A stretch of 64,000 bases of DNA from Nitrospirota bacterium (GTDB lineage: Bacteria; Nitrospirota; Thermodesulfovibrionia; Thermodesulfovibrionales; Dissulfurispiraceae). Location of the stretch: contig CAWBMP010000005.1 of assembly GCA_963790025.1 (NCBI GenBank), positions 64,001-128,000 of the forward strand. Reading direction: 5' to 3'. Below are positions 1 to 64,000 of the stretch, piece by piece (the first letter of the stretch is position 1; every line of letters begins with the position of its first letter). The translations under genes and the position numbers were made by a program. The notes beneath the pieces were generated by a model. That model was not told the DNA's origin. It worked only from the letters and a program-made list of their open reading frames with translations, and made no database searches.

Positions 1-1
1 G

Positions 2-427
2 TATAACATTCATACCAAAGAGAGCCTGAATATTACTTATCGCAATTCATCAGGCAAGTATGTTCCTGAAGCCCTGAACGAGCTGGACCGGTTCTTCCGT
101 TGTCATTATACCGGACAGGTGAAGGAAATGGATATCGTAACAATCGAATCCCTGAACCTGGTCGGGAAGATATTGGGAGGGAACCGCGAGATCCACGTCA
201 TATCCGGTTTCAGGTCCCCAGAGTATAATAATTTATTGATAAGCGAAGGAAGAGGGGTTGCGAAACACAGCATGCATCTCCTGGGAAAGGCGATCGATTT
301 TGCAATTCCCCAGGTGGCGCTTCTGAAGGTGAGGGACGTCGCCCTTAGCCTCGGACGCGGTGGCGTCGGATATTATCCAAAGTCGGATTTCGTCCATATA
401 GATTCCGGAAGAGTCAGATACTGGTAA
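2..427 (+). CDS. ycbK: YcbK/MepK (DUF882, peptidase M15) family protein, 5'-truncated by the window edge
   Basis: Frame is open from base 2 (YNIHTKESLNITYR...FFRCHYTG). Motifs ISGFRSPEYN, SMHLLGKAID and YYPKSDFVHIDSG are typical of the M15 Zn peptidase. Confidence 0.9.
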   Translation, partial: YNIHTKESLNITYRNSSGKYVPEALNELDRFFRCHYTGQVKEMDIVTIESLNLVGKILGGNREIHVISGFRSPEYNNLLISEGRGVAKHSMHLLGKAIDFAIPQVALLKVRDVALSLGRGGVGYYPKSDFVHIDSGRVRYW

Positions 428-439
428 CCGTCTGATATT

Positions 440-489
440 AGTGTCAGTGTTTAGGGTCATACAATGATTCCTTAACTGACGCTGACACT
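440..489. terminator. Long imperfect hairpin just after ycbK; possible terminator or processing stem
   Basis: AGTGTCAGTGT...ACGCTGACACT outer stem with an inner TTAGGGTCAT/ATGATTCCTTAA stem. There is no clear U-tract. Confidence 0.35.
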
Positions 490-504
490 GCATTATTCCC
501 CATA

Positions 505-558
505 TTGACAATGTCCGCGGCACTGCTATAAAGTATCCGGATGTTAGTAAGTGCTTAC
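505..558 (+). promoter_or_regulatory. Sigma70-type promoter with a downstream palindrome (candidate TetR operator)
   Basis: TTGACA (505-510), 16 nt spacer, TATAAA (527-532). GTAAG-TG-CTTAC inverted repeat at 547-558, immediately upstream of tetR. Confidence 0.6.
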
Positions 559-595
559 ATCGCTATCAGATGGAACCGCAGGGGGCAAGGAAGAT

Positions 596-1201
596 TTGTG
601 CATACAACAGGCTGAAGAACTGAACCCGACAAGGGAGAAAATACTTGAAACTGCATTGAGACTGTTTTCCAAAGAGGGCTATCTCGGCGCGACTACGCGC
701 GAGATTGCCAGAGAGGCCGGTGTCGCAGAGGTTACCCTCTTCCGGTATTTTCCTTCAAAGGAAAGGCTTTTTGAGGAAACGATAAAAACCAATTCCTTTC
801 TGCCCGAGCTGAGAGGGCTTTTGCCCGAAATCATGGAAATGCCTTATGAGCGCGCTTTGGCGGTAATTGCAAAGAAGTTCATCGAGACGCTTGTACTCAG
901 GAAGGACATTATCAAGATCATGCAAGCGGAAATGCAGCGTTATCCGGAAAAAATCCATAAGATATTCCATGCATTCAGCGATGAGATATATAATGTGATA
1001 GCGTCATATTTTTCCGCGATGCAGAAGAAAGGTGTGTTGAGGGAGTTCGATACAGAGTTTGCCGCCAGGGCCTTTTTCGGCATGTTCTTTTCTTATTTCA
1101 ACGCAGAGGAATTCTTCATGCGCAAAAAATACAGGACGGTTGAGCTCGATGCCACGATCAGTGCGTATGTGGATATCTTTGCGAGAGGGACATGGAAATG
1201 A
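596..1201 (+). CDS. TetR/AcrR family transcriptional regulator
   Basis: N-terminal HTH (TREKILETALRLFSKEGYLGATTREIAREAGVAEVTLFRYF). TTG start at 596 chosen; the ORF is open from 551. Confidence 0.93.
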   Translation: MCIQQAEELNPTREKILETALRLFSKEGYLGATTREIAREAGVAEVTLFRYFPSKERLFEETIKTNSFLPELRGLLPEIMEMPYERALAVIAKKFIETLVLRKDIIKIMQAEMQRYPEKIHKIFHAFSDEIYNVIASYFSAMQKKGVLREFDTEFAARAFFGMFFSYFNAEEFFMRKKYRTVELDATISAYVDIFARGTWK

Positions 1202-2547
1202 TTGAGTTAAAAGGCACAGAATTCTGCAAAATGGGAATTATAGTTTTGCTGCTTTTTTTCCTCTTCGGGATGCTGCTGCCGTCCCTTTGCCGGGCGGAAG
1301 AAAACCCGGCGATACTGACTCTTAGTGACGGTCTTAAAATTGCCACGGAGAAGAGCCGGCTGATAAAGATAGCGTCGCGCGGCAGGGACGTTTCATCTGC
1401 GGATGTTTCGATTGCGAGATCACTGTATCTGCCGACCGTCAATGCCTCATTGAGCCAGACATTTCTTGCCAACCAGACCATAGCTATCTTCGGGCCCCTG
1501 TTGGTGCCCGAGGCGAACAAAAGTCCTCTCTCTTACGGTTTTGATGTGCAGCAGGTGCTGTATGACTTCGGCTTGCGGTCATCGCGCTACGAGGCTGCTT
1601 CTACTGCCCTGGATACGGCGGAGCTGAACATTGATAGAGTGAAGAACATCGTGGCCCTTGATTTCATTATCGCCTACTTTGACCTCCTCGAAACGGAAAA
1701 GATGGCATTGGTCGGAGAGCGTGAGGTCGAGAGGCTGACATCGCATCTGGAAACTGCGCAGAGCCTTTACAGAGAAGGAGTCATTACCAGGAACGACCTC
1801 CTGCAGGCGGAGGTCCGGCTTTCCGATGCACAGCAGCGCTATTTAACAACAACGAACATGAGGACCATCAATGCCGCCAGGCTCAATAATATTTTGTCCA
1901 GGTCCTTGAAAAATCCGGTGCAGGTTACCGATGCAGCCCGTGAGCCCCGCTGCGAGACCGGCCTTGACAGCGCATGGGAAGTTGCCGAGAACTTACGCAT
2001 TGAGCTTAAAACCATGGACCGTGCATTAAAGATCAACGATCTGGAGAAGGCTGCCAGGCGGTCTGAATACTTCCCTAAAATTTTTGCCGATGGCGGGTAT
2101 AATTTTACCGACAACCGCTATCTGCTCCACGATGACAACTGGTCGCTTATCTTGGGTTTGAACATTAATATATTCAGTGGCGGAAGCACAAAGGCAGAGA
2201 TAGCGAAAATCGACTACCAAAGAGAGCAGATTTTAGAGCAGCGGCAGAAGCTTGTTGACGACATAAAGCTCGATGTCGAAAAAAGTTATTTTGACATGAA
2301 AAACGCTGACGAACGTATCAAGGTGACCAGGGATGCAATAGAGCAGGGTGAAGAGAACCTCAAGATCAACAAGGTGCGGTACCGTGAGGGGATCGGCACG
2401 TCGACAGACGTGCTTGACGCGATAACATTGCTCACAACCGCTGAAACCAATTATTACCGTGCGGTATACGAATACAGGCGGGCGCAGGGGACATTTATGT
2501 ATGCAATGGGACTAGATCTGGCTTCGGAATACCGGGAGGACAAATAA
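1198..2547 (+). CDS. TolC family outer membrane efflux protein (copy 1)
   Basis: Signal peptide and two OEP repeats (YLPTVNAS, YREGVITRNDLLQAEV, YREGIGTSTDVLDA). ATGA overlap with the tetR stop. Confidence 0.9.
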   Translation: MIELKGTEFCKMGIIVLLLFFLFGMLLPSLCRAEENPAILTLSDGLKIATEKSRLIKIASRGRDVSSADVSIARSLYLPTVNASLSQTFLANQTIAIFGPLLVPEANKSPLSYGFDVQQVLYDFGLRSSRYEAASTALDTAELNIDRVKNIVALDFIIAYFDLLETEKMALVGEREVERLTSHLETAQSLYREGVITRNDLLQAEVRLSDAQQRYLTTTNMRTINAARLNNILSRSLKNPVQVTDAAREPRCETGLDSAWEVAENLRIELKTMDRALKINDLEKAARRSEYFPKIFADGGYNFTDNRYLLHDDNWSLILGLNINIFSGGSTKAEIAKIDYQREQILEQRQKLVDDIKLDVEKSYFDMKNADERIKVTRDAIEQGEENLKINKVRYREGIGTSTDVLDAITLLTTAETNYYRAVYEYRRAQGTFMYAMGLDLASEYREDK

Positions 2548-3875
2548 TGAAAAAAAGAAGTAAATTGCAGTATGCCGTTATTATTTGTATTGCCGCAGTC
2601 CTGGTATGGGTCCAGTGTCCTGAGAAGTCTTTCAGCGCGCAGGAAGAGGAAATCATCAAGGCAGGCGAGGTGCTAAGCCTGGACCGCTGTATTCAAATCG
2701 CGCTTCTTAAGCAGCCTTCTATTCTTGCCGCTTTTTATACCGTGGAGGTGAACCGCAGCAGAATCGGCGAGGCACAATCAAATTATTACCCGCAGATAGG
2801 GGCCTCAGGCGGCTATACCAGGATCAAGCCGATATTTGAAACTGTGAGTGGCGGTTTTATAAACAGCCCGTCGGCCTTCGACCAGTACACCAGCAGCCTT
2901 ACGCTCTCACAGAATATATATGATTTTGGAAAGACCTCTTCCCAGGTGAAAATCCAGAAATTCAATTTTGATTCAGCCGGCTCCGACCTCGAGACCAGTA
3001 AAGAGCAGATAGTCTTAAACGTCAGGCAGACGTATTACAGCGTAATTCAGGCTGCCAGAAACAGGGCGGTAGCCGAGGAAGCGGTAGGGCAATACCAGCA
3101 GCACCTCGAGCAGTCCCGCGGTTTTTATGAAGTCGGCACCAAACCGAGATATGATGTAATAACGGCAGAGGTAAATTTGAGCAATGCCAAACTGAACTTA
3201 ATAACGGCGGATAATGCTCTCAAAATAGCGCGGGTGAACCTGAACAACGCCATTGGGGTTTCCAATGCCCCCGCATACACTATCGAGGATACGCTCACCT
3301 TTAACAAATACGAGATAACGCTCGATGGCGCGCTTTCCAGGGCGATGGCGAACAGACCGGATATTCAATCGCTGGTTTTGCGCAGGAAGGCGGCTGAAGA
3401 AAACGTTTCTTTTGCAAGGACCGGATACTATCCGGCATTGACCGGCAACGCCGCCTATAATTGGGAGGGAACAAGGCTTCCCCTTGAAAGCGGGTGGAAT
3501 GCAGGCATTGCGATAACGGTCCCCATTTTCAGCGGTTTTCTTACCAAACATCAGGTTGCCGAGGCCGAGTCGAATTTGAATGTGGCGCTTGCCAATGAGG
3601 CGGTGGTCAGGCAGAATGTTGTGCTTGACGTCCAGCAGTCATATCTTAACCTGAAGCAGGCAGAGGACAGTATTGCTACTGCCGGTCTGGCGGTCCAACA
3701 GGCCACTGAGAACCTCGATATTGCGAACGGACGTTATGCAGCGGGAGTGGGAAATCCTATCGAAGTTACGGATGCCCAGGTAACATACAGCAACGCAAAA
3801 TTGGCATATATCCAGGCCCTCACCAATTATAATGTTGCCCATGCAAGCCTGTTGAAAGCAATGGGGGAACGATGA
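2547..3875 (+). CDS. TolC family outer membrane efflux protein (copy 2)
   Basis: Signal peptide and OEP repeats (YYPQIGAS, YEVGTKPRYDVITAEV, YAAGVGNPIEVTDAQ). Confidence 0.9.
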   Translation: MKKRSKLQYAVIICIAAVLVWVQCPEKSFSAQEEEIIKAGEVLSLDRCIQIALLKQPSILAAFYTVEVNRSRIGEAQSNYYPQIGASGGYTRIKPIFETVSGGFINSPSAFDQYTSSLTLSQNIYDFGKTSSQVKIQKFNFDSAGSDLETSKEQIVLNVRQTYYSVIQAARNRAVAEEAVGQYQQHLEQSRGFYEVGTKPRYDVITAEVNLSNAKLNLITADNALKIARVNLNNAIGVSNAPAYTIEDTLTFNKYEITLDGALSRAMANRPDIQSLVLRRKAAEENVSFARTGYYPALTGNAAYNWEGTRLPLESGWNAGIAITVPIFSGFLTKHQVAEAESNLNVALANEAVVRQNVVLDVQQSYLNLKQAEDSIATAGLAVQQATENLDIANGRYAAGVGNPIEVTDAQVTYSNAKLAYIQALTNYNVAHASLLKAMGER

Positions 3876-5104
3876 CCAGACAAACCACGGAGAACGCAGA
3901 GAAAATGATTAATTTAAGAAAACAAAACTTGGAACGCGGAATACACAGAGAAGAATCTCTGTGCTCTCTAAGGTTTAATTCTTTCAACACAAAGAGAAAA
4001 ATCTCTGTGTGCTCCGTGGTTCTTGTTTTTTTCATTCTTGCTTCCTGCTCTTCGGGGACAAAAGAAAAGCCGGCGCCGCCCAAGGTGCCCGTCCTTGCGG
4101 GTTTTGCTGTCCAAAAGGATGTCCCTGTGCAACTGACCACCATAGGCAATGTGGAAGCCTATTCAACCGTTGAAGTCAATTCCCGTATAGGAGGACAGCT
4201 TGTTCGCGTTCATTTTAAAGAGGGCCAGGATGTCAATAAGGGAGATATCCTTTTTACTATAGATCCGCGTCCTTACGAGGCTGCGCTGGGGCAGGCGGAA
4301 GCAAATCTGGGAAGGGACACGGCGCAGTTGAATAATGCCCGTCAACAGGAGCGGCGCTATGAGGAACTGGTAAAAAAGGGCTATGTGGCACAGGCCGATT
4401 ATGATCAGATGCGCACCAATGCAGATGCGCTTGAGGCTACGGTCAAGGCTGATAAGGCTGCCGCCGAAAATGCCCGGCTCCAGTTGATATACTGTTTCAT
4501 TTACTCCCCCATCACGGGACGCACGGGGAACCTGCTCGTTCACCAGGGCAGCATGATCAAAGAGAATGATAAAACCATAGTCACGATCAACCAGATACAG
4601 CCGGTTTATGTGAGTTTTAACCTGCCCGAGCAAAGCCTGCCGGATGTCAAAAAATACTCGGCCTTAGGCGAGCTGAAAGTGAATGTCTCTTTTCCTCAGA
4701 ATGCAGGGCCTACGCTGCAGGGAGAACTGACCTTTATAGATAATGCGGTAGACAAGACGACAGGGACGATACGTCTCAAAGCTACCTTCGCAAACAGCGA
4801 CAGGCGCCTCTGGCCCGGACAGTTTGTCAATGTCGTATTAAATCTCACGACGCGGCACAACGCTGTTGTGGTGCCTTCTCAGGCGATTCAGACCGGACAG
4901 CAGGGACAGTACGTATTTGTTATCAGGCGTGATGGGACAGTTGAAATGCGTCCTGTTGCAGCGGGCATGACTTCCGGAAGTGAAGCCGTTGTCGATAAGG
5001 GTGTTGTTTCCGGCGAGCAGGTGGTTACCGACGGGCAACTCCGTCTCGTTCCAGGGGCAAAAGTTGAAGTCAATAAATCAGCTGAGCGCAAAAGACCGCT
5101 ATAA
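3872..5104 (+). CDS. RND efflux periplasmic adaptor (MdtA-like), with an N-terminal extension encoded by a repeat element
   Basis: Lipobox-like ILASC, lipoyl/hairpin motifs (FKEGQDVNKGDILFTIDPRPY, SPITGRTG) and LWPGQFV. Confidence 0.9.
   Translation: MTRQTTENAEKMINLRKQNLERGIHREESLCSLRFNSFNTKRKISVCSVVLVFFILASCSSGTKEKPAPPKVPVLAGFAVQKDVPVQLTTIGNVEAYSTVEVNSRIGGQLVRVHFKEGQDVNKGDILFTIDPRPYEAALGQAEANLGRDTAQLNNARQQERRYEELVKKGYVAQADYDQMRTNADALEATVKADKAAAENARLQLIYCFIYSPITGRTGNLLVHQGSMIKENDKTIVTINQIQPVYVSFNLPEQSLPDVKKYSALGELKVNVSFPQNAGPTLQGELTFIDNAVDKTTGTIRLKATFANSDRRLWPGQFVNVVLNLTTRHNAVVVPSQAIQTGQQGQYVFVIRRDGTVEMRPVAAGMTSGSEAVVDKGVVSGEQVVTDGQLRLVPGAKVEVNKSAERKRPL
3883..4021. repeat. Palindromic REP/MITE-like element inside the adaptor gene 5' end
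   Basis: Terminal inverted repeats AACCACGGAGAACGCAGAGA / TCTCTGTGTGCTCCGTGGTT (2 mismatches), plus an internal CACAGAGA-AGAA-TCTCTGTG hairpin. Confidence 0.7.
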
Positions 5105-8100
5105 TGCATATTGCTGAACTTTTTATACGCCGTCCGGTCATGACTGTTCTGGTCATGTTTGCAATCCTGCTGTTCGGGTTTATGGGGTACCGTTTTCTGC
5201 CTGTGAGCGATCTGCCGAATGTGGATTTTCCGACACTGCTGGTTACGGCCAGTCTCCCGGGCGCAAGCCCTGATACAATGGCTTCGGCAGTGGCTACGCC
5301 CCTTGAGCGCCAGTTCTCGACCATTGCCGGAGTGGATTCCATGAACTCGGTCAATGCATTGGGAAACACGCAGATCACGATCCAGTTTAATCTTAGCAGG
5401 AACATCGATGCCGCGGCGCAGGACGTGCAGGCGATGATCGCAAAGGCAGGACCCCTCCTCCCCAAGAACATGCCTGTTCCTCCGACATACCAGAAAGTCA
5501 ACCCTGCGGACCAGCCGGTTATATACCTCTCGCTGAGTTCACCAACTTTGCCGCTTTCTGCTGTTAATGAATATGCGGACACCATGATAGCGCAGAGAAT
5601 CTCAATGATAAGCGGCGTTGCACAGGTCCAGATCTTCGGCTCGCAGAAATTCGCGGTGCGCGCGCAGCTCAATCCGAGTGCTCTCGCTTCAAGGGGCATC
5701 GGGATTGACGAGATTTCCACAGCAGTCCAAAATGGCAATGTCAATCTTCCCACGGGTACTCTGGATGGAAAGAGCCAGGCTTATACAATTGAAGCCAACG
5801 GCCAATTACTTGATGCGTCGGGGTATCGCCCGCTTATAGTAGCTTACCGCAACGGCAATCCGGTGAGATTGTTTGAACTCGGCAATGTTATTAACGATGT
5901 CGAGAACAATAAAGTGGCAAGCTGGTACGGAGATACCCGCTCCATTGTTCTCGCTATACAGCGTCAACCGGGCACGAACACGATAGAAGTGGTTGACTCC
6001 ATCAAGGCGCTTCTGCCCAAGTTCCGCGCACAGATGCCGGCATCCGTGAATCTGAACATCCTTTATGACCGCTCCGTGTCTATCCGGGATTCTGTCGGGG
6101 ATGTTAAATTCACACTGTTGTTGACTATCGCACTCGTTGTTATGGTCATTTTTCTCTTTCTGCGCAATCTTTCTGCCACCATCATCCCGAGTCTTGCACT
6201 GCCCATGTCCATAGTGGGCACCTTTGCGGCAATGTACCTGCTGGGATATAGTCTCGATAATTTTTCATTGATGGCGCTTACGCTTTCGGTAGGATTTGTC
6301 GTGGATGACGCGATAGTCATGCTCGAAAATATTGTGAGACACATGGAAAAGGGTGAAGGCGTGCTCGATGCAGCTCTAAAAGGTTCGAGGGAAATAGGTT
6401 TTACCATTCTTTCCATGACGCTTTCTCTTGTCGCGGTTTTTATTCCGGTTCTCTTTATGGGCGGTATTCTGGGCCGTCTCCTCCACGAGTTTGCGATAAC
6501 GATAAGCATGGCCATACTGATCTCGGGGTTTGTTTCGCTGAGTCTTACACCCATGCTGTGCAGCAGGTTCCTCCGGCCGCATGGAGAAGTGAAGCATGGG
6601 AAACTATATATGCTCATGGAGAATTTTTTTGATGGAATGCTTAAAGGGTATGACTGGAGTCTTCAGCGGGTACTGCGCCGCAGGCGCAGCGTAATGATAA
6701 TCTCCATTTTACTGATTTTTGTTACCGGCTGGCTTTTTACAAGGATGCCGATGGGGTTTCTCCCCTCTGAGGACACAGGGTCGATCTTTGCTTTCACAGA
6801 GGCCCAGCAGGGAATCTCCTTCGAAGACATGAAGCTGCACCAACTTGCCCTGGCTTCGATTGTCCGCAGCGACCCTAACATCGAGACTTATTTTTCATCC
6901 ATAGGAGCAGGCGGACCGAACGTTGCGAGCAACACAGGTCGTATTTTCATGAGGCTGAAACCTCGTTCAGAACGGAAATTGAGCGCTGATGAAATAATCC
7001 AGGAATTGAGACCCAAGCTGTCCGTGGTCCCCGGAATTCGCATTTTCATGCAGAACCTTCCTCCGATCCGTATCGGGGGCCAATTGACAAAAAGCCTTTA
7101 TCAATTTACTTTGCAGGGTCCCGACACAGCCGATCTTTACAGTCGAGCCACGGAATTTGAGGAAAAAATGCGCTCCCTTCCACAGCTTCAGGATGTTACC
7201 AGCGACCTGCAGATCAGGAACCCGCAGGTGAATTTGAATATAGACCGGGACCAGGCCGCTGCCCTCGGCGTTTCAGCGACCCAGGTCGAGGATGCCCTCT
7301 ATACGGCTTACGGCTCCCGCCAGATCTCGACTATATTTGCGCCTAATAACCAATATCAGGTCATCATGGAGCTTGAGCCGAGGTACCAGGCTGACCCTGC
7401 GGCCCTTTCCCTGCTCTATGTGCACTCATCCAACAATCAACTGGTTCCTCTCAGTGCTGTGGCAAAGCCGGAAAAGGGAGTGGGCCCGCTTACAGTGAAC
7501 CATCTGGGGCAGTTGCCTGCCGTGACTATTTCTTTTAATCTAAGGCCCGGCGTGGCACTGGGTGAAGCCGTGGGGAAAGTTGACAGGCTAGCCCGTGCCG
7601 ATCTCCCCCAGACTATCAGTACGAGTTTCCAGGGTACGGCCCAGGCTTTCCAGTCGTCCACACAGGGACTGTGGGTCCTGCTCATAGTGGCGATACTTGT
7701 TATCTATATAGTATTGGGAATACTGTATGAGAGTTTCATCCATCCTCTGACTATCCTTTCAGGACTCCCCTCCGCCGGTATAGGAGCGCTTCTGACGCTG
7801 ATGCTGTTCGGCAAGGACCTGAATATTTATGCCTTTGTAGGGATTATCATGCTCGTCGGTATCGTGAAGAAAAATGCCATTATGATGATAGATTTCGCCC
7901 TGGGGGCCCAAAGGGAGGGCGGCAAGAGCGCCCAGGATGCTATTTATGAAGGAGCGTTGATAAGGTTCCGACCCATCATGATGACAACTATGGCGGCGCT
8001 GATGGGGACCCTGCCGATCGCCCTTGGTGTCGGTGCAGGATCGGAAGCCAGACGTCCCCTTGGACTCGCGGTCGTCGGCGGTCTGGTTTTCTCGCAACTG

Positions 8101-8175
8101 CTTACACTGTATATTACCCCTGTCATCTATACATATCTTGATGCTTTACAACATAAAGTAAAAAGTGAAAAATAA
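5104..8175 (+). CDS. RND efflux permease (MdtB/MdtC-like, HAE1)
   Basis: 1023 aa. FIRRPV start, proton-relay motifs VVDDAIVMLEN and GIVKKNAIMMIDF, and RFRPIMMTT. Confidence 0.95.
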   Translation: MHIAELFIRRPVMTVLVMFAILLFGFMGYRFLPVSDLPNVDFPTLLVTASLPGASPDTMASAVATPLERQFSTIAGVDSMNSVNALGNTQITIQFNLSRNIDAAAQDVQAMIAKAGPLLPKNMPVPPTYQKVNPADQPVIYLSLSSPTLPLSAVNEYADTMIAQRISMISGVAQVQIFGSQKFAVRAQLNPSALASRGIGIDEISTAVQNGNVNLPTGTLDGKSQAYTIEANGQLLDASGYRPLIVAYRNGNPVRLFELGNVINDVENNKVASWYGDTRSIVLAIQRQPGTNTIEVVDSIKALLPKFRAQMPASVNLNILYDRSVSIRDSVGDVKFTLLLTIALVVMVIFLFLRNLSATIIPSLALPMSIVGTFAAMYLLGYSLDNFSLMALTLSVGFVVDDAIVMLENIVRHMEKGEGVLDAALKGSREIGFTILSMTLSLVAVFIPVLFMGGILGRLLHEFAITISMAILISGFVSLSLTPMLCSRFLRPHGEVKHGKLYMLMENFFDGMLKGYDWSLQRVLRRRRSVMIISILLIFVTGWLFTRMPMGFLPSEDTGSIFAFTEAQQGISFEDMKLHQLALASIVRSDPNIETYFSSIGAGGPNVASNTGRIFMRLKPRSERKLSADEIIQELRPKLSVVPGIRIFMQNLPPIRIGGQLTKSLYQFTLQGPDTADLYSRATEFEEKMRSLPQLQDVTSDLQIRNPQVNLNIDRDQAAALGVSATQVEDALYTAYGSRQISTIFAPNNQYQVIMELEPRYQADPAALSLLYVHSSNNQLVPLSAVAKPEKGVGPLTVNHLGQLPAVTISFNLRPGVALGEAVGKVDRLARADLPQTISTSFQGTAQAFQSSTQGLWVLLIVAILVIYIVLGILYESFIHPLTILSGLPSAGIGALLTLMLFGKDLNIYAFVGIIMLVGIVKKNAIMMIDFALGAQREGGKSAQDAIYEGALIRFRPIMMTTMAALMGTLPIALGVGAGSEARRPLGLAVVGGLVFSQLLTLYITPVIYTYLDALQHKVKSEK

Positions 8176-8239
8176 AAAACAAAAGAAAATATTATATGTT
8201 TGTCATTACTTTTTACTTTTGACTTCTCACTATTTACTT
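8156..8239. repeat. 7-nt-periodic inverted repeat element at the RND/emrA junction
   Basis: Left arm AAGTAAA AAGTGAA AAATAAA AAACAAA; right arm TTTACTT TTGACTT CTCACTA TTTACTT. Confidence 0.6.
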
Positions 8240-8261
8240 GTTTTTCCTGCGGAGGTGGAAT

Positions 8262-9365
8262 ATGGAAGAGACTAAACCTGAAAATAACGGAGAGCGCACT
8301 AACAAGAAAAAGATGGCGCTTGTCGTATTTGCCGTTCTTGGCGTGGTTGGCGCTGTGGTCCTTTATTTATACCTGGGCTATCAGGCCACCCATATTTCAA
8401 CTGACGATGCTTTCGTGGACGGCCACATACATACTATTGCATCAAAAATACCGGGGACGGTAAAGGAAGTTTTTGTCGACGATAATCAGCTGGTCAAAAA
8501 GGGAGATCTGCTTGTCGAAATAGACCCTGCAGATTATGACGCGATAGTGAGAGAAACGTCATCAGGCCTTGGCGCGGAGCAGGCGAGGCTTACTGAGATA
8601 GGGGCGAGGGTCGAAGCGGCAAAACGACAACTTGCCGAACTCAGGGCCGGTGTCGAGACAGCCCGGGCAAACCTGGAACTGCAGGAAGCAAACCTCGGGC
8701 AGGCCGGGCGGGACGAAAAAAGGGCGGAGGCCCTTTTCGCATCCGATGCATATTCCAAAGAACGGTATGAGAAAACAAAGACGGCATATGACGTAGCGAG
8801 AGCGCAGGTGAAGGCGGCGCAGGAGCAACTCCGCCAGGCCGAAATAGCGGTTGAGACGCAAAAGGCAGTGGTGCTGCAGGTCGAATCGGCGGGTGCATCA
8901 CAGCGGTCCACCATAAAGCAAAAAGCGGCACAGCTGGATACGGCTGAACTCAATTACAGTTATGCGAAAATTTATGCTCCGGCGGACGGTTATATCACTA
9001 AAAAATCGGTGGAACGGGGCAACCAGATTCAGGCGGGCCAACCGCTGATGGCAGTTACCGCGCTTAACGATATATGGGTAATTGCGAATTACAAGGAAAC
9101 AGAACTGAAGAAAATAAGACCGGGGCGGAAAGTCTCTATAAAAATTGACACCTATCCCGGTAAAAGGTTCAGGGGGACGGTGGACAGCATAATGGCGGGG
9201 ACCGGATCGGTATTCTCTCTTTTTCCGCCTGAGAACGCCACAGGCAATTTTGTAAAAGTGGTGCAGCGGATACCGGTCAAGATAGTGCTTGACAAGGACA
9301 CGGATGCGGGGCATCTCCTGCGTATCGGGATGTCGGTCGTGCCTACGGTAGTAGTCGGGAAATGA
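8262..9365 (+). CDS. emrA: EmrA/HlyD family membrane fusion protein
   Basis: STDDAFVDG and GTGSVFSLFPPENATGNFVKVVQRIPVKI signature. GGAGG RBS before ATG 8262. Confidence 0.92.
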   Translation: MEETKPENNGERTNKKKMALVVFAVLGVVGAVVLYLYLGYQATHISTDDAFVDGHIHTIASKIPGTVKEVFVDDNQLVKKGDLLVEIDPADYDAIVRETSSGLGAEQARLTEIGARVEAAKRQLAELRAGVETARANLELQEANLGQAGRDEKRAEALFASDAYSKERYEKTKTAYDVARAQVKAAQEQLRQAEIAVETQKAVVLQVESAGASQRSTIKQKAAQLDTAELNYSYAKIYAPADGYITKKSVERGNQIQAGQPLMAVTALNDIWVIANYKETELKKIRPGRKVSIKIDTYPGKRFRGTVDSIMAGTGSVFSLFPPENATGNFVKVVQRIPVKIVLDKDTDAGHLLRIGMSVVPTVVVGK

Positions 9366-10900
9366 ACAAATGGACAAAATGGATTATTGCACTTACGGTC
9401 ATGCTCCCGACGCTCATAGAGATCGTGGATACCTCTGTGGTAAATGTGGCGCTCGACCATATCAGGGGGAGCCTTTCCGCAGGTCTTGATGAGTCGACCT
9501 GGACTATCACGTCCTACCTAGTTTCAAATGCCATCATTATTCCCATGACGGGATGGCTGAGCAGGATGTTCGGCAGGAAGCGTTACCTGATCTCTTCGAT
9601 AACACTTTTTACCGTAAGTTCCTTCTTGTGCGGCTCCGCCTGGAGTCTCCAGAGCCTCATTGTCTTCAGGGTCCTGCAGGGGATCGGAGGCGGCGCTCTG
9701 CAGCCTATTTCACAATCGATTCTCCTTGAGTCTTTCCCCCCGCGCCAGCACGGGATGGCAATGGCGGTATTCGGCGTCGGCATCATGTTTGGTCCGATCG
9801 TCGGGCCGCTCCTCGGCGGGTGGATTACCGACAACTGGTCCTGGCACTGGATCTTTTATATAAACATCCCGATCGGCATCATATCTATTCTTATGGCCTA
9901 CTTCTTTATCACCGATCCGCCTTATATTAAGCGGACTGCAATGAAGATAGATTACTGGGGTCTTATGCTTCTTGCCCTAGGACTCGGCAGCCTTCAGATC
10001 GTCCTTGACAAAGGACAGAGGGAGAACTGGTTCTCATCAAGCTTCATCTTCTGGTTGAGCATAATTTCGGGAACTGCTATTTTGTTGTTCGTTATTGTCG
10101 AGCTTTTTGCAGAGCACCCGATCGTGGACCTGAGGACATTCAAAAATGTCTCTTTCAGCACCGGAAACGTTGTAATGTTTTTTGCTTTTTTCAGTCTTTT
10201 TGCAAGTATTGTTCTCCTTCCCATTTATTTGCAGACGCTCATGGGATATACGGCAACCCTTGCCGGAATGGTGCTGGCACCGGGAGGTATCGCCGCGCTT
10301 ATAGCGATGCCCATTGCGGGAAGATTGGTAACCAGGGTGAACCCTAAAGGGCTGTTGTTTACCGGCATGGCCATCTGTGCCTATGCGACATACCGCATGT
10401 CACTATTTGATCTCTATGCGGATTTCGACGCGCTTCTTTGGCCGAGGATTGTTCAGGGCGTCGGGATAGGGCTTCTTTTTATACCGCTTACCACTCTTAC
10501 GCTCTCAACAGTAAAAAAGGAAGCCATGGGTAACGCGACGTCGATATACAACCTTTTAAGAAATCTGGGGGGAAGCTTTGGTGTTGCTTTTGTAACGACC
10601 ATTCTTGCACGGCGAGAACAATTCCATCAGTTCAGGCTTACTGAACATCTCACCCCTTTTGACAGGAGCTACCAGACTGCACTGCAGCAGTCTTCGAAGG
10701 TATTGCAGTATAAAGGCGCCGGCGTTTTATCGTCTCAGGCAGGCCAGGGGACGATCTACGGGGAGTTGCTGAGGCAAGCATCGATGCTTTCTTTCAACGA
10801 TGCTTTTCGGACGGTAAGCATAATTACGCTTTGCATCCTCCCGCTGGTGCTGCTTATGAGGCGCGGCAGAAAAAGCGATGTGCCTGCCGGAATGCATTAG
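9362..10900 (+). CDS. emrB: DHA2 family MFS efflux permease (EmrB/QacA)
   Basis: DTSVVNVAL, WTITSYL, FGRKR, GPIVGPLLGGWITDNWSWHWIFYINIPIG and NLLRNLGGSFG. Confidence 0.93.
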   Translation: MNKWTKWIIALTVMLPTLIEIVDTSVVNVALDHIRGSLSAGLDESTWTITSYLVSNAIIIPMTGWLSRMFGRKRYLISSITLFTVSSFLCGSAWSLQSLIVFRVLQGIGGGALQPISQSILLESFPPRQHGMAMAVFGVGIMFGPIVGPLLGGWITDNWSWHWIFYINIPIGIISILMAYFFITDPPYIKRTAMKIDYWGLMLLALGLGSLQIVLDKGQRENWFSSSFIFWLSIISGTAILLFVIVELFAEHPIVDLRTFKNVSFSTGNVVMFFAFFSLFASIVLLPIYLQTLMGYTATLAGMVLAPGGIAALIAMPIAGRLVTRVNPKGLLFTGMAICAYATYRMSLFDLYADFDALLWPRIVQGVGIGLLFIPLTTLTLSTVKKEAMGNATSIYNLLRNLGGSFGVAFVTTILARREQFHQFRLTEHLTPFDRSYQTALQQSSKVLQYKGAGVLSSQAGQGTIYGELLRQASMLSFNDAFRTVSIITLCILPLVLLMRRGRKSDVPAGMH

Positions 10901-10934
10901 CTGTCCGACGGTAATTATGGAGCGGTAATTCTGA

Positions 10935-11040
10935 ATACACTTCGTCGTGATATCCTATAACAATAGGGCTGCTCGCGCCTTCGGTTATTACGAAAGCAAT
11001 AACGATACGGACATTCAAACCCGCAAAGAATCCCTCTCAA
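10935..11040 (-). pseudogene. Possible remnant of a RelE/YafQ-like toxin C-terminus
   Basis: Minus-strand frame reads GFFAGLNVRIVIAFVITEGASSPIVIGYHDEVY, resembling the 'RI..F......IG.HDEVY' toxin tail. There are stops upstream and no start codon. Confidence 0.3.
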
Positions 11041-11312
11041 GCAAAATATATGGGTGCCCTCTATATAGGTGAATAACCAACACTTGCTGCAAACCTGATT
11101 GCCCTGATAGTTACGGTTGCACAACTTTGTCGCTGGTTAACCATTATAACAATGGCTATTACAGGGTCGCTTGGCTCCAACTGCGCCCGTTATAAAGCGG
11201 TTGCCTAAATAAACACTTTTAAAAAAATGATAATATAATGAGTCCATGACCTCTATCGAAAATAAAATACAATTAGGATAATTTAAAAAAATGGAATTGA
11301 AGGAGATTTTGC

Positions 11313-13355
11313 TTGGAAGAAGATGACTGTCCAAAAATCGAAGCTGGATACGGATTAGCTGCAGGTGGTTCTGCTTTTTCTGTTGGTATTGAAGCAGCAA
11401 AGAAAGCCTTATCAGCCATTCATGCGCATGCCATTTCAGCACTCCTGATATTTGCATCTGGCAAGTACAACCTTGAAGAGGTTTTAAAGGGAATTCATAG
11501 TGTGTCTGGTGATGTGCCTGTGTTTGGTACTACAACAGCAGGAGAGATTTGTGACGGAATACATAAGGAGACGGTTGTAGTTGTGGCTTTAGCCTCTCCT
11601 TATTTAAAGGTATCTTGTGGAATAGGAACAGATGTATCCAAAGATTGGCAGAAAGCTTTGGATGCGGCTGTGAATTCACCGAATATACGACCTTTCTTTC
11701 AATCCGATATTCAATTTAGGCAAGAAATGACTCGCATGGGTAAAAATGTTTTCGTTATGATCTTCTCCCCCGGCAATACTCGCAAAAGCAACTCTAAGAG
11801 TTTTGAGATTCTGGAAGCACTTAAGATGAAATCGTTGGGCAGATTTTCAATTGTTGGAGGATCTTCAGCGGATGACTGGCGGCTGGAAAAGAACCATGTG
11901 CTCTACGGGCAACAAGCCTATCCTGATAGCTTGCTTCTCGCTGTTTTTGAAACGGAACTTCAGTTCGGAATCTCCTTGACCCATGGGTTTCGTTCAGCCT
12001 CACTGAAAACAACTGTTACTTCTGTTGAAGGACATGAGGTTCTGACGCTGGATGGTGTTCGGGCAGCCGATATGGTCAGTAGATTATTGGGCTTCTCCAC
12101 GAAGGACCTGCAAGGAAAACACATATCCCTTGCAACGGGCCACACGCTGGGAACATCTGATCCTATGGGGCAATACAGCATAAATGTTGCCAGTTATTTT
12201 ACCCACCGGGGAGGCTTACTTTTAACCCAACCGGTCACTGCCGGGACGGTTTTGACATTGATGGAACCAAACACGGAGAGTATGGTAAGTGCAGGAACTG
12301 ATGCTTTGCGTAAGGCGATAATAAGAGGGGGGATAACGGATATAGCCATTTGTTTGGTCAATTACTGTGCATTACGCCGAAGAATTATGGGGGAAAAGTC
12401 GAAAGAGGAAATTTCCGGCATGACTAAAATGTTGGATGGAAAACCGATTGTAGGGTTTTACAGTTTTGGTGAGCAGGGAGTTGCGGATGATGGAGTTAGC
12501 CGTCACAATAACTCATCTGTTTCCTGCCTTGTGTTTGGAAGTCAACTGTCACAAACGGCACATGTTGCTTTTAGAAATAGTGTGTTATTGAACGAATTAA
12601 ACAAAGAAATAGAGATACGCAAGCGGACAGAAGAAGCCCTCAGGAGATCGCGTGAAGAATTAGAACTGCGGGTCATGGAACGAACCTCGGAACTGATAAT
12701 AGCACTTGATCGCTTGCGTAATCTTGCTGTCCATTTGCTGTCCATCAGCGAACAGGAAAGAACAAAGATCGCCCGTGATATACACGATGAACTTGGTCAG
12801 GCGCTAACCGCTATAAAGATAGATTTAAGCTGGTTTCGAGACGAATACGGAGACCATAAGTCGATCTTAGACAAGACTCATGCCATATTGAACGTCCTTG
12901 ATGCAACAATCATATCGGTAAAACATATATGTACTGAGTTGAGACCATGGCTATTAGATGATCTCGGTCTTTTCGCCGCTATGCAATGGCAGGCGAATGA
13001 ATTTGAGAAACGGACAGGAATTGAATGTACCGTTATCGAAGAACCCTTGGATATAGAGTTAGACAAAGAGCGAAATACTGTGCTTTACAGAATCTTCCAG
13101 GAAGCACTGACAAACGTCCTTAAACATGCTAAGGCGACAAAGGTAACGGCAAGACTAATGCAGGATGATGACCACGTAATGCTGGAAGTCATGGATAATG
13201 GCGAAGGCATAACAAAAGAACAACTTTCGAAGCCCCAATCCTTTGGCCTTATGGGGATGATTGAACGCGTTTATCCCTGGGGAGGGAAAGTGGAGATTAC
13301 CGGTACCGAAGGTGGAGGCACCATGGTTAGGATAATTATGCCTATGTCCCCTTAA
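11313..13355 (+). CDS. FIST-domain sensor histidine kinase (FIST_N, FIST_C, HisKA_3, HATPase_c), soluble
   Basis: GTTTAGEI, GGSSADD and GFYSFGEQ (FIST); ERTKIARDIHDELGQ (H-box); FQEALTNVLKHA, DNGEG and FGLMGM. Confidence 0.9.
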   Translation: MEEDDCPKIEAGYGLAAGGSAFSVGIEAAKKALSAIHAHAISALLIFASGKYNLEEVLKGIHSVSGDVPVFGTTTAGEICDGIHKETVVVVALASPYLKVSCGIGTDVSKDWQKALDAAVNSPNIRPFFQSDIQFRQEMTRMGKNVFVMIFSPGNTRKSNSKSFEILEALKMKSLGRFSIVGGSSADDWRLEKNHVLYGQQAYPDSLLLAVFETELQFGISLTHGFRSASLKTTVTSVEGHEVLTLDGVRAADMVSRLLGFSTKDLQGKHISLATGHTLGTSDPMGQYSINVASYFTHRGGLLLTQPVTAGTVLTLMEPNTESMVSAGTDALRKAIIRGGITDIAICLVNYCALRRRIMGEKSKEEISGMTKMLDGKPIVGFYSFGEQGVADDGVSRHNNSSVSCLVFGSQLSQTAHVAFRNSVLLNELNKEIEIRKRTEEALRRSREELELRVMERTSELIIALDRLRNLAVHLLSISEQERTKIARDIHDELGQALTAIKIDLSWFRDEYGDHKSILDKTHAILNVLDATIISVKHICTELRPWLLDDLGLFAAMQWQANEFEKRTGIECTVIEEPLDIELDKERNTVLYRIFQEALTNVLKHAKATKVTARLMQDDDHVMLEVMDNGEGITKEQLSKPQSFGLMGMIERVYPWGGKVEITGTEGGGTMVRIIMPMSP

Positions 13356-13677
13356 AACCATCGACGGACCTGGCTGAACTTGGGAAACTCCACGCTGATG
13401 ATTTGATTAAAAAAGTTCTTTAATAATTTGCAAAGAGGCAAAGGAAATAAATAGAACGACAAAGGGCTGGATTAAATACATACGCACTTTTCGCCGTCGA
13501 TCAATTGCCTCCTGAACATACACATCTGGTCATTTTGACTATAAGCTTTTTCAGAAGCCCACTTATGAGTCTCTCCTTATCGCTTGTGTTAAAATAATAG
13601 AAGCCGCCAAGGTTATAACATTAATATAATTTCCAAGAAACTACATATTGGAACCAGCCTGATAGTAAGGAGGCAAG

Positions 13678-14688
13678 ATGAAAAAACTTTTTGTTCTTAT
13701 TGGAGTTATTGCAGTCTTCTTTTCCTTTTCTACGGCATGGGGTGATGAAGTCGTACATGGTGCGGGGGCGTCGTTTGCCACGCCTGTATATCAGGCATGG
13801 GCATACGATTATAACAAGGCAATTGGAGTGAAGCTTAATTATCAGTCCGTGGGTTCGGGCGGCGGAATAAGACAGATCATCGAGAGGACAGTGGATTTCG
13901 GAGCTTCCGATGATCCCATACCCCCCGGCGACCTTAAGAGGTTCGATCTGGTCCAGTTTCCCACATTGATAGGGGGCGTCGTCCTTGCAGTAAACATCGA
14001 GGGAATCAAAGAGGGGCAATTAAAGCTCGATTCACAAGCTGTTTGCAGAATATACCTAGGCGATGTAAGGTACTGGGATGATGCCGCGATCAAGGTTCTC
14101 AATCCTTCTTTAAAATTGCCCCATGCCGCAATATCAGTTGTATTCCGCGCCGAGGGATCGGGGACGACAGCCATCTTCACCAACTATCTGGCAGGGACAT
14201 GTGCCGAGTTTAAAGCCAAGGTAGGACAGGGAACAGTGGTGAAGTGGCCACTGGGCATCGGCGGCAAGGGCAACGAGGGCGTTGCCAGCCATGTGAAGAC
14301 GTTAAACAACTCCATCGGATACTTACAATTCGCCTACGCTAAACAGAATAGACTCACGTATGCTCAGATGAAGAACAAAGCTGGCAACTTTGTCATGCCG
14401 GGTTTTGATACGTTTGAAGAGGCTGCTAATTCGGGAGTATTTGATGCCAACAAAGATTTCTTCGTGTGGCTCAATAATACCCCCGGCAAAAAAGCGTGGC
14501 CAATCACCGGAGCAACTTTTATTCTCCTTGCGCGGGATAGAAAGGATGCCAACATATTGACTGTTAAATTTTTTGACTGGGCTTTCAAGAACCGTGATGC
14601 TGTGGCTGAAGAACTTGGCTATGTGCCTCTTCGCAAATCTCTAAAGGATAAAATCAGAGCATATTGGAAAAGTAAAGGTATTTATTGA
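13678..14688 (+). CDS. pstS: Phosphate ABC transporter substrate-binding protein
   Basis: Signal peptide; GAGASFATP, NYQSVGSGGGI, VDFGASD, RAEGSGTT and GGKGNEGV. AAGGAGG RBS. Confidence 0.93.
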   Translation: MKKLFVLIGVIAVFFSFSTAWGDEVVHGAGASFATPVYQAWAYDYNKAIGVKLNYQSVGSGGGIRQIIERTVDFGASDDPIPPGDLKRFDLVQFPTLIGGVVLAVNIEGIKEGQLKLDSQAVCRIYLGDVRYWDDAAIKVLNPSLKLPHAAISVVFRAEGSGTTAIFTNYLAGTCAEFKAKVGQGTVVKWPLGIGGKGNEGVASHVKTLNNSIGYLQFAYAKQNRLTYAQMKNKAGNFVMPGFDTFEEAANSGVFDANKDFFVWLNNTPGKKAWPITGATFILLARDRKDANILTVKFFDWAFKNRDAVAEELGYVPLRKSLKDKIRAYWKSKGIY

Positions 14689-14770
14689 GCACATCTGTTA
14701 TCGGCCAGAATATGAAGTAGGACATCAATAGTATTCCTGCTCTTTTTGTTCAACAACCGGTTACGTCTAT

Positions 14771-15766
14771 TTATCTGATAATGAGTACCAATCCCTTACA
14801 GATAGCCCAGGCCAGAGCTACGCAGGCGGGGATTGTGATGATCCATGCAGCTACAATATTTCCTCCGAGAATCCACCGTACTGACGATAGGCGTTTAGAT
14901 GCGCCTACACCCATAATGGAAGCCGTTATGACATGGGTTGTTGACAGTGGCAATCCGATACGCGATGCTATCTCTATAACAGTCGCGGCAGCTGTCTCGG
15001 CAGCAAAGCCATTGATAGGTCTGAGTTGCGCCAGTTTCGTACCAAGAGTCTTGATAATCCTCCATCCTCCCACCGCTGTCCCCATGGCCATTGATGCCGC
15101 GCAGACGACAACGACCCACAAAGGGACATTGAAAGTGGGTAGATGATAGAAACTTACAAGGGCCATAGTAATTATTCCCATGGTTTTTTGAGCGTCGTTG
15201 TTACCATGACTGAAGGCCATATAAGCGGCAGAGAGAATTTGAAAACGGCTGAAAATATTGTTAACCAGGGATGGGGAGTGATTGCAAAAATACCTGGAGA
15301 GGAACTCCATTATAAAGTAGCCCAGGAAAAGGCCGACAATAGGGGAGACGATAAGGCCAATCAGAATTTTGAAAACGCCCATACCAATGACCACCCTTAT
15401 GCCGGAAGTTGCGACTGCGGCGCCCACAAGACTGGACAGCACTGCATGACTGGACGAGGTTGGAAGACCAAAATACCATGTTAGGAGGTCCCAAATGATT
15501 GCAGCGACAAGTGCTGAGAGTACTGTCAATTGAGTAACACTCCCGGCATCAACGAGTCCGGAGCCTACGGTCTTCGCTACCGCGGTTCCTGAAACAGCCC
15601 CCAGGAGGTTGAGCACTGTCGCCATGGCGATAGCGTTCCTTGGCGACAGGACGCGCGTAGAAACAGAGGTGGCTATGGCGTTAGCCGTGTCATGAAAGCC
15701 GTTGATGAAATCAAAAATAATCGAAAAAACAATCACGCAGACCAGCAGGGAAAAAGAATTATGCAT
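14771..15766 (-). CDS. pit: Inorganic phosphate transporter, PiT family
   Basis: NGFHDTANAIAT, GLPTSSSH, FSHGNNDAQKTMG and GLPLSTTH. Confidence 0.93.
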   Translation of the reverse strand: MHNSFSLLVCVIVFSIIFDFINGFHDTANAIATSVSTRVLSPRNAIAMATVLNLLGAVSGTAVAKTVGSGLVDAGSVTQLTVLSALVAAIIWDLLTWYFGLPTSSSHAVLSSLVGAAVATSGIRVVIGMGVFKILIGLIVSPIVGLFLGYFIMEFLSRYFCNHSPSLVNNIFSRFQILSAAYMAFSHGNNDAQKTMGIITMALVSFYHLPTFNVPLWVVVVCAASMAMGTAVGGWRIIKTLGTKLAQLRPINGFAAETAAATVIEIASRIGLPLSTTHVITASIMGVGASKRLSSVRWILGGNIVAAWIITIPACVALAWAICKGLVLIIR

Positions 15767-16379
15767 ATTTAAGGACTATTGCCTCGAGAATGTTTGCCAC
15801 GTCCTCACATGCATCGGACGCACTCTCCAGGTATTCGTAAACTTCCTTCCATTTAATAATAAATAGGGGGTCATTGACTTCATCAAAAAGCTTCGCGAGA
15901 GTATCGCGGTAAAGCCTGTCGATCCTGTTTTCAAGGCGATTTATTTCGATACAGTACTCCTGGACAAATGAATATCTTTTGTCCCTCAGGGCTGTAACAG
16001 CCTTGCTCATCATTTCTGTCGTCGTCATTAGTTCCTTCGCCATGGCGACTGCTTCCGGGGTAGGTCTTTGCAGTTTAAAAATCATAAATCGGTCGACGCA
16101 GGCCCATATGATGTCAATTACGTCATCGATCTTTGTAGCCAGGGCATGCAGGTCTTCGCGATCAATCGGCGTGATGAAGGTCTTGTTAAGCTTCTTGATG
16201 ATGTCGTGGGTCATGAAGTCCCCTTCTTTTTCGCATTCCCGGACCTCCTTCGAAATAATCTCAAGATTATCCATGTCCTGGAGTACTGCGACTAAAAGAG
16301 AGGCCCCCTTGATGACATTCCGCGACGCCATGTCAAAGAGTTCAAAAAAATCTGTTTGTTTAGGAAAAAAGAATTTCAT
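15759..16379 (-). CDS. DUF47 / PhoU-like phosphate transport regulator
   Basis: LNKTFITPIDREDL and IKWKEVYEYLESASDACEDVA; overlaps the pit start. Confidence 0.9.
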   Translation of the reverse strand: MKFFFPKQTDFFELFDMASRNVIKGASLLVAVLQDMDNLEIISKEVRECEKEGDFMTHDIIKKLNKTFITPIDREDLHALATKIDDVIDIIWACVDRFMIFKLQRPTPEAVAMAKELMTTTEMMSKAVTALRDKRYSFVQEYCIEINRLENRIDRLYRDTLAKLFDEVNDPLFIIKWKEVYEYLESASDACEDVANILEAIVLKYA

Positions 16380-16795
16380 ATGTGCGATGTCCCGTAGCTT
16401 AATAGATGTTCAAACGGCATGTCAACAACATTTTGCGTGACACAATATTTTGGTTTAGTGTCATACGCATTAAAATTAAAGCCATGTCTTTTTTTGTGTC
16501 TGATAATTTTGATAATCTCCACTTTTGAGATGATCGTTAGAGTGTTGTGTTGCAGGTGATCCTTCCAATAAGTTGCACCCATAGCCATAGAACGTTTCTT
16601 ATTAGTGGCGGTAAATAAGTCTTATAATATCATAATTAAGAACTGCACCGGCTTTGCTTTACTCTTCCAAAGACAAAAGAGATATAAACTAATCTGGTGC
16701 TACGACTAATGCTTGTATAGTACTGCGCCCACCTTTGAGATTTAAATTGCAATTTGAATTAAAGTCCAGGGATAAAGCCACCGGCAGTTTCACTT

Positions 16796-17307
16796 ATCGA
16801 AAAAATCACGAAAAATTGTTGACTATGTGATCAATATTCGAGGACACATCCCATCTCTTGACAATGCAACTACATCGTAGAACTATGGGACGTGCCCTGA
16901 ATTCTCAACACATCTTTTTATCGCCATTTTGTTCAAAAACTTTAATCCTCTTCGAGAAAAACAATCCTCTTCTGACCCCCATTAATCGCTGCGAGTACCA
17001 GTTCTTGCCGGTGAAGATAGGGCACGCGTGAGAGACGCGAACCTAAGTGCCCGGCAAAACGGTCGCAATTTATTGAATGCTTTTGACAGTCCCTTGATGC
17101 AATCCAGATAACCCCTGCGCGGAGTTTTTGCAACATGTTCACCGGACCGTCCTAATCCTGTTGGCTTGCATAGAGTTAAAGTCCTGGAGATCACAGAACG
17201 ATGCAATATACGAGTGTATCCATTGGAGGCATTAGACGGGACGCCAGTCCTCGATATTAAGCCGGTTATGCATGCATCGAACAAAATCATGAAAAATTGT
17301 TGACTAT
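16796..17307 (+). repeat. ~31-bp imperfect direct repeat pair (16796-16826 and 17276-17307)
   Basis: ATCGAA-AAAATCACGAAAAATTGTTGACTAT versus ATCGAACAAAATCATGAAAAATTGTTGACTAT (1 indel, 1 mismatch). Confidence 0.75.
17101..17303 (+). pseudogene. trmO: TrmO/TsaA (tRNA m6t6A37 methyltransferase) 3' fragment with a frameshift
   Basis: NPDN | PLRGVFATCSPDRPNPVGLHRVKVLE...LEALDGTPVLDIKPV matches the TsaA signature. There is a frameshift near 17110 and no N-terminal half. Confidence 0.8.
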
Positions 17308-17367
17308 TAGCGGTGTTATAGGTGATCATAAATTTTCATATTTTTTGTGCTCCCGAGGGGGATGCGA

Positions 17368-18261
17368 ATGGACATTAGCGAAGCCAGCATCAGGAAGGCT
17401 GAATACATAATAGCTGCAGCAGGACTTCCTCCCTGTCCAAGGATATATTTGGATATAAGCAATGAGGTCAATAAGCCCTTGCCTGACCTTGCGAGGATCA
17501 GCGAGCTTGTCAACAGAGACCTGTCACTGGCCGCCATAATACTTCAAGTAGCAAATTCGCCGTTTTATGGATTGGCAGGCCGTATCGACTCGATCAGCCA
17601 GGCTATAGGAATGCTCGGGTCAAATAATCTTCTCAATATAGTTGTTACCGTGTCACTTCGCAACGTTATCGGAATAGGTGACAGCGACCTGGCCAGGGCA
17701 TTGTGGAGGCATTCCCTTTCCACTGCTATGCTTTCAGCGCACATCGCCCGCAAATCGAAGATAGTCGATGATGCACACGCCTACACAGCCGGGCTGTTTC
17801 ATGACTGCGGAGTGGCCATACTCCTGAAAAAATTTCCCTTATACAGGGAACTCGTCGGACTTGCCCTGGCACCGTCGCCAGTGGAAGGCTTGCCCGGAAA
17901 ATTCGATACGATTATAGGTTTTGAGGTGACAAGGTTTCGTACTAGCCATGCGACTATCAGTTATATTATGGCTAAGACATGGGGATTGTCGGACACCTGT
18001 CTGGCCGCGATCCTGAACCACCATGATGTTGAATGGGCAGTTCGCCAGGAAGCAGTGAATGGACGACTTGCTGCTATATTACATGTCGCGGATTTTCTCG
18101 ATTCGTCCAACATAGTTTTATCAGGAGCACATAACGTAGACAGAAAGGCGTGGCTTGATGAACACAAAGGGACCCTCAACAATATCGATATTGATGAAGA
18201 TAAGTTCGGAGTTCTCGAAGATGAGTCATGCGCCCTCATAAATGACAATGAGTGGTTTTGA
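17368..18261 (+). CDS. HDOD domain protein
   Basis: LPPCP, DLSLAAIILQVANSPFYG, LWRHS, AGLFHDCG and WGL...AILNHH. Confidence 0.9.
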   Translation: MDISEASIRKAEYIIAAAGLPPCPRIYLDISNEVNKPLPDLARISELVNRDLSLAAIILQVANSPFYGLAGRIDSISQAIGMLGSNNLLNIVVTVSLRNVIGIGDSDLARALWRHSLSTAMLSAHIARKSKIVDDAHAYTAGLFHDCGVAILLKKFPLYRELVGLALAPSPVEGLPGKFDTIIGFEVTRFRTSHATISYIMAKTWGLSDTCLAAILNHHDVEWAVRQEAVNGRLAAILHVADFLDSSNIVLSGAHNVDRKAWLDEHKGTLNNIDIDEDKFGVLEDESCALINDNEWF

Positions 18262-19915
18262 TGAAATAAGGAGTATTACCCGCCATCGCACAGTGTTGTT
18301 CGTAGACGATGACCCTTACCTGTGCGAGGCGTTCCGAAGGATATTGTCGCTGTATTTCTCACGAGTCCTAATGGCGGCAGACGGAGGGGAGGGCTTTGAT
18401 ATATTCAGCCGGGAGAAGGTTGATCTCGTGATAACCGACCAGATAATGCCGGTCATGAGCGGACTTGAAATGGTCCGGGAAATCCGGAAAAAGGCTTCAG
18501 ATATTCCGGTCATCCTTTTAACAGGCGGCATGGATGCCGGTGTGCTTGCCGACGCCATTAATCAGGGTGTCAATCAGTTCATACCCAAGCCTGTGGAAGT
18601 TAAGAACCTTCTGGCTGCCATTGCGAATTCCCTGCAGAAAGTGATTCTTGAAGAGCAGAAAGATAACGCCCGGAAAATTGACATTATGAAGGAAAAGGAG
18701 AAGCTCCGCAACCTTCAGGAAAAATTGTCTTTCAACAAGCAGCTGGGCGTCATAAGAAACGATCTGTATTATCGCACTATGCGGACATCCGGGACAGCCG
18801 ATGGTAGTGAGGAGTGGTTTATTAATGCCCGTTTCCGGCCTTATGATATCCTGTCGGGAGATTCTTATTCGATACGCCGGATCGACAAGTCTACTATCTT
18901 CGCTTTTATTATAGACGCCATGGGCAAGGGGGTTGAAGCCTCCGGAAGTGCAACACACGCAACGGCCGTAATCAACCACCTCGTCGATCGGGCGAAGGAG
19001 GAAAATTATTTTTCTTTGAAACAGACAGTCAATGATTTCCTAAGCTTTATTGTTCAGGACCTTCTCGCCGACGAGATGATTTCAATGTCTTTCGTATGTC
19101 TGGATTTCTCCAAAAAAATCCTTGAGGCCGCTCTTTTCTCCATGCCGCCGATATATATGCAGACCGTCGACGGAGGATTAATATCGATTGAAAGCAACAA
19201 TATGCCCATCATGAACTTCACCGGGGACTTCAGGATCGACAATCACGAAATACGAGACGTAAACAAGATTTTATTCTCCAGTGACGGTTTGATTGTCAAA
19301 GATTATCTCGATTACATAAGAGCGGACTTCCTGTCTTCGGCGTTCAAGGTGACATTCGATAGGAAGTTTCAGGAAAGGATAAAGGAAGTTACTGATGATA
19401 TCACCTACGTCATGTTGAAGAGGATCGATTCAGGCCCGGAATGGGAAAGGACCTTTACCGCGAACAGTTGCCTTGAAGACATTATGAGAATGTCTCAGGA
19501 AGTGGAAGGTTGCCTGACCGAGAAGGGATTTGAATGGGGGTTTATCATCGAAATGATGAATGCCTTTTCAGAGGTCATAATGAACGCTTATGAGCACGGC
19601 GCGTTGAATGTGGATGCCATGACAAAAAGGAAGCATGTTTTGCATGGAGATTATGAGGAGTATCTCACGGAGAGGGAAAAAAGCTTTCTGAGCCATATAG
19701 ACGTTTCCCTGGCATTTTATAGGGAGATGACGGAATCTTATTTGCTGATGCGGGTATCAGACCAGGGCAGCGGCTTCGACCCTGTGATCATCAGAGAAGT
19801 TTTACGCAACCCTGAATTGGTCCATGGCAAGGGCATCAAGATGGTAAAGCATCTTGTTGATGAAATCCATTTCAATGATAAGGGAAATGACGTTATTCTG
19901 ATCAAGACGGCATGA
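18242..19915 (+). CDS. Response regulator with REC, PP2C/SpoIIE phosphatase and anti-sigma-type Ser kinase (HATPase_c_2) domains
   Basis: REC: VDDD, TDQIMP, FIPKP. PP2C: LSGDSY, IDAMGKG, SSDGL, DDIT. Kinase: SEVIMNAYEHG, DQGSGFD, HGKGIKMV, KGN. Confidence 0.88.
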   Translation: MTMSGFDEIRSITRHRTVLFVDDDPYLCEAFRRILSLYFSRVLMAADGGEGFDIFSREKVDLVITDQIMPVMSGLEMVREIRKKASDIPVILLTGGMDAGVLADAINQGVNQFIPKPVEVKNLLAAIANSLQKVILEEQKDNARKIDIMKEKEKLRNLQEKLSFNKQLGVIRNDLYYRTMRTSGTADGSEEWFINARFRPYDILSGDSYSIRRIDKSTIFAFIIDAMGKGVEASGSATHATAVINHLVDRAKEENYFSLKQTVNDFLSFIVQDLLADEMISMSFVCLDFSKKILEAALFSMPPIYMQTVDGGLISIESNNMPIMNFTGDFRIDNHEIRDVNKILFSSDGLIVKDYLDYIRADFLSSAFKVTFDRKFQERIKEVTDDITYVMLKRIDSGPEWERTFTANSCLEDIMRMSQEVEGCLTEKGFEWGFIIEMMNAFSEVIMNAYEHGALNVDAMTKRKHVLHGDYEEYLTEREKSFLSHIDVSLAFYREMTESYLLMRVSDQGSGFDPVIIREVLRNPELVHGKGIKMVKHLVDEIHFNDKGNDVILIKTA

Positions 19916-19974
19916 ATCGAAATGGGTCACTGTTGTATAATTAAAACATATTCAAATATCGGGAAGGAGAGACT

Positions 19975-20271
19975 ATGGAAGTCAGCATTACAGGCAGTTC
20001 CGAGATTACTATAACAGGAGACATCTTTTCTCTTGATCATTATCTCCAGATCAAAAAGGTAATAATGGACCTTGTGACCAAAAACGGTGCCGGTCCACTG
20101 ACTATGCACATAAAAGATTCCGCCTCTATTACTTCTGCTATCATCGGGCTTTTTTTAAGGCTGATCCATGAAAGGCAGGTAAAGCTGTCGGTGGTTGTAG
20201 GCAACCCAAATCTTTTTGAATTGCTGGATATTCTTAAATTGATAGATATATTTCATGTTGCTGAGTTGTAG
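19975..20271 (+). CDS. STAS-like (anti-anti-sigma) small protein
   Basis: 98 aa. ITITGDI, SASITSAIIGLFL (equivalent of the DSSGLG phospho-Ser helix) and LLDILKLIDIF. Confidence 0.65.
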   Translation: MEVSITGSSEITITGDIFSLDHYLQIKKVIMDLVTKNGAGPLTMHIKDSASITSAIIGLFLRLIHERQVKLSVVVGNPNLFELLDILKLIDIFHVAEL

Positions 20272-20316
20272 CCGCTCATCTGCCTGAAGTTGAATGGGTG
20301 CTATGGGGGAGGGACA

Positions 20317-21915
20317 ATGACCATAAAGAGAATGTTGCTTATAATGAGTGCCGTAAACGCTTTTATGCTCGGCCTGATTCTTCTGATTTTCATCATGCAG
20401 AATTCTGCGGTTAGCAGACGACTTGACCATATGATCAATATGGACCAGAGACTACTTTCCAACATGGAAAACATGTATGCATGGGCGCTGCAGACCGAGA
20501 ACTCTCTGAGAAACGTTCTGATAGACACTAAAGACGATACCGCGAGACAGAACTATAAAAATGCAGACGCGGAATTCAGCCGGTTGCTTACTGACTCTGC
20601 AGGCCTCCTGGCAGGCGGGCGCGCTGATTCACTAAAACAGATAGAGCGACTTTGGGGAGAGCAGGAAAAAACCAAAGACGATATTATGACCCTCGCGTCG
20701 GCTGGAAAAAAGGAAGAGGCGGTGCTGAAACTTTCCAAGGAAGAAACGGTGAAATGGCGGGAGTTCAAAAACCTCCTTTTCCCACTGATTAAAGAGCAGC
20801 GTGAGAAATTCAAGTATGCCATCATCCAGAACAATACCCAGACGCGAGAAAATATGATAATCATGATAGCCGCCATCGTGATTTTCTTTTTGTTGTCCTT
20901 GTTCTTTCTGTATGCAACCAGGAAAAAGGTGATTAAACCATTGCACATCCTTACGGACAAGATGGAGCGATTGGCGCTCGGTGATTTGAGAGAGACCGAT
21001 TCAGTCTGCAGCGATGACGAGATGGGTATAATCTGCAGAAGCAGCAATGCAACGGTCGTATCGCTGAGAAAGATGATTGACAAAATAGCAACCGCCAGCA
21101 GGAATGTTGCGTCCGCTGTCGATGTGATAGGGAAGAAGTCGGACGATACCCTTGAGGGTTCCAAGCTGCAGTTTGTTCAGACGGCGATGATATCGGAATC
21201 TACCGATAAAATGATAAAAACCATGGTCAATATAAGCCAGAACTCAAAGTTAGCGACCGCGAGTTCAGCCGAAGCAATAGACGTCGCCGAAAAAGGGAAA
21301 ACAGTATCGGATAGCGCCGTGGAGATGGTCAACACGGTCCATTCGACGACTTCGCAATTGTCGTCGGCTGTAGAACAGCTCGGCGTGCGTGTCCGAGAAA
21401 TAGGGGCCGTTGCCTTAGTTATAAAGGAAATTGCCGATCAGACAAATCTTCTCGCCCTGAATGCGGCGATTGAAGCTGCCAGGGCCGGCGAGCAAGGCAG
21501 AGGATTTGCGGTGGTTGCAGACGAAGTCAGGAAACTGGCTGAAAAGACTATAAGAGCAACTTCCGAAATAGATGAAAAAATTAGCGCCGTCCAATCAGAG
21601 ACTGAAGTTACTACCAGCTCCATGGCTGTGGCATCCAAGCAGGTTTCTGAGGCAACAGAACTCATAACCGAAGTCGGTAGTATACTTGATCATATAGTCG
21701 AGACAGCAAGGAAAGAGAACAGGCAGGTAGAGATCATCGCAGGTGCAGTTGGAGAACATTCTGACAGTTCACTCGATATTACGGTCAATATCGAAAAAAC
21801 ACTGTCCGTTTCAAAGGACATGGAAAACATGGCCGAAGTACTTAAGATCGAAATAAACCGACTGTCCGGTTTGTCTGAGGAACTCAAACTGTCTATAAAG
21901 GATTTCAGGCTTTAG
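20317..21915 (+). CDS. Methyl-accepting chemotaxis protein (4-helix-bundle sensor, HAMP, MA)
   Basis: Two TM segments and the [37 protein letters not shown] hairpin. Confidence 0.95.
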
Positions 21916-21951
21916 GGGTACACAGGCGCGTTGATTCGTCAGGTGTCACGG

Positions 21952-22278
21952 TCATTCAGAGAGATATTCTATAAAGCGGAAGGTCTCAAGATCAGGCAAC
22001 ATTGTTTTTCTTTTTTCCAGTCGCTCTTTGTACATCCTTATCGTCTCTTCAATTCCCTTTGTGCCTTCCACGAGTAGGACTCTCACGTATCCCTCGCCTC
22101 TCTCAGTCACGATGCTTTTCATGCGTTCTCTCAGTGTCAGAAAGTAACAATAATAGAAAAGGTCTTCCCCGGCCGGATATCCCCTCTGTTCGACCACCTG
22201 TTTGGCCTTCCTGAGAAAGAAGACCCTTTCAGAGGGTATAAACTCACTCAGGAACTTTTCTTTCAGCACCTCTTTCAT
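21952..22278 (-). CDS. Hypothetical protein (108 aa, helical)
   Basis: Fills the gap 6 nt downstream of the co-oriented membrane protein gene. No family recognised. Confidence 0.6.
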   Translation of the reverse strand: MKEVLKEKFLSEFIPSERVFFLRKAKQVVEQRGYPAGEDLFYYCYFLTLRERMKSIVTERGEGYVRVLLVEGTKGIEETIRMYKERLEKRKTMLPDLETFRFIEYLSE

Positions 22279-22284
22279 CTATTG

Positions 22285-23004
22285 TTATTTCCCGGACACG
22301 CTTGTGCCCTCCCGAGTGTTTCTCATCCATAGCGATAGTATGCTTCCTATCATTGCAAACTCTCCAAGAGTGAAGAGTCCCCACCTATATGATAATGGAA
22401 CGTATTGTGAGATGGCTGCCGGCACTTGCAGGTTTTCAGCAGAATTCATAATTCCTCCTGATAACCCTCTCCCCGGAAGCAGTGTCGAGTAGTCAGCGAT
22501 AAACGTAAAAATAATCGTAAGACAGCCTGCAGCAAAAAGTGCGCATTCTGTTCCTCTAATAATAACGTCTCTTTTTTTCTGAACTATCAGAATAGCTAAG
22601 GAAATGGCTATCAGTGTGACTGCGCATATCATCGGTGCTAAAACAGGCGCCACCCATACAACCGGGATCAAAAACAAAACGTCCCACGTGAAAAACGACG
22701 ATGGCCAATCAAGCAGCAGCTTCAACCATAGATAATAAAACAAGTCCCACATGCCAAAACTGAACAGGAATACGGCAACTTTTTCTGTTCGGCAACTCCC
22801 CGCAATAGCTGCGATTGACGCAAGCATCATGATAGTAGCAATTTCGCGAATGCATTCAATCCATAGGGACTGTAGAATGGCAGTCGCCAGGGGGAAATGA
22901 AAGCCGGAGGGATAGTACAGCTGCCGCAGATATACTACCACTGCGGCCTCCACAAATCCCATGGCAGCTGCATAGACCGTAAAAAAAAAGAGGCGTTTAT
23001 ACAT
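22285..23004 (-). CDS. Conserved hypothetical integral membrane protein
   Basis: Multiple TM helices; AMGFVEAAVVVYLR, REIATIMML, WDLFYYLWL and DVLFLIPVVWVAPV. Confidence 0.8.
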   Translation of the reverse strand: MYKRLFFFTVYAAAMGFVEAAVVVYLRQLYYPSGFHFPLATAILQSLWIECIREIATIMMLASIAAIAGSCRTEKVAVFLFSFGMWDLFYYLWLKLLLDWPSSFFTWDVLFLIPVVWVAPVLAPMICAVTLIAISLAILIVQKKRDVIIRGTECALFAAGCLTIIFTFIADYSTLLPGRGLSGGIMNSAENLQVPAAISQYVPLSYRWGLFTLGEFAMIGSILSLWMRNTREGTSVSGK

Positions 23005-23034
23005 GGGACCCGCCCTTTTCCTGCCACTGTGCGG

Positions 23035-23910
23035 TCATACGCGGAGGTACTTGTTCATCCAAGCCACGCAACGGGCCCAGGCATCTCTGGCTGCATCCGG
23101 CCTGTAACTGGGCCGATAATCAGCAAAGAACGCGTGCGGAGCCCCTGGGTACAACACAAATTCTGCCGTCTTGCCGGCTGTCTTGAGGACGGTCTCCATC
23201 TCTTTTACGTCGGATGCCGGAATACCTAAATCCGCTTCGCCATAAAGTCCCAGGACAGGCGCATTTATCTTGGGAGCAACGTCCAGGGGCCCGACAGTGC
23301 GTATGCCGGGTTTTTTGTCAGGCCTGAGCTGTCCATACCAGGCCACAGCTGCTTTCACCTCGCGGTTATGTGCCGCGTAAAGAAGAGTATACATGCCACC
23401 CCGGCAGAATCCTGTGGCACCGAGCCGGTCGGCGCGCCCGCTAGGATGTTGCCTGGCGTACGCCACTATTGAGTCTAAATCTCCCATGACCCTTGCATCG
23501 GGAACCGAGTCGGCCACCTTTCGCACGGATGGTATATCAGGGAGATGCAAGACGCCCCCCTCACGCGCATAAGGTTCAAAGGTGATACTCAGAAAACCTT
23601 CTTTGGCAAATCGCCGCGTAACATCTTTGATGTGTTCGTGCATTCCAAAAATTTCAGGTATTACCAGCAGGACAGGGTATTTTCCGGTATTTGAGGGGTA
23701 AGCCTCGTAGATTGGGACCTGGAAATCTCCGGAGAGCACCTTACTATCAGCTACATTAATACCGATAGCAGAGGTGGTAATGACCTCGCCGGCAACCGAA
23801 CTGGAAGCCGCTGCGAAGCCCGAGAGGCCGACACCTGCAGCACTTATCCCGGCAAGAAACTGGCGCCGGGACATCCCCTCATATGCGTTTGATAACCAGT
23901 CTTCAACCAT
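23035..23910 (-). CDS. Dienelactone hydrolase family protein with a Tat signal
   Basis: SRRQFL; EIFGMHEHIKDV; catalytic GFCRGG; YPGAPHAFFADYRPSY. Confidence 0.92.
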   Translation of the reverse strand: MVEDWLSNAYEGMSRRQFLAGISAAGVGLSGFAAASSSVAGEVITTSAIGINVADSKVLSGDFQVPIYEAYPSNTGKYPVLLVIPEIFGMHEHIKDVTRRFAKEGFLSITFEPYAREGGVLHLPDIPSVRKVADSVPDARVMGDLDSIVAYARQHPSGRADRLGATGFCRGGMYTLLYAAHNREVKAAVAWYGQLRPDKKPGIRTVGPLDVAPKINAPVLGLYGEADLGIPASDVKEMETVLKTAGKTAEFVLYPGAPHAFFADYRPSYRPDAARDAWARCVAWMNKYLRV

Positions 23911-24064
23911 ACACACTCCTTATCTTCGATTTATAATGACAGGATTATCCTCTCAATAACTTAATTATATCAAGAAGTGGTTCAGTTGCATTTTTATTTT
24001 TGAGGGTATAACGCACAACAGGCTATAGTGCACCTGCCGGAATGCATTAATGTATGCGTGAAAG

Positions 24065-24442
24065 TTATTTATGGGAAGACTTTTCGCTTGTTTCTTTTGC
24101 GTCTTTAGCGTTTTGTATGAGCGTCAGCGCCGCTTTGCAGTAACACGTGCCTTCCGGAAGCTTGCAGTTACCGGCTTTTTTTTGCCTGACAGGCTCCTCG
24201 GGCTGTTCGATAAGCGCCATTTTATCGCATACATCGTCAAAAAGGAATGCAAACTCCTCAGGTAATTTTCTTTTTTCAGATGCGTGGGCGCTCTCAAATT
24301 CTATGAAGCCGTCGATGATCGCCTGGGCAGTCTTTGCGAAAGCTGCACAGGTGCGGCAGAGCGGATCGTTTTCCTGGTTTACCATTGTTCCGACCGCAAA
24401 ATGAAATCCCCTCAATTGATTGATGGTCCGTTCATTGTTCAT
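24065..24442 (-). CDS. Hypothetical Cys-motif protein
   Basis: AGGAGG RBS. CRTC near the N-terminus and GNCKLPEGTCYC near the C-terminus. Confidence 0.7.
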   Translation of the reverse strand: MNNERTINQLRGFHFAVGTMVNQENDPLCRTCAAFAKTAQAIIDGFIEFESAHASEKRKLPEEFAFLFDDVCDKMALIEQPEEPVRQKKAGNCKLPEGTCYCKAALTLIQNAKDAKETSEKSSHK

Positions 24443-24601
24443 TGCCGACTCCTCCTTTCATGCAGTCAGTAGAAAGTTGTAAAGTTTCTAAAGGACAACG
24501 CTCTCAGTTTTTTTACCTGTATGTTTTTCTGATGTAAGCTTGTTTTATTATACAAAAATCGACCGATAAAATCATGCAGGCAAATTGTGATATAATTATC
24601 T

Positions 24602-25348
24602 ATGCAACCGCTGAATACTGCTGAGCTTAGCCCTCTTGTTGCGGAAAGAATCGGCCCTTTTTTCGGGGAAGTGCAGAGGGGCTATCCTGATGGAATCCAT
24701 TCGCTGCATATTGTGGGCAGCGCGGTTACCCCTGATTTCAGGGAAAAAGGCTCGGTTATCCATTCCGTTATTCTTCTCCATGCGATTGACTTTGGTTTTA
24801 TCCAGTTCATTTCGGCCCTCGGGAAAAATTATGGGAAGAAAGGGATTGCAGCACCCCTTATCATGACTCCGCATTATATCCGGGATTCTCTCGATGTCTT
24901 CCCCATAGAATTCCATGACTTTCAGCTTATCCATAAGACTGTCGCAGGAGAGGACATATTCAGGGATCTTGTAATCGGCAAGAACTTTCTGAAACTTCAG
25001 TGTGAGCGCGAAGTAAAAGTCAGACTTATCGGAATACGCCAGAGCTATGTCACCTCTCTCGGCGACAAGGCGCGTCTTGCGGAAATTCTTTCGCATTCTG
25101 TTATAGGCTGTATGCCGCTCATCAGGGCTGTTCTTTTTCTGCTTGATAAGGAGCAGCCGGTTAAAAGGCATGAGGCCATCAGGGAGTTTCAGGCCCTGAC
25201 TTCGATAGATGCCGGCATTTTTGAGCGGCTCCTTCAGTTGCGGGCCGGGCTTATAAAACCTTCAAAGGAAGAACTCCACAATATTTTCGAGCGTTATCAT
25301 ACGGTGCTGGAAAATGTGGACGCTTTTATCGATGCGATCAGGGTTTAA
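24602..25348 (+). CDS. Nucleotidyltransferase-fold-like protein associated with LemA/TPM
   Basis: IVGSAVTPDF (GS motif) and SLDVFPIEFHD; adjacent to the TPM and LemA genes. Confidence 0.7.
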   Translation: MQPLNTAELSPLVAERIGPFFGEVQRGYPDGIHSLHIVGSAVTPDFREKGSVIHSVILLHAIDFGFIQFISALGKNYGKKGIAAPLIMTPHYIRDSLDVFPIEFHDFQLIHKTVAGEDIFRDLVIGKNFLKLQCEREVKVRLIGIRQSYVTSLGDKARLAEILSHSVIGCMPLIRAVLFLLDKEQPVKRHEAIREFQALTSIDAGIFERLLQLRAGLIKPSKEELHNIFERYHTVLENVDAFIDAIRV

Positions 25349-26120
25349 CGCAGGCGTCCGGATCATCTTTATTTTTGTCTGTTCAGCGCTCGTTATTGTT
25401 GCGGGCCCGCTGCATTCTCTTGCCTCGGTCCCCGAGGTCCCGGCCTCTCCTTCCCAATATGTTGAAGATTTGGCCGGCATTATTGACAGTGCGACCAAAG
25501 AGCGTCTGAACGCTTCCCTGCGGGAACTCGAAGAAAAAACTACCGTCCAGATGGTTGTCCTCACTATTCAGAGCCTTAACGGAGACAATATCGATGAGTT
25601 TTCTATCAGGACAGTCGAGAAATGGAAGCTGGGGCAGAAGGGAAAAGACAACGGAGTACTGATGACCGTTTCGCTGCAGGACAGGAAATACCGCATCGAG
25701 ATAGGATACGGTCTGGAACGGGTGCTGCCCGACAGCCTGACTGGATCGATCGGGAGGGCGTATCTGGTCCCCAATTTCAAAAGGGGCGATTACAGTAAAG
25801 GCATCTCTGACACTGTTTTTGCAATAACGCATACTATTGCTGCTGCTGAAGGGGTAACGCTGGCCGGTTCGCCCGCCCCCCAGGTAAATTACGGAAGGAA
25901 GCTGCATACTTTCAGTCCGGTTCATGGATTGTTAATGCTGTTTTTTTTAATTGCGGCTGTAATACTTTTTATCAGGCATCCGGTGCTGTTCACACTGTTA
26001 TTTTTGTCTTCGGGCAGGGGGGGCTGGTCAGGAGGCGGTGGCGGCAGCGGTGGTTTCGGAGGATTCGGCGGAGGCGGCGGTGGAGGATTCGGCGGAGGCG
26101 GCGCGTCTGGCGATTGGTAA
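25332..26120 (+). CDS. TPM domain protein (YgcG family) with Gly-rich tail
   Basis: YVEDLAGII, WKLGQKGKDNGVL, RIEIGYGLE and a GGGGFGGGGASGDW end. The start is uncertain (ORF open from 25314). Confidence 0.9.
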   Translation: MRSGFNAGVRIIFIFVCSALVIVAGPLHSLASVPEVPASPSQYVEDLAGIIDSATKERLNASLRELEEKTTVQMVVLTIQSLNGDNIDEFSIRTVEKWKLGQKGKDNGVLMTVSLQDRKYRIEIGYGLERVLPDSLTGSIGRAYLVPNFKRGDYSKGISDTVFAITHTIAAAEGVTLAGSPAPQVNYGRKLHTFSPVHGLLMLFFLIAAVILFIRHPVLFTLLFLSSGRGGWSGGGGGSGGFGGFGGGGGGGFGGGGASGDW

Positions 26121-26188
26121 AAACAGAACCGCAGTTTAATTTTTTATCAGTGTCTCTGTGGTTAATTTTATAAAGAAAGGGAGCAATA

Positions 26189-26764
26189 ATGAATAACACA
26201 TTAAAAGCGGTACTCATCGTAGTTGGTTTCATTGTACTGATTGCAGTGGTGGCAGGCGGATGGGTTGTCGGACAATATAACCATGTTATTTCCATGGACG
26301 AGCAGGTGAAGGCTCAGTGGGCCCAGGTCGACAACCAGTTGAAACGGAGATATGACCTTATCCCGAACCTGGTTGAAACGGTCAAAGGTTTTGCCACTCA
26401 TGAGCGTGAGATATTCGAAAATATCGCGCAGGCGAGGACACAGTATTTTCAGGCCAAGACCCCGGCAGATAAGATCCAGGCCTCTCAGCAGCTCGAGGGT
26501 GTGCTGTCCAGGCTTCTTGTGCTCAGGGAGACCTATCCTCAGCTGAAGGCCAATGAAAATTTTCTGAAATTGCAGGACACCCTTGAAGGTACGGAAAACC
26601 GGATCTCGGTGGAAAGAAAACGCTATAATGAAGCAGTGCAGGCTTTAAACAGTTACAGGAGGAGCTTTGCGGGGAGGTTCGTTGCGGCTATAGCCGGAGT
26701 CGGCGAGGCAAAATATTTCGAGACCCCGGTTGCAGAGCGTGAGACTCCGAAAGTAAAATTCTGA
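26189..26764 (+). CDS. lemA: LemA family protein
   Basis: WAQVDNQLKRRYDLIPNLVETVKG, YPQLKANENF and LEGTENRI. Confidence 0.95.
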   Translation: MNNTLKAVLIVVGFIVLIAVVAGGWVVGQYNHVISMDEQVKAQWAQVDNQLKRRYDLIPNLVETVKGFATHEREIFENIAQARTQYFQAKTPADKIQASQQLEGVLSRLLVLRETYPQLKANENFLKLQDTLEGTENRISVERKRYNEAVQALNSYRRSFAGRFVAAIAGVGEAKYFETPVAERETPKVKF

Positions 26765-26779
26765 GAAAGAGATAATACT

Positions 26780-27247
26780 ATGAATATCGAGTTCGTGGAT
26801 CCTTTTGTAGCCAGCACAGTCAAAGTATTGGCCACTATGGCCAACACGCAGGCTACACCCGGCAAACCTTTTGTGAAAAGTGACAAAAGCGCAAAAGGTG
26901 ATGTGACCGGCATTGTTGGATTGACAGGCAATAAGGCCAAAGTAAGTTTGGCAATAACCTTTACTGAAGCGGCCATATTGCATATATACGCTGAAATGCT
27001 TGGTGAACATGTCAAAGAAGTTAACGATTCAGTGATAGATTGTGTCGGCGAGATTACGAATATGCTGACCGGGGGCGCCAAGGCAATACTGGCACAAAAA
27101 GGGCATAAATTCGAACTGGCCATCCCTTCCATGATATCGGGCAGGAACCATACGGTATCCCATCACACAACCGGACAAGTGATATGCGTACCGCTCGATA
27201 CACCGGCCGGCAGTTTTTCTATAGAGGTCTGTTATGAAGAAATTTAA
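26780..27247 (+). CDS. cheX: Chemotaxis phosphatase CheX family
   Basis: MNIEFVDPF, GDVTGIVGLTG and GEITNMLTG (E-xx-N motif). Confidence 0.9.
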   Translation: MNIEFVDPFVASTVKVLATMANTQATPGKPFVKSDKSAKGDVTGIVGLTGNKAKVSLAITFTEAAILHIYAEMLGEHVKEVNDSVIDCVGEITNMLTGGAKAILAQKGHKFELAIPSMISGRNHTVSHHTTGQVICVPLDTPAGSFSIEVCYEEI

Positions 27248-27265
27248 TATGTAAATTTCCCATGT

Positions 27266-28246
27266 TCAGGCCTTGCCGGCCGAGCCGAGAACATTCGTAT
27301 TCTTGGCGATGATGAGCTTTTTCAACTCTTCCCTGGCTATCCCCAAATACTTGCGCGGATCGAATTCCGAGGGGCTTTCAGACAAGACTTTCCGGATCAT
27401 GGCAGTCATTACGAGACGGCCGTCGCTGTCGATATTGATCTTGCACACTGCCGACTTGGCGGCCCGCCGCAGCTGGTCTTCCGGAACGCCGACCGCGTTG
27501 TCCATTTTGCCCCCGAATTTGTTGATCATTGCGACGTAATCCTGTATGACTGACGAGGCCCCGTGTAAGACTATCGGGAAGCCGGGAAGCCGTTTTTCAA
27601 CTTCTTCGAGAATATCAAAGCGAAGCGGCGGACACGACTCGTTCTCTTTTAATTTGAACTTGTAAGCGCCATGAGAGGTGCCGATCGAGATTGCCAGTGA
27701 ATCAACACCGCTTTTTTTCACAAATTCTTCGACCTCATCGGGGTCCGTGTAGTGGGAATGTGCCGCCTGGACGTCATCTTCAATCCCGGCCAATACCCCG
27801 AGTTCTCCCTCAACTGTCACGCCGTACCGGCGGGCGTGTTCCACCACCTGGCGCGTCAATTCTACATTCTTCGCAAAGGAAAGGTGGGAACCGTCAATCA
27901 TGACCGAGGAAAACCCGTAGCTTATACATGATTTGCACAATTCAAAGGAATCACCGTGGTCCAGGTGCAGGGCAACAGGGATGTTGCTGTTGAGGTCTTT
28001 GCGGCACATCTCAACAGCGCCCTGGGCCATGTAGCGAAGTAATGTTTGATTGGCGTATTTTCTGGCGCCGTTTGATACCTGCAGGATGACCGGCGAATTG
28101 CTTTCGGCGCACCCCCCTATAATTGCCTGCAGCTGTTCCATATTGTTGAAATTGTATGCCGGGACAGCATACCGGCCTGCCATCGCCTTCGCAAACATCT
28201 CCCGTGTGTTTACCAGACCCAATTCTTCATATAATTGTTTTGCCAT
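27266..28246 (-). CDS. fba: Class II fructose-bisphosphate aldolase
   Basis: ALHLDHG, SVMIDGS, VEGELG, SIGTSHGAYK, VLHGAS and KINIDSD. Confidence 0.96.
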   Translation of the reverse strand: MAKQLYEELGLVNTREMFAKAMAGRYAVPAYNFNNMEQLQAIIGGCAESNSPVILQVSNGARKYANQTLLRYMAQGAVEMCRKDLNSNIPVALHLDHGDSFELCKSCISYGFSSVMIDGSHLSFAKNVELTRQVVEHARRYGVTVEGELGVLAGIEDDVQAAHSHYTDPDEVEEFVKKSGVDSLAISIGTSHGAYKFKLKENESCPPLRFDILEEVEKRLPGFPIVLHGASSVIQDYVAMINKFGGKMDNAVGVPEDQLRRAAKSAVCKINIDSDGRLVMTAMIRKVLSESPSEFDPRKYLGIAREELKKLIIAKNTNVLGSAGKA

Positions 28247-28356
28247 GATCAATTTTCCCCCATGTGGAATTTTGCGCCGCTAAAAAATCACACTTCTCAT
28301 CACCCCTGATTTCATTACAGGTTATTATAAAGTATGGTTATTGCTTTGAATCACTA

Positions 28357-28390
28357 AAGCACGGTCAGATGATCGCGACTGACCGTGCTT
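28357..28390 (-). terminator. Probable intrinsic terminator downstream of cstA
   Basis: Perfect 12-bp stem AAGCACGGTCAG / CTGACCGTGCTT with a 10-nt loop. Confidence 0.6.
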
Positions 28391-28452
28391 ATTGATTGTG
28401 TGATGGGGCCCTATTCTATTTCAAACTTTTGCATTTGATGCCGTGGCAGCGG

Positions 28453-30336
28453 CTATCCCATCCATTTCTCCGATGCCTGCTTCTCCTGGAGGCTCATATC
28501 GGTTTTAAGAGGGAGAAGACATGCCTCACCTTCAATCGGACAAATCACGGATTCACCCCAGATATCCGTAATACGTTCTTTGACCTGGAGGAGTTCATAC
28601 CACTTCTTGAAGGCAGCTATGAACACTATTATCACTAAAGCCATAATGATGACTGACAGTGCGATGAGCAACGTCATGCCCTTCGGCAGGTAATTGGTAG
28701 TAATGTTAAGATATCCGGCGTACAATGTTATATAGGCCATGGCAATGCCCGGCACCGCCGTTATCCACGAGTATCTGGCTTTCCCCATCCGGATAAGCAT
28801 GGTTGTCCCTATTATAAGTGCACTTGATGCGAGGAGCTGATTGCTCATGCCGAAAAGGGGCCATATCGTTGCTATGTCGCCTGTATAGACAAGATATCCC
28901 CATGAGCCGGTAAAGAGTAAACTTGTGATGACTATCCCCGGGATCCATCTTTTTTCGAGGAATTTGGGTATGAATCTGCCGATCATTTCCTGTAGAAAGA
29001 ACCTTCCAACCCTGGTGCCTGTATCAACAGCGGTAAGAATGAATACCGCCTCAAACATGATCGCAAAATGGTACCAATAGGACATCAAACCTTTCATGAA
29101 GGGGATCGACGAGAAAATATAAGACATACCGACTGCGAGCGAGACAGCGCCACCCGGCCTTCCCTGTATCTTTTCTCCTACTGCGAGTGAAAGCTCGGGG
29201 AGATTGACGGGAGCCATGCCGAGCTTCGCAAATGCTGCGGGGGGCGCATTAATGGCAAAGTAGTCTGCAGGGACCAGTACGCATGCCGCAACCAGCGCCA
29301 TAATAGCTACGAAACCTTCGGCGAGCATGGCGCCATATCCGATAAACAGGACGTCCCTTTCATTGCCGATCATCTTGGGCGTGGTACCCGTACCTATGAT
29401 CGCGTGGAACCCTGACAAGGCTCCGCACGCAATAGTGATAAAGACAAACGGGAAAACCGGTCCCGGTATGACCGGCCCGCCGCCACTCACAAACTTTGTA
29501 AGCGACGGCATCAGCAAGGGCGGGTGAACGACGAATATGCCGACTGCAAGGATTGCTATAGTCCCGAGTTTCAAATAAGTCGAAAGGTAATCCCTGGGGC
29601 ATAGGAGCATCCATACCGGGAGAACAGAGGCGATAAACCCATATATGGGGATGATGACGGATATCTGCTTTTTAGTCAGCGTAAAAAAGGATGACAGCAT
29701 CGGGTCGGCTGCAACATAAGGGCCTACCCAAATAGCCAGTGCAAGGAGGGCAACGCCGATAACACTGGCGCCTGCGACGTCTCCTGGTCTTATTTTATGC
29801 ATCCAGAGACCCATCAGGAGCGCAATAGGCATGGTAGCAAATACGGTAAAGGTTCCCCATGCGCTCGAGAACATGGCATTTACAACTGCGATGGAAAGAC
29901 CGGCAAGGGTGAGGAGAAGAATAAACAGGAATGCGACCGAAGCTGCAGCGCCGGCTGTTTTGCCGATCTCACTTTCTGCGATCTTTGCCAGACTCAGCCC
30001 CTTATGCCTCACCGAGGCAAAGAGCACTACCATGTCGTGGACTGCGCCGGCGAGCACGCAGCCGATGATGATCCAGAGTGCGCCAGGCAGGAAGCCGAAC
30101 TGCGCTGCAAGCACCGGACCGAGAAGCGGGCCTGCAGCAGCGATCGCTGCGAAGTGGTGTCCATAAAGAACGAACTTGTTTGTTTTTACATAGTCGATGC
30201 CGTCCGCACATGTGTCAGCCGGCGTCGGACGATCTTTCCTGAGGTTCAGGACCTTGTTAGCAATGAACAGGCCATAAGTACGGTAGGCTATAGCAAAGAT
30301 GCAAAGCGATATAAACACGAGTGTTACGGCGTTCAT
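28453..30336 (-). CDS. cstA: Carbon starvation protein CstA (peptide/pyruvate transporter family)
   Basis: GHHFAAIAAAGPLLGP, LPVWMLLCPRDYLS, ITIACGALSGFH and WPLFGMSNQL. Confidence 0.95.
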   Translation of the reverse strand: MNAVTLVFISLCIFAIAYRTYGLFIANKVLNLRKDRPTPADTCADGIDYVKTNKFVLYGHHFAAIAAAGPLLGPVLAAQFGFLPGALWIIIGCVLAGAVHDMVVLFASVRHKGLSLAKIAESEIGKTAGAAASVAFLFILLLTLAGLSIAVVNAMFSSAWGTFTVFATMPIALLMGLWMHKIRPGDVAGASVIGVALLALAIWVGPYVAADPMLSSFFTLTKKQISVIIPIYGFIASVLPVWMLLCPRDYLSTYLKLGTIAILAVGIFVVHPPLLMPSLTKFVSGGGPVIPGPVFPFVFITIACGALSGFHAIIGTGTTPKMIGNERDVLFIGYGAMLAEGFVAIMALVAACVLVPADYFAINAPPAAFAKLGMAPVNLPELSLAVGEKIQGRPGGAVSLAVGMSYIFSSIPFMKGLMSYWYHFAIMFEAVFILTAVDTGTRVGRFFLQEMIGRFIPKFLEKRWIPGIVITSLLFTGSWGYLVYTGDIATIWPLFGMSNQLLASSALIIGTTMLIRMGKARYSWITAVPGIAMAYITLYAGYLNITTNYLPKGMTLLIALSVIIMALVIIVFIAAFKKWYELLQVKERITDIWGESVICPIEGEACLLPLKTDMSLQEKQASEKWMG

Positions 30337-30374
30337 AAACGTACCTCCTCCTTATTTAGCCGCGGGTTTATTTA

Positions 30375-30731
30375 CTAAAAAGTAAATACCTTGGATTCTG
30401 ATGCTAATGCAATCATCTTTTTTGCTGTCTCGAACCGGGCCGACTTGACCAGGTCTTCTTGCCCGATATGTCGGGCGTTTGCGCACGGGGTGCAAGCAAG
30501 GATCGGCACCTCTGCCTTTATAAGATAATCCAGCAGGGGTTTCAGTTCATCGCCGGTAGGGGATTTCATATTGTCGGCCATGCCTATTTTAGCAATCGTT
30601 ACCCCATCCTCAAGCAGGAAGACATTTACCTCATGTCCTTCCTCTTTGGCAACTTTAGCCAGGTGGATGCATCGAGTGGCCCTCACAGGATCATCCATCC
30701 CCCGGCTTAAAACAAAAAGAAATTTCGCCAT
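30375..30731 (-). CDS. DsrE/DsrF-like family protein
   Basis: GHEVNVFLLEDGV and ACTPCANAR (Cys motif). AGGAGG RBS. Confidence 0.88.
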   Translation of the reverse strand: MAKFLFVLSRGMDDPVRATRCIHLAKVAKEEGHEVNVFLLEDGVTIAKIGMADNMKSPTGDELKPLLDYLIKAEVPILACTPCANARHIGQEDLVKSARFETAKKMIALASESKVFTF

Positions 30732-30876
30732 TTGAGCCTCCTTTGACGATCCAATCTACTAAAACCATATTATATTACGGCAAAAAAGGCAAGCACTACA
30801 AGCATTATAGTGGCCGATAACAGGCATGAAATATGCAAGTAAATATATTCAAATTTTATCTATTTAAAATACCCTC

Positions 30877-30905
30877 TTGACTTTAAACAGGATAAGATTT
30901 ATCCT
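30877..30905 (+). promoter_or_regulatory. Sigma70 promoter overlapped by a perfect palindromic operator
   Basis: TTGACT (30877-82), 17 nt, TATCCT (30900-05). AGGATAA-GAT-TTATCCT (30889-30905) covers the -10 element. Confidence 0.6.
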
Positions 30906-31008
30906 ATATTTAAGAGTGATAGTCCAGGTTGTTATTTTACCGGGGCGGTAGTAATGCTGTGGCAGGCAGACAGCATGATATAGTGGTTATATCTAAAAGG
31001 AGGAAGCC

Positions 31009-31326
31009 ATGGCGAGCGCAAGAAACATAAAAGACATTAGAAGCTACTGTGACGTGGTATTCGGCGAACTTACGGACATGAAAGCCAGTATACTTGGCCT
31101 GGTGGGAGACATCGAGTTGATGCAGGGGCATGACAAAGAGTTGGTGGGGTCCCATTCAAGGCATCTCCGTGATATTGCTAATACTATTGACTGGAAGCTT
31201 GAAATTCTCACGAAGGCGTGCCCTGCAGATTGGATGAAATATTCTGCAGGTGCTGAGAGCGTATCAGTGCAAGAGCCTGGAAGGTTTGCCAGGGAGTTCA
31301 CGTCACCCGGCGATTTCGGCGGATAA
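31009..31326 (+). CDS. Hypothetical protein (105 aa, helical)
   Basis: AGGAGG RBS with its own promoter and terminator. Confidence 0.75.
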   Translation: MASARNIKDIRSYCDVVFGELTDMKASILGLVGDIELMQGHDKELVGSHSRHLRDIANTIDWKLEILTKACPADWMKYSAGAESVSVQEPGRFAREFTSPGDFGG

Positions 31327-31363
31327 GCAGCAGCTGAAATTAGGATTCGGAAAAAAACGAAGG

Positions 31364-31394
31364 AAATGGCGGGAGTTGGTCCCGCCATTTTTTT
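31364..31394 (+). terminator. Intrinsic terminator
   Basis: AAATGGCGGGA-GTTGG-TCCCGCCATTT followed by a T-run. Confidence 0.85.
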
Positions 31395-31497
31395 GTAGCC
31401 GAGGATTGTGAGCTGATTTACGGCGCTTTAAACTGCTGTGATATAATTAATGGCTGTACTATGCCGAATACGAGTTCGTGAGGGTAACGGGCGGGTA

Positions 31498-33078
31498 ATG
31501 AGTTCCAGTGGGCGCATAGCACGGGCGGCAGGTGTGATGTCTGTCGCCACTTTGATTAGCCGGATACTTGGTTATATCAGGGATATGATCGTTGCAGGAT
31601 ATTTTGGAGCGACCGGCACCGCTGATGCTTTTTATGTTGCTTCCAGGATTCCCAATCTGCTAAGGGACCTTTTTGCCGAGGGTGCGACGTCTTCGGCATT
31701 TGTTCCCGTCTTGACCGAATGCCAGACCCGTTCGGGGTACAAGGAGGCAAACAAACTCGTCAGTTCGACTTTTTTGTTTATTCTCCTTGTTGTCGGGATT
31801 ATCTGTATTGCAGGTGTAATTTTCGCTCCGGCGATCGTTGTTATAATAGCTCCGGGATTTCTCAAAGACCCGCAGAAACTGTCGGAAACAATTTTCCTTA
31901 CGAGGATCATGTTTCCTTTTCTGATGTTTATCAGTCTTGCTTCACTTACCATGGGAGCACTCAACACCCGTAAGGTCTTCTTTATACCGGCCCTTGCTCC
32001 CGCCCTTCTTAATGTCGCCAATATAATTTGCATTCTTATGCTGGCCGATCGATTGTCAAATCCGATTGTAGCAGTAGCGATAGGCGTTGTGTTTGGAGGT
32101 TTTGTGCAGTTCGGATGCCAGGTACCTTCTTTCTTTAAAAGCGGGTACGTGTTTTTTCAGAGGAAGAAAAATACAGAGCGCGATGCTTTCTGGCATCCTG
32201 GGCTCAAGAAAATCGGGCGACTTATTGTTCCGGCTACTGCCGGACTCGCGATAACCCAGATAAACATATTTATAAGCACGATCCTTGCCTCGAGTCTTCC
32301 GATAGGCAGCATCACCTATCTGTATTATTCGATGAGACTGATCCATTTCCCTGTAGGCATCTTCGGAGTTGCCATGGGAATGGCAGTGCTGCCGGCATTA
32401 TCGGAGCATTCGGCAAATGGCGAAACCGACAAGATCAGGGAAGATTTCTCATTTGCGCTTCGCCTCCTGTTCTTTATATCTGTGCCTGCCATGGCAGGGC
32501 TAATAGCTCTGAGGTATCCCATTGTTTCCACCCTGTACATGAGGGGCAGGTTCGGCATGGCAGCGACTACAGGAACTGCTGATGCCCTGATGTTCTATTC
32601 TGTCGGTATATGGTCTATGGTCGGCGTCAGGGTCATTACAGCGACGTTTTATTCAATGCAGAATACGCGCACCCCGGTGATTATAGCGGGGGCAGCAATG
32701 CTGACAAATATTCTGTTGAGCCTGGCGTTAATGGGCCCGATGCTGCACCGTGGCCTTGCCTTCGCGAATGCCATAGCCTCGGGAGTAAATTTTCTGCTTC
32801 TTTTCTATTTCCTTAGAAAAAGGCTCGGCAGTCTCGGCACAAGGAGGATAGTCCTATCGTTTGCAAAGACATTTCTGGCGGCTGCCTTAATGGGATTTAC
32901 AGGATGGCTACTGGCAAGGCGTACCTTGATATGGACTGAGGGCGGACACGAGCTTCATAGGGCGGGATACCTCGCCGTAATCATGGTTTTATGCCTCGGA
33001 ATATATGCCGCTGTATCGTATTTGATAAAAAATGAGGAAATGGGATATATAATAAAGAAGATAAGAAGTAGGCAGTAA
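31498..33078 (+). CDS. murJ: Lipid II flippase MurJ (MviN)
   Basis: SRILGYIRD, RIPNLLRDLFAEGA and LIHFPVGIFGVA. Confidence 0.95.
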   Translation: MSSSGRIARAAGVMSVATLISRILGYIRDMIVAGYFGATGTADAFYVASRIPNLLRDLFAEGATSSAFVPVLTECQTRSGYKEANKLVSSTFLFILLVVGIICIAGVIFAPAIVVIIAPGFLKDPQKLSETIFLTRIMFPFLMFISLASLTMGALNTRKVFFIPALAPALLNVANIICILMLADRLSNPIVAVAIGVVFGGFVQFGCQVPSFFKSGYVFFQRKKNTERDAFWHPGLKKIGRLIVPATAGLAITQINIFISTILASSLPIGSITYLYYSMRLIHFPVGIFGVAMGMAVLPALSEHSANGETDKIREDFSFALRLLFFISVPAMAGLIALRYPIVSTLYMRGRFGMAATTGTADALMFYSVGIWSMVGVRVITATFYSMQNTRTPVIIAGAAMLTNILLSLALMGPMLHRGLAFANAIASGVNFLLLFYFLRKRLGSLGTRRIVLSFAKTFLAAALMGFTGWLLARRTLIWTEGGHELHRAGYLAVIMVLCLGIYAAVSYLIKNEEMGYIIKKIRSRQ

Positions 33079-33143
33079 GCAGCAAAGGACAAATATACAA
33101 GACCTATAAGTGAATTTTTTTGCTGCTTACTGCCTGCTTCTTA
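33062..33143. repeat. 25-bp inverted repeat built from 7-mer units, overlapping the murJ stop
   Basis: TAAGAAGTAGGCAGTAAGCAGCAAA versus TTTGCTGCTTACTGCCTGCTTCTTA (24/25 complementary). Confidence 0.8.
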
Positions 33144-33161
33144 CTATTTTTAGGGGGTGCT

Positions 33162-33788
33162 ATGATCGTAAAAAGTATTGCTGTCGGGCCGCTTCAGGCC
33201 AATTGTATTATAGTTGCCGACGAGCCGTCCAAAAAAGCCATTATTGTGGACCCCGGAGACGAGCCTGACCGGATAATTGACATTATCAATGACATGGGAC
33301 TAACCGTTGAATGTATAGTATGCACGCACGGCCATTTTGATCATATGGGCGTGGTAAGCGATATTAAAAAAGAGACAGGGGCACGGGTTGCCATACACCG
33401 GGACGAGCTTACGGTATATAAAGGCTCAAAGGATATGGCTGCGATGTGGGGTTTTTCTATGGACTCCGTTCCTGAGCCCGATATCTTATTGTGTGAAGGC
33501 GATACTGTGGTGGTGGGAGATTTAAACCTTGCCGTTCTCCATACGCCGGGACACAGTCCCGGAGGTATATGTCTTTACGGAGAAAATACGGTTATAACGG
33601 GCGACACCCTGTTTCAGGGCTCTGTAGGGAGGACAGACTTTTACGGCGGTGACATGGAAAAGCTCAAACAATCTTTTCGCAGGCTGATGGCGCTGCCGGA
33701 AGATACGAAAGTTTTTCCGGGGCATGGGCCTGCCACGACTATCGGCCATGAGAAAAAATGGAACATGTTTTCAGAAGAATTCCTGTAG
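33162..33788 (+). CDS. MBL-fold metallo-hydrolase (glyoxalase II-like, YcbL type)
   Basis: THGHFDH, HTPGHSPG, GDTLFQGSVGRTD and PGHG. Confidence 0.92.
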   Translation: MIVKSIAVGPLQANCIIVADEPSKKAIIVDPGDEPDRIIDIINDMGLTVECIVCTHGHFDHMGVVSDIKKETGARVAIHRDELTVYKGSKDMAAMWGFSMDSVPEPDILLCEGDTVVVGDLNLAVLHTPGHSPGGICLYGENTVITGDTLFQGSVGRTDFYGGDMEKLKQSFRRLMALPEDTKVFPGHGPATTIGHEKKWNMFSEEFL

Positions 33789-33934
33789 TTAAGGCAGTTG
33801 ATGAATGACCTGAAAAAATAGCGGACATAAGAGAGAAATTTGTTATCCATTTCGATTTTCACCTTTAAAATTTTCTTCTTTAAGGTACTCTTCGTTAACA
33901 ATAGGCAAACATATTTCTCCCGGCTGATTGCGTG

Positions 33935-33973
33935 TGGTATAATTGCTAAGTTTATTTATTGTTAAACAATGAA
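33935..33973 (+). promoter_or_regulatory. Extended -10 promoter and candidate operator for the TauE/Mo-enzyme operon
   Basis: TGGTATAAT (33935-43). ATTGTT-A-AACAAT palindrome (33958-70) lies just before the AGGAGG RBS. Confidence 0.4.
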
Positions 33974-33987
33974 ACAGGAGGAGAGAA

Positions 33988-35259
33988 ATGAAGCGTTTGT
34001 GGCTGTTGGTTGTTATTACTATATTTGGCACGGCATTGTTTGCGGTTTTTCAGACCGGCACGTTTGCTTCCGAACGCCCAGGGGTCTCCGAAAAGTCGAA
34101 GACTTTTGGGGGTTCAGATGGAAGCGGCATTACCTTGCAGGTGGATAAGACGTCGCTGAATAATGGCGGGACAATTACAATTACAGGATCGGCCCCTCCG
34201 GGTAAGCCCGTCTATATTGAAGTATGGTCCGAAAAGCAGGTGCGCGCATCCCGTTTCGATTCCGATGTGGACAAGGATACGGGGAAAAGACCTTATATTC
34301 TTTACATGACTCATGAAATGCCTGCTTACTACAACATCTTTGTCCCGAAAGACCAGAAGGACAATCTGGACAAGATAAAAAAAGAAGGTAAGCAGTGGAG
34401 TTTCTCAAAGGCCCTGAAGGATGTAGGCGCCGACGAGGTTTACTCTGTACCGGCGGCAATAAAGATAGACAGATATCAGGCCACGCTTATGGGCAGCATT
34501 ATAGGGTCCCGGGGAGATATGCTTCCGGCAATGGACAAAAAAGAGAACCGGAAACTTTCAATGCAGTTGGCAAAAGTCCGTTTCAGATCTCCCGACAAAG
34601 TACTCGGGGCAGGAGTTGAAGTAAACCCGGACGGCACTTATAAGGCAGTTCTGGACATCAGGAAAGGGCTTGCCCCCGGCAAATATAATATCGTGGCGGC
34701 AATTGACAAGAACACAAGAAGCCGGCCTGCTGTTTTTGAAAACAATATTACATTTCCGCATATTTATCTCGGCAACGCCGGTACGAGCCTGAACATTTTC
34801 TGGCCCTTTTTCCTGTCTCTGATCGTCTCTATATTCGGGGTGCTTATGGGCGCTGGAGGCGGTTTCATAATGAACCCTCTTCTGGTTTCCATCTGGCCGC
34901 TTCCGCATGCAGTTGTGGCCGGGACTGTTATGCCCACTGTCCTGTTTTCGCAAGGCAGCGGTATTTATAACTATTCGAGGATAAAATTCATCAGTTGGAA
35001 GCTGGGCATCGCCATAGGGCTCGCAATGGTTGTCGGAGGTTTTATCGGACCAAAGCTGACCGAGTTGATTACTCTCGATCAGTTTAAATTCGTCTTCGGA
35101 TGGATCCTGATTGTGCTTGCGGCACTTATGTATTGGCAGACGACGCCGGGATATATGTCAAGGAACAAGAAGGAACAGGCCATCCTGAAGGAATTCAAGA
35201 AAAAGGCCGAGGAATGCATAAAGGCCAAAGAAGAATGCTCATTGAATGAAGCTAAATAG
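33988..35259 (+). CDS. TauE/SafE (TSUP) family transporter N-half fused to a large exported soluble domain
   Basis: Signal/anchor peptide, ~240-aa hydrophilic domain, then the TSUP motif GVLMGAGGGFIMNP and ~4 TM helices. Confidence 0.85.
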   Translation: MKRLWLLVVITIFGTALFAVFQTGTFASERPGVSEKSKTFGGSDGSGITLQVDKTSLNNGGTITITGSAPPGKPVYIEVWSEKQVRASRFDSDVDKDTGKRPYILYMTHEMPAYYNIFVPKDQKDNLDKIKKEGKQWSFSKALKDVGADEVYSVPAAIKIDRYQATLMGSIIGSRGDMLPAMDKKENRKLSMQLAKVRFRSPDKVLGAGVEVNPDGTYKAVLDIRKGLAPGKYNIVAAIDKNTRSRPAVFENNITFPHIYLGNAGTSLNIFWPFFLSLIVSIFGVLMGAGGGFIMNPLLVSIWPLPHAVVAGTVMPTVLFSQGSGIYNYSRIKFISWKLGIAIGLAMVVGGFIGPKLTELITLDQFKFVFGWILIVLAALMYWQTTPGYMSRNKKEQAILKEFKKKAEECIKAKEECSLNEAK

Positions 35260-35268
35260 GAGGCTGGA

Positions 35269-35658
35269 ATGAAAGTTACTTTTTGGGGACACGAATTTGA
35301 AGTTAATTTAATATTAGGGTGTATAGGAGGTTTCCTCATAGCGATAGTCTCATCGATGTTCGGTTTCGGAGGCGGCCCTTTTATGGTGCCGCTTATGACC
35401 GTAGGCCTCGGACTGCCCATGTACATCGTGGTCGGCAGCTCCCTTCTGGCTATTTTCTTTAATACATTGATGGGGACCATGCGCCATTACCAGTTTGGGA
35501 ACTTCGACCTTGTTTTCTTTCTTGTCATGTTCCCCGCCGCGGTCCTGGGCGGTTTTATCGGTCCGCAGATTGCTAAGAGGGTGAGTCCACTGGTGGTAAA
35601 GAGGATAGCTGTCGCCGGGTTGTTTATTCTGGCATTGAATCTGCTTGGGGTTTACTGA
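35269..35658 (+). CDS. TauE/SafE family transporter C-half
   Basis: SSMFGFGGGPFMVPLM and VVGSSL; ~4 TM helices. AGGAGG RBS overlaps the upstream stop. Confidence 0.85.
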   Translation: MKVTFWGHEFEVNLILGCIGGFLIAIVSSMFGFGGGPFMVPLMTVGLGLPMYIVVGSSLLAIFFNTLMGTMRHYQFGNFDLVFFLVMFPAAVLGGFIGPQIAKRVSPLVVKRIAVAGLFILALNLLGVY

Positions 35659-35659
35659 T

Positions 35660-35721
35660 CGGTAAAGGAGTATATGGGCCTATTCACTCGTTTACTCATT
35701 CACTCTTTTACCCATATACTA
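35660..35721. repeat. 8-nt-periodic repeat / hairpin between tauE and the Mo-subunit gene
   Basis: AGTATATGGG (35669-78) / CCCATATACT (35711-20) perfect IR, with units TTCACTCG TTTACTCA TTCACTCT TTTACCCA. Confidence 0.6.
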
Positions 35722-35737
35722 TAAATTGGAGGTAATG

Positions 35738-37825
35738 ATGGGAGATATATCATCAGTTTACAGCATGTGCGGAATGTGCGCTGTAAGATGTCCGATCAGG
35801 GTGGAGGTAGAGGACGGCGTACTGAAATGGATTGAGGGTAATCAGCACGTACCGGGGATACAAGGAAGCCTTTGTGCAAAAGGGTCTGCCGGGCTGGCAT
35901 TTGAATATGATACGGAGAGGCCCCAATATCCCATGATAAGGACCGGCCCGAGGGGTTCTGGAGAGTGGCGGAAGGCAACATGGGGCGAAGCACTGGATTT
36001 CATAACAGATAGCCTAAAAAAAATAAGGGAAAAATACGGCAGTAAGGCAATTGCTATTGCAGACAGGTCCGGCCCTTTTACGGACCTGTCCAAAAGCTTT
36101 ATTAAGGCACTTGGATCTCCAAACTACTTTGACCATGACGACGCGTGCGCCAAGAATGTAAATCTGGCTTGCCAATCTGTTTTCGGATATGGACGCGGCG
36201 ACATATCTTACGATTTTGCGAATACCGGCCATATTGTGTTATACGGAAGAAATGTATTCGAATCGCTGCAGGTCAAGGAAGTAAATAATATCCTCGATGC
36301 CATGGACGCGGGTACAAAACTGACTTATATAGATATCAGGGCAACGGTGACTGCTTCAAAAGCTGACAAGTTCCTCATGATCAGACCCGGGACGGATTAT
36401 GCACTTAATCTCGCCCTTATTCATGTGATTTTAAAAGAGAGGCTGTATGATGCCGACTTTGTAAATAAATGGGTGGCGGGGCTGACGGAGCTTGAAGGCT
36501 TCGTTGCGCCTTATACTCCGGAATGGGCTGAAAAGGAAACAGGGATACCGGCTTATGAAATTACCGGTCTGGCGCATGATGTGGGCCGGAACAGGCCAAG
36601 AGTAATATTTCACGGCGGCTGGATGCTCTCGCGTTACATCGATTCATTTTACAGCAGCAGGTCGATTTATATCTTAAATGCCTTGATGGGAAATATCGAG
36701 ACGAAAGGCGGACTGATTATTGCAAAAGGACCGAAGGACGCAGGAGCAAGGCCGCTGCGTTCTCTCGGAGAATCGATTCCGGAGGTCAAAGACAAGATAG
36801 TCGACGCAGGGATGCCGGACAAGTCTCTGGGGACAGGACATATCATAAACCTGTACAAGGCGATTAAAACAGGAGTTCCTTATCCTGTAAAGGCGTTTTT
36901 CGCATATCGTTATGACCCTATGGCGTCTCTGCCTGACCCTGAAGCTCAGAAAAAGGTACTGGACAATCTTGACCTGCTTGTTTCCATAGACGTTAATTAT
37001 AGTGAAACTGGATGGTATTCTGATGTAATACTGCCCGAAGCCACATATCTGGAGAGGTCCAATATAATAGCGACGCAGAAGGGTCCGAAGCCGGGCTTTA
37101 TAATGAGGAGGCAAGCTATTGCGCCAAGATTTGACAGCAAGCCTGCATGGGAGATATTCACGCTTGTTGGCGGGAAAATGGGAGCCGGCGAGTATTTCCC
37201 GTACAAGAGCATAGAGGACATCTGGAATTACCAGCTGTCGGGCACAGGGATTACGATTGACGACTTCGACAAGAAGGGAATGGTGGGCCTTGCAGAAAAA
37301 CCTTTGCTTATGGACAGGGACGATCTCAAATTCAAGACCCCCTCCGGGAAGATCGAGTTTGTTTCCGGGGTGCTGTCAAAGAACACTTTCGAGTCATTTG
37401 CTTCTTATGTGAGTCCCCAAAAACCCGAAGACGGTTGTTTCAGGCTGGCATTCGGGAGGACGGCGGTCCATGCCCACGCTCAGTCGCAGAACAATATCTA
37501 TCTCAACGAGATTATTTCCGAAAATGTGCTCTGGATAAACAGGGAGGCGGCGGACAAGCTCGGTATAAACGATGGCGAAATGGTGGAAGTGAGCACTGAC
37601 GGATACAGCGGCAGGATCAGGGCAAAAGTTACGCCATACATACATCTCGAAGCGGTTTTTATGCTGCATGGCTTCGGCAATGAGATCCCGCTGAAAACCA
37701 GGTCTTTTAAAAAGGGACTGAGGGACACGAAGTTCGCCGGTGGGCTGCTGGAAACAGTGGATCCTGTCGGGGGCGGCGTTGCCTATCTTGAATGCATGGT
37801 GAGGGTCAGGAGGATTAAAGAATGA
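35738..37825 (+). CDS. Molybdopterin oxidoreductase catalytic subunit, Psr/Phs (thiosulfate/polysulfide reductase) type, no Tat signal
   Basis: CGMCAVRC...LCAKG FeS motif begins about 8 residues from the start. Cys Mo-ligand region GSPNYFDHDDAC; IRPGTD, SDVILPEATYLER and FKTPSGKIE. Confidence 0.88.
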   Translation: MGDISSVYSMCGMCAVRCPIRVEVEDGVLKWIEGNQHVPGIQGSLCAKGSAGLAFEYDTERPQYPMIRTGPRGSGEWRKATWGEALDFITDSLKKIREKYGSKAIAIADRSGPFTDLSKSFIKALGSPNYFDHDDACAKNVNLACQSVFGYGRGDISYDFANTGHIVLYGRNVFESLQVKEVNNILDAMDAGTKLTYIDIRATVTASKADKFLMIRPGTDYALNLALIHVILKERLYDADFVNKWVAGLTELEGFVAPYTPEWAEKETGIPAYEITGLAHDVGRNRPRVIFHGGWMLSRYIDSFYSSRSIYILNALMGNIETKGGLIIAKGPKDAGARPLRSLGESIPEVKDKIVDAGMPDKSLGTGHIINLYKAIKTGVPYPVKAFFAYRYDPMASLPDPEAQKKVLDNLDLLVSIDVNYSETGWYSDVILPEATYLERSNIIATQKGPKPGFIMRRQAIAPRFDSKPAWEIFTLVGGKMGAGEYFPYKSIEDIWNYQLSGTGITIDDFDKKGMVGLAEKPLLMDRDDLKFKTPSGKIEFVSGVLSKNTFESFASYVSPQKPEDGCFRLAFGRTAVHAHAQSQNNIYLNEIISENVLWINREAADKLGINDGEMVEVSTDGYSGRIRAKVTPYIHLEAVFMLHGFGNEIPLKTRSFKKGLRDTKFAGGLLETVDPVGGGVAYLECMVRVRRIKE

Positions 37826-38331
37826 GCGAGTATTACATATATCAGGACCAGAAGAGATGCATAGGATGCTATGCATGCGAGGTGCACTGCAAGACCAAAA
37901 ACAATCTGCCGGTCGGCCCCAGGTTCTGCAGGATCATCCCGGTAGGGCCGAAGATGACAGCGGGTATCCCGAAAATGCAGTTTATCTTCATGCCCTGTTT
38001 CCATTGCGAAAAGCCGTGGTGTGTTTCGGCATGCCCGACAGGGGCGATGCAGAGAAGGGCAAAGGACGGCATTGTATTCGTTGAGCAGTCGTTGTGTGTG
38101 GGCTGCAAGTCATGCATAACCGCCTGCCCGTGGGGTGTGCCCCAGTGGGACCATGAAACCGGCAAAGTAATAAAGTGCGATTACTGCAGGGACCGGGTTG
38201 ACAAAGGCCTGAAACCGGCATGCGTCATCAAATGCACTGCACACGCGCTTCGCTGGGTCACTCCGGAAGAAGCATCCGGTTTGAAAAGAGAAAGATTTGC
38301 AAAAGAGGTCGCCGAAAATTTCAATTACTAA
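37822..38331 (+). CDS. 4x[4Fe-4S] electron transfer subunit (PhsB/DmsB-like)
   Basis: CIGCYACEVHC, CFHCEKPWCVSACP, CVGCKSCITACP and KCDYC...PACVIKC. Confidence 0.92.
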   Translation: MSEYYIYQDQKRCIGCYACEVHCKTKNNLPVGPRFCRIIPVGPKMTAGIPKMQFIFMPCFHCEKPWCVSACPTGAMQRRAKDGIVFVEQSLCVGCKSCITACPWGVPQWDHETGKVIKCDYCRDRVDKGLKPACVIKCTAHALRWVTPEEASGLKRERFAKEVAENFNY

Positions 38332-38344
38332 TCTGCATAAGACC

Positions 38345-39145
38345 ATGACTGTAAGATTTGAAATCGACGGTAAAAAAATTGTTGCGGAGCAGGGAGTGAC
38401 TGTTCTGGATGCGGCCGGCAGAGAAGGCATCCGGATCCCCACGCTTTGTTACCATAAGGCACTCGGGCCGAATGGTGTGTGCAGATTATGCATAGTCGAA
38501 GCGCAGGGACCTGGGTTAAGCGGTATGGTCACTACCTCATGCAATCTCAAAGCCACAGAAGGCATGGTTGTCGAAACATCTTCGGAGCATATAATTTCGA
38601 TGAGAAAGACTTTGCTCGACCTGCTGCTTTCCGGCACGGTTTTATCCGCACAACTTAAGGAATTGGCGGAGGCTGCCGGTGTTCGCGGGGGCCGGTTTAA
38701 AATCGAAAAGAGCGATAAGTGCATATTATGCGGACTCTGTGTGAGAGTGTGCCGTAACGTTATAGGGGCAGCCGCATTGCTTTTCGAAACATCGGGCAAG
38801 AACCGCAACAGCGTTGCGGAAGAGATCAGTTTGCTTCGGGAACGCTGCATAGGTTGCGGAGCATGCGCCGCTGTTTGCCCGGTATCCGCCATAAGGATGG
38901 AGGATACCGGTTTAAAGCGAAATATTATTGTTTATGGCGATATCGCAAATGCTTTGGATTTGGTTTCATGCAATATGTGCGGAACGCCATATGCGCCGCA
39001 GAAATTCATAGATTCGGTCGTGTCCCGGATCGATGTGGAATTGAGAAAAGGAATAAAAAAACTTTGTCCCGAATGTGCCCGTCGCTTTTATGTGGGGGCG
39101 TTAACAGGGGAGTTTCAGCCTGATTCTTTTCAAGTGCGGGAGTAA
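38345..39145 (+). CDS. [2Fe-2S]/[4Fe-4S] protein resembling the N-terminus of NuoG/FdhA/SfrA
   Basis: IPTLCYH..GVCRLCIVE..TSC, CILCGLCVRVC, CIGCGACAAVCP and C-terminal CNMCG...CPEC. Confidence 0.85.
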   Translation: MTVRFEIDGKKIVAEQGVTVLDAAGREGIRIPTLCYHKALGPNGVCRLCIVEAQGPGLSGMVTTSCNLKATEGMVVETSSEHIISMRKTLLDLLLSGTVLSAQLKELAEAAGVRGGRFKIEKSDKCILCGLCVRVCRNVIGAAALLFETSGKNRNSVAEEISLLRERCIGCGACAAVCPVSAIRMEDTGLKRNIIVYGDIANALDLVSCNMCGTPYAPQKFIDSVVSRIDVELRKGIKKLCPECARRFYVGALTGEFQPDSFQVRE

Positions 39146-39148
39146 AAC

Positions 39149-41098
39149 ATGGTTGAAAAAGCCTTTTCTTTTTGGAATAACGAACTGAACGAAACTTTTG
39201 CGCCTCTTAAACACGGAGAAAAACAGCTTGCGGCAGTTATAGGCTGGGACGGAATCCAGGTATTCGATCCCGGCATCGACATCATCAGTCTTTGCTATGA
39301 ATATGCCTGTGCTGTGCGGGAAAGTTCCTGCGGGCAATGTATACCTTGCAGAACGGGTTCACGCGTACTGGCGGATATTTTCAGGAGAATAAGAGACGGC
39401 GAAGGACGGCCTGTTGACCTTGACGACATAAAAAGCATCTCGACGGCAATGGCTGAAGCCTCGATGTGCGAGATAGGCAAAAGCTCCCTGCGCGTGTTCC
39501 TATTCCTCATGGAGAAGGTCAAGGATATATTCATGGCTGCAATCAAGGGCACCACGGAGAAGAGGAATGGATATATATATAAATCCATAGTAACAGCCCC
39601 CTGCATACAGGCATGTCCCATACATCTTGACATCCCGAAATATATTGAGGAAATAAAATTCGGAAGGTTCCGAGAATCATTGGAAGTTATAAGGCAACGA
39701 CTCCCTCTGCCGGGTGTCGTGGGCAGGGTCTGCGTGCGGCCATGTGAGTCCAACTGCAGGCGGGGACTCGTCGATGAGCCGATACAAATAAAACACCTGA
39801 AGCGGTTTGCTGCGGACAATGCGGCTGTTGAGGAAGCTGTGCAGTGTGGGCGGCGCGGGGTGCGGGTGGCGATAGTGGGCGCCGGCCCCTCCGGGCTCAC
39901 ATGTGCACATTTTCTTGCTCGACTGGGGTATGACGTCACCATCTTCGAGATGCTGCCTGAACCCGGCGGTATGGCTGCGGTCGGCATTCCCGATTACCGG
40001 CTGCCCCGAGCTGTGCTGCGCAGTGAAGTAAAAGCCATAGAAGATCAGGGCGTTAAAATATTTTATGGGCATGCGCTCGGTGTACATTTCACTTTGGACG
40101 ACCTTGAAGAACAGGGATTCAAGGCCGTCTTTATAGGCATGGGTTGCCATTGCCATAAAAAAATGGACATCGAGGGAGAGGACGCCGGATATTACGGTTA
40201 TGTGCCGGGCGTATATTTCCTGAGGAATATTAATCTCGGACTTATGGATGAAGTGCCACGAGGAAAAAAAATTGCAGTTGTCGGAGGAGGCAATGTTGCG
40301 ATAGATTGTGCGCGCATCGCCTTCAGATCAGGTTTTGAGGAATCTCATGTTGTTTACCGCCGTTCGCGCAAAGAGATGCCTGCCGACCCTGTTGAAATTG
40401 CCGATGCCGGGGCCGAAGGGGTGCAATACCATTTTCTTACCGCCCCCAAAAAGATTATTGGTGAAAGCGGGAAAGTGACAGGACTGGAGTGCTTCAGGAT
40501 GGAACTGGGTGAGCCCGATGCCTCGGGCAGAAGAAGACCGGTTGGAGTCAAGGGTTCCGAATTTGTAATAAACGCCGATGTTATTGTTGCGGCCATCGGT
40601 CAGGAGGGAGATTTCTCATGCGTATGCAATCTTCCCGGCGTCAAAACATCGGAAAGGGGAGCGTTGATTGTCGATGAAAATTTAATGACTTCCAGAAAGG
40701 GTGTATTTGCCGGGGGCGACTGCGTTACCGGACCCGATGTGCTCATACGCGCCTGCGCTCACGGCAGGCTGGTAGGCCTTAAAATCGACCGGTTTATAAC
40801 GACGGGAAAGATCGGGGTCCTTGAAGAGGAAATGGATGAAAAGCTTTTGAACAGTTTCAGCGGCCTTGATGCGAATGAGAAGGTGAAAGTGCCCGGCGGA
40901 ACTGTGCGCATTCCTGTAAGACATGAGCCGCCGACGGCGAGAAAGGGGGATTTCCGGGAGGTGGATAAAGGGTTCACTCCTGAAGAAGCGGTTTCAGAGG
41001 CGAGCCGGTGTCTAAGGTGCTACAGAGTGCTCATGTATGTATATTCCAAACCCAATAGAACGTATATTGCAGAAGATAATAGTTCCGGAACTTTATAA
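39149..41098 (+). CDS. FAD/NADP(H)-dependent oxidoreductase, SfrB/GltD-like, with an N-terminal NuoF-type [4Fe-4S] domain
   Basis: IGWDG, SCGQCIPCRTG..MCEIG, APCIQACP..GRVCVRPCESNC, GAGPSG, GGGNVAID, YRRSRKEM and RCLRC. Confidence 0.88.
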   Translation: MVEKAFSFWNNELNETFAPLKHGEKQLAAVIGWDGIQVFDPGIDIISLCYEYACAVRESSCGQCIPCRTGSRVLADIFRRIRDGEGRPVDLDDIKSISTAMAEASMCEIGKSSLRVFLFLMEKVKDIFMAAIKGTTEKRNGYIYKSIVTAPCIQACPIHLDIPKYIEEIKFGRFRESLEVIRQRLPLPGVVGRVCVRPCESNCRRGLVDEPIQIKHLKRFAADNAAVEEAVQCGRRGVRVAIVGAGPSGLTCAHFLARLGYDVTIFEMLPEPGGMAAVGIPDYRLPRAVLRSEVKAIEDQGVKIFYGHALGVHFTLDDLEEQGFKAVFIGMGCHCHKKMDIEGEDAGYYGYVPGVYFLRNINLGLMDEVPRGKKIAVVGGGNVAIDCARIAFRSGFEESHVVYRRSRKEMPADPVEIADAGAEGVQYHFLTAPKKIIGESGKVTGLECFRMELGEPDASGRRRPVGVKGSEFVINADVIVAAIGQEGDFSCVCNLPGVKTSERGALIVDENLMTSRKGVFAGGDCVTGPDVLIRACAHGRLVGLKIDRFITTGKIGVLEEEMDEKLLNSFSGLDANEKVKVPGGTVRIPVRHEPPTARKGDFREVDKGFTPEEAVSEASRCLRCYRVLMYVYSKPNRTYIAEDNSSGTL

Positions 41099-41121
41099 TA
41101 TGTTAACGAAGTCGGAATGGC

Positions 41122-41625
41122 ATGATGGAAGGAACGCAGGAAATGGACCCACAGCCCGATAGCGAGCTCGTCCGGTATTCGACTGCCAAAGCAGAAGGCG
41201 TCAGGACTGTTCTCTTTGTATGCAGTGGTAATGCATTTCGTTCACAGGTCGCCGAGGGACTGGTAAATCATTATTTTAAGGGGCAATGGGCTGCCTTTTC
41301 CGCCGGGTTGCTGCCGGCTGGGATTCCCCGTGACCTTGTTAAAGTGATGGCCGAGCAGGGTATAGACATTAAAAGCCACCGATCAAAACATCTTGACCTG
41401 TTTACCGGGTGCTGTTTCGACAAGGTGTTCATCCTCTGTGCCGATGTAAGCCGGATCTGCCCGGAACTTCCCGGATATGGAGAAACAGAGGTCCTGTGTT
41501 TCCCCGACCCGCTTTCCGCTGCTGGATATGCCGAAGGATGCTGCATTGGAATAAAGGCGACTTTTCGAAGCCTTCGCGATTCAATGAAAACGACCCTTCT
41601 ATCTGTCATGAAGCGCCTCACATGA
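41122..41625 (+). CDS. ArsC / low-molecular-weight protein tyrosine phosphatase family protein
   Basis: P-loop CSGNAFRSQVAEG (CX5R), redox Cys pair ILCADVSRICP and catalytic DP. Confidence 0.85.
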   Translation: MMEGTQEMDPQPDSELVRYSTAKAEGVRTVLFVCSGNAFRSQVAEGLVNHYFKGQWAAFSAGLLPAGIPRDLVKVMAEQGIDIKSHRSKHLDLFTGCCFDKVFILCADVSRICPELPGYGETEVLCFPDPLSAAGYAEGCCIGIKATFRSLRDSMKTTLLSVMKRLT

Positions 41626-44285
41626 AAAAATTACGCGGAATTCTTGCCCTGCAAAGGGGACGGGCTTTCCGGAAAGAGGCGGGAGATATCGGAGCAAAGT
41701 ACCGGTTTTTCAGGCATCTTCTGAGGCACAACAAAGCTGCGCTTACAGCTATTGCCGACATGGAACAGCTTTATTACAGCGGTAAACCTTTCAGCCTTAC
41801 CACAATTAGAATAAAGTATGAGGAACTGCTTGAGGCTGTTAACGGAATCCTCTACGCTTATAGTGTATTGTCGGAGCACGACATAGACGTCCTATCTGAA
41901 AAGCTCGCCGCCCTGGACCGGGGTCTTTTTCACTATTTCAATCCGCACTGCGATTCAGCGGACAGGAGGTTTATTCTGCCGTTTGAATCGATTACTCCCG
42001 CCATGAAAAAGATCGTGGGCGGGAAGGCCGCCAATCTTGCCGCAATACATAATATGATGGGACTGTCCGTGCCCCGGGCCTTTTCCGTTACGGCCCATGC
42101 TTTTGAATACTTTGTCGAGCACAACGGGTTGCGGAGGTACATGAATGAGGAATTTGTCCGAATTTCTTCCGGTTCAACCGCGGATCTCGAAAAGACGTGC
42201 GCCCGGCTTAGAAGTGTTTTCCTCGAGGCGGATGTGCCTCCGCTGTTGGAAAAGGAAATACTTAGCGCATACGCGGTGCTTGAGAAGGCCACTCATCCCG
42301 GGGTGCGCATCGCTATGAGAAGCAGTGCCGTCGGTGAGGATGCCGAGGCCAGTTTTGCCGGCCAGTATGAAACTGTGCTTAATGTAAAAGAGGGCGATAT
42401 TCTGAACGCTTACAAGCGTGTTATTGCGAGCAAGTACTCGGTGCAGGCTATCACGTATCGACAGCAGCACGGACTTTTCGACCGCGAGACGCCCATGGGT
42501 GTTATCGGAATTGTCATGATCGATTCGAAAGCGAGCGGGGTTCTCTATTCAGTGGACCCTCTTTCGCCGTGTTCCTGCACTATGAGGATCAATTCACTCT
42601 GGGGCGTGGGAGAGCAACTTGTCGACGGGAGCGCCTCGCCTGACATTTTTGTTATCGGCAGGGAAAAGAGGAAAATACTAGAGCGGCATATTGCAGCAAA
42701 AACCTCACGGCTGGTGAGCCTTGAAAGCGGAGGGGTCCGGATGGAGGAGGTAGGCGCATATGAGGCCGCTGTTCCATCCCTTGACGATGCTCAGGTGATT
42801 ACCCTGGCCGATTGCGGATGGCGTCTTGAGGAATTTTTCTCGTCTCCGCAGGACGTTGAATGGGCCCTCGATGCGAACGGCTCCCTCTACATACTTCAGT
42901 CGCGGCCACTACATCTGCCCAATAAGGCCGCGGAAGATAAAGGACATGATTCTATCGACTGTCCGGTGCTTTTTTCGAGAGGCATTACAGCGTCACCAGG
43001 CGTTGCGACAGGGAAGGTTTTTATTGTGGAAAAGGACGCGGACCTGAATGCGGTCCCCGACGACGCAATCCTCGTATCCAGGACAGCGTCCCCCCACCTG
43101 GCAAAGGTCATCGGAAGGATCAGGGGAATTATCACCGACATCGGAAGCGTCACAAGCCACCTGTCATCGGTTGCTCGCGAATTCGGCATACCGGCCCTTG
43201 TCGATACCGGGACTGCCACTGGTTCCCTTCGCAATGGCGAGATCATAACAATGTCGGCAACGGCCGCTAAAGTGTACGAAGGTGTCGTTGAGTCTCTTGC
43301 AAGGCAAATGCGGCCTGCGCGGAATCCAATGTTTGATAGTCCGGTCCACCGGTTGATGAGGGACATCCTCGACAAGATCGCCCCGCTGGGCCTGACCGAT
43401 CCGGAAGCCCCGCAATTTGCTCCTGAGGGGTGCGCTACTTATCACGATATAATACGCTATACGCATGAAATGGCGGTGCGCTCGATGTTCGGGATCTCGG
43501 ATGAGGCGCGGCCTTCAAAATCATCCGTGGAACTTATCACTAATGTCCCCCTGTCTATCAGTCTTATCGACATGGGCGGCGGATTGAAGGAGGGACTTGC
43601 TGTTTCCGGGCTTGTCACCCCTGATTCTATTCAATCAGTTCCAATGCGCGCTGCATGGAAAGGATTCACGCACCCGGGGGTCAACTGGGAAGGCACTATG
43701 AATTTTGGAGGCAGCAAACTTGCCGGCCTGCTTGCAGTCACTGCTATCTCGGAATTAGGAGAACAGGGCGGCGGAGAGAGCTATGCGCTTATTTCACGTG
43801 ATTACATGAACATGAATGTCAGGTTCGCCTATCACTTTGCTGCAATCGACACATTGTGCGGCGAGGACAGTCAGCAGAATTATATCTCGCTCCAGTTTTC
43901 GGGCGGAGCCGGAAACTACTACGGACGCTCACTCAGAGCGCGGTTGATCAGCGAGATTCTGGAACGGTTGGAGTTCAGGGTAACTTTGAAGGGTGACTTT
44001 GTAGAGGCCTCGTTTTCACGGTACGACAGAAAAGCTACCGAAGATCGGCTCGACCTGACGGGGAGGCTGCTGGCCTCTGTCCGCCTGCTGGACATGACCC
44101 TGTCGAACCAGGAGGAGGTGTCGGTGCATACAGAGGAGTTTTTAAAAGGCAACTATGATTTTCTGGCAAAAAGACGTGACGATGAACTGGGCAATTTCTA
44201 TGTTCGGGGCGGGTACTGGAAACGTCTCACCTGGATGGACGGCCCTGCTGTATGCAGGACGGTGCCCGCTGGGGCCGGGGGATAG
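41622..44285 (+). CDS. PEP-synthase/dikinase-like protein (ATP-grasp + phospho-His swivel + non-canonical C-terminal domain); probably frameshifted near the 3' end
   Basis: GGKAANL, RSSAVGEDAEASFAGQYET, QDVEWA..ILQSRPL and VTSHLSSVAREFGIP. ATGA overlap with arsC. Confidence 0.85.
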   Translation: MKKLRGILALQRGRAFRKEAGDIGAKYRFFRHLLRHNKAALTAIADMEQLYYSGKPFSLTTIRIKYEELLEAVNGILYAYSVLSEHDIDVLSEKLAALDRGLFHYFNPHCDSADRRFILPFESITPAMKKIVGGKAANLAAIHNMMGLSVPRAFSVTAHAFEYFVEHNGLRRYMNEEFVRISSGSTADLEKTCARLRSVFLEADVPPLLEKEILSAYAVLEKATHPGVRIAMRSSAVGEDAEASFAGQYETVLNVKEGDILNAYKRVIASKYSVQAITYRQQHGLFDRETPMGVIGIVMIDSKASGVLYSVDPLSPCSCTMRINSLWGVGEQLVDGSASPDIFVIGREKRKILERHIAAKTSRLVSLESGGVRMEEVGAYEAAVPSLDDAQVITLADCGWRLEEFFSSPQDVEWALDANGSLYILQSRPLHLPNKAAEDKGHDSIDCPVLFSRGITASPGVATGKVFIVEKDADLNAVPDDAILVSRTASPHLAKVIGRIRGIITDIGSVTSHLSSVAREFGIPALVDTGTATGSLRNGEIITMSATAAKVYEGVVESLARQMRPARNPMFDSPVHRLMRDILDKIAPLGLTDPEAPQFAPEGCATYHDIIRYTHEMAVRSMFGISDEARPSKSSVELITNVPLSISLIDMGGGLKEGLAVSGLVTPDSIQSVPMRAAWKGFTHPGVNWEGTMNFGGSKLAGLLAVTAISELGEQGGGESYALISRDYMNMNVRFAYHFAAIDTLCGEDSQQNYISLQFSGGAGNYYGRSLRARLISEILERLEFRVTLKGDFVEASFSRYDRKATEDRLDLTGRLLASVRLLDMTLSNQEEVSVHTEEFLKGNYDFLAKRRDDELGNFYVRGGYWKRLTWMDGPAVCRTVPAGAGG

Positions 44286-44797
44286 CTTCAGGGCTTTCCG
44301 GACTGGTGGGCAAAGTGGTGGGCAATGCATACCGTGATTTTCTCGACACGATCGAAGCGTATTATTATTTCCCTTTCGCTGTGGCAAAGGGAATTGAACT
44401 TTCCCATGGCACAGTTCATGTGAAAATTAAGCCGCTGGCCGGCAATATCGACAGGGCAGGCGGCATCGCTGTTGCTATAAAAAATATCGATAATTACTTT
44501 GTGCTCAGGACAAACGCACTTGAGGGGAATGTGGTCCTTTTCGAATACAGGAACGGGCGGCGGTTTGCACTCGTCAATGTGAGGAAAAAGGTCGAGACCG
44601 GTGTCTGGCACAGTCTAAGTGTCGAAATTGAAGGAGACACTCTTAAAGGATATCTGAACGGGGAGCAGATGCTTGAGTACAGGGCGGACGGGCCTCTGCA
44701 TGGGTACATAGGGCTATGGACGAAATCAGATTCAGTCATTTATTTTGATGAATTTACATTGGAAACCTCCGGGAGAAAGCAGATTATCGAATTTTGA
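44252..44797 (+). CDS. DUF1080/ConA-like beta-sandwich domain; likely the frameshifted C-terminus of the upstream dikinase-like gene
   Basis: RAGGIAV..NYFVLRTNALE, WHSLSVEI and GYIGLWTKSDS. The -1 frame is open from 44186. Confidence 0.65.
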   Translation: MQDGARWGRGIASGLSGLVGKVVGNAYRDFLDTIEAYYYFPFAVAKGIELSHGTVHVKIKPLAGNIDRAGGIAVAIKNIDNYFVLRTNALEGNVVLFEYRNGRRFALVNVRKKVETGVWHSLSVEIEGDTLKGYLNGEQMLEYRADGPLHGYIGLWTKSDSVIYFDEFTLETSGRKQIIEF

Positions 44798-44928
44798 TGG
44801 ACCATAAATAGCGTTGTTTTTGGGGTGTATCAGGCTGTGTATGCTATAATAACTCTGCGTGTTTTGCGGAGCCATCCGTTTTTTTTTGCACAACTCTCGG
44901 CGTTATTTTGTTTGGATAAGGGGAATCG

Positions 44929-45729
44929 TTGTTAGAATTATTTAGGCAGATCAGGTGGCAGGATTTTCTTGATATCGCTATCGTCTCGGTAGTACTGTAC
45001 CAGGCCCTTCTCATTGTCAGGGGCACCAAGGCGGCGCAAATGCTCCTCGGGCTTGGTGTCCTGCTTATCGCTTACTTTTTCTCAAATTTTTTCCAACTCT
45101 ACACTATGGACTGGATTATCCAGAGTTTCTGGTCCCAGGTGGTTATTGTGCTGATCGTGCTTTTCCAGCCTGAAATCAGAAGGGCACTGGCGCAGATGGG
45201 GGAGTCTTCATTTTTCCAGAATTTGACCGTTGCAGAGGAGTTGAAATCCCTGGAAGAGATAGTCAAGGCGTCTATCGCATTGGCCCACAGGAAAATCGGG
45301 GCATTGATCGTTATTGAAAGAGAGGTCAGCCTCAAGGACTATGTTGAAATTGCCACGCAGTTGGATGCAAAGGTTTCCAAGGAATTACTGCTGAGCATAT
45401 TTCATCCTACCTCGCCGATTCACGACGGTGCGATAGTCATCAGGGGGAACAGGGTTGTTGCCGCAGGATGTTTCCTGCCGATAACGCTCGGATCGGATGT
45501 CAGCAAATCGCTGGGCACCCGGCACCGGGCCGGTATCGGTATTACCGAGGATACAGATGCAGTGGCTATCATTGTTTCGGAGGAGACTGCAATGATTTCG
45601 GTGGCCCTGCACGGCAGGTTCGAGACCCATGTCGACATGGGCACGTTGCGCGATATCCTCACCGACCTGTTTGCCGAATCAAAAAAAGGGAAGGCCGCTG
45701 CAAAAAAAATTATTTCGAAGGACTCGTAA
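44929..45729 (+). CDS. cdaA: Diadenylate cyclase CdaA (DacA)
   Basis: 3 TM helices, FQPEIRRAL, GALIVIE, IHDGA, GTRHRAG and VSEET. Confidence 0.95.
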   Translation: MLELFRQIRWQDFLDIAIVSVVLYQALLIVRGTKAAQMLLGLGVLLIAYFFSNFFQLYTMDWIIQSFWSQVVIVLIVLFQPEIRRALAQMGESSFFQNLTVAEELKSLEEIVKASIALAHRKIGALIVIEREVSLKDYVEIATQLDAKVSKELLLSIFHPTSPIHDGAIVIRGNRVVAAGCFLPITLGSDVSKSLGTRHRAGIGITEDTDAVAIIVSEETAMISVALHGRFETHVDMGTLRDILTDLFAESKKGKAAAKKIISKDS

Positions 45730-45735
45730 GATATA

Positions 45736-46374
45736 ATGAAAAAGATACTTTTCAACAATCCCGGCACCAAGGTACTTGCGGTTGTCCTTGCGATATCCAT
45801 GTGGATATTTGTTACCTATCGGGGGCAGTCGGAAATGGCCATTGATGTTCCTATCGCGTTCAAGAATGTGCCGAAAGGACTGGAACTGCTGCGCGTGAGC
45901 GCGAAGATGGCGGCATTGAATTTGCGCGGACACGAGAGTCTGCTGAAAAGTCTGAGACCTGTAGACATCGGCGTTGTTATTGACCTGTCCAAAGCGAAGA
46001 AAGGGGAGGCCATATATTATTTGGACAAGAACTCCATAGTCGTACCGGGGACCGTCGATATCCTGAGAATAGAGCCGACGTCGGTCAAAGTAGTGCTTGA
46101 TGAATCACTGATGAAGACGCTTCCGGTGAAGGCAACTATTATAGGTACTCCTGAAAGAGGATTTAAAGTTGTTTCTGTTGATGTCAAGCCTTCTTCAGTG
46201 ACGGTTGAAGGTTCCAGGACAGAACTTGCCAGACTTGCGGTCCTGAGGACGGAGACGATCGATGTGACTGGACTCGATTCGAATGTCACAGAGAGCGTCC
46301 GGATTAATACCAACGGCAGGAATATAAGGGTAAAGACACCTGAAGTAATAGTAAGCATTGCCATAAGGAGGTAA
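45736..46374 (+). CDS. cdaR: CdaR/YbbR family protein
   Basis: N-terminal TM and two YbbR-like beta repeats; lies between cdaA and glmM. Confidence 0.88.
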   Translation: MKKILFNNPGTKVLAVVLAISMWIFVTYRGQSEMAIDVPIAFKNVPKGLELLRVSAKMAALNLRGHESLLKSLRPVDIGVVIDLSKAKKGEAIYYLDKNSIVVPGTVDILRIEPTSVKVVLDESLMKTLPVKATIIGTPERGFKVVSVDVKPSSVTVEGSRTELARLAVLRTETIDVTGLDSNVTESVRINTNGRNIRVKTPEVIVSIAIRR

Positions 46375-46378
46375 TATA

Positions 46379-47728
46379 GTGAAGTTGTTTGGTACCGATG
46401 GGATCAGGGGAAAAGTGAACAAATATCCCATGACTCCTGAAAATGTGTTGCGTATCGGTATGGCAATCGCCTCGGTCTTGAGTACTGACCACGGGCGGCG
46501 TATGGTACTGATAGGCAAGGACACGCGGCTTTCCGGCTACATGATCGAAAGCGCTCTTACCTCCGGCATTTGCTCAATGGGAATGGATGTTACTCTTGTC
46601 GGACCCATCCCCACCCCCGGCGGCGCCTACCTGACGCGTGCGCTGCGGCTTGATGCCGGCATTATTATTTCGGCCTCGCATAATCCATTTCAGGACAACG
46701 GTATAAAAATATTTTCTTCCGAAGGGTTTAAGCTTTCCGATGAGATCGAGCACAAAATAGAGCTGCTTATCGAGGATAATACGTTCCCTGCGCGCCGGTC
46801 ATCCGGGGACGGGATCGGCAAGGCATTTCGTTTGGCAGATGCTGAAGGGCGCTATATTGAGTATATAAAATCCACCATCCCGAGGGGGGCCGACCTGGAA
46901 GGACTCAAAGTGGTGGTCGATACGGCCAACGGTGCGGCGTATAAAGTTACTCCTATGTTGTTGCGCGAACTCGGCGCGCAGGTTGTGGCTATCAACGATA
47001 AGCCTGACGGTGTCAATATCAATGCTAACTGCGGCTCGCTGCACCTGGACCGTCTTGCCGCCGCGGTAAAGAAGGAAAAAGCCCACGTGGGCATTGCCCA
47101 CGATGGCGATGCCGACAGGACGCTCCTGGTGGATGAACGAGGTAATCAAGTCGACGGGGACATGATTCTGGGGATATGGGCTTCAGAGCTTAAAAAAGAG
47201 GGTCGGCTCCAGGGAAACGGCGTAGTTGCGACCGTTATGAGCAACCTCGGTCTTGAACAGTATCTTGCCCGACAAGGGGTCAAGTTCCTGAGGACCATGG
47301 TCGGCGACCGGTATGTCGTTGAAGAGATGATCAAAAGAGGCCACAATTTGGGCGGCGAGCAATCCGGCCATATCATATCATTTGATTACAACACAACTGG
47401 AGACGGACCCATAACCGCTCTGCAGGTGCTATATATGATGAGAAAAAAGAATGTTCTCCTTTCCGAATTGACGGCCGGGATTGAACTTTATCCTCAGGTG
47501 CTTCTGAATGTTCCTAGTGGAAAGAGAAGTGACATTAAAGGAATCCCGGAGATAACGAGGGCCATTGACGATGCAACTAAAAAACTCGGCAGCAGAGGCA
47601 GGATACTTGTCAGACCTTCCGGTACAGAGCCTAAAATACGTGTCATGGTAGAGGCAGAGGATTCAGGCATGGCAACCGGCCTGGCTGAGCAGGTGGCCGG
47701 GGTCATCCAGGAGAAGCTGGGCGCTTAG
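46379..47728 (+). CDS. glmM: Phosphoglucosamine mutase
   Basis: FGTDGIRG, ISASHNPFQDNGIK, DGDADR, GGEQSGH and RPSGTEP. Confidence 0.97.
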   Translation: MKLFGTDGIRGKVNKYPMTPENVLRIGMAIASVLSTDHGRRMVLIGKDTRLSGYMIESALTSGICSMGMDVTLVGPIPTPGGAYLTRALRLDAGIIISASHNPFQDNGIKIFSSEGFKLSDEIEHKIELLIEDNTFPARRSSGDGIGKAFRLADAEGRYIEYIKSTIPRGADLEGLKVVVDTANGAAYKVTPMLLRELGAQVVAINDKPDGVNINANCGSLHLDRLAAAVKKEKAHVGIAHDGDADRTLLVDERGNQVDGDMILGIWASELKKEGRLQGNGVVATVMSNLGLEQYLARQGVKFLRTMVGDRYVVEEMIKRGHNLGGEQSGHIISFDYNTTGDGPITALQVLYMMRKKNVLLSELTAGIELYPQVLLNVPSGKRSDIKGIPEITRAIDDATKKLGSRGRILVRPSGTEPKIRVMVEAEDSGMATGLAEQVAGVIQEKLGA

Positions 47729-48194
47729 CATTACGAAAAGAGCCGGTGATGATCAATGTGATCCCGTCGGCAAGCAGCATTAAATTTAATGTCATGCTGA
47801 TTCCATGTAATGTACTGAACCGCTTCCTGGCCGGCGAGTCAACCGGAGATCTCTCAAAAGACACTATCTCCTGCTTCGTTTTCTTTACCTCGGGATAAAG
47901 GCCAAAGTTTAAGACCAGGCCGATCAAAATTCCAACAACAAGAAGAGTGAAAGTGAGCCTATCTCTTAAACTTTTTTTTAGCCCGGATAGAAGAAAGAAG
48001 CTAAAAGTCAGCATTGCGATCACGAGAATATATGGGAAATACAAAGGAAACAGTCTATCGACGATCGCGCCGGCGGTGTCGCGCCCGAAAGACTTAAATA
48101 TAAGTGGAGTAATTAGGAATGAGAATATGAAGATGCCGCCAACCCAAAGGGCGAGCATTAAATTATAAAGAGCCACGACCATACTTTGCTCCAA
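47703..48194 (-). CDS. DUF4149/TMEM205-like membrane protein
   Basis: LWVGG..P.IF...AG.IV..LFP.YF and RFSTLHGIS; 4 TM helices. Confidence 0.8.
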   Translation of the reverse strand: MEQSMVVALYNLMLALWVGGIFIFSFLITPLIFKSFGRDTAGAIVDRLFPLYFPYILVIAMLTFSFFLLSGLKKSLRDRLTFTLLVVGILIGLVLNFGLYPEVKKTKQEIVSFERSPVDSPARKRFSTLHGISMTLNLMLLADGITLIITGSFRNAKRPASPG

Positions 48195-48313
48195 TCTCTT
48201 GTCGATATTGATTATTGGTGTGATCTGCAGATTATAAACTAAATTGGGCCGCCAACGTAAATTATTATTTGAAGAACGTTAAATGGAAGAACGCTGAGTG
48301 GTATAATGAAGAT

Positions 48314-48682
48314 ATGATGAGGTCGGCAAGAATCCTGGTTATTTATTTGTTGTATGTGGTAACAAGCTGCACCGTCGCTCCCTCAGATGGTGACATAAAG
48401 AGGGCGATCACTGATTATTTTGACAAACAAGACTATAGAGTGGCTTATCTAAAGATAGGGAGAATTGAAGATATTCATCTTGCCGAAAAAACCTACATGG
48501 GAACGCCCAGTTTTGTCGTTGAGATTTCCAGCATTGTTCTGGAAGCCCAACGGGATAAGGGCCCAGATATCATGAAGGGGAATCGCCTGACCTTTTCCGG
48601 TGCAAAAATAGGTATGAGCCAGGATGTTGAAAATAAAAGCCTCTGGCATATCTCAATTGTTTCAGGGATTGCGGTACATTGA
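48314..48682 (+). CDS. Hypothetical lipoprotein
   Basis: Hydrophobic N-terminus ending VTSC, followed by PSDGDIKRAI. The start is uncertain. Confidence 0.6.
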   Translation: MMRSARILVIYLLYVVTSCTVAPSDGDIKRAITDYFDKQDYRVAYLKIGRIEDIHLAEKTYMGTPSFVVEISSIVLEAQRDKGPDIMKGNRLTFSGAKIGMSQDVENKSLWHISIVSGIAVH

Positions 48683-48756
48683 TTTATTTTGGCAACTGTC
48701 ATAAAGTAATACTGGTACGAAAATCTTGACGGATACTGAGTAGAAGGAGGTAATCA

Positions 48757-50028
48757 ATGGCCAAACCATTGCAGGGTGAGGGCAAGGCAAGTGAAGGCAC
48801 GACCGCACAGAAAACTTCAATGACATTGATGAGCATCGAGGCCCTTCCTGTTGGCCTGAGTGTGCCCTTTGACGTTTTTCGGAAAGATGGGAGTACATAT
48901 CAGATTCTTTTAAAAAAATGGACAAAATTCGATCCTAATTTCAAGAGTACATGGAAGAGCAATGGGATTTTTTTTGTCTATGTGGAAGGGGACCCGGCGA
49001 AAGTCTATGAGTATTTTGAGAAGAAACCGGAAGAGGACCCGGCAGCAAAAATTGCCGCACATGCCTCATATGTAAAAGACAAGAATGCGTACCATAATGT
49101 CAGCAGGCTTGTATTTAAGGTTGGGTCTACCGTTGATTTTAGCCTTTTCAGAGTGGACAATCTGCGGTTTGTACCTATTCTCCAGGTATTGCAGGGCAAA
49201 ACGGCCGAGATTACCGAGGCTGTTAAGGCTTCTGAAGGAGAATGGGCAATCAAGGAGACGGATATTCCCTTATACAGGGCATATCTTTCAGCTTCTATGA
49301 AAAAAGTGGCTGCCGACAACGCTTCGTTGCAGATAAAAGTTGCCGGTGTAAAAGAAACGACGAAAATCAGCATCCGTGATGTACTTGCCGATCCGACTAA
49401 CTCAAAAAATATCGAAGGGGTAGTGTTTTCGGCAAATAGTGTAATAGGGATGCTGAAACACAAGGACGCTGTATTGGGCAATCTATTGAGCAAGAATGCA
49501 AAGGACTTCCATATATATAACCATTCCAGCAACGTAGCAGTGCTGTCGGCTTCGATGGGGATTGCCCTGCGCATGAGCGACAAGCAGGTCGAGAACCTAA
49601 GTATTGGGGCCATGATGCACGATATTGGCAAGGGTAGCATCCCCATCGAACTGCTTAATAAAAGGGAGAGGTTGACGGACCAGGAATTTGAGGTATGGAA
49701 AAAGCATGTGCCCGATGGTGTCAAGATAGCGCAGAGTCATTCGGGATTGCCGCGCGAGTGTTTCTCGGCCATAGAGCAACACCACGAACGGATGTCAGGC
49801 AACGGATATCCCAGTCGCTTGTCAGGCTCAATGATGACGAACTTCGGCAAAATCATTTCGATCATCGATTGCTTTGATTTATTGGTCACGCCTAAGCCTT
49901 TTAAGATAGCACTGACGCCTTTTATGGCACTGGATCTGATCATGAGGGAAACTAACGAAAAGAAGTATTTTGATCTGGAGCTCGTTAAGCTTTTTGTCAA
50001 AATCCTGAGATCACAGGGAAAGGTATGA
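48757..50028 (+). CDS. HD-GYP domain protein (cyclic dinucleotide phosphodiesterase-like)
   Basis: YNHSSNV, MHDIGK, KKHV, HHERMSGNGYP and IIDCFD. AGGAGG RBS. Confidence 0.9.
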   Translation: MAKPLQGEGKASEGTTAQKTSMTLMSIEALPVGLSVPFDVFRKDGSTYQILLKKWTKFDPNFKSTWKSNGIFFVYVEGDPAKVYEYFEKKPEEDPAAKIAAHASYVKDKNAYHNVSRLVFKVGSTVDFSLFRVDNLRFVPILQVLQGKTAEITEAVKASEGEWAIKETDIPLYRAYLSASMKKVAADNASLQIKVAGVKETTKISIRDVLADPTNSKNIEGVVFSANSVIGMLKHKDAVLGNLLSKNAKDFHIYNHSSNVAVLSASMGIALRMSDKQVENLSIGAMMHDIGKGSIPIELLNKRERLTDQEFEVWKKHVPDGVKIAQSHSGLPRECFSAIEQHHERMSGNGYPSRLSGSMMTNFGKIISIIDCFDLLVTPKPFKIALTPFMALDLIMRETNEKKYFDLELVKLFVKILRSQGKV

Positions 50029-50452
50029 TAACGTGCGCCGGCCTTCGTGAATATTGAGGGTTTGTTCCGGTAATATTTTTCTCGAAGAGGATTTTAGTTT
50101 TTAAACAAAAAGTTCCGAAGATGCCACTGAACTCTTGTGTCGTTGTGGACGTCCGCATTCTGTTAGAAGCTTTTCAACTTTTGCATCTTTCTTAATCTTT
50201 ATTGTGTCGCTCATTGCGTTAACCGTCGTAAAAGCGCGGTTACTCAATACTGAGGCTAATCAATAGCTTGCACTCTCACCCACAATGATCTTTATGCAAG
50301 CACTGTCTTCTCCGTGGCCAGGGAGGACGCATATTCAAGACACGCGAGGATATTACTGAAAATACATTTCTTGCCTGTTATAATAATGACAATTGAATGG
50401 GAAAAGGTGGAAAGCGAAACACAGGGTAAAGGTCAAATCGGTGGGGGCGTTT

Positions 50453-51154
50453 ATGGAGCATTCAGAAAGACTTAAAGCCATCGCAAAGGAAGCCGGCGCC
50501 GATCTCTGCGGCATTGCCGATCTGGCGCCTTTCAAGGAGAGTTGGATTGTAATACCGAAGCACCTACTGGATCATTATACGATGGCCGTGTCGATAGCCG
50601 TGAGGCTCGACAATGCGATTATTGATGCAATCAGTGATGCTCCGACAGTTGACTATGCACGGCATTACCGTGAGACTAACATGAGGCTTGATGACATTAC
50701 AGCACAGATCGTTGCATGGATAGGTACAAAAGGCTTTCAATCGTCAGCTGTACCAGCCTCTCACGTTGCCGATGAGGAAAACCTTCTTGGCTCTCTCTCG
50801 CACAAAGCAGTTGCACGCATGGCCGGCATCGGGTGGCAGGGCAAAAGCCTCCTCATTGTAAGTCCACAGTACGGCCCCAGAATTCGTCTTGCCACTGTCA
50901 TTACTGATATGCCGCTGGCGTTTGACCAGCCGATCCGAAACAGATGCGGGGAGTGTAGGGAATGCTCCGAGGCATGTCCTGTCTCAGCGATCAGAAATGT
51001 CTCAACTGGTTCTCAATACGAAAGCAGGGATGCAGCGATCGACCTCAAGAAATGTGCTGACAGGACACTTGAAGTAAAGGCTTTGCCTGGAATTGGCGTT
51101 CGTGCTTGTGGTGTATGCGTCAGGGCATGCCCTTTTGGAAGAAAGAAAAGATGA
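50453..51154 (+). CDS. Epoxyqueuosine reductase/reductive-dehalogenase-like 4Fe-4S protein (QueG-like)
   Basis: GADLCGIA, SHKAVARMAGIGWQGK, YGPRIRLATVITD, CGECRECSEACP and CGVCVRACP. Confidence 0.85.
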   Translation: MEHSERLKAIAKEAGADLCGIADLAPFKESWIVIPKHLLDHYTMAVSIAVRLDNAIIDAISDAPTVDYARHYRETNMRLDDITAQIVAWIGTKGFQSSAVPASHVADEENLLGSLSHKAVARMAGIGWQGKSLLIVSPQYGPRIRLATVITDMPLAFDQPIRNRCGECRECSEACPVSAIRNVSTGSQYESRDAAIDLKKCADRTLEVKALPGIGVRACGVCVRACPFGRKKR

Positions 51155-51184
51155 ATGGCGGTTAATAAACGAATAGGAGGCTAC

Positions 51185-51751
51185 ATGGAACTTTTTGAGG
51201 CGATTAGAACCAGACGTAGTACCAGGAGATATCTTGACAAACCGGTTGAAGAGGATAAGCTCCGGGCAGTACTGGAGGCTGTTCGCATGTCTCCGTCCTG
51301 GGCCAACATGCAGTGCTGGCGCATGGTTGTTGTAAAGGACAGGAATGTGCGCGGCAGGATTAGCGAACTGTCGTATGTCGAATCTTTATTATCTCCCAAA
51401 GGGTTCAAGTCCAACCCTTCCCAGAAAGCCCTTGCCGAGGCACCCGTAATGATTGCTCTTTGTGCCGACCCTGAAAACTCAGGGACAATTTGGGGGCAGA
51501 ACTATTATCTTGTCGACCTTGGCATTGCAGCACAGAACTTGATGCTCGCCGCCGTGGCTCAGGGTCTCGGCAGCGTATTTGTCGGGGTTTTCGACGAAGA
51601 GAAAATTAAAGCGCTTCTAAGCATCCCTGAGTCTGTTCGTATCGTAGGTCTTTTCCCGCTGGGATATCCGGCTGAAGACAAGAGAGAGGGGCCAGCCAGG
51701 AAGCAGCTCAGTGAAATCAGTTGTGATGAGAAATGGACTTTGAAGAAATAA
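51185..51751 (+). CDS. Nitroreductase family protein
   Basis: [26 protein letters not shown] and PLGYP. GGAGG RBS. Confidence 0.92.
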
Positions 51752-51792
51752 ATCCTTAAATTGCAATATAAACTATGACTCTCCATTGAACT

Positions 51793-51875
51793 GGGGTCAG
51801 GACTTGAAAAATCATTTTTCCCATTCTTGGTTGTCTACAAACTAGATGGAAACTAATGTTTCAAGACCTGACCCT
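51793..51875. repeat. REP-like inverted repeat element
   Basis: GGGTCAGGACTTGAAA (51794-809) / TTTCAAGACCTGACCC (51859-874), 15/16 complementary. Confidence 0.75.
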
Positions 51876-52203
51876 ACCGACCTCCAGGACCAATGTTTCG
51901 AATGGAAATACGTAAAAGCTGTTATTAACAAATTTGCGTAGTATTCACCCATATAGAGGGCAAAGATGTTTTTTGGTTAACAGGAGTTTTTTGCAGTTTT
52001 GCAGGTCTTATCCGCAGCAGCTTGGTTTTGGCATTTTCAACATTCACCGGGATAAAGAAAATTTGGAATAGATTTTAAGTGATGCAATTCGGACACTTGC
52101 CAATAAGTGTTTTTTTTGATATTCTTTAATTATAGTTTAATTGAATTTCCATCCATAACTTCATGTCTGTGCTGAACCATAAATTATCGGAGGAGGTTTC
52201 GCA

Positions 52204-53403
52204 ATGAACAGAAGGGATTTTCTGAAGGCGGCGGCGGTTGCAACTGCTGCAGCAGCAGCAAAGCCGCTGCACGCCAGTGAACCGGAAAAGTCGCAAACTG
52301 CGGTATCCATCAAGAGCTATCGTGCAATCGGTAAGACGGGCCTGAAGATGAGTGATATATCTTTCGGGGCCGGAAAGCTCTCAGTCGCATCCCTGGTGCT
52401 CAGGGCCGTTGACAGTGGGATCAATTACTTTGACACGGCGCCTGATTACGGGATTTCGGAGAAAAGCATTGGCGAAGCCATGGGCAGGATTCAGCGGGAC
52501 AAGATAATCATCACTACCAAATTCTGTCACTCTGTGCCTTATCCCGGACATCTGCCGCCTGGCTCAAAGAAGAAAGATTTCATAGCTGCTGTCGAAGGAA
52601 GTCTGTCGAGAATGAAGACCGATTACATAGATTTTATTTTTGTCCATGCAATCGGCGATATGAGCAAGGACCTGGAAGACGAGAAGAAAAGGCTGCTCAG
52701 CGACGAGATGTTCGAGGCATTTGGAGAGCTGAAGAAGGCCGGAAAAGTCCGTTTCATGGGGACTTCTTCTCACGGCCCCAATCATATGGAAGAACTCCTT
52801 ATGACTGCAGTTAAATCGGGCCGTTTCGATCTGATCCAGCCGGCCTTCAATTTCATGAAGTTCCCCAAGTTGCCTGAGGTGATGAAAGAGGCCCACAAAC
52901 GCGGAATGGGTGTGATTGCCATGAAGACGCTTGCCGGTGCAAAAGACATGAACGTGAACGCCAAAGGGGAGGAGTTCTCCCATGCGGCTTTCAAGTGGGT
53001 GCTCAAGCACCCCGAAGTGAGCGGGCTTATTATCTCGATGAAAACGGTCTCTGATTTGGAGCTATATATCAAAGCATCTGGTCAGGAGTTCACGTCTGCG
53101 GACCAAAAAGCGCTTGACCGTTATGCGCGGCTGTACAGTAAAGAATATTGCAGGACAGGCTGCGGCGAATGCGAGGCATCATGCTCTGCCGGAGTGCAGA
53201 TAGCAACGGTGATGAGGTATCGTATGTATTTTAAGGATTATGGTATGGAGAAGAGGGCAATGGAATCTTATGCGTCCCTGAAAGGGAACGCGGCAGCCTG
53301 TGCAACATGCATCGAGCCGGCGTGCATAGCAAAATGTCCGTACGATTTACCGGTGAAGGACATGCTCTGCGATGCACATGAGACTATGTCGTTCATGGCA
53401 TGA
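52204..53403 (+). CDS. Tat-exported aldo/keto reductase with a C-terminal 4Fe-4S domain
   Basis: MNRRDFLK; GINYFDTAPDYG, ITTK and IAMKTL; CRTGCGECEASC...CATC..CIAKCP. Confidence 0.9.
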   Translation: MNRRDFLKAAAVATAAAAAKPLHASEPEKSQTAVSIKSYRAIGKTGLKMSDISFGAGKLSVASLVLRAVDSGINYFDTAPDYGISEKSIGEAMGRIQRDKIIITTKFCHSVPYPGHLPPGSKKKDFIAAVEGSLSRMKTDYIDFIFVHAIGDMSKDLEDEKKRLLSDEMFEAFGELKKAGKVRFMGTSSHGPNHMEELLMTAVKSGRFDLIQPAFNFMKFPKLPEVMKEAHKRGMGVIAMKTLAGAKDMNVNAKGEEFSHAAFKWVLKHPEVSGLIISMKTVSDLELYIKASGQEFTSADQKALDRYARLYSKEYCRTGCGECEASCSAGVQIATVMRYRMYFKDYGMEKRAMESYASLKGNAAACATCIEPACIAKCPYDLPVKDMLCDAHETMSFMA

Positions 53404-54380
53404 TGCGTTCTGTTTCACTCGGATATCGCCTTTTACTGCTGGGGCTGCTTCCATGTATCGCTGCTGTCCTGTATGTAAGAGGCCAAAGCTATGATCCTGC
53501 CCTTATCGATTTTAAGACAGCAGCGGGACCGGTGATGCCTGTGGTGAGCGCACCCCAACAACTTGTGGAGCAGGCCATGCCTGCCCCGGCTTTGCAGGAG
53601 ATTGCCGGTTTCCGGCGCTTGGGTGAGGAGCAGCACTTTACAAAGGACAATCTCTACGAACGTGTGGACGGCCATGCCGAATTTTTTATCGGCGCGGGGT
53701 TTACGGGACTTACGGTGACCGAATACGTTTCTGCCGGGTCCCGGGCGAAACAGGCGGAGATTGAGGTTGAGGTCTACGATATGGGAAAGGGCATACAGGC
53801 TTTTGGCGTCCTGTCTGATGAGTCGGGAGACAACCCGAAGGAAGTTTCTGTAGGGGCAATGGGATTCAAGACCTCGGGAGGAGTGAACTTCATTAAGGGT
53901 CGCTCCTATGTGAAGATATCTGCTTTCGACGTGAAGACCCCTGTGCTCAAATTTGCGAAAGCGTTTAGCGATACTATTTTTTCTGGTCCTCCCGGAGAGG
54001 ACTCCTTCGATAAGGTCTTCTCCAGATTTCCGGACCTGGGAAAAGTCGAAAAAACCAGGTTTATAAAGGAGGGCTATCGCGGTCTTGATTTTCTGCACAA
54101 CGTCATAGAACGCGAGTACTCCACAGGGGACAAAAAGATAGAGGTAGCACTGATGACAGGCAGCGCACAGGAAATGAAAGTGCTCCTGGCGTCTTTTGTG
54201 GATTATTTCAGGAAGTCCGGTATACGGTACGAGAGGGCCGGGAGAGACGGCAGTGAAGTATACAAGGTAATGGACAAATATGAGGGCAACTGGTTTCTTA
54301 TTCCTGCGCGCAATACGCTTTTCGGTGTGTTCGGAACGGGTGACGAAGAAATCCTGAAACACTTTGTAAAAGGGAAGTGA
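53400..54380 (+). CDS. DUF6599-like membrane-anchored periplasmic protein
   Basis: N-terminal TM; DNLYERVDGHAEFFIGAGF, EVYDMG...AFGV and KGRSYVKI. Confidence 0.7.
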   Translation: MMRSVSLGYRLLLLGLLPCIAAVLYVRGQSYDPALIDFKTAAGPVMPVVSAPQQLVEQAMPAPALQEIAGFRRLGEEQHFTKDNLYERVDGHAEFFIGAGFTGLTVTEYVSAGSRAKQAEIEVEVYDMGKGIQAFGVLSDESGDNPKEVSVGAMGFKTSGGVNFIKGRSYVKISAFDVKTPVLKFAKAFSDTIFSGPPGEDSFDKVFSRFPDLGKVEKTRFIKEGYRGLDFLHNVIEREYSTGDKKIEVALMTGSAQEMKVLLASFVDYFRKSGIRYERAGRDGSEVYKVMDKYEGNWFLIPARNTLFGVFGTGDEEILKHFVKGK

Positions 54381-54384
54381 GTTC

Positions 54385-55377
54385 ATGGCGTCGAAGAACA
54401 GCAAAAAAATTGAAGAGGTAAGCAGAAGACAGTTTCTCCTTAGAGCTGCAGTTACCTGCGGCCTCGCGGCAACTGCAGGGGCCTGGGGGTATGTTTTTTA
54501 CAGCAAAGAACCGGTACGAAGAAGCGATACAAAAATATATACGTTCGGAAATTACCGTGTTGAAGATAAAAAGGTGTATCCGCAATTGGCAGTAGTCCAT
54601 GGGACGGATGCCGACAAGATGGTGCGGGCCGCCATAGAAAAAGTGGGCGGCATAGGCCGCTTTGTGAATCCTGGTGAAAAGGTTTTGCTGAAGCCGAATG
54701 CTGCGTGGGACAGACAGCCGGAGCAGGCAGCAAACACTAACCCCGCTGTAGTGGCGGCTGTAGTGAAACTCTGCCTCGAGGCCCGGGCCTCCGAGGTATG
54801 GGTGACCGATGTTTCGGTAAACGATCCATACAGGTGTTTCAGTCGCTCCGGGATTGAGGATGCCGTGAAAAGGGCTGGAGGAAAGATCAGAGTGGCGACA
54901 GAGAACGACTTTGTGCCCACTGACCTGAAAGGAGAATCTCTTAAAGTATGGCCTGTAAGCCGCTTCTATCATCAAGTGGACAAACTTATCAACCTTCCCG
55001 TAGTGAAGAACCATTCGTTGAGTAAATGTACGATGGGGATGAAAAACCTTTATGGCTCTTTGGGTGGCCAGAGGAACCGATTACATCAGGACATCAATAC
55101 TGCTATTGCTGATCTGGCCTCAGCTATCAAACCCACGCTCACTGTTATGGACGCCACGCGAGTTCTCAAAAGAAACGGTCCTACCGGCGGGAACCTGTCA
55201 GACGTTTCCTTGGAAAATACGGTCATCGCCGGGACGGATATAGTAGCGGTGGAGGCATACGGTCTCAGGTTCCTTGACCTGAAGGTGGAAGACATTCCTT
55301 TCATCATGATGGCAGAAAAAAGGGGTGTTGGAGTTTCCGCCTGGAAATCCCTCAATGTTTCCGAACTCAACGTTTGA
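54385..55377 (+). CDS. DUF362 domain protein with a Tat-like signal
   Basis: SRRQFLL; GEKVLLKPN, NTNP, INLPVVKNH, MKNLYG and DIVAVE. Confidence 0.9.
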   Translation: MASKNSKKIEEVSRRQFLLRAAVTCGLAATAGAWGYVFYSKEPVRRSDTKIYTFGNYRVEDKKVYPQLAVVHGTDADKMVRAAIEKVGGIGRFVNPGEKVLLKPNAAWDRQPEQAANTNPAVVAAVVKLCLEARASEVWVTDVSVNDPYRCFSRSGIEDAVKRAGGKIRVATENDFVPTDLKGESLKVWPVSRFYHQVDKLINLPVVKNHSLSKCTMGMKNLYGSLGGQRNRLHQDINTAIADLASAIKPTLTVMDATRVLKRNGPTGGNLSDVSLENTVIAGTDIVAVEAYGLRFLDLKVEDIPFIMMAEKRGVGVSAWKSLNVSELNV

Positions 55378-56891
55378 TGGAAAAACTTCTTAGTTTAAGA
55401 AATATCAGACGGATATATGCAGTTTTCTTTGCAGTGCTGTTTGTGCTCCTCCTTTGGCTTACAAGCTTCAGGCGCATGAAAGGCTATGAGACTCCCTTCT
55501 TCCTTGAGCTTGATCCGCTTGTGGCAATCGCCTCTTTTCTCACGAGCTGGACTGTTTACAAGGGACTTGCCCTCTCGTTGGTTACAATCATCGGCACACT
55601 ATTCCTTGGCCGGTTTTTTTGTTCCTGGATATGTCCTCTGGGGATTATTAACCAGGCTGCGGGAAGTATTTTTTCTAAATTAAGGGCAGTAGATACAATT
55701 GCACTAAATTCCTACCGCCCTCTTTACAGGCTCAAATACTATTTTCTGGCGATCTTTCTTGTGGTCGCTGCCTTTGGTTCTCTCCAGACAGGACTACTGG
55801 ACCCATTGCCGTTTGTCACGAGGTCTTTTGCAATATCAGTATTTCCGGGGCTCAATCACAGCAGCGGCTGGCTCTATCTCAAACAGCCTCTTTTCAACGG
55901 CGGAACGCTTCTTGGAATCATTTTTCTTGCCGTGATTTTTGCAAACAGGTTTCTTCCACGTTTCTGGTGCCGCGCCATCTGCCCGTTGGGCGCTCTGCTC
56001 GGACTACTGTCTTTTAGACCGTTTGCAAGGGTATGGCGCAATGTGGACCTCTGCACCGACTGCAAAAAATGTATAGGACATTGCCACGGCGCCTGCGATC
56101 CTCATACAGCACTGCGGACCAGTGAATGTCATGTCTGCATGAACTGCATTGAGGATTGCCCTGAAGGCGCTCTCCATTATGGGTTCTCCAGGCCCTCAAG
56201 TGCAGCGCACATGCCACTTGATGTCAGCCGCCGCAGACTGATCGAAAGCGCCCTTGCAGGGGCGGTCTTTTTCCCTGTAATGCGGAGCACTATCACTTCC
56301 AAAACTTCACCGCAGTCCCTCGTGATACGGCCTCCCGGCTCATTAACGGAAGGAGATTTCCTGCGAAGATGTATCAAGTGCGGCGAATGTATGAAGGTCT
56401 GTCCTACCAATGTAATTCAGCCGTCGTTGACAGAGGCGGGATTTGAGGGAATCTGGACGCCGGTACTTATCAACCGGATCGGGTATTGTGAATATAACTG
56501 TGTGCTCTGCAGCCGCGTATGTCCCACTGGTGCCATTACACCTCTCACAGTTGAAAGAAAATTGGGAAAGGCTGCCGGACAGACACCGATCAAAATCGGC
56601 ACTGCCTTCTATGACCGGGGAAGGTGCCTGCCGTGGGCCATGAATATCGATTGCATAGTCTGCGAAGAGATGTGTCCCACATCCCCGAAGGCTATCTGGT
56701 TTGAAACCGTCCAGGTCACGCTTAGAGATGGATCAACGAAAAAATTGAAACGTCCTTATGTAGATCCCAAGCTTTGTATCGGTTGCGGGATCTGCGAGAA
56801 TAAATGCCCGATCCATGATCGCGCTGCAGTGCGTGTCACTTCCATAGGAGAAACACGCTCCTCGACTAACCAGATGATACTTAAATCCTGA
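55377..56891 (+). CDS. Membrane polyferredoxin (NapH/NosR-like TM module fused to a NapG/MauM-like ferredoxin)
   Basis: GRFFCSWICPLG, RFWCRAICPLG, IRPPGS and several CxxCxxCxxxCP motifs. Confidence 0.9.
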   Translation: MEKLLSLRNIRRIYAVFFAVLFVLLLWLTSFRRMKGYETPFFLELDPLVAIASFLTSWTVYKGLALSLVTIIGTLFLGRFFCSWICPLGIINQAAGSIFSKLRAVDTIALNSYRPLYRLKYYFLAIFLVVAAFGSLQTGLLDPLPFVTRSFAISVFPGLNHSSGWLYLKQPLFNGGTLLGIIFLAVIFANRFLPRFWCRAICPLGALLGLLSFRPFARVWRNVDLCTDCKKCIGHCHGACDPHTALRTSECHVCMNCIEDCPEGALHYGFSRPSSAAHMPLDVSRRRLIESALAGAVFFPVMRSTITSKTSPQSLVIRPPGSLTEGDFLRRCIKCGECMKVCPTNVIQPSLTEAGFEGIWTPVLINRIGYCEYNCVLCSRVCPTGAITPLTVERKLGKAAGQTPIKIGTAFYDRGRCLPWAMNIDCIVCEEMCPTSPKAIWFETVQVTLRDGSTKKLKRPYVDPKLCIGCGICENKCPIHDRAAVRVTSIGETRSSTNQMILKS

Positions 56892-56894
56892 CTT

Positions 56895-59378
56895 GTGCAG
56901 TACGCGATCGCATTCATTTGCGGTTCCGCTCTTTTTTATATATACCGGTTCTTTCCGGTAACAAGTCTTCTGTTGTCGGTCCTGCTCCTGGGGCTTTCCA
57001 CCTTCAAAAAACCCCGTGCAGTCACTCAAAACTTTAGGGAAATACATTACTCTGTCAGGCGCAGACTGCTGTCTGTTCTTGCTGTAATCATTATGGCGCT
57101 CTTCGGTTTCTGTTCTGCATACCTGCGCACTGTTCCTCTGGACCCTGTTTCAGCTATTGCCGGACAAATTATAGTTGTTAAGGGCACCGTGCGTTCCGGA
57201 CCTGTACCTATGCATTCACGCACGGGAAGCTTCTCTCACATTATAGATATCTCGGAGGCGGCCGATGATCGGGGCGACCACCTGAGTTTGCGGGAAATGA
57301 GAGTCATGAGTGACAGTGTCATGACTGCCGGCAAGGCGTATTTGATCACGGTGCAGATTCCTCCTGATGCATACTTTATGAATCCGGGCAGCAAGCCCTT
57401 ACTTGCCGGCTTTGCGCTTGGGATAGTGCTTGTCGACAACTCCTCCGGTCAGGTTTGGGCGCGCCCCGCAAAATTCTTCGGGACATTGCGGGCGCGGCTG
57501 AATGAGGCCTTTAAAAATTCTCTTTCCCCCGGTTCCGCGCCTTTTATCATGGCGCTCATCACGGGAGAGCGTGGTCTGTTGACAAAGGAAACAAACGATG
57601 CCTTCACCGTTACAGGGCTCTCTCATATTCTGCACAAAGCGGGACTGCATTTTGGACTGCTATTGTTCTTTTTTTTCGGGGTGACCTGTTTTTTTATCAA
57701 GGCGCTACCCCATAGGGTATTCTCACGTCTTACCATTTATGCGTCGCCCTCTCAAATTGCAGCCCTCGTTTGTTTGCCCTTCATGATCTGTTATTTAGGC
57801 ATCTCTCCGCCGGACTTCGGTACTTTGAGGGCCTTTATAATGATATGTTTTTTTCTATTCGGTCTTTTGTTTCAGAGAAAGGGCTTTTGGCTGAATAGCC
57901 TGATGGCGGCCGTTTTTATCATTGTCCTCTATCAGCCGGATTCATTGCTGAATCTGTCGTTTCAGTTATCATTTCTCTCGGTGCTTTGCATCGGCATAGC
58001 CGTAGGCGGAAAGCACGTACGCGATGCAAACCATGAAAACGGCCCCGTTGTCCGAAGCGCTTCTGCATTTTCCCGCCTGCGGTCTTCCCTAATGTCTTAT
58101 TCCCGCTCTTCAATGCTGATAACCCTGGCAGCAAATGCGGGCACGGCACCTCTTATCATCAATTATTTTCATATGTTTTCTATCATCTCACCGATGAGCA
58201 ATCTTATTGTCATCCCTGTCGTCGGTTTTATCATTTTGCCTCTGGCCTTTTTATCTTCTTTTTTCTATTTATTCTTTAATTTCCTTCCGCTCCGTACTTT
58301 GCTCGATGCTCTGACCCGGCACCTCTTATCATGCGTTTATCACGTCGCTAAATGGGAATTCATGGCCGTAAAGGTGCCCGCATTTCCTCCGATACTGCTC
58401 ATCTGCTTTTATGCCGGCCTTGCTATTTATACCGCGCTGGTTTATTCGGGAAATAAAAGCCGTGCAGAAGCGGTCCGTCTTCCTTTCCGCATCTTATTAT
58501 TCCCCTGTGTGATTGCAATAGCTCCCATAATTATCTTTTCAGTTATGTCCTCTGCCGGAAAGAGCAGGCTATCCGTCACCTTTCTCGATGTGGGCCAGGG
58601 TGATGGCGCTGTTATAGAATTGCCGGACCACCGCACGATGATTATAGATACGGGGAAGAGCGGTTTTCAGATAGGCGAGTTTCTGCGTTACCGCGGCGTC
58701 GATGAAATTGAGGCCCTGGTCCTCTCGCATCCGGATAATGATCATGTCGGGGGCTCCGGCTATCTGCTCAATAATTTTAAGGTGCATATGGTCTGGGACA
58801 ACAGCCGGATGGACTACAAAGATGGATTTCTTGGACAGGCCGGACACAGGGGGCTTCAAAGGGGTGACACGCTTCACGGCAAGGGATATACAATTATGGC
58901 GCTCCACCCTTACGATGGCTTTTATTCCGGCAGTGGAAAAAAATTCGATGAAAACAATGATTCGCTTCTCTTGAGAGTACAGGGTGCCACGGCCTCATTT
59001 TTGTTTACCGGGGACCTTGAAAAAGAAGGGGAAGAAGATGCGGTCCATATCGCCCCCTATCTCAAAAGCACTGTCCTGAAAGTCGCCCACCATGGCAGTC
59101 GCTCTTCATCATCGGAGGTATTTCTTAACGCTGTTTCACCGGAGATTGCAGTGATCAGCGTTGGGCGGAAAAACAGTTATGGGCATCCTCACCCGGAAAC
59201 TCTATACGCACTCTCAAGTTGCAGGGTGCTGAGGACCGACATTAATGGGGCTGTTGAGATCCGCGAAGGGGATGGCGGCAAGTTACAGGTGAAGACGTGG
59301 AGGGATTTCCGGATAACTGAAGTGAGCGGAGTCTGGGATGAATGGATGAATATAAACAGGCTGTTTTGGGTGTGGTGA
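56895..59378 (+). CDS. comEC: DNA uptake competence protein ComEC/Rec2
   Basis: Competence domain (LRAFIM, SFQLSF) and MBL domain (FLDVGQGD, SHPDNDH, NNDS, FTGD, KVAHHGS, YGHPH). Confidence 0.93.
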   Translation: MQYAIAFICGSALFYIYRFFPVTSLLLSVLLLGLSTFKKPRAVTQNFREIHYSVRRRLLSVLAVIIMALFGFCSAYLRTVPLDPVSAIAGQIIVVKGTVRSGPVPMHSRTGSFSHIIDISEAADDRGDHLSLREMRVMSDSVMTAGKAYLITVQIPPDAYFMNPGSKPLLAGFALGIVLVDNSSGQVWARPAKFFGTLRARLNEAFKNSLSPGSAPFIMALITGERGLLTKETNDAFTVTGLSHILHKAGLHFGLLLFFFFGVTCFFIKALPHRVFSRLTIYASPSQIAALVCLPFMICYLGISPPDFGTLRAFIMICFFLFGLLFQRKGFWLNSLMAAVFIIVLYQPDSLLNLSFQLSFLSVLCIGIAVGGKHVRDANHENGPVVRSASAFSRLRSSLMSYSRSSMLITLAANAGTAPLIINYFHMFSIISPMSNLIVIPVVGFIILPLAFLSSFFYLFFNFLPLRTLLDALTRHLLSCVYHVAKWEFMAVKVPAFPPILLICFYAGLAIYTALVYSGNKSRAEAVRLPFRILLFPCVIAIAPIIIFSVMSSAGKSRLSVTFLDVGQGDGAVIELPDHRTMIIDTGKSGFQIGEFLRYRGVDEIEALVLSHPDNDHVGGSGYLLNNFKVHMVWDNSRMDYKDGFLGQAGHRGLQRGDTLHGKGYTIMALHPYDGFYSGSGKKFDENNDSLLLRVQGATASFLFTGDLEKEGEEDAVHIAPYLKSTVLKVAHHGSRSSSSEVFLNAVSPEIAVISVGRKNSYGHPHPETLYALSSCRVLRTDINGAVEIREGDGGKLQVKTWRDFRITEVSGVWDEWMNINRLFWVW

Positions 59379-59446
59379 AAATAGTTTAACTGAGAACAAC
59401 CTTATTTTTTCTCAAGTGCTTGTTTTGTAGAACTTTTTTATTCTCA

Positions 59447-59477
59447 TGTAACCTTATGACCTTTTTTGTCGACTTAA
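59447..59477 (+). promoter_or_regulatory. Putative ECF-sigma promoter (copy 1), upstream of the Spy/CpxP gene
   Basis: TGTAACCTTAT-N11-TCGACTTAA; same motif and spacing as 60860. Confidence 0.65.
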
Positions 59478-59524
59478 CAATAAATGAAACTGTCAGTTGA
59501 CAGCATGTAAAAAGGGGGAAAAGT

Positions 59525-60076
59525 ATGAAAAAATTAGCATTGATTTGTCTTGCATTTCTTTTTGTAATGGGGCTTGCAGTCAATTCCGGCGCCGCGGACA
59601 AGAATATGAGCGGTGGCCCGCATGGCGGCATGTACAAACAGGAGGGTGGCTGTGGATGTGGCGGGCCGCATTCACATATGGCAATGTTCAAGAAACTCGG
59701 ACTCGACGAAAAACAGAAGGAAACTATAAAGCAGATTCATTTCAAGACAATGAAGGAAATGGTAAAGAAGAGGGCCGATATCAAGGTGGCAAAGATTGAA
59801 TTGAGGGAGATACTCTCTAAGGACCCATTGGATATGGCGGCAGCCGAATCAGCAGTAAAAAAGATAGAAGGGTTGAAGGTCGAAATGAAGATGATGCATA
59901 TTAAGACGATGGAAGAAATAAAGTCCAACCTGAATCCCGAACAGAGAAAGAAATTTATCGAAATGATCGGAATGATGGTGAGACACCATGGTGCAATGAA
60001 AGGCAATTGTTCCTGTGGTATGCATGGGATGGGTCCTATGAAAGAAAAGGCAGAGATGAAACATAAGCATAATTAA
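59525..60076 (+). CDS. Spy/CpxP family periplasmic chaperone, His/Met/Cys-rich
   Basis: Signal peptide; LGLDEKQK and LNPEQRKKF (LTxxQ-like) repeats. Confidence 0.88.
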   Translation: MKKLALICLAFLFVMGLAVNSGAADKNMSGGPHGGMYKQEGGCGCGGPHSHMAMFKKLGLDEKQKETIKQIHFKTMKEMVKKRADIKVAKIELREILSKDPLDMAAAESAVKKIEGLKVEMKMMHIKTMEEIKSNLNPEQRKKFIEMIGMMVRHHGAMKGNCSCGMHGMGPMKEKAEMKHKHN

Positions 60077-60090
60077 ACCCAGCGGTTGTC

Positions 60091-60133
60091 AAAAACCGGG
60101 AAAGGCACAGCATATGCTTTTCCCGGTTTTTTT
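60091..60133 (+). terminator. Intrinsic terminator (possibly bidirectional)
   Basis: AAAAACCGGGAAAGGCA...TGCTTTTCCCGGTTTTTTT. Confidence 0.85.
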
Positions 60134-60242
60134 CAACTTGTTGGCTGCGATGATCGGCTGCTGATCATTGAAAAATAGCGATAATATGTACCAGTCACAG
60201 GTTTTATAATTTACCAGTCGGTAATAAAATTTGGAGGGTTCA

Positions 60243-60785
60243 ATGAAAAAAATTCTTTTGGTGATGATTGTTGGATTTGCAGTGATGATAAGCGGTGCAC
60301 GGTCTATTGTTAATGCAGCCGATATGAAAATAGGTGTTTGTGATATCGACAGAACTGCAAATGACTCGGAAGAGGGGAAAAAAGCAATAAGCGGATTAAA
60401 GGATTATATGTCATCAAAGCAGGCTACAATCAAGGAAAAGGAAAATGAAATCAGTAAGATGAAGAGCGATCTGGACAAACAGGGGGCTGTCATGTCTTCC
60501 GATGCTAAAAAGTCAAAGATGGAAGAATTAGAACGGTCGGAAAGAGAATTCCAGAGGATGGTGTCGGATGCAAATCAGGAGTTTGAGAAAAAAAGGAGGG
60601 AATCTACGACAGTCGTATATAAGGAAATAATCGAGGTAATCGACAAGTTTGGACAGGATGAGAAATACAGCATTATTCTGCCGGTACAGTCGTTGCTTTA
60701 TGGCGACAAAACCCTTGATATTACCGATATCATCATGAAGAAATACAATGAAAAAAAGGGCATGAAGCCAACTCCTGAGAAGTAG
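60243..60785 (+). CDS. skp: OmpH/Skp family periplasmic chaperone
   Basis: Signal peptide, KIGVCDI, coiled-coil body and a DITD end. Confidence 0.85.
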   Translation: MKKILLVMIVGFAVMISGARSIVNAADMKIGVCDIDRTANDSEEGKKAISGLKDYMSSKQATIKEKENEISKMKSDLDKQGAVMSSDAKKSKMEELERSEREFQRMVSDANQEFEKKRRESTTVVYKEIIEVIDKFGQDEKYSIILPVQSLLYGDKTLDITDIIMKKYNEKKGMKPTPEK

Positions 60786-60859
60786 GCCCGGTGCGAAATC
60801 CTGCAAAGAAAGGCTTGACACGATCCCTACTTATTGGGAGTTTTCAGCCAAGATTTCAT

Positions 60860-60890
60860 TGTAACCTTATAATTGCGTTTATCGACTAAA
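60860..60890 (+). promoter_or_regulatory. Putative ECF-sigma promoter (copy 2)
   Basis: TGTAACCTTAT-N11-TCGACTAAA; both copies are also followed by ATAAATG. Confidence 0.65.
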
Positions 60891-60942
60891 ATAAATGGAT
60901 GGAGATAAATACACTCACATAAAAAAGAAGGAGGGGATGGAG

Positions 60943-61293
60943 ATGAAAAAAAGCGTGTTTATTGTTGTTTTTGTTGCTGTTTTGGCACTACTGTTAACAA
61001 GCGCGCTGCCCGGATATGCGCATGAACGATTCGGTTTTAGAGGAGATATATGGATTGGTCCGGGATTGGGACCGTGGTGGGGACCGCCGTATTATGGGCC
61101 TTACTATCCCCCATATGTGGCTCCGCCTGTTGTAATCCAGCAGCAGCCTCCGGTATATGTGCAGCCGGCACCCCAGCCGGCGGAAGATAATTACTGGTAT
61201 TTCTGCACTAATCCCGAGGGCTACTATCCATACGTGAAACAATGTCCTAACGGCTGGATGAAGGTTGTACCTCCTTCTCCTGCGGCACAATAG
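60943..61293 (+). CDS. Exported proline-rich protein
   Basis: Signal peptide, PYYP/PPVY repeats and YWYFC..PEGYYPYVKQCPNGWMKVVP. Confidence 0.85.
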   Translation: MKKSVFIVVFVAVLALLLTSALPGYAHERFGFRGDIWIGPGLGPWWGPPYYGPYYPPYVAPPVVIQQQPPVYVQPAPQPAEDNYWYFCTNPEGYYPYVKQCPNGWMKVVPPSPAAQ

Positions 61294-61353
61294 CCGTTTG
61301 CCGTGGGAAGAGGCGTTTGCAGGTAGTTAGTACACGGGCGAAAGGGGCTATCA

Positions 61354-61671
61354 ATGAAAACGCACGATGAAAAAGTTGGGACAATCGAGAAAGTATTGAA
61401 GTTGGCTTATCTTAGAAGGCAGCATTGTCCGGTGAAGTCTGAATGGGAAAAGAGGGTCATGTCTCACGTCCTTTATCTCAATACTACTCCATTTCAGGTC
61501 AGCATGTGGGATACCCCTATTTTATGGAAGGCCGCAGCAGCTGTCAGCATGAGTGCTCTGATTATTTTAGCTTACTCCTTCACTGCTAACATCGGTCCTG
61601 AGTATGAAGCGGCACGTATGTTCCTCGATGACCCGATGGGCATTATATCGACCCAACTGTTGTTCCCATGA
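61354..61671 (+). CDS. Hypothetical single-TM protein (anti-sigma-like topology)
   Basis: Cytoplasmic N-terminus with WEKRVM, one TM and a short C-tail. Confidence 0.55.
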   Translation: MKTHDEKVGTIEKVLKLAYLRRQHCPVKSEWEKRVMSHVLYLNTTPFQVSMWDTPILWKAAAAVSMSALIILAYSFTANIGPEYEAARMFLDDPMGIISTQLLFP

Positions 61672-61691
61672 TCAAAATGGCTGTGCGTGTC

Positions 61692-61720
61692 TTGACAAAT
61701 TCATAGTCAGTTTATAATAA
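61692..61720 (+). promoter_or_regulatory. Sigma70-type promoter upstream of the riboswitch
   Basis: TTGACA (61692-97) and TATAAT (61713-18; 15-nt spacer), or TAATAA at a 17-nt spacer. Confidence 0.55.
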
Positions 61721-61745
61721 TGAAATGCTCATTGAGCGGGTCTGA

Positions 61746-61845
61746 TCTTTAACGAAAGGGCAAACCATTCGAAAGAATGGGACGCAAAGCCTACGACCTA
61801 AAGACTGAAAGCAGCAGTCGACGGTAGCGGGGTTGCCGATGAAAG
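61746..61845 (+). ncRNA. Cyclic di-GMP-I (GEMM) riboswitch
   Basis: AGGGCAAACCATTC-GAAA-GAATGGGACGCAAAGCC..CCTAAA...GGTAGCGGGGTTGCCGA. This gives P2 with a GNRA loop, the GCAAAG junction and the tetraloop receptor, closely matching the Vc2 aptamer core. Confidence 0.93.
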
Positions 61846-62084
61846 GGATGTTTTCGTCTTTTCAGAGTATTCTCTTTAATCCCTTCATATGGCTGTCGCC
61901 AAAATTGTGCTCTTTATTGTCTGAGTAGAGTCATCGCCGGCGCTGACACCAAAAAGTCATGGACTTTTGGCGTCATTCAGGATGTTATCTCGCAGGCAGT
62001 GATTGTAGGCATCTTCTTGTTTTTTTTAGAAAATGCCGGTCGGCTACTAAGGGCTGAATATCATCTTACGGGGGGACCAGAGCT

Positions 62085-62357
62085 GTGACCAAGACTGAAT
62101 TGATAGAACAAATTTCTTTGCTGACGGGCTTGTCAAGACAGGCAGCGGGTAAGGTGCTTGCTGCGGCGCTGGAAGCAATTACCGCAGAAATGAAAAAGGG
62201 GCACAAGATAATTCTGCTCGACTTCGGGACGTTCTTCGTGTCAAAACGAATGGCACGGGTAGGACGCAATCCGAAAACCGGGAAAATTATGAAAATTCCC
62301 GCTGCCAGGGTTCCGAAGTTCACTGCCGTCAAGGGACTCAAAGAGGCGGTCAAGTAA
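62085..62357 (+). CDS. hup: HU family DNA-binding protein
   Basis: MTKTELI, DFGTF and RVGRNPKTG..IPA..VPKF. Confidence 0.92.
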   Translation: MTKTELIEQISLLTGLSRQAAGKVLAAALEAITAEMKKGHKIILLDFGTFFVSKRMARVGRNPKTGKIMKIPAARVPKFTAVKGLKEAVK

Positions 62358-62464
62358 GAGAGTATTATTATAACTATCTCTTTTTAAACCAGCTCTTATT
62401 GAAATATTTCACATATTCCCCTAATATAGTATGAATGCCTTGTGTAATGATGAAAGGACGTCTA

Positions 62465-63826
62465 ATGTTGAACAGGAGCATGGCAGCATTCCTTGCTGCA
62501 GCCATTGCAGCCTTTTCCCTGCTTTTAAACACGCCCCTGAACGCTGATATATCGCAGAAGCCGAAAATAGCTGCGCCTTGTAAGCAGTGTCATAAACCTG
62601 ATGAGAACATTTTGCGCGGATTATTTTCGGGTGTATCGAACAGGGGCAATATAATCCGTATGAGGGTAGGTCACGCAGTGTGGCTTGTGAAATATAATGA
62701 TGATACAAAGCTGATCGGAGCTGAAAACTGGAGCAAAATACAGAAAGACAGAGAGATAGCTATAGCAATATCTCAAAAGGATGGAGAACTGTTCGCGGTC
62801 AGTGTAACACTTGAGCCGCTGGTGAAATTGCCTCCGGAAAAGCATGCCTCCGTAGGGGATGTTGCCAGGCTGGTTGCAATCGGCCCTGAAAAGGGAAATT
62901 TTCAAATTGTGGATTCCAGATCTTCCGTTCTATACAATGAAGGACACATTCCCTGGGCCATTTCTGTGCCCGAGCACGAATTTAATAAATTGGAGGGAAG
63001 GCTTTCCAAAGAAAAGGATAAGCTCCTCATTTTTTATTGTTCCAGTCCTGCATGCAGGCTGAGCCTGTTCTCGATGGGCAAGGCGGAAAAAATGGGATAT
63101 ACCAGGATGAAAAATTTTACGGATGGATTGTATGGATGGAAGAAGGCTGGTAATCTCGTCGTATCCTCTGTGCAGTATTACAAGGACTGCCTGGAAAAGG
63201 ATATGCCGGTTGTTCTGATTGATCTCAGACCGGTCGATGAGGCCAAAAAAGGCCATATTATTAATGCGGTGTCTATTCCCGGCAAGGACATCCCGAATTC
63301 GAGAGAGAGGTTCCCTTCGGATAAATCTGCTCCGATAATACTTTATGGTAACGATACAAAGGGTGCATCCGACGATTTTGTGAATGTCAGGGGATGGGGC
63401 TATATTAATGTCTCGGTGCTGGAAGGCGGCTTCGAAGAATGGAAACGCTTCGGCGGACTCGTCATCAACGGCGATGTTGCAACAAAGCTTGTTTATGTGC
63501 CGAAGCTAAGGACGGGCGAAATTTCTATCGAAGAATTTAAGCGGATAGCGGAAGCATTCCCGTCCGATAAGGTGCTTCTGGACGTGCGTGACCAGGATGA
63601 GGCCATGCAGGGGATGATCAAGGACGCCCTCAATATTCCTGTCGATGACATTAAAGGCAGGCTGACTGACATACCGAGAGATAAGGAGATCGTCACTTAT
63701 TCGGTCTCAGGAATAAGGGCCGAGGTCGCATATCACATTCTTAAAGAGGCCGGCTGCAAGGTGCGCTTTCTCAACGCAGTTATCAGAATCGAGAAGGACG
63801 GAAGATTCGTTATAACAAAAGAGTAG
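62465..63826 (+). CDS. Exported c-type heme / triple rhodanese-domain protein
   Basis: Signal peptide and a CKQCH heme motif. Three rhodanese domains (DSR..GHIPWA..FYCSSPAC; DLR..GHIINA; DVR..GMIKDA). The start is uncertain (ORF open from 62435). Confidence 0.85.
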   Translation: MLNRSMAAFLAAAIAAFSLLLNTPLNADISQKPKIAAPCKQCHKPDENILRGLFSGVSNRGNIIRMRVGHAVWLVKYNDDTKLIGAENWSKIQKDREIAIAISQKDGELFAVSVTLEPLVKLPPEKHASVGDVARLVAIGPEKGNFQIVDSRSSVLYNEGHIPWAISVPEHEFNKLEGRLSKEKDKLLIFYCSSPACRLSLFSMGKAEKMGYTRMKNFTDGLYGWKKAGNLVVSSVQYYKDCLEKDMPVVLIDLRPVDEAKKGHIINAVSIPGKDIPNSRERFPSDKSAPIILYGNDTKGASDDFVNVRGWGYINVSVLEGGFEEWKRFGGLVINGDVATKLVYVPKLRTGEISIEEFKRIAEAFPSDKVLLDVRDQDEAMQGMIKDALNIPVDDIKGRLTDIPRDKEIVTYSVSGIRAEVAYHILKEAGCKVRFLNAVIRIEKDGRFVITKE

Positions 63827-63834
63827 TAAAAAAA

Positions 63835-63981
63835 CAGTAGGGAGTCGGCAGTATGCAGTAACACCAAAAAAGAGCGAATTCCCGCCTACTCGGGAATTAC
63901 AGCTCTGCTACAAATCTATTTTTTTATTACGGCCTCCCCTTACTTTTCTTCTGTTTACTGCGTACTCCCTACTGCTTACTT
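63835..63981. repeat. 7-nt-periodic inverted repeat element with a nested ATTCCC-N8-GGGAAT palindrome
   Basis: Left CAGTAGG GAGTCGG CAGTATG CAGTAAC; right TTTACTG CGTACTC CCTACTG CTTACTT; internal AATTCCCG-CCTACT-CGGGAATT (63877-98). Confidence 0.7.
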
Positions 63982-64000
63982 TCTTTTATACAATCCTATG

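Follow-up and report, generated by a model that had tools for sequence, protein, structure and literature searches.

The locus described here raises the question of how a thiosulfate or polysulfide reductase that appears to reside in the cytoplasm could receive its electrons. The stretch of DNA analysed (64 kb, hereafter the window) comes from a Thermodesulfovibrionia/Dissulfurispiraceae-like member of the Nitrospirota, as judged from the source names of homologs. An earlier note on this DNA had proposed that NADP(H) may be wired to a PhsAB-like catalyst in the cytoplasm by a module of the SfrAB type that has no Mo domain of its own, with a TauE transporter linked to it; synteny, a nucleotide-binding motif, docking and transporter linkage, all computational, support this proposal. 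We consider that the cluster at 33988-44797 probably specifies a reductase of inorganic sulfur compounds that is soluble, cytoplasmic and NADPH-dependent, with thiosulfate as the likeliest substrate and polysulfide as the main alternative.

Gene order and a split transporter

Open reading frames were called across the whole 64 kb with a greedy non-overlapping caller, and the resulting 58 ORFs (80 aa or longer) were scanned against protein families twice (E<=1e-3 and E<=1e-6). All ORFs of the cluster were co-oriented on the + strand at the coordinates reported before, and Pfam and NCBIfam profiles bore out their domain assignments. The features are:

33988..35259, + strand, N-terminal half of a TauE/SafE-family anion transporter (residues 274-387 match PF01925 positions 2-113)
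35269..35658, + strand, C-terminal half of the transporter, 129 aa (PF01925 profile positions 127-237)
35738..37825, + strand, leaderless Psr/Phs-type molybdopterin (bis-PGD) catalytic subunit, 695 aa (Pfam, NCBIfam, structure alignment and trees)
37822..38331, + strand, PsrB/DmsB-type ferredoxin subunit (Fer4_11 in Pfam; DmsB profile, 148 bits)
38345..39145, + strand, WorA/BfuA-like (NuoG N-terminus-like) adaptor (Fer2_4 and Fer4 in Pfam)
39149..41098, + strand, SfrB-type iron-sulfur flavoprotein (NADH_4Fe-4S, Fer4_20 and Pyr_redox_2 in Pfam)
41122..41625, + strand, low-molecular-weight phosphatase with a CX5R-S motif (LMWPc in Pfam)
41622..44797, + strand, dikinase-like gene in two ORFs (PPDK_N and PEP-utilizers in Pfam; homologs span both)
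44866..44889, + strand, terminator-like hairpin and T-run 3′ of the last gene (weak evidence: the region holds 14 such sites against a shuffled mean of 13.7, not above expectation)

The order and positions of the nine packed ORFs described previously thus stand, but the number of genes is eight, the last two ORFs forming one frameshifted gene. No NrfD/PsrC or Nuo family was detected among the 58 scanned ORFs of the window, in line with the reported absence of a membrane anchor.

Both halves of the transporter were found as described. The first begins with a signal-peptide-like segment and an extracytoplasmic domain of ~260 aa matching no known family; the second follows after a 9-nt gap and has its own AGGAGG ribosome-binding site. 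Because 6 related loci (clusters 3 and 14) share the split, it does not reflect damage to the gene. A TauE gene was present in 38 of 80 related loci.

Catalytic pair and candidate substrates

The catalytic subunit contains the Molybdop_Fe4S4, Molybdopterin and Molydop_binding domains (Pfam), and its FS0 motif (CxxCxxxC) begins at residue 11 of a protein whose first residues are MGDISSVYSMCGMCAVRCP. The open frame extends only 4 codons 5′ of the ATG at 35738, so a Tat leader is not possible, as had been suggested; consistently, the PhsA profile aligned from position 37, and all of the homologs listed, 119 without the window's own entry, were 681-713 aa long. PhsA was the best NCBIfam model (508 bits, against 252 for the next, Fdh-alpha), although the score fell short of the equivalog cut-off of 694 bits. 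The best solved relative was Thermus thermophilus PsrA (2vpw, E 1.7e-113, aligned from PsrA residue 36), with ArrA a far weaker match (E 1.2e-37; 133 versus 384 bits). In the family tree proposed as a check, the subunit fell in a clade with support of 100 and without any Tat-bearing member (83 of 161 rows with FastTree; 31 of 50 with a quick IQ-TREE run), and this leaderless clade was sister (98) to the one holding the three representatives scoring above the PhsA equivalog cut-off, with which the subunit shares 32-35% identity. A cysteine invariant in our alignment (A2) lines up with the position of the Mo ligand in PsrA.

The ferredoxin subunit has 16 invariant cysteines in four groups and is predicted to bind four [4Fe-4S] clusters; its profile matched PsrB (2vpw_B, 1.8e-32) and WorS (9mqx_E, 2.1e-21). 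It starts MSEYY, and inspection of the sequence revealed neither a signal peptide nor a transmembrane segment. The pair therefore resembles PhsABC of Salmonella and PsrABC of T. thermophilus (2VPW) and Wolinella in A-subunit fold family, domain order, FS0 motif, four-cluster-type B subunit and presumed Mo-ligand cysteine. Unlike those systems, the cluster lacks both a Tat leader and an NrfD-type PsrC/PhsC anchor, which argues that the enzyme is not coupled to quinol at the periplasmic face.

Leaderless, anchorless AB-only enzymes of this kind are already in print, so calling the system undescribed, as the earlier note did tentatively, goes too far: the cytoplasmic PhsAB-like or PsrA2B2 proteins of Dissulfuribacter thermophilus, Desulfolithobacter dissulfuricans, Sulfurimonas/Sulfurovum and Thermodesulfovibrio sp. 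N1 are similar (PMC13490349, PMC9751629, PMC10045233, PMC5165239). In the passages of these reports that deal with them, the Tat leader is absent where the matter is stated and the electron donor is unknown or guessed; in those passages, on systems to which we liken the cluster by description, no flavoprotein/adaptor module is named. The Thermodesulfovibrio sp. N1 genes are described as adjoining Nuo genes, unlike the flavoprotein context of the window (PMC5165239), and by locus-tag order those of Desulfolithobacter (GF1_30490/30500/30520) also lie beside Nuo genes. We found no published description of an NADPH module for cytoplasmic PhsAB-like enzymes, and NADPH acting through a flavoprotein and adaptor is a possible donor for those whose electron source is unknown.

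Thiosulfate, polysulfide, sulfur, selenite and other substrates are indistinguishable from sequence, and thiosulfate (or polysulfide) is put forward as an inferred substrate. There is perhaps one chance in a few that the same complex instead serves as an NADPH:polysulfide/persulfide (sulfur) reductase, or reduces tetrathionate, selenite, arsenate or a similar chalcogen or pnictogen oxyanion. Reduction of polysulfide by NADPH is thermodynamically the easier reaction, and both the missed PhsA cut-off and the PsrA structure as closest relative fit such a role. Psr and Phs are reported not to be separable by sequence (PMC13047784), and the Sulfurimonas/Sulfurovum PsrA2B2 is discussed, in the section concerned, as a sulfur reductase (PMC10045233). 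Against this, the PhsA equivalogs occupy the sister clade, ArrA is much more distant, and TauE-family carriers, going by the family name only, move small sulfur oxyanions. Moreover, the proteomic signal in a relative came with thiosulfate: in the account of D. thermophilus, likened here by description, higher levels of a TauE protein and of a PhsAB-like, cytoplasmic pair accompanied thiosulfate disproportionation (PMC13490349). PhsAB mutants of D. alaskensis G20, also likened by description, are reported to be mildly impaired on thiosulfate (PMC4215793).

Proposed electron path from NADPH

The adaptor gene probably starts at the ATG at 38345, correcting the earlier note. Its cysteine motifs correspond to one [2Fe-2S] and two [4Fe-4S] clusters plus a C-terminal CxxC...CxxC site (invariant Cys 35/46/49/66, 126/129/132/136, 168/171/174/178 and 209/212/241/244), and its profile matched 9mqx_A over the full length (E 2.3e-57). 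Of the interfaces envisaged between the PhsB-like, adaptor and SfrB-like proteins, complex modelling upheld the part joining ferredoxin subunit and adaptor, with a score of 0.76 against 0.00 for the best of three controls. For solved complexes the docking mark is reached in 116 of 157 cases and for mismatched pairs in 2 of 215, rates that are a rough guide here, as our own alignments were supplied. At least 91% of contacts agreed between runs, and partner pLDDT was at least 81. The predicted interface comprises ferredoxin-subunit residues 64-75 and 90-106 and adaptor residues 135-140, 171-177 and 217-256, placing the adaptor at the distal cluster of the ferredoxin subunit. Because both chains have homologs in the solved WorABCSL complex (9MQX), the docking result may only echo that structure.

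The flavoprotein combines a NuoF C-terminal [4Fe-4S] domain, a GltD/NfnB-like domain with two [4Fe-4S] clusters, and an FAD/NAD(P)H domain with a YRR motif, an NADP(H) motif (PMC7596348) that recurs in 38 of 40 partner flavoproteins of related loci. We infer that the four redox proteins form one complex in which electrons run from NADPH to the Mo subunit. Electrons would pass from NADPH to the FAD and two [4Fe-4S] clusters of the flavoprotein, then through its NuoF-type domain to the [2Fe-2S] and two [4Fe-4S] clusters of the adaptor. In the PsrB-type subunit they would enter the chain of four clusters at the distal one, on the side that binds PsrC in membrane-bound relatives, and proceed through FS0 to the Mo-bisPGD.

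Partner genes were counted in the 55 related loci whose downstream flank extends for 5 kb or more. A GltD-type flavoprotein lay beside the Mo subunit in 34, each with a Fer2/Fer4 match as well, which agrees with the synteny expected from the earlier note. Nuo-like membrane genes occurred in 7 loci, both partners together in none and neither in 14; around these 14, no NrfD was detected in the 60 flanking ORFs scanned of 98 listed. Among sequenced relatives whose flanks can be read, the nearest have Nuo-type genes downstream in place of the flavoprotein (eight gene families in L006, 57% identity; two in L015, 75% identity, where the flank ends at 3.3 kb). As an indirect test of linkage, the Nitrospirota homolog lists of the Mo subunit and flavoprotein had 11 contig sizes in common against 0.5 expected, two of the contigs (3233 and 3648 nt) being too short for both genes. 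Most Desulfobacterota partner flavoproteins lack the NuoF-type domain and have a C-terminal ferredoxin domain; since their build differs, synteny there supports a GltD-type NADPH flavoprotein rather than the exact SfrB-type subunit. The catalytic AB dimer looks like a plug-in unit, found in other relatives beside Nuo-like membrane genes or NuoF-GltD fusions.

It is unlikely, in our estimate, that these genes are mere neighbours, with the PsrAB-like dimer fed by ferredoxin or another carrier and the adaptor and flavoprotein forming a separate NADPH:ferredoxin oxidoreductase or an SfrAB/FDH-type remnant. The 14 loci without either partner are compatible with that arrangement, as are four loci in which an SfrA/FdhA-like second Mo protein adjoins the PsrA-like gene, and one source labels flavoprotein homologs 'formate dehydrogenase (NADP+) beta subunit'. 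However, the redox genes are tightly packed (a 4-nt overlap, then gaps of 13 and 3 nt), flavoprotein and Nuo partners never share a locus among the 55, the modelled adaptor contact falls at the distal cluster, and the 58-ORF family scan of the 64-kb window found no second Mo subunit for the adaptor and flavoprotein to serve.

A single NADPH-linked complex would combine parts of known systems. The flavoprotein is built like SfrB/FdhB (NuoF-type [4Fe-4S] plus GltD-like FAD/NADPH) of the Geobacter sulfurreducens NADPH oxidoreductase SfrAB and the NADP-dependent formate dehydrogenase FdhAB, and by domain comparison with the SfrA described in part of PMC7483475 the adaptor corresponds to its N-terminal Fer2/Fer4 part. 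Unlike in SfrAB/FdhAB, this part stands alone in the cluster as a protein of 266 aa that has no Mo domain, and a PsrAB-type pair encoded separately is the catalyst. The WorA-like adaptor, including its C-terminal four-cysteine site, and the WorS-like four-cluster subunit recall the tungsten aldehyde oxidoreductase WorABCSL (9MQX). There, according to the structural account, the C-terminal part of WorA recruits WorS, the S4 and A4 clusters lie 10.7 A apart, and across the Wor family one pterin catalytic unit is served by alternative electron modules (a flavoprotein, Bfu or a membrane dehydrogenase; PMC12318220), a plan that also applies to the cluster. Unlike in WorABCSL, the catalyst belongs to the Mo/W-bisPGD DMSO-reductase family rather than the WOR-family tungstoenzymes, and the window has no NuoE- or NuoF-type FMN subunit, its flavin module being GltD-type with an NADP motif. 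Cytoplasmic NAD(P)H-linked polysulfide or thiosulfate reduction is also described for Thermotoga Npsr, Thermococcus NsoABC and Pyrococcus SuDH/NfnI, of which NsoC and SudA contain the GltD-like module as well; as those accounts present it, their catalysis is flavin/thiol chemistry with no Mo-pterin subunit (PMC9431562, PMC7483475).

The standard potential of the thiosulfate/(HS- + HSO3-) couple is about -402 mV, lower than that of NADPH (-320 mV), so NADPH-driven thiosulfate reduction needs product removal; the split TauE protein could bring the anion substrate in or carry sulfite out. This order of potentials, and a sulfur disproportionator in the host group (PMC12998232), would suit a mainly oxidative or disproportionating direction, such as sulfide/sulfite or sulfane sulfur coupled to NADP+ reduction, which we regard as very improbable given that the models put forward for relatives invoke reductive thiosulfate cleavage (PMC13490349).

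Phosphatase and dikinase-like genes

The protein previously called ArsC-like scored 78 bits against the ArsC equivalog, whose cut-off is 174.3. In 6 of 119 listed homologs (the query's own entry excluded) LMWPc and the dikinase form a fusion, and one has PP2C in its place. For these reasons an As/S reductase is disfavoured, and a role as phosphatase partner of the dikinase is the likelier one. The dikinase-like gene starts at 41622, overlapping the gene before it by ATGA, a correction to its earlier placement, and comprises an ATP-grasp PPDK_N domain, a swivel-His domain, an unassigned middle domain and a ConA/DUF1080-like tail, whose ORF gave weak Glyco_hydro_59_C and 3keto-disac_hyd (DUF1080) matches; Pfam detected no PEP/pyruvate-binding C-terminal domain. 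A 1-nt frameshift near 44231/44232 breaks the gene, and homologs 82-84% identical and 1058-1059 aa long cover both ORFs, so these are one gene. Of the suggestion that the cluster has its own phosphotransfer module, linkage within the Nitrospirota holds, and the copy in this window is frameshifted. Our guess is that the pair has a regulatory role.

The leaderless catalytic subunit

ORF calling combined with Pfam and NCBIfam domain scans showed that positions 33988–44797 hold a closely packed run of co-oriented forward-strand ORFs, and the scans bore out the domain list of the earlier note. The earlier observation is real and takes two corrections: the dikinase gene count changes, and the split of the TauE transporter is natural. 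Close homologs carry source labels that assign the organism to Nitrospirota (Thermodesulfovibrionia, Dissulfurispiraceae-like).

Genes of the cluster (window positions)
from 33988, (+), split TauE transporter, two ORFs (TauE-N, TauE-C)
35738–37825, (+), Mo subunit, Psr/Phs type, 695 aa; Fe4S4, Molybdopterin and Molydop_binding domains
37822–38331, (+), FeS subunit, PsrB type, 169 aa; Fer4_11
38345–39145, (+), adaptor, WorA/BfuA-like, 266 aa; Fer2_4 and Fer4
39149–41098, (+), flavoprotein, SfrB type, 649 aa; NADH_4Fe-4S, Fer4_20 and Pyr_redox_2
after the flavoprotein gene, (+), phosphatase-type protein; LMWPc (Pfam)
41622–44285, (+), dikinase-like ORF; PPDK_N and PEP-utilizers
44252–44797, (+), 'DUF1080-like' ORF; weak lectin/DUF1080-type matches

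The gaps between genes are 9 nt (TauE-N/TauE-C), 79 nt (TauE-C/Mo), 13 nt (FeS subunit/adaptor, provided that the adaptor starts at ATG 38345), 3 nt (adaptor/flavoprotein) and 23 nt (flavoprotein/phosphatase). The Mo and FeS subunit genes overlap by 4 nt, and the phosphatase and dikinase genes are joined by an ATGA overlap.

The earlier note had described a Mo subunit without a Tat leader, and this holds: the ORF opens just 4 codons ahead of ATG 35738, the protein starts MGDISSVYSMCGMC, and the Cys motif begins at residue 11. The alignment begins at PhsA profile position 37 and at residue 36 of T. thermophilus PsrA, past the leaders of both. All 119 homologs among the matches listed (the window's own entry left out) are 681–713 aa long. 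In an exhaustive search of 50%-identity representatives, the nearest homolog clusters (36–51% identity) begin right at the Cys motif, and Tat-bearing representatives are more distant from the Mo subunit than leaderless ones. A PsrC/PhsC/NrfD anchor, also said to be missing, was likewise not found. NrfD and Nuo subunits had no match among the 58 ORFs (≥80 aa, greedy non-overlapping caller) scanned across the 64-kb window at E ≤ 1e-3 in one scan and E ≤ 1e-6 in another; NrfD was also absent from the 60 ORFs scanned, out of 98, around 14 related loci having neither of the partner types described below (from the best 80 of 591 matches).

Domains, closest relatives and Cys position place the Mo subunit in the Psr/Phs branch of the DMSO-reductase (Mo/W-bisPGD) superfamily; its Cys137, invariant in alignment A2, occupies the position that we take to be the Mo ligand in PsrA. 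Against the PhsA model (NCBIfam NF012032 equivalog) it scores 508 bits, under the curated cut-off of 694, and so falls outside the equivalog family. Three Tat-bearing representatives score 998–1058 bits on this model, and only 3 of the 64 representatives scanned pass the cut-off. The closest solved relative is Thermus PsrA (E 1.7e-113), followed by acetylene hydratase (1e-53) and ArrA (1.2e-37). Formate dehydrogenase was weighed because of the source names of the flavoprotein homologs and was rejected for the Mo subunit, since the next best model, Fdh-alpha, reaches 252 bits against 508 for PhsA. Arsenate respiration was rejected as well (ArrA 133 bits, PsrA 384).

Trees were built with FastTree (161 rows) and IQ-TREE quick (50 rows, with three distant representatives as the root), the Tat label being assigned by regex. 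The Mo subunit falls inside a fully supported clade (83 rows in FastTree, 31 in IQ-TREE quick) with no Tat-labelled member, and both trees make this clade the sister, with support of 98, of the clade containing the PhsA equivalogs; these are short searches without bootstrap, and the root depends on outgroup choice.

Predicted electron route from NADPH

The FeS subunit, which starts MSEYY, carries 16 invariant Cys in four groups that are predicted to bind four [4Fe-4S] clusters. These groups, together with matches to Fer4_11 and the DmsB model, assign it to the PsrB/DmsB four-cluster ferredoxin class, and its profile matches PsrB (1.8e-32) and 9MQX chain E (2.1e-21). The adaptor has invariant Cys for one [2Fe-2S] and two [4Fe-4S] clusters plus a C-terminal CxxC...CxxC site (C209/C212/C241/C244), and its profile positions 2–240 match residues 5–238 of 9MQX chain A (E 2.3e-57). 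The NuoG-N-like clusters, the four-Cys site and this full-length match make it a BfuA/WorA-type adaptor. 9MQX is the WorABCSL aldehyde oxidoreductase, in which a zinc finger and a helix at the C-terminus of WorA recruit the four-cluster WorS, so that S4 comes within 10.7 Å of cluster A4 (PMC12318220).

Complex modelling of the FeS subunit with the adaptor, the one pair modelled, predicted the PhsB–FeS part of the PhsB–FeS–SfrB interface named in the earlier note. The pair scored 0.76, while the best of 3 controls scored 0.00, and so passed the mark. Of the solved complexes 116 of 157 attain this mark, as do 2 of 215 mismatched pairs, counts that apply here only approximately since our own alignments were supplied; contacts agreed by at least 91% between runs, and partner pLDDT was at least 81. 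The modelled interface joins FeS-subunit residues 64–75 and 90–106 to the [4Fe-4S] regions and residues 217–256 of the adaptor. By analogy with NarH, these FeS-subunit residues are presumably the ligands of the distal cluster, which faces the anchor in respiratory relatives. Because a similar complex, 9MQX, has already been solved, the pass shows likeness rather than proof of binding.

The flavoprotein has the SfrB/NADP-FDH-beta build (NADH_4Fe-4S 52–129, Fer4_20 149–227, Pyr_redox_2 239–539), and one source gives its homologs that name. Its best solved relatives are NfnB and the GltD-like parts of Stn/Nfn-Bfu enzymes. It contains a YRR motif, found also in 38 of 40 partner flavoproteins of related loci (best 80 of 591). 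YRR holds the 2′-phosphate of NADPH in NfnB and also characterises the DsrL-2 group; the enzyme of this group that has been tested, D. amilsii DsrL-2, was active with NADP(H) only (PMC7596348). The adaptor ends at 266 aa without a Mo domain and so is no SfrA-type fusion; in SfrA the Fer2/Fer4 part is the N-terminus of a chain that continues into a formate-dehydrogenase-like Mo domain, whereas this adaptor is free-standing. The NuoE-like and FMN-binding NuoF-like subunits of a Bfu-type bifurcating core were absent from the 58 window ORFs scanned.

According to the proposed model, electrons would pass from NADPH to FAD, the flavoprotein clusters, the adaptor clusters, the four clusters of the B (FeS) subunit, FS0 and Mo-bisPGD, which would reduce a sulfur substrate in the cytoplasm, while TauE would bring the anion in or take sulfite out. 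The core idea of the earlier note, in which an SfrAB-like module without its own Mo domain would wire NADP(H) to a cytoplasmic PhsAB-like catalyst, is supported by this comparative and modelling evidence.

Thiosulfate is the favoured substrate, on relatedness and analogy, because of the PhsA sister clade, the linked TauE-family transporter and proteomics of D. thermophilus, where thiosulfate disproportionation went with higher levels of a TauE protein and of a leaderless PhsAB-like pair (PMC13490349). Polysulfide could take its place as the substrate of the same enzyme. If thiosulfate is the substrate, a Dsr-containing cell could hold sulfite and sulfide low. Going by standard potentials, NADPH-driven thiosulfate cleavage is uphill unless both products are kept low, a difficulty that may account for the Nuo-type and NuoF-GltD alternatives found in other genomes.

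Partner genes in related loci and published systems

Related loci were scanned on the contigs of one genome per species with the smaller alignment A2, the 14-sequence A1 being too diverse for this purpose; the best 80 of 591 confirmed matches form a ranked sample, and gene content was taken from tblastn with window proteins and from clustering of all ORFs. These 80 loci are mostly from Desulfobacterota at ~50% identity, with a few from Nitrospirota, Caldimicrobium, Thermodesulfatator and Peptococcaceae. In 67 of them the Mo gene has a PsrB-like gene no more than 3 kb away. Downstream sequence of at least 5 kb is available for 55, and 34 of these encode a GltD-type flavoprotein, all 34 with a Fer2/Fer4 match. 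Desulfobacter curvatus (L007), a cultured relative, has the flavoprotein-type cluster. Three or more Nuo-type genes occur in 7 of the 55, both contexts in none and neither in 14, one of which (L057) does have NuoC and NuoD after all.

By Pfam, the Nuo genes are homologs of NuoB, C, D, I, A, H, J, K and L/M/N, without NuoEFG. They lie directly downstream of the leaderless PsrAB-like pair in L006, L016, L018, L019, L027, L040 and L057, which suggests a membrane-bound, cytoplasm-facing variant. Both of the window's nearest relatives with readable flanks, L015 (75% identity) and L006 (57%), have Nuo-type genes downstream, with 8 gene families in L006 and 2 in L015 on a flank ending at 3.3 kb; in L001 (78%) the sequence ends 643 nt past the Mo gene. 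NuoE-like and FMN-binding NuoF-like subunits are present in 6 of the best 80 (of 591) loci.

Recurrence of the window's own arrangement in related Nitrospirota is indicated by 'longest contig' values, which coincide far above chance. Among the matches listed, Nitrospirota homologs have 11 values in common between Mo subunit and flavoprotein, 10 between Mo subunit and dikinase, and 13 between flavoprotein and dikinase, against a mean of 0.3–0.5 when one list is shifted. Six values recur in every one of the three lists, among them contigs of 12.5, 18 and 22 kb; 2 of the 11 Mo–flavoprotein matches are too short for both genes and are probably due to chance.

The partner flavoproteins come in four builds: the SfrB type seen here; GltD with a C-terminal two-cluster ferredoxin domain (~720 aa), in most Desulfobacterales; degenerate NuoF with GltD and ferredoxin (~1135 aa); and a NuoF-GltD fusion (~1011–1052 aa; L048, L065). 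In the last (L048:3663–6698, L065:5945–9103), a full NuoF (FMN domain, SLBB, [4Fe-4S]) is fused to a GltD-like NADPH module beside the same type of Mo/FeS pair, with NuoE-like genes nearby; judged by domain content, these systems could be an electron-bifurcating version. Separately, in L037, L039, L047 and L053 the leaderless PsrA-like gene adjoins a further Mo gene, whose product is SfrA/FdhA-like and begins with Fer2_4 and Fer4 domains, and these four loci have no PsrB-like gene.

Loci of the flavoprotein and Nuo contexts are intermingled in the trees, and on the 50-row tree the flavoprotein context requires at least 6 changes. This alternation of partners on closely related catalytic subunits suggests that the energetics of a very low-potential reaction are being tuned. 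On a wider and rather doubtful reading, leaderless Phs-like AB dimers would be a widespread cytoplasmic 'plug-in' catalyst of Nitrospirota, Desulfobacterota and some Bacillota, docking on three energy modules. These may be the plain NADPH flavoprotein seen here, a NuoF-GltD fusion that could bifurcate, and a Nuo-like arm, the last perhaps a proton-translocating membrane arm without NuoEFG; the linked dikinase/phosphatase pair might act as a switch. If true, cytoplasmic thiosulfate or sulfur reduction would be coupled either with the pool of pyridine nucleotides or with proton motive force.

Respiratory Phs/Psr CISM enzymes have a Tat leader on the A subunit and an NrfD-type anchor, whereas the window's system has no leader, and no anchor was found among the 58 ORFs scanned. 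Phs/Psr AB enzymes that lack an anchor or are cytoplasmic have been published from D. thermophilus (PMC13490349), Desulfolithobacter (PMC9751629), Desulfobulbaceae (PMC13047784), Sulfurimonas/Sulfurovum (PMC10045233) and Thermodesulfovibrio sp. N1, where the anchor-less enzyme stands beside Nuo genes without NuoEFG (PMC5165239); from Desulfurella, a Tat-bearing AB-only enzyme is reported (PMC6378623). The label 'undescribed' therefore fails for cytoplasmic AB enzymes, which are already published, but stands for the NADPH wiring: no description of a Phs/Psr AB enzyme with a GltD/SfrB-type flavoprotein and a NuoG-N-like adaptor was found in the literature searched, which excludes most subscription journals. 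Several recent papers treat the anchor-less cytoplasmic PhsAB/PsrAB-like enzymes as key yet unexplained in thiosulfate and sulfur disproportionation and reduction, and offer at most a guess at the electron donor. With NADPH as candidate donor, a plan of the wiring and a transporter, the conserved neighbour genes open the donor question to direct biochemical test.

Transporter, phosphotransfer genes and flanks

The two TauE ORFs jointly make up one TauE/SafE transporter (PF01925 profile positions 2–113 and 127–237), and the whole profile is matched only when both are combined. Since the split is kept in 6 related loci (best 80 of 591), it represents a natural two-gene form; a TauE gene is present in 38 of these 80. 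Residues 1–260 of the first ORF (33988–34770) comprise a signal-peptide-like start followed by a ~230–260-aa extracytoplasmic domain that matches no family; in the window this domain shares one chain with the first TauE half, and Desulfobacterota have a whole TauE paired with a separate 193-aa protein instead. Upstream of TauE in L017, L038 and other Desulfobacterota loci there are often a sigma-54 response regulator and a PAS histidine kinase, as well as a PhnD-type periplasmic binding protein and two family-less proteins (168 and 193 aa). Regulators of the sigma-54 and PAS types were not found near the cluster in the window; a sigma-54 promoter, looked for because of the activators in related loci, had no convincing match upstream of the TauE gene when the sequence was read by eye.

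Nine ORFs had been counted, and they are indeed present and co-oriented, but the last two (dikinase-like and DUF1080-like) are one gene split by a frameshift. Dikinase homologs with 82–84% identity are 1058–1059 aa long and span both pieces, the frame switching at ~44231–44255. A single base is missing after codon ACC 44229–44231, outside a homopolymer run, and this could be either a real mutation or an assembly error. The dikinase combines ATP-grasp and swivel-His domains with a middle domain of no assigned family and ends in a ConA/DUF1080-like tail. Of the PEP synthase/PPDK domains, PPDK_N and the mobile domain were recovered and the C-terminal PEP/pyruvate-binding TIM-barrel was not, and the PEP synthase model gives 339 bits against a cut-off of 598. 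Atlas look-up of the middle domain scored 0.79–0.82, short of the 0.9 from which a match is taken as better than a lead.

The designation 'ArsC-like' for the LMWPc protein is not borne out by the family model: the protein, which shows a CX5R motif and a later Cys pair, scores 78 bits on the thioredoxin-coupled ArsC model (TIGR02691), below the cut-off of 174.3. Among the matches listed (the query's own entry left out), 6 of 119 dikinase homologs carry an N-terminal LMWPc domain, including P0314, a fusion that aligns with both window genes, and 1 of 119 carries a fused PP2C phosphatase in its place. This interchange points to a kinase/phosphatase pair rather than an arsenate or sulfur reductase. 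Six of the best 80 (of 591) loci encode a tail-less dikinase relative no further than 12 kb from the Mo gene, and in three of them, L010, L038 and L073, it adjoins response-regulator and/or histidine-kinase genes; a regulatory role for the dikinase and phosphatase genes is our guess.

By Pfam, the cluster is flanked by unrelated housekeeping genes, with MurJ and an MBL-fold hydrolase upstream and cdaA-ybbR-glmM downstream. The MBL-fold gene (33120–33788) was rejected as part of the cluster because just one related locus has a close homolog (65% identity), and there it is ~8 kb away from the Mo gene; tblastn against the related loci (best 80 of 591) gave one further distant match (27%, L055). 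A promoter and terminator scan of the cluster region returned 19 and 14 candidates against 14.1 and 13.7 in shuffles, counts taken as no higher, and supports mention of one terminator-like site only. The cdaA–ybbR(cdaR)–glmM operon, a c-di-AMP synthase set, follows the cluster and this site at 44929–47728 (+). About 3 kb upstream of the cluster, a small DsrE/DsrF-family protein is encoded at 30375–30731 (−), adjoining a CstA transporter gene. A c-di-GMP-I riboswitch (80.8 bits) lies at 61749–61840 (+), and the next forward-strand ORF (62435–63826) encodes a product with three rhodanese domains.
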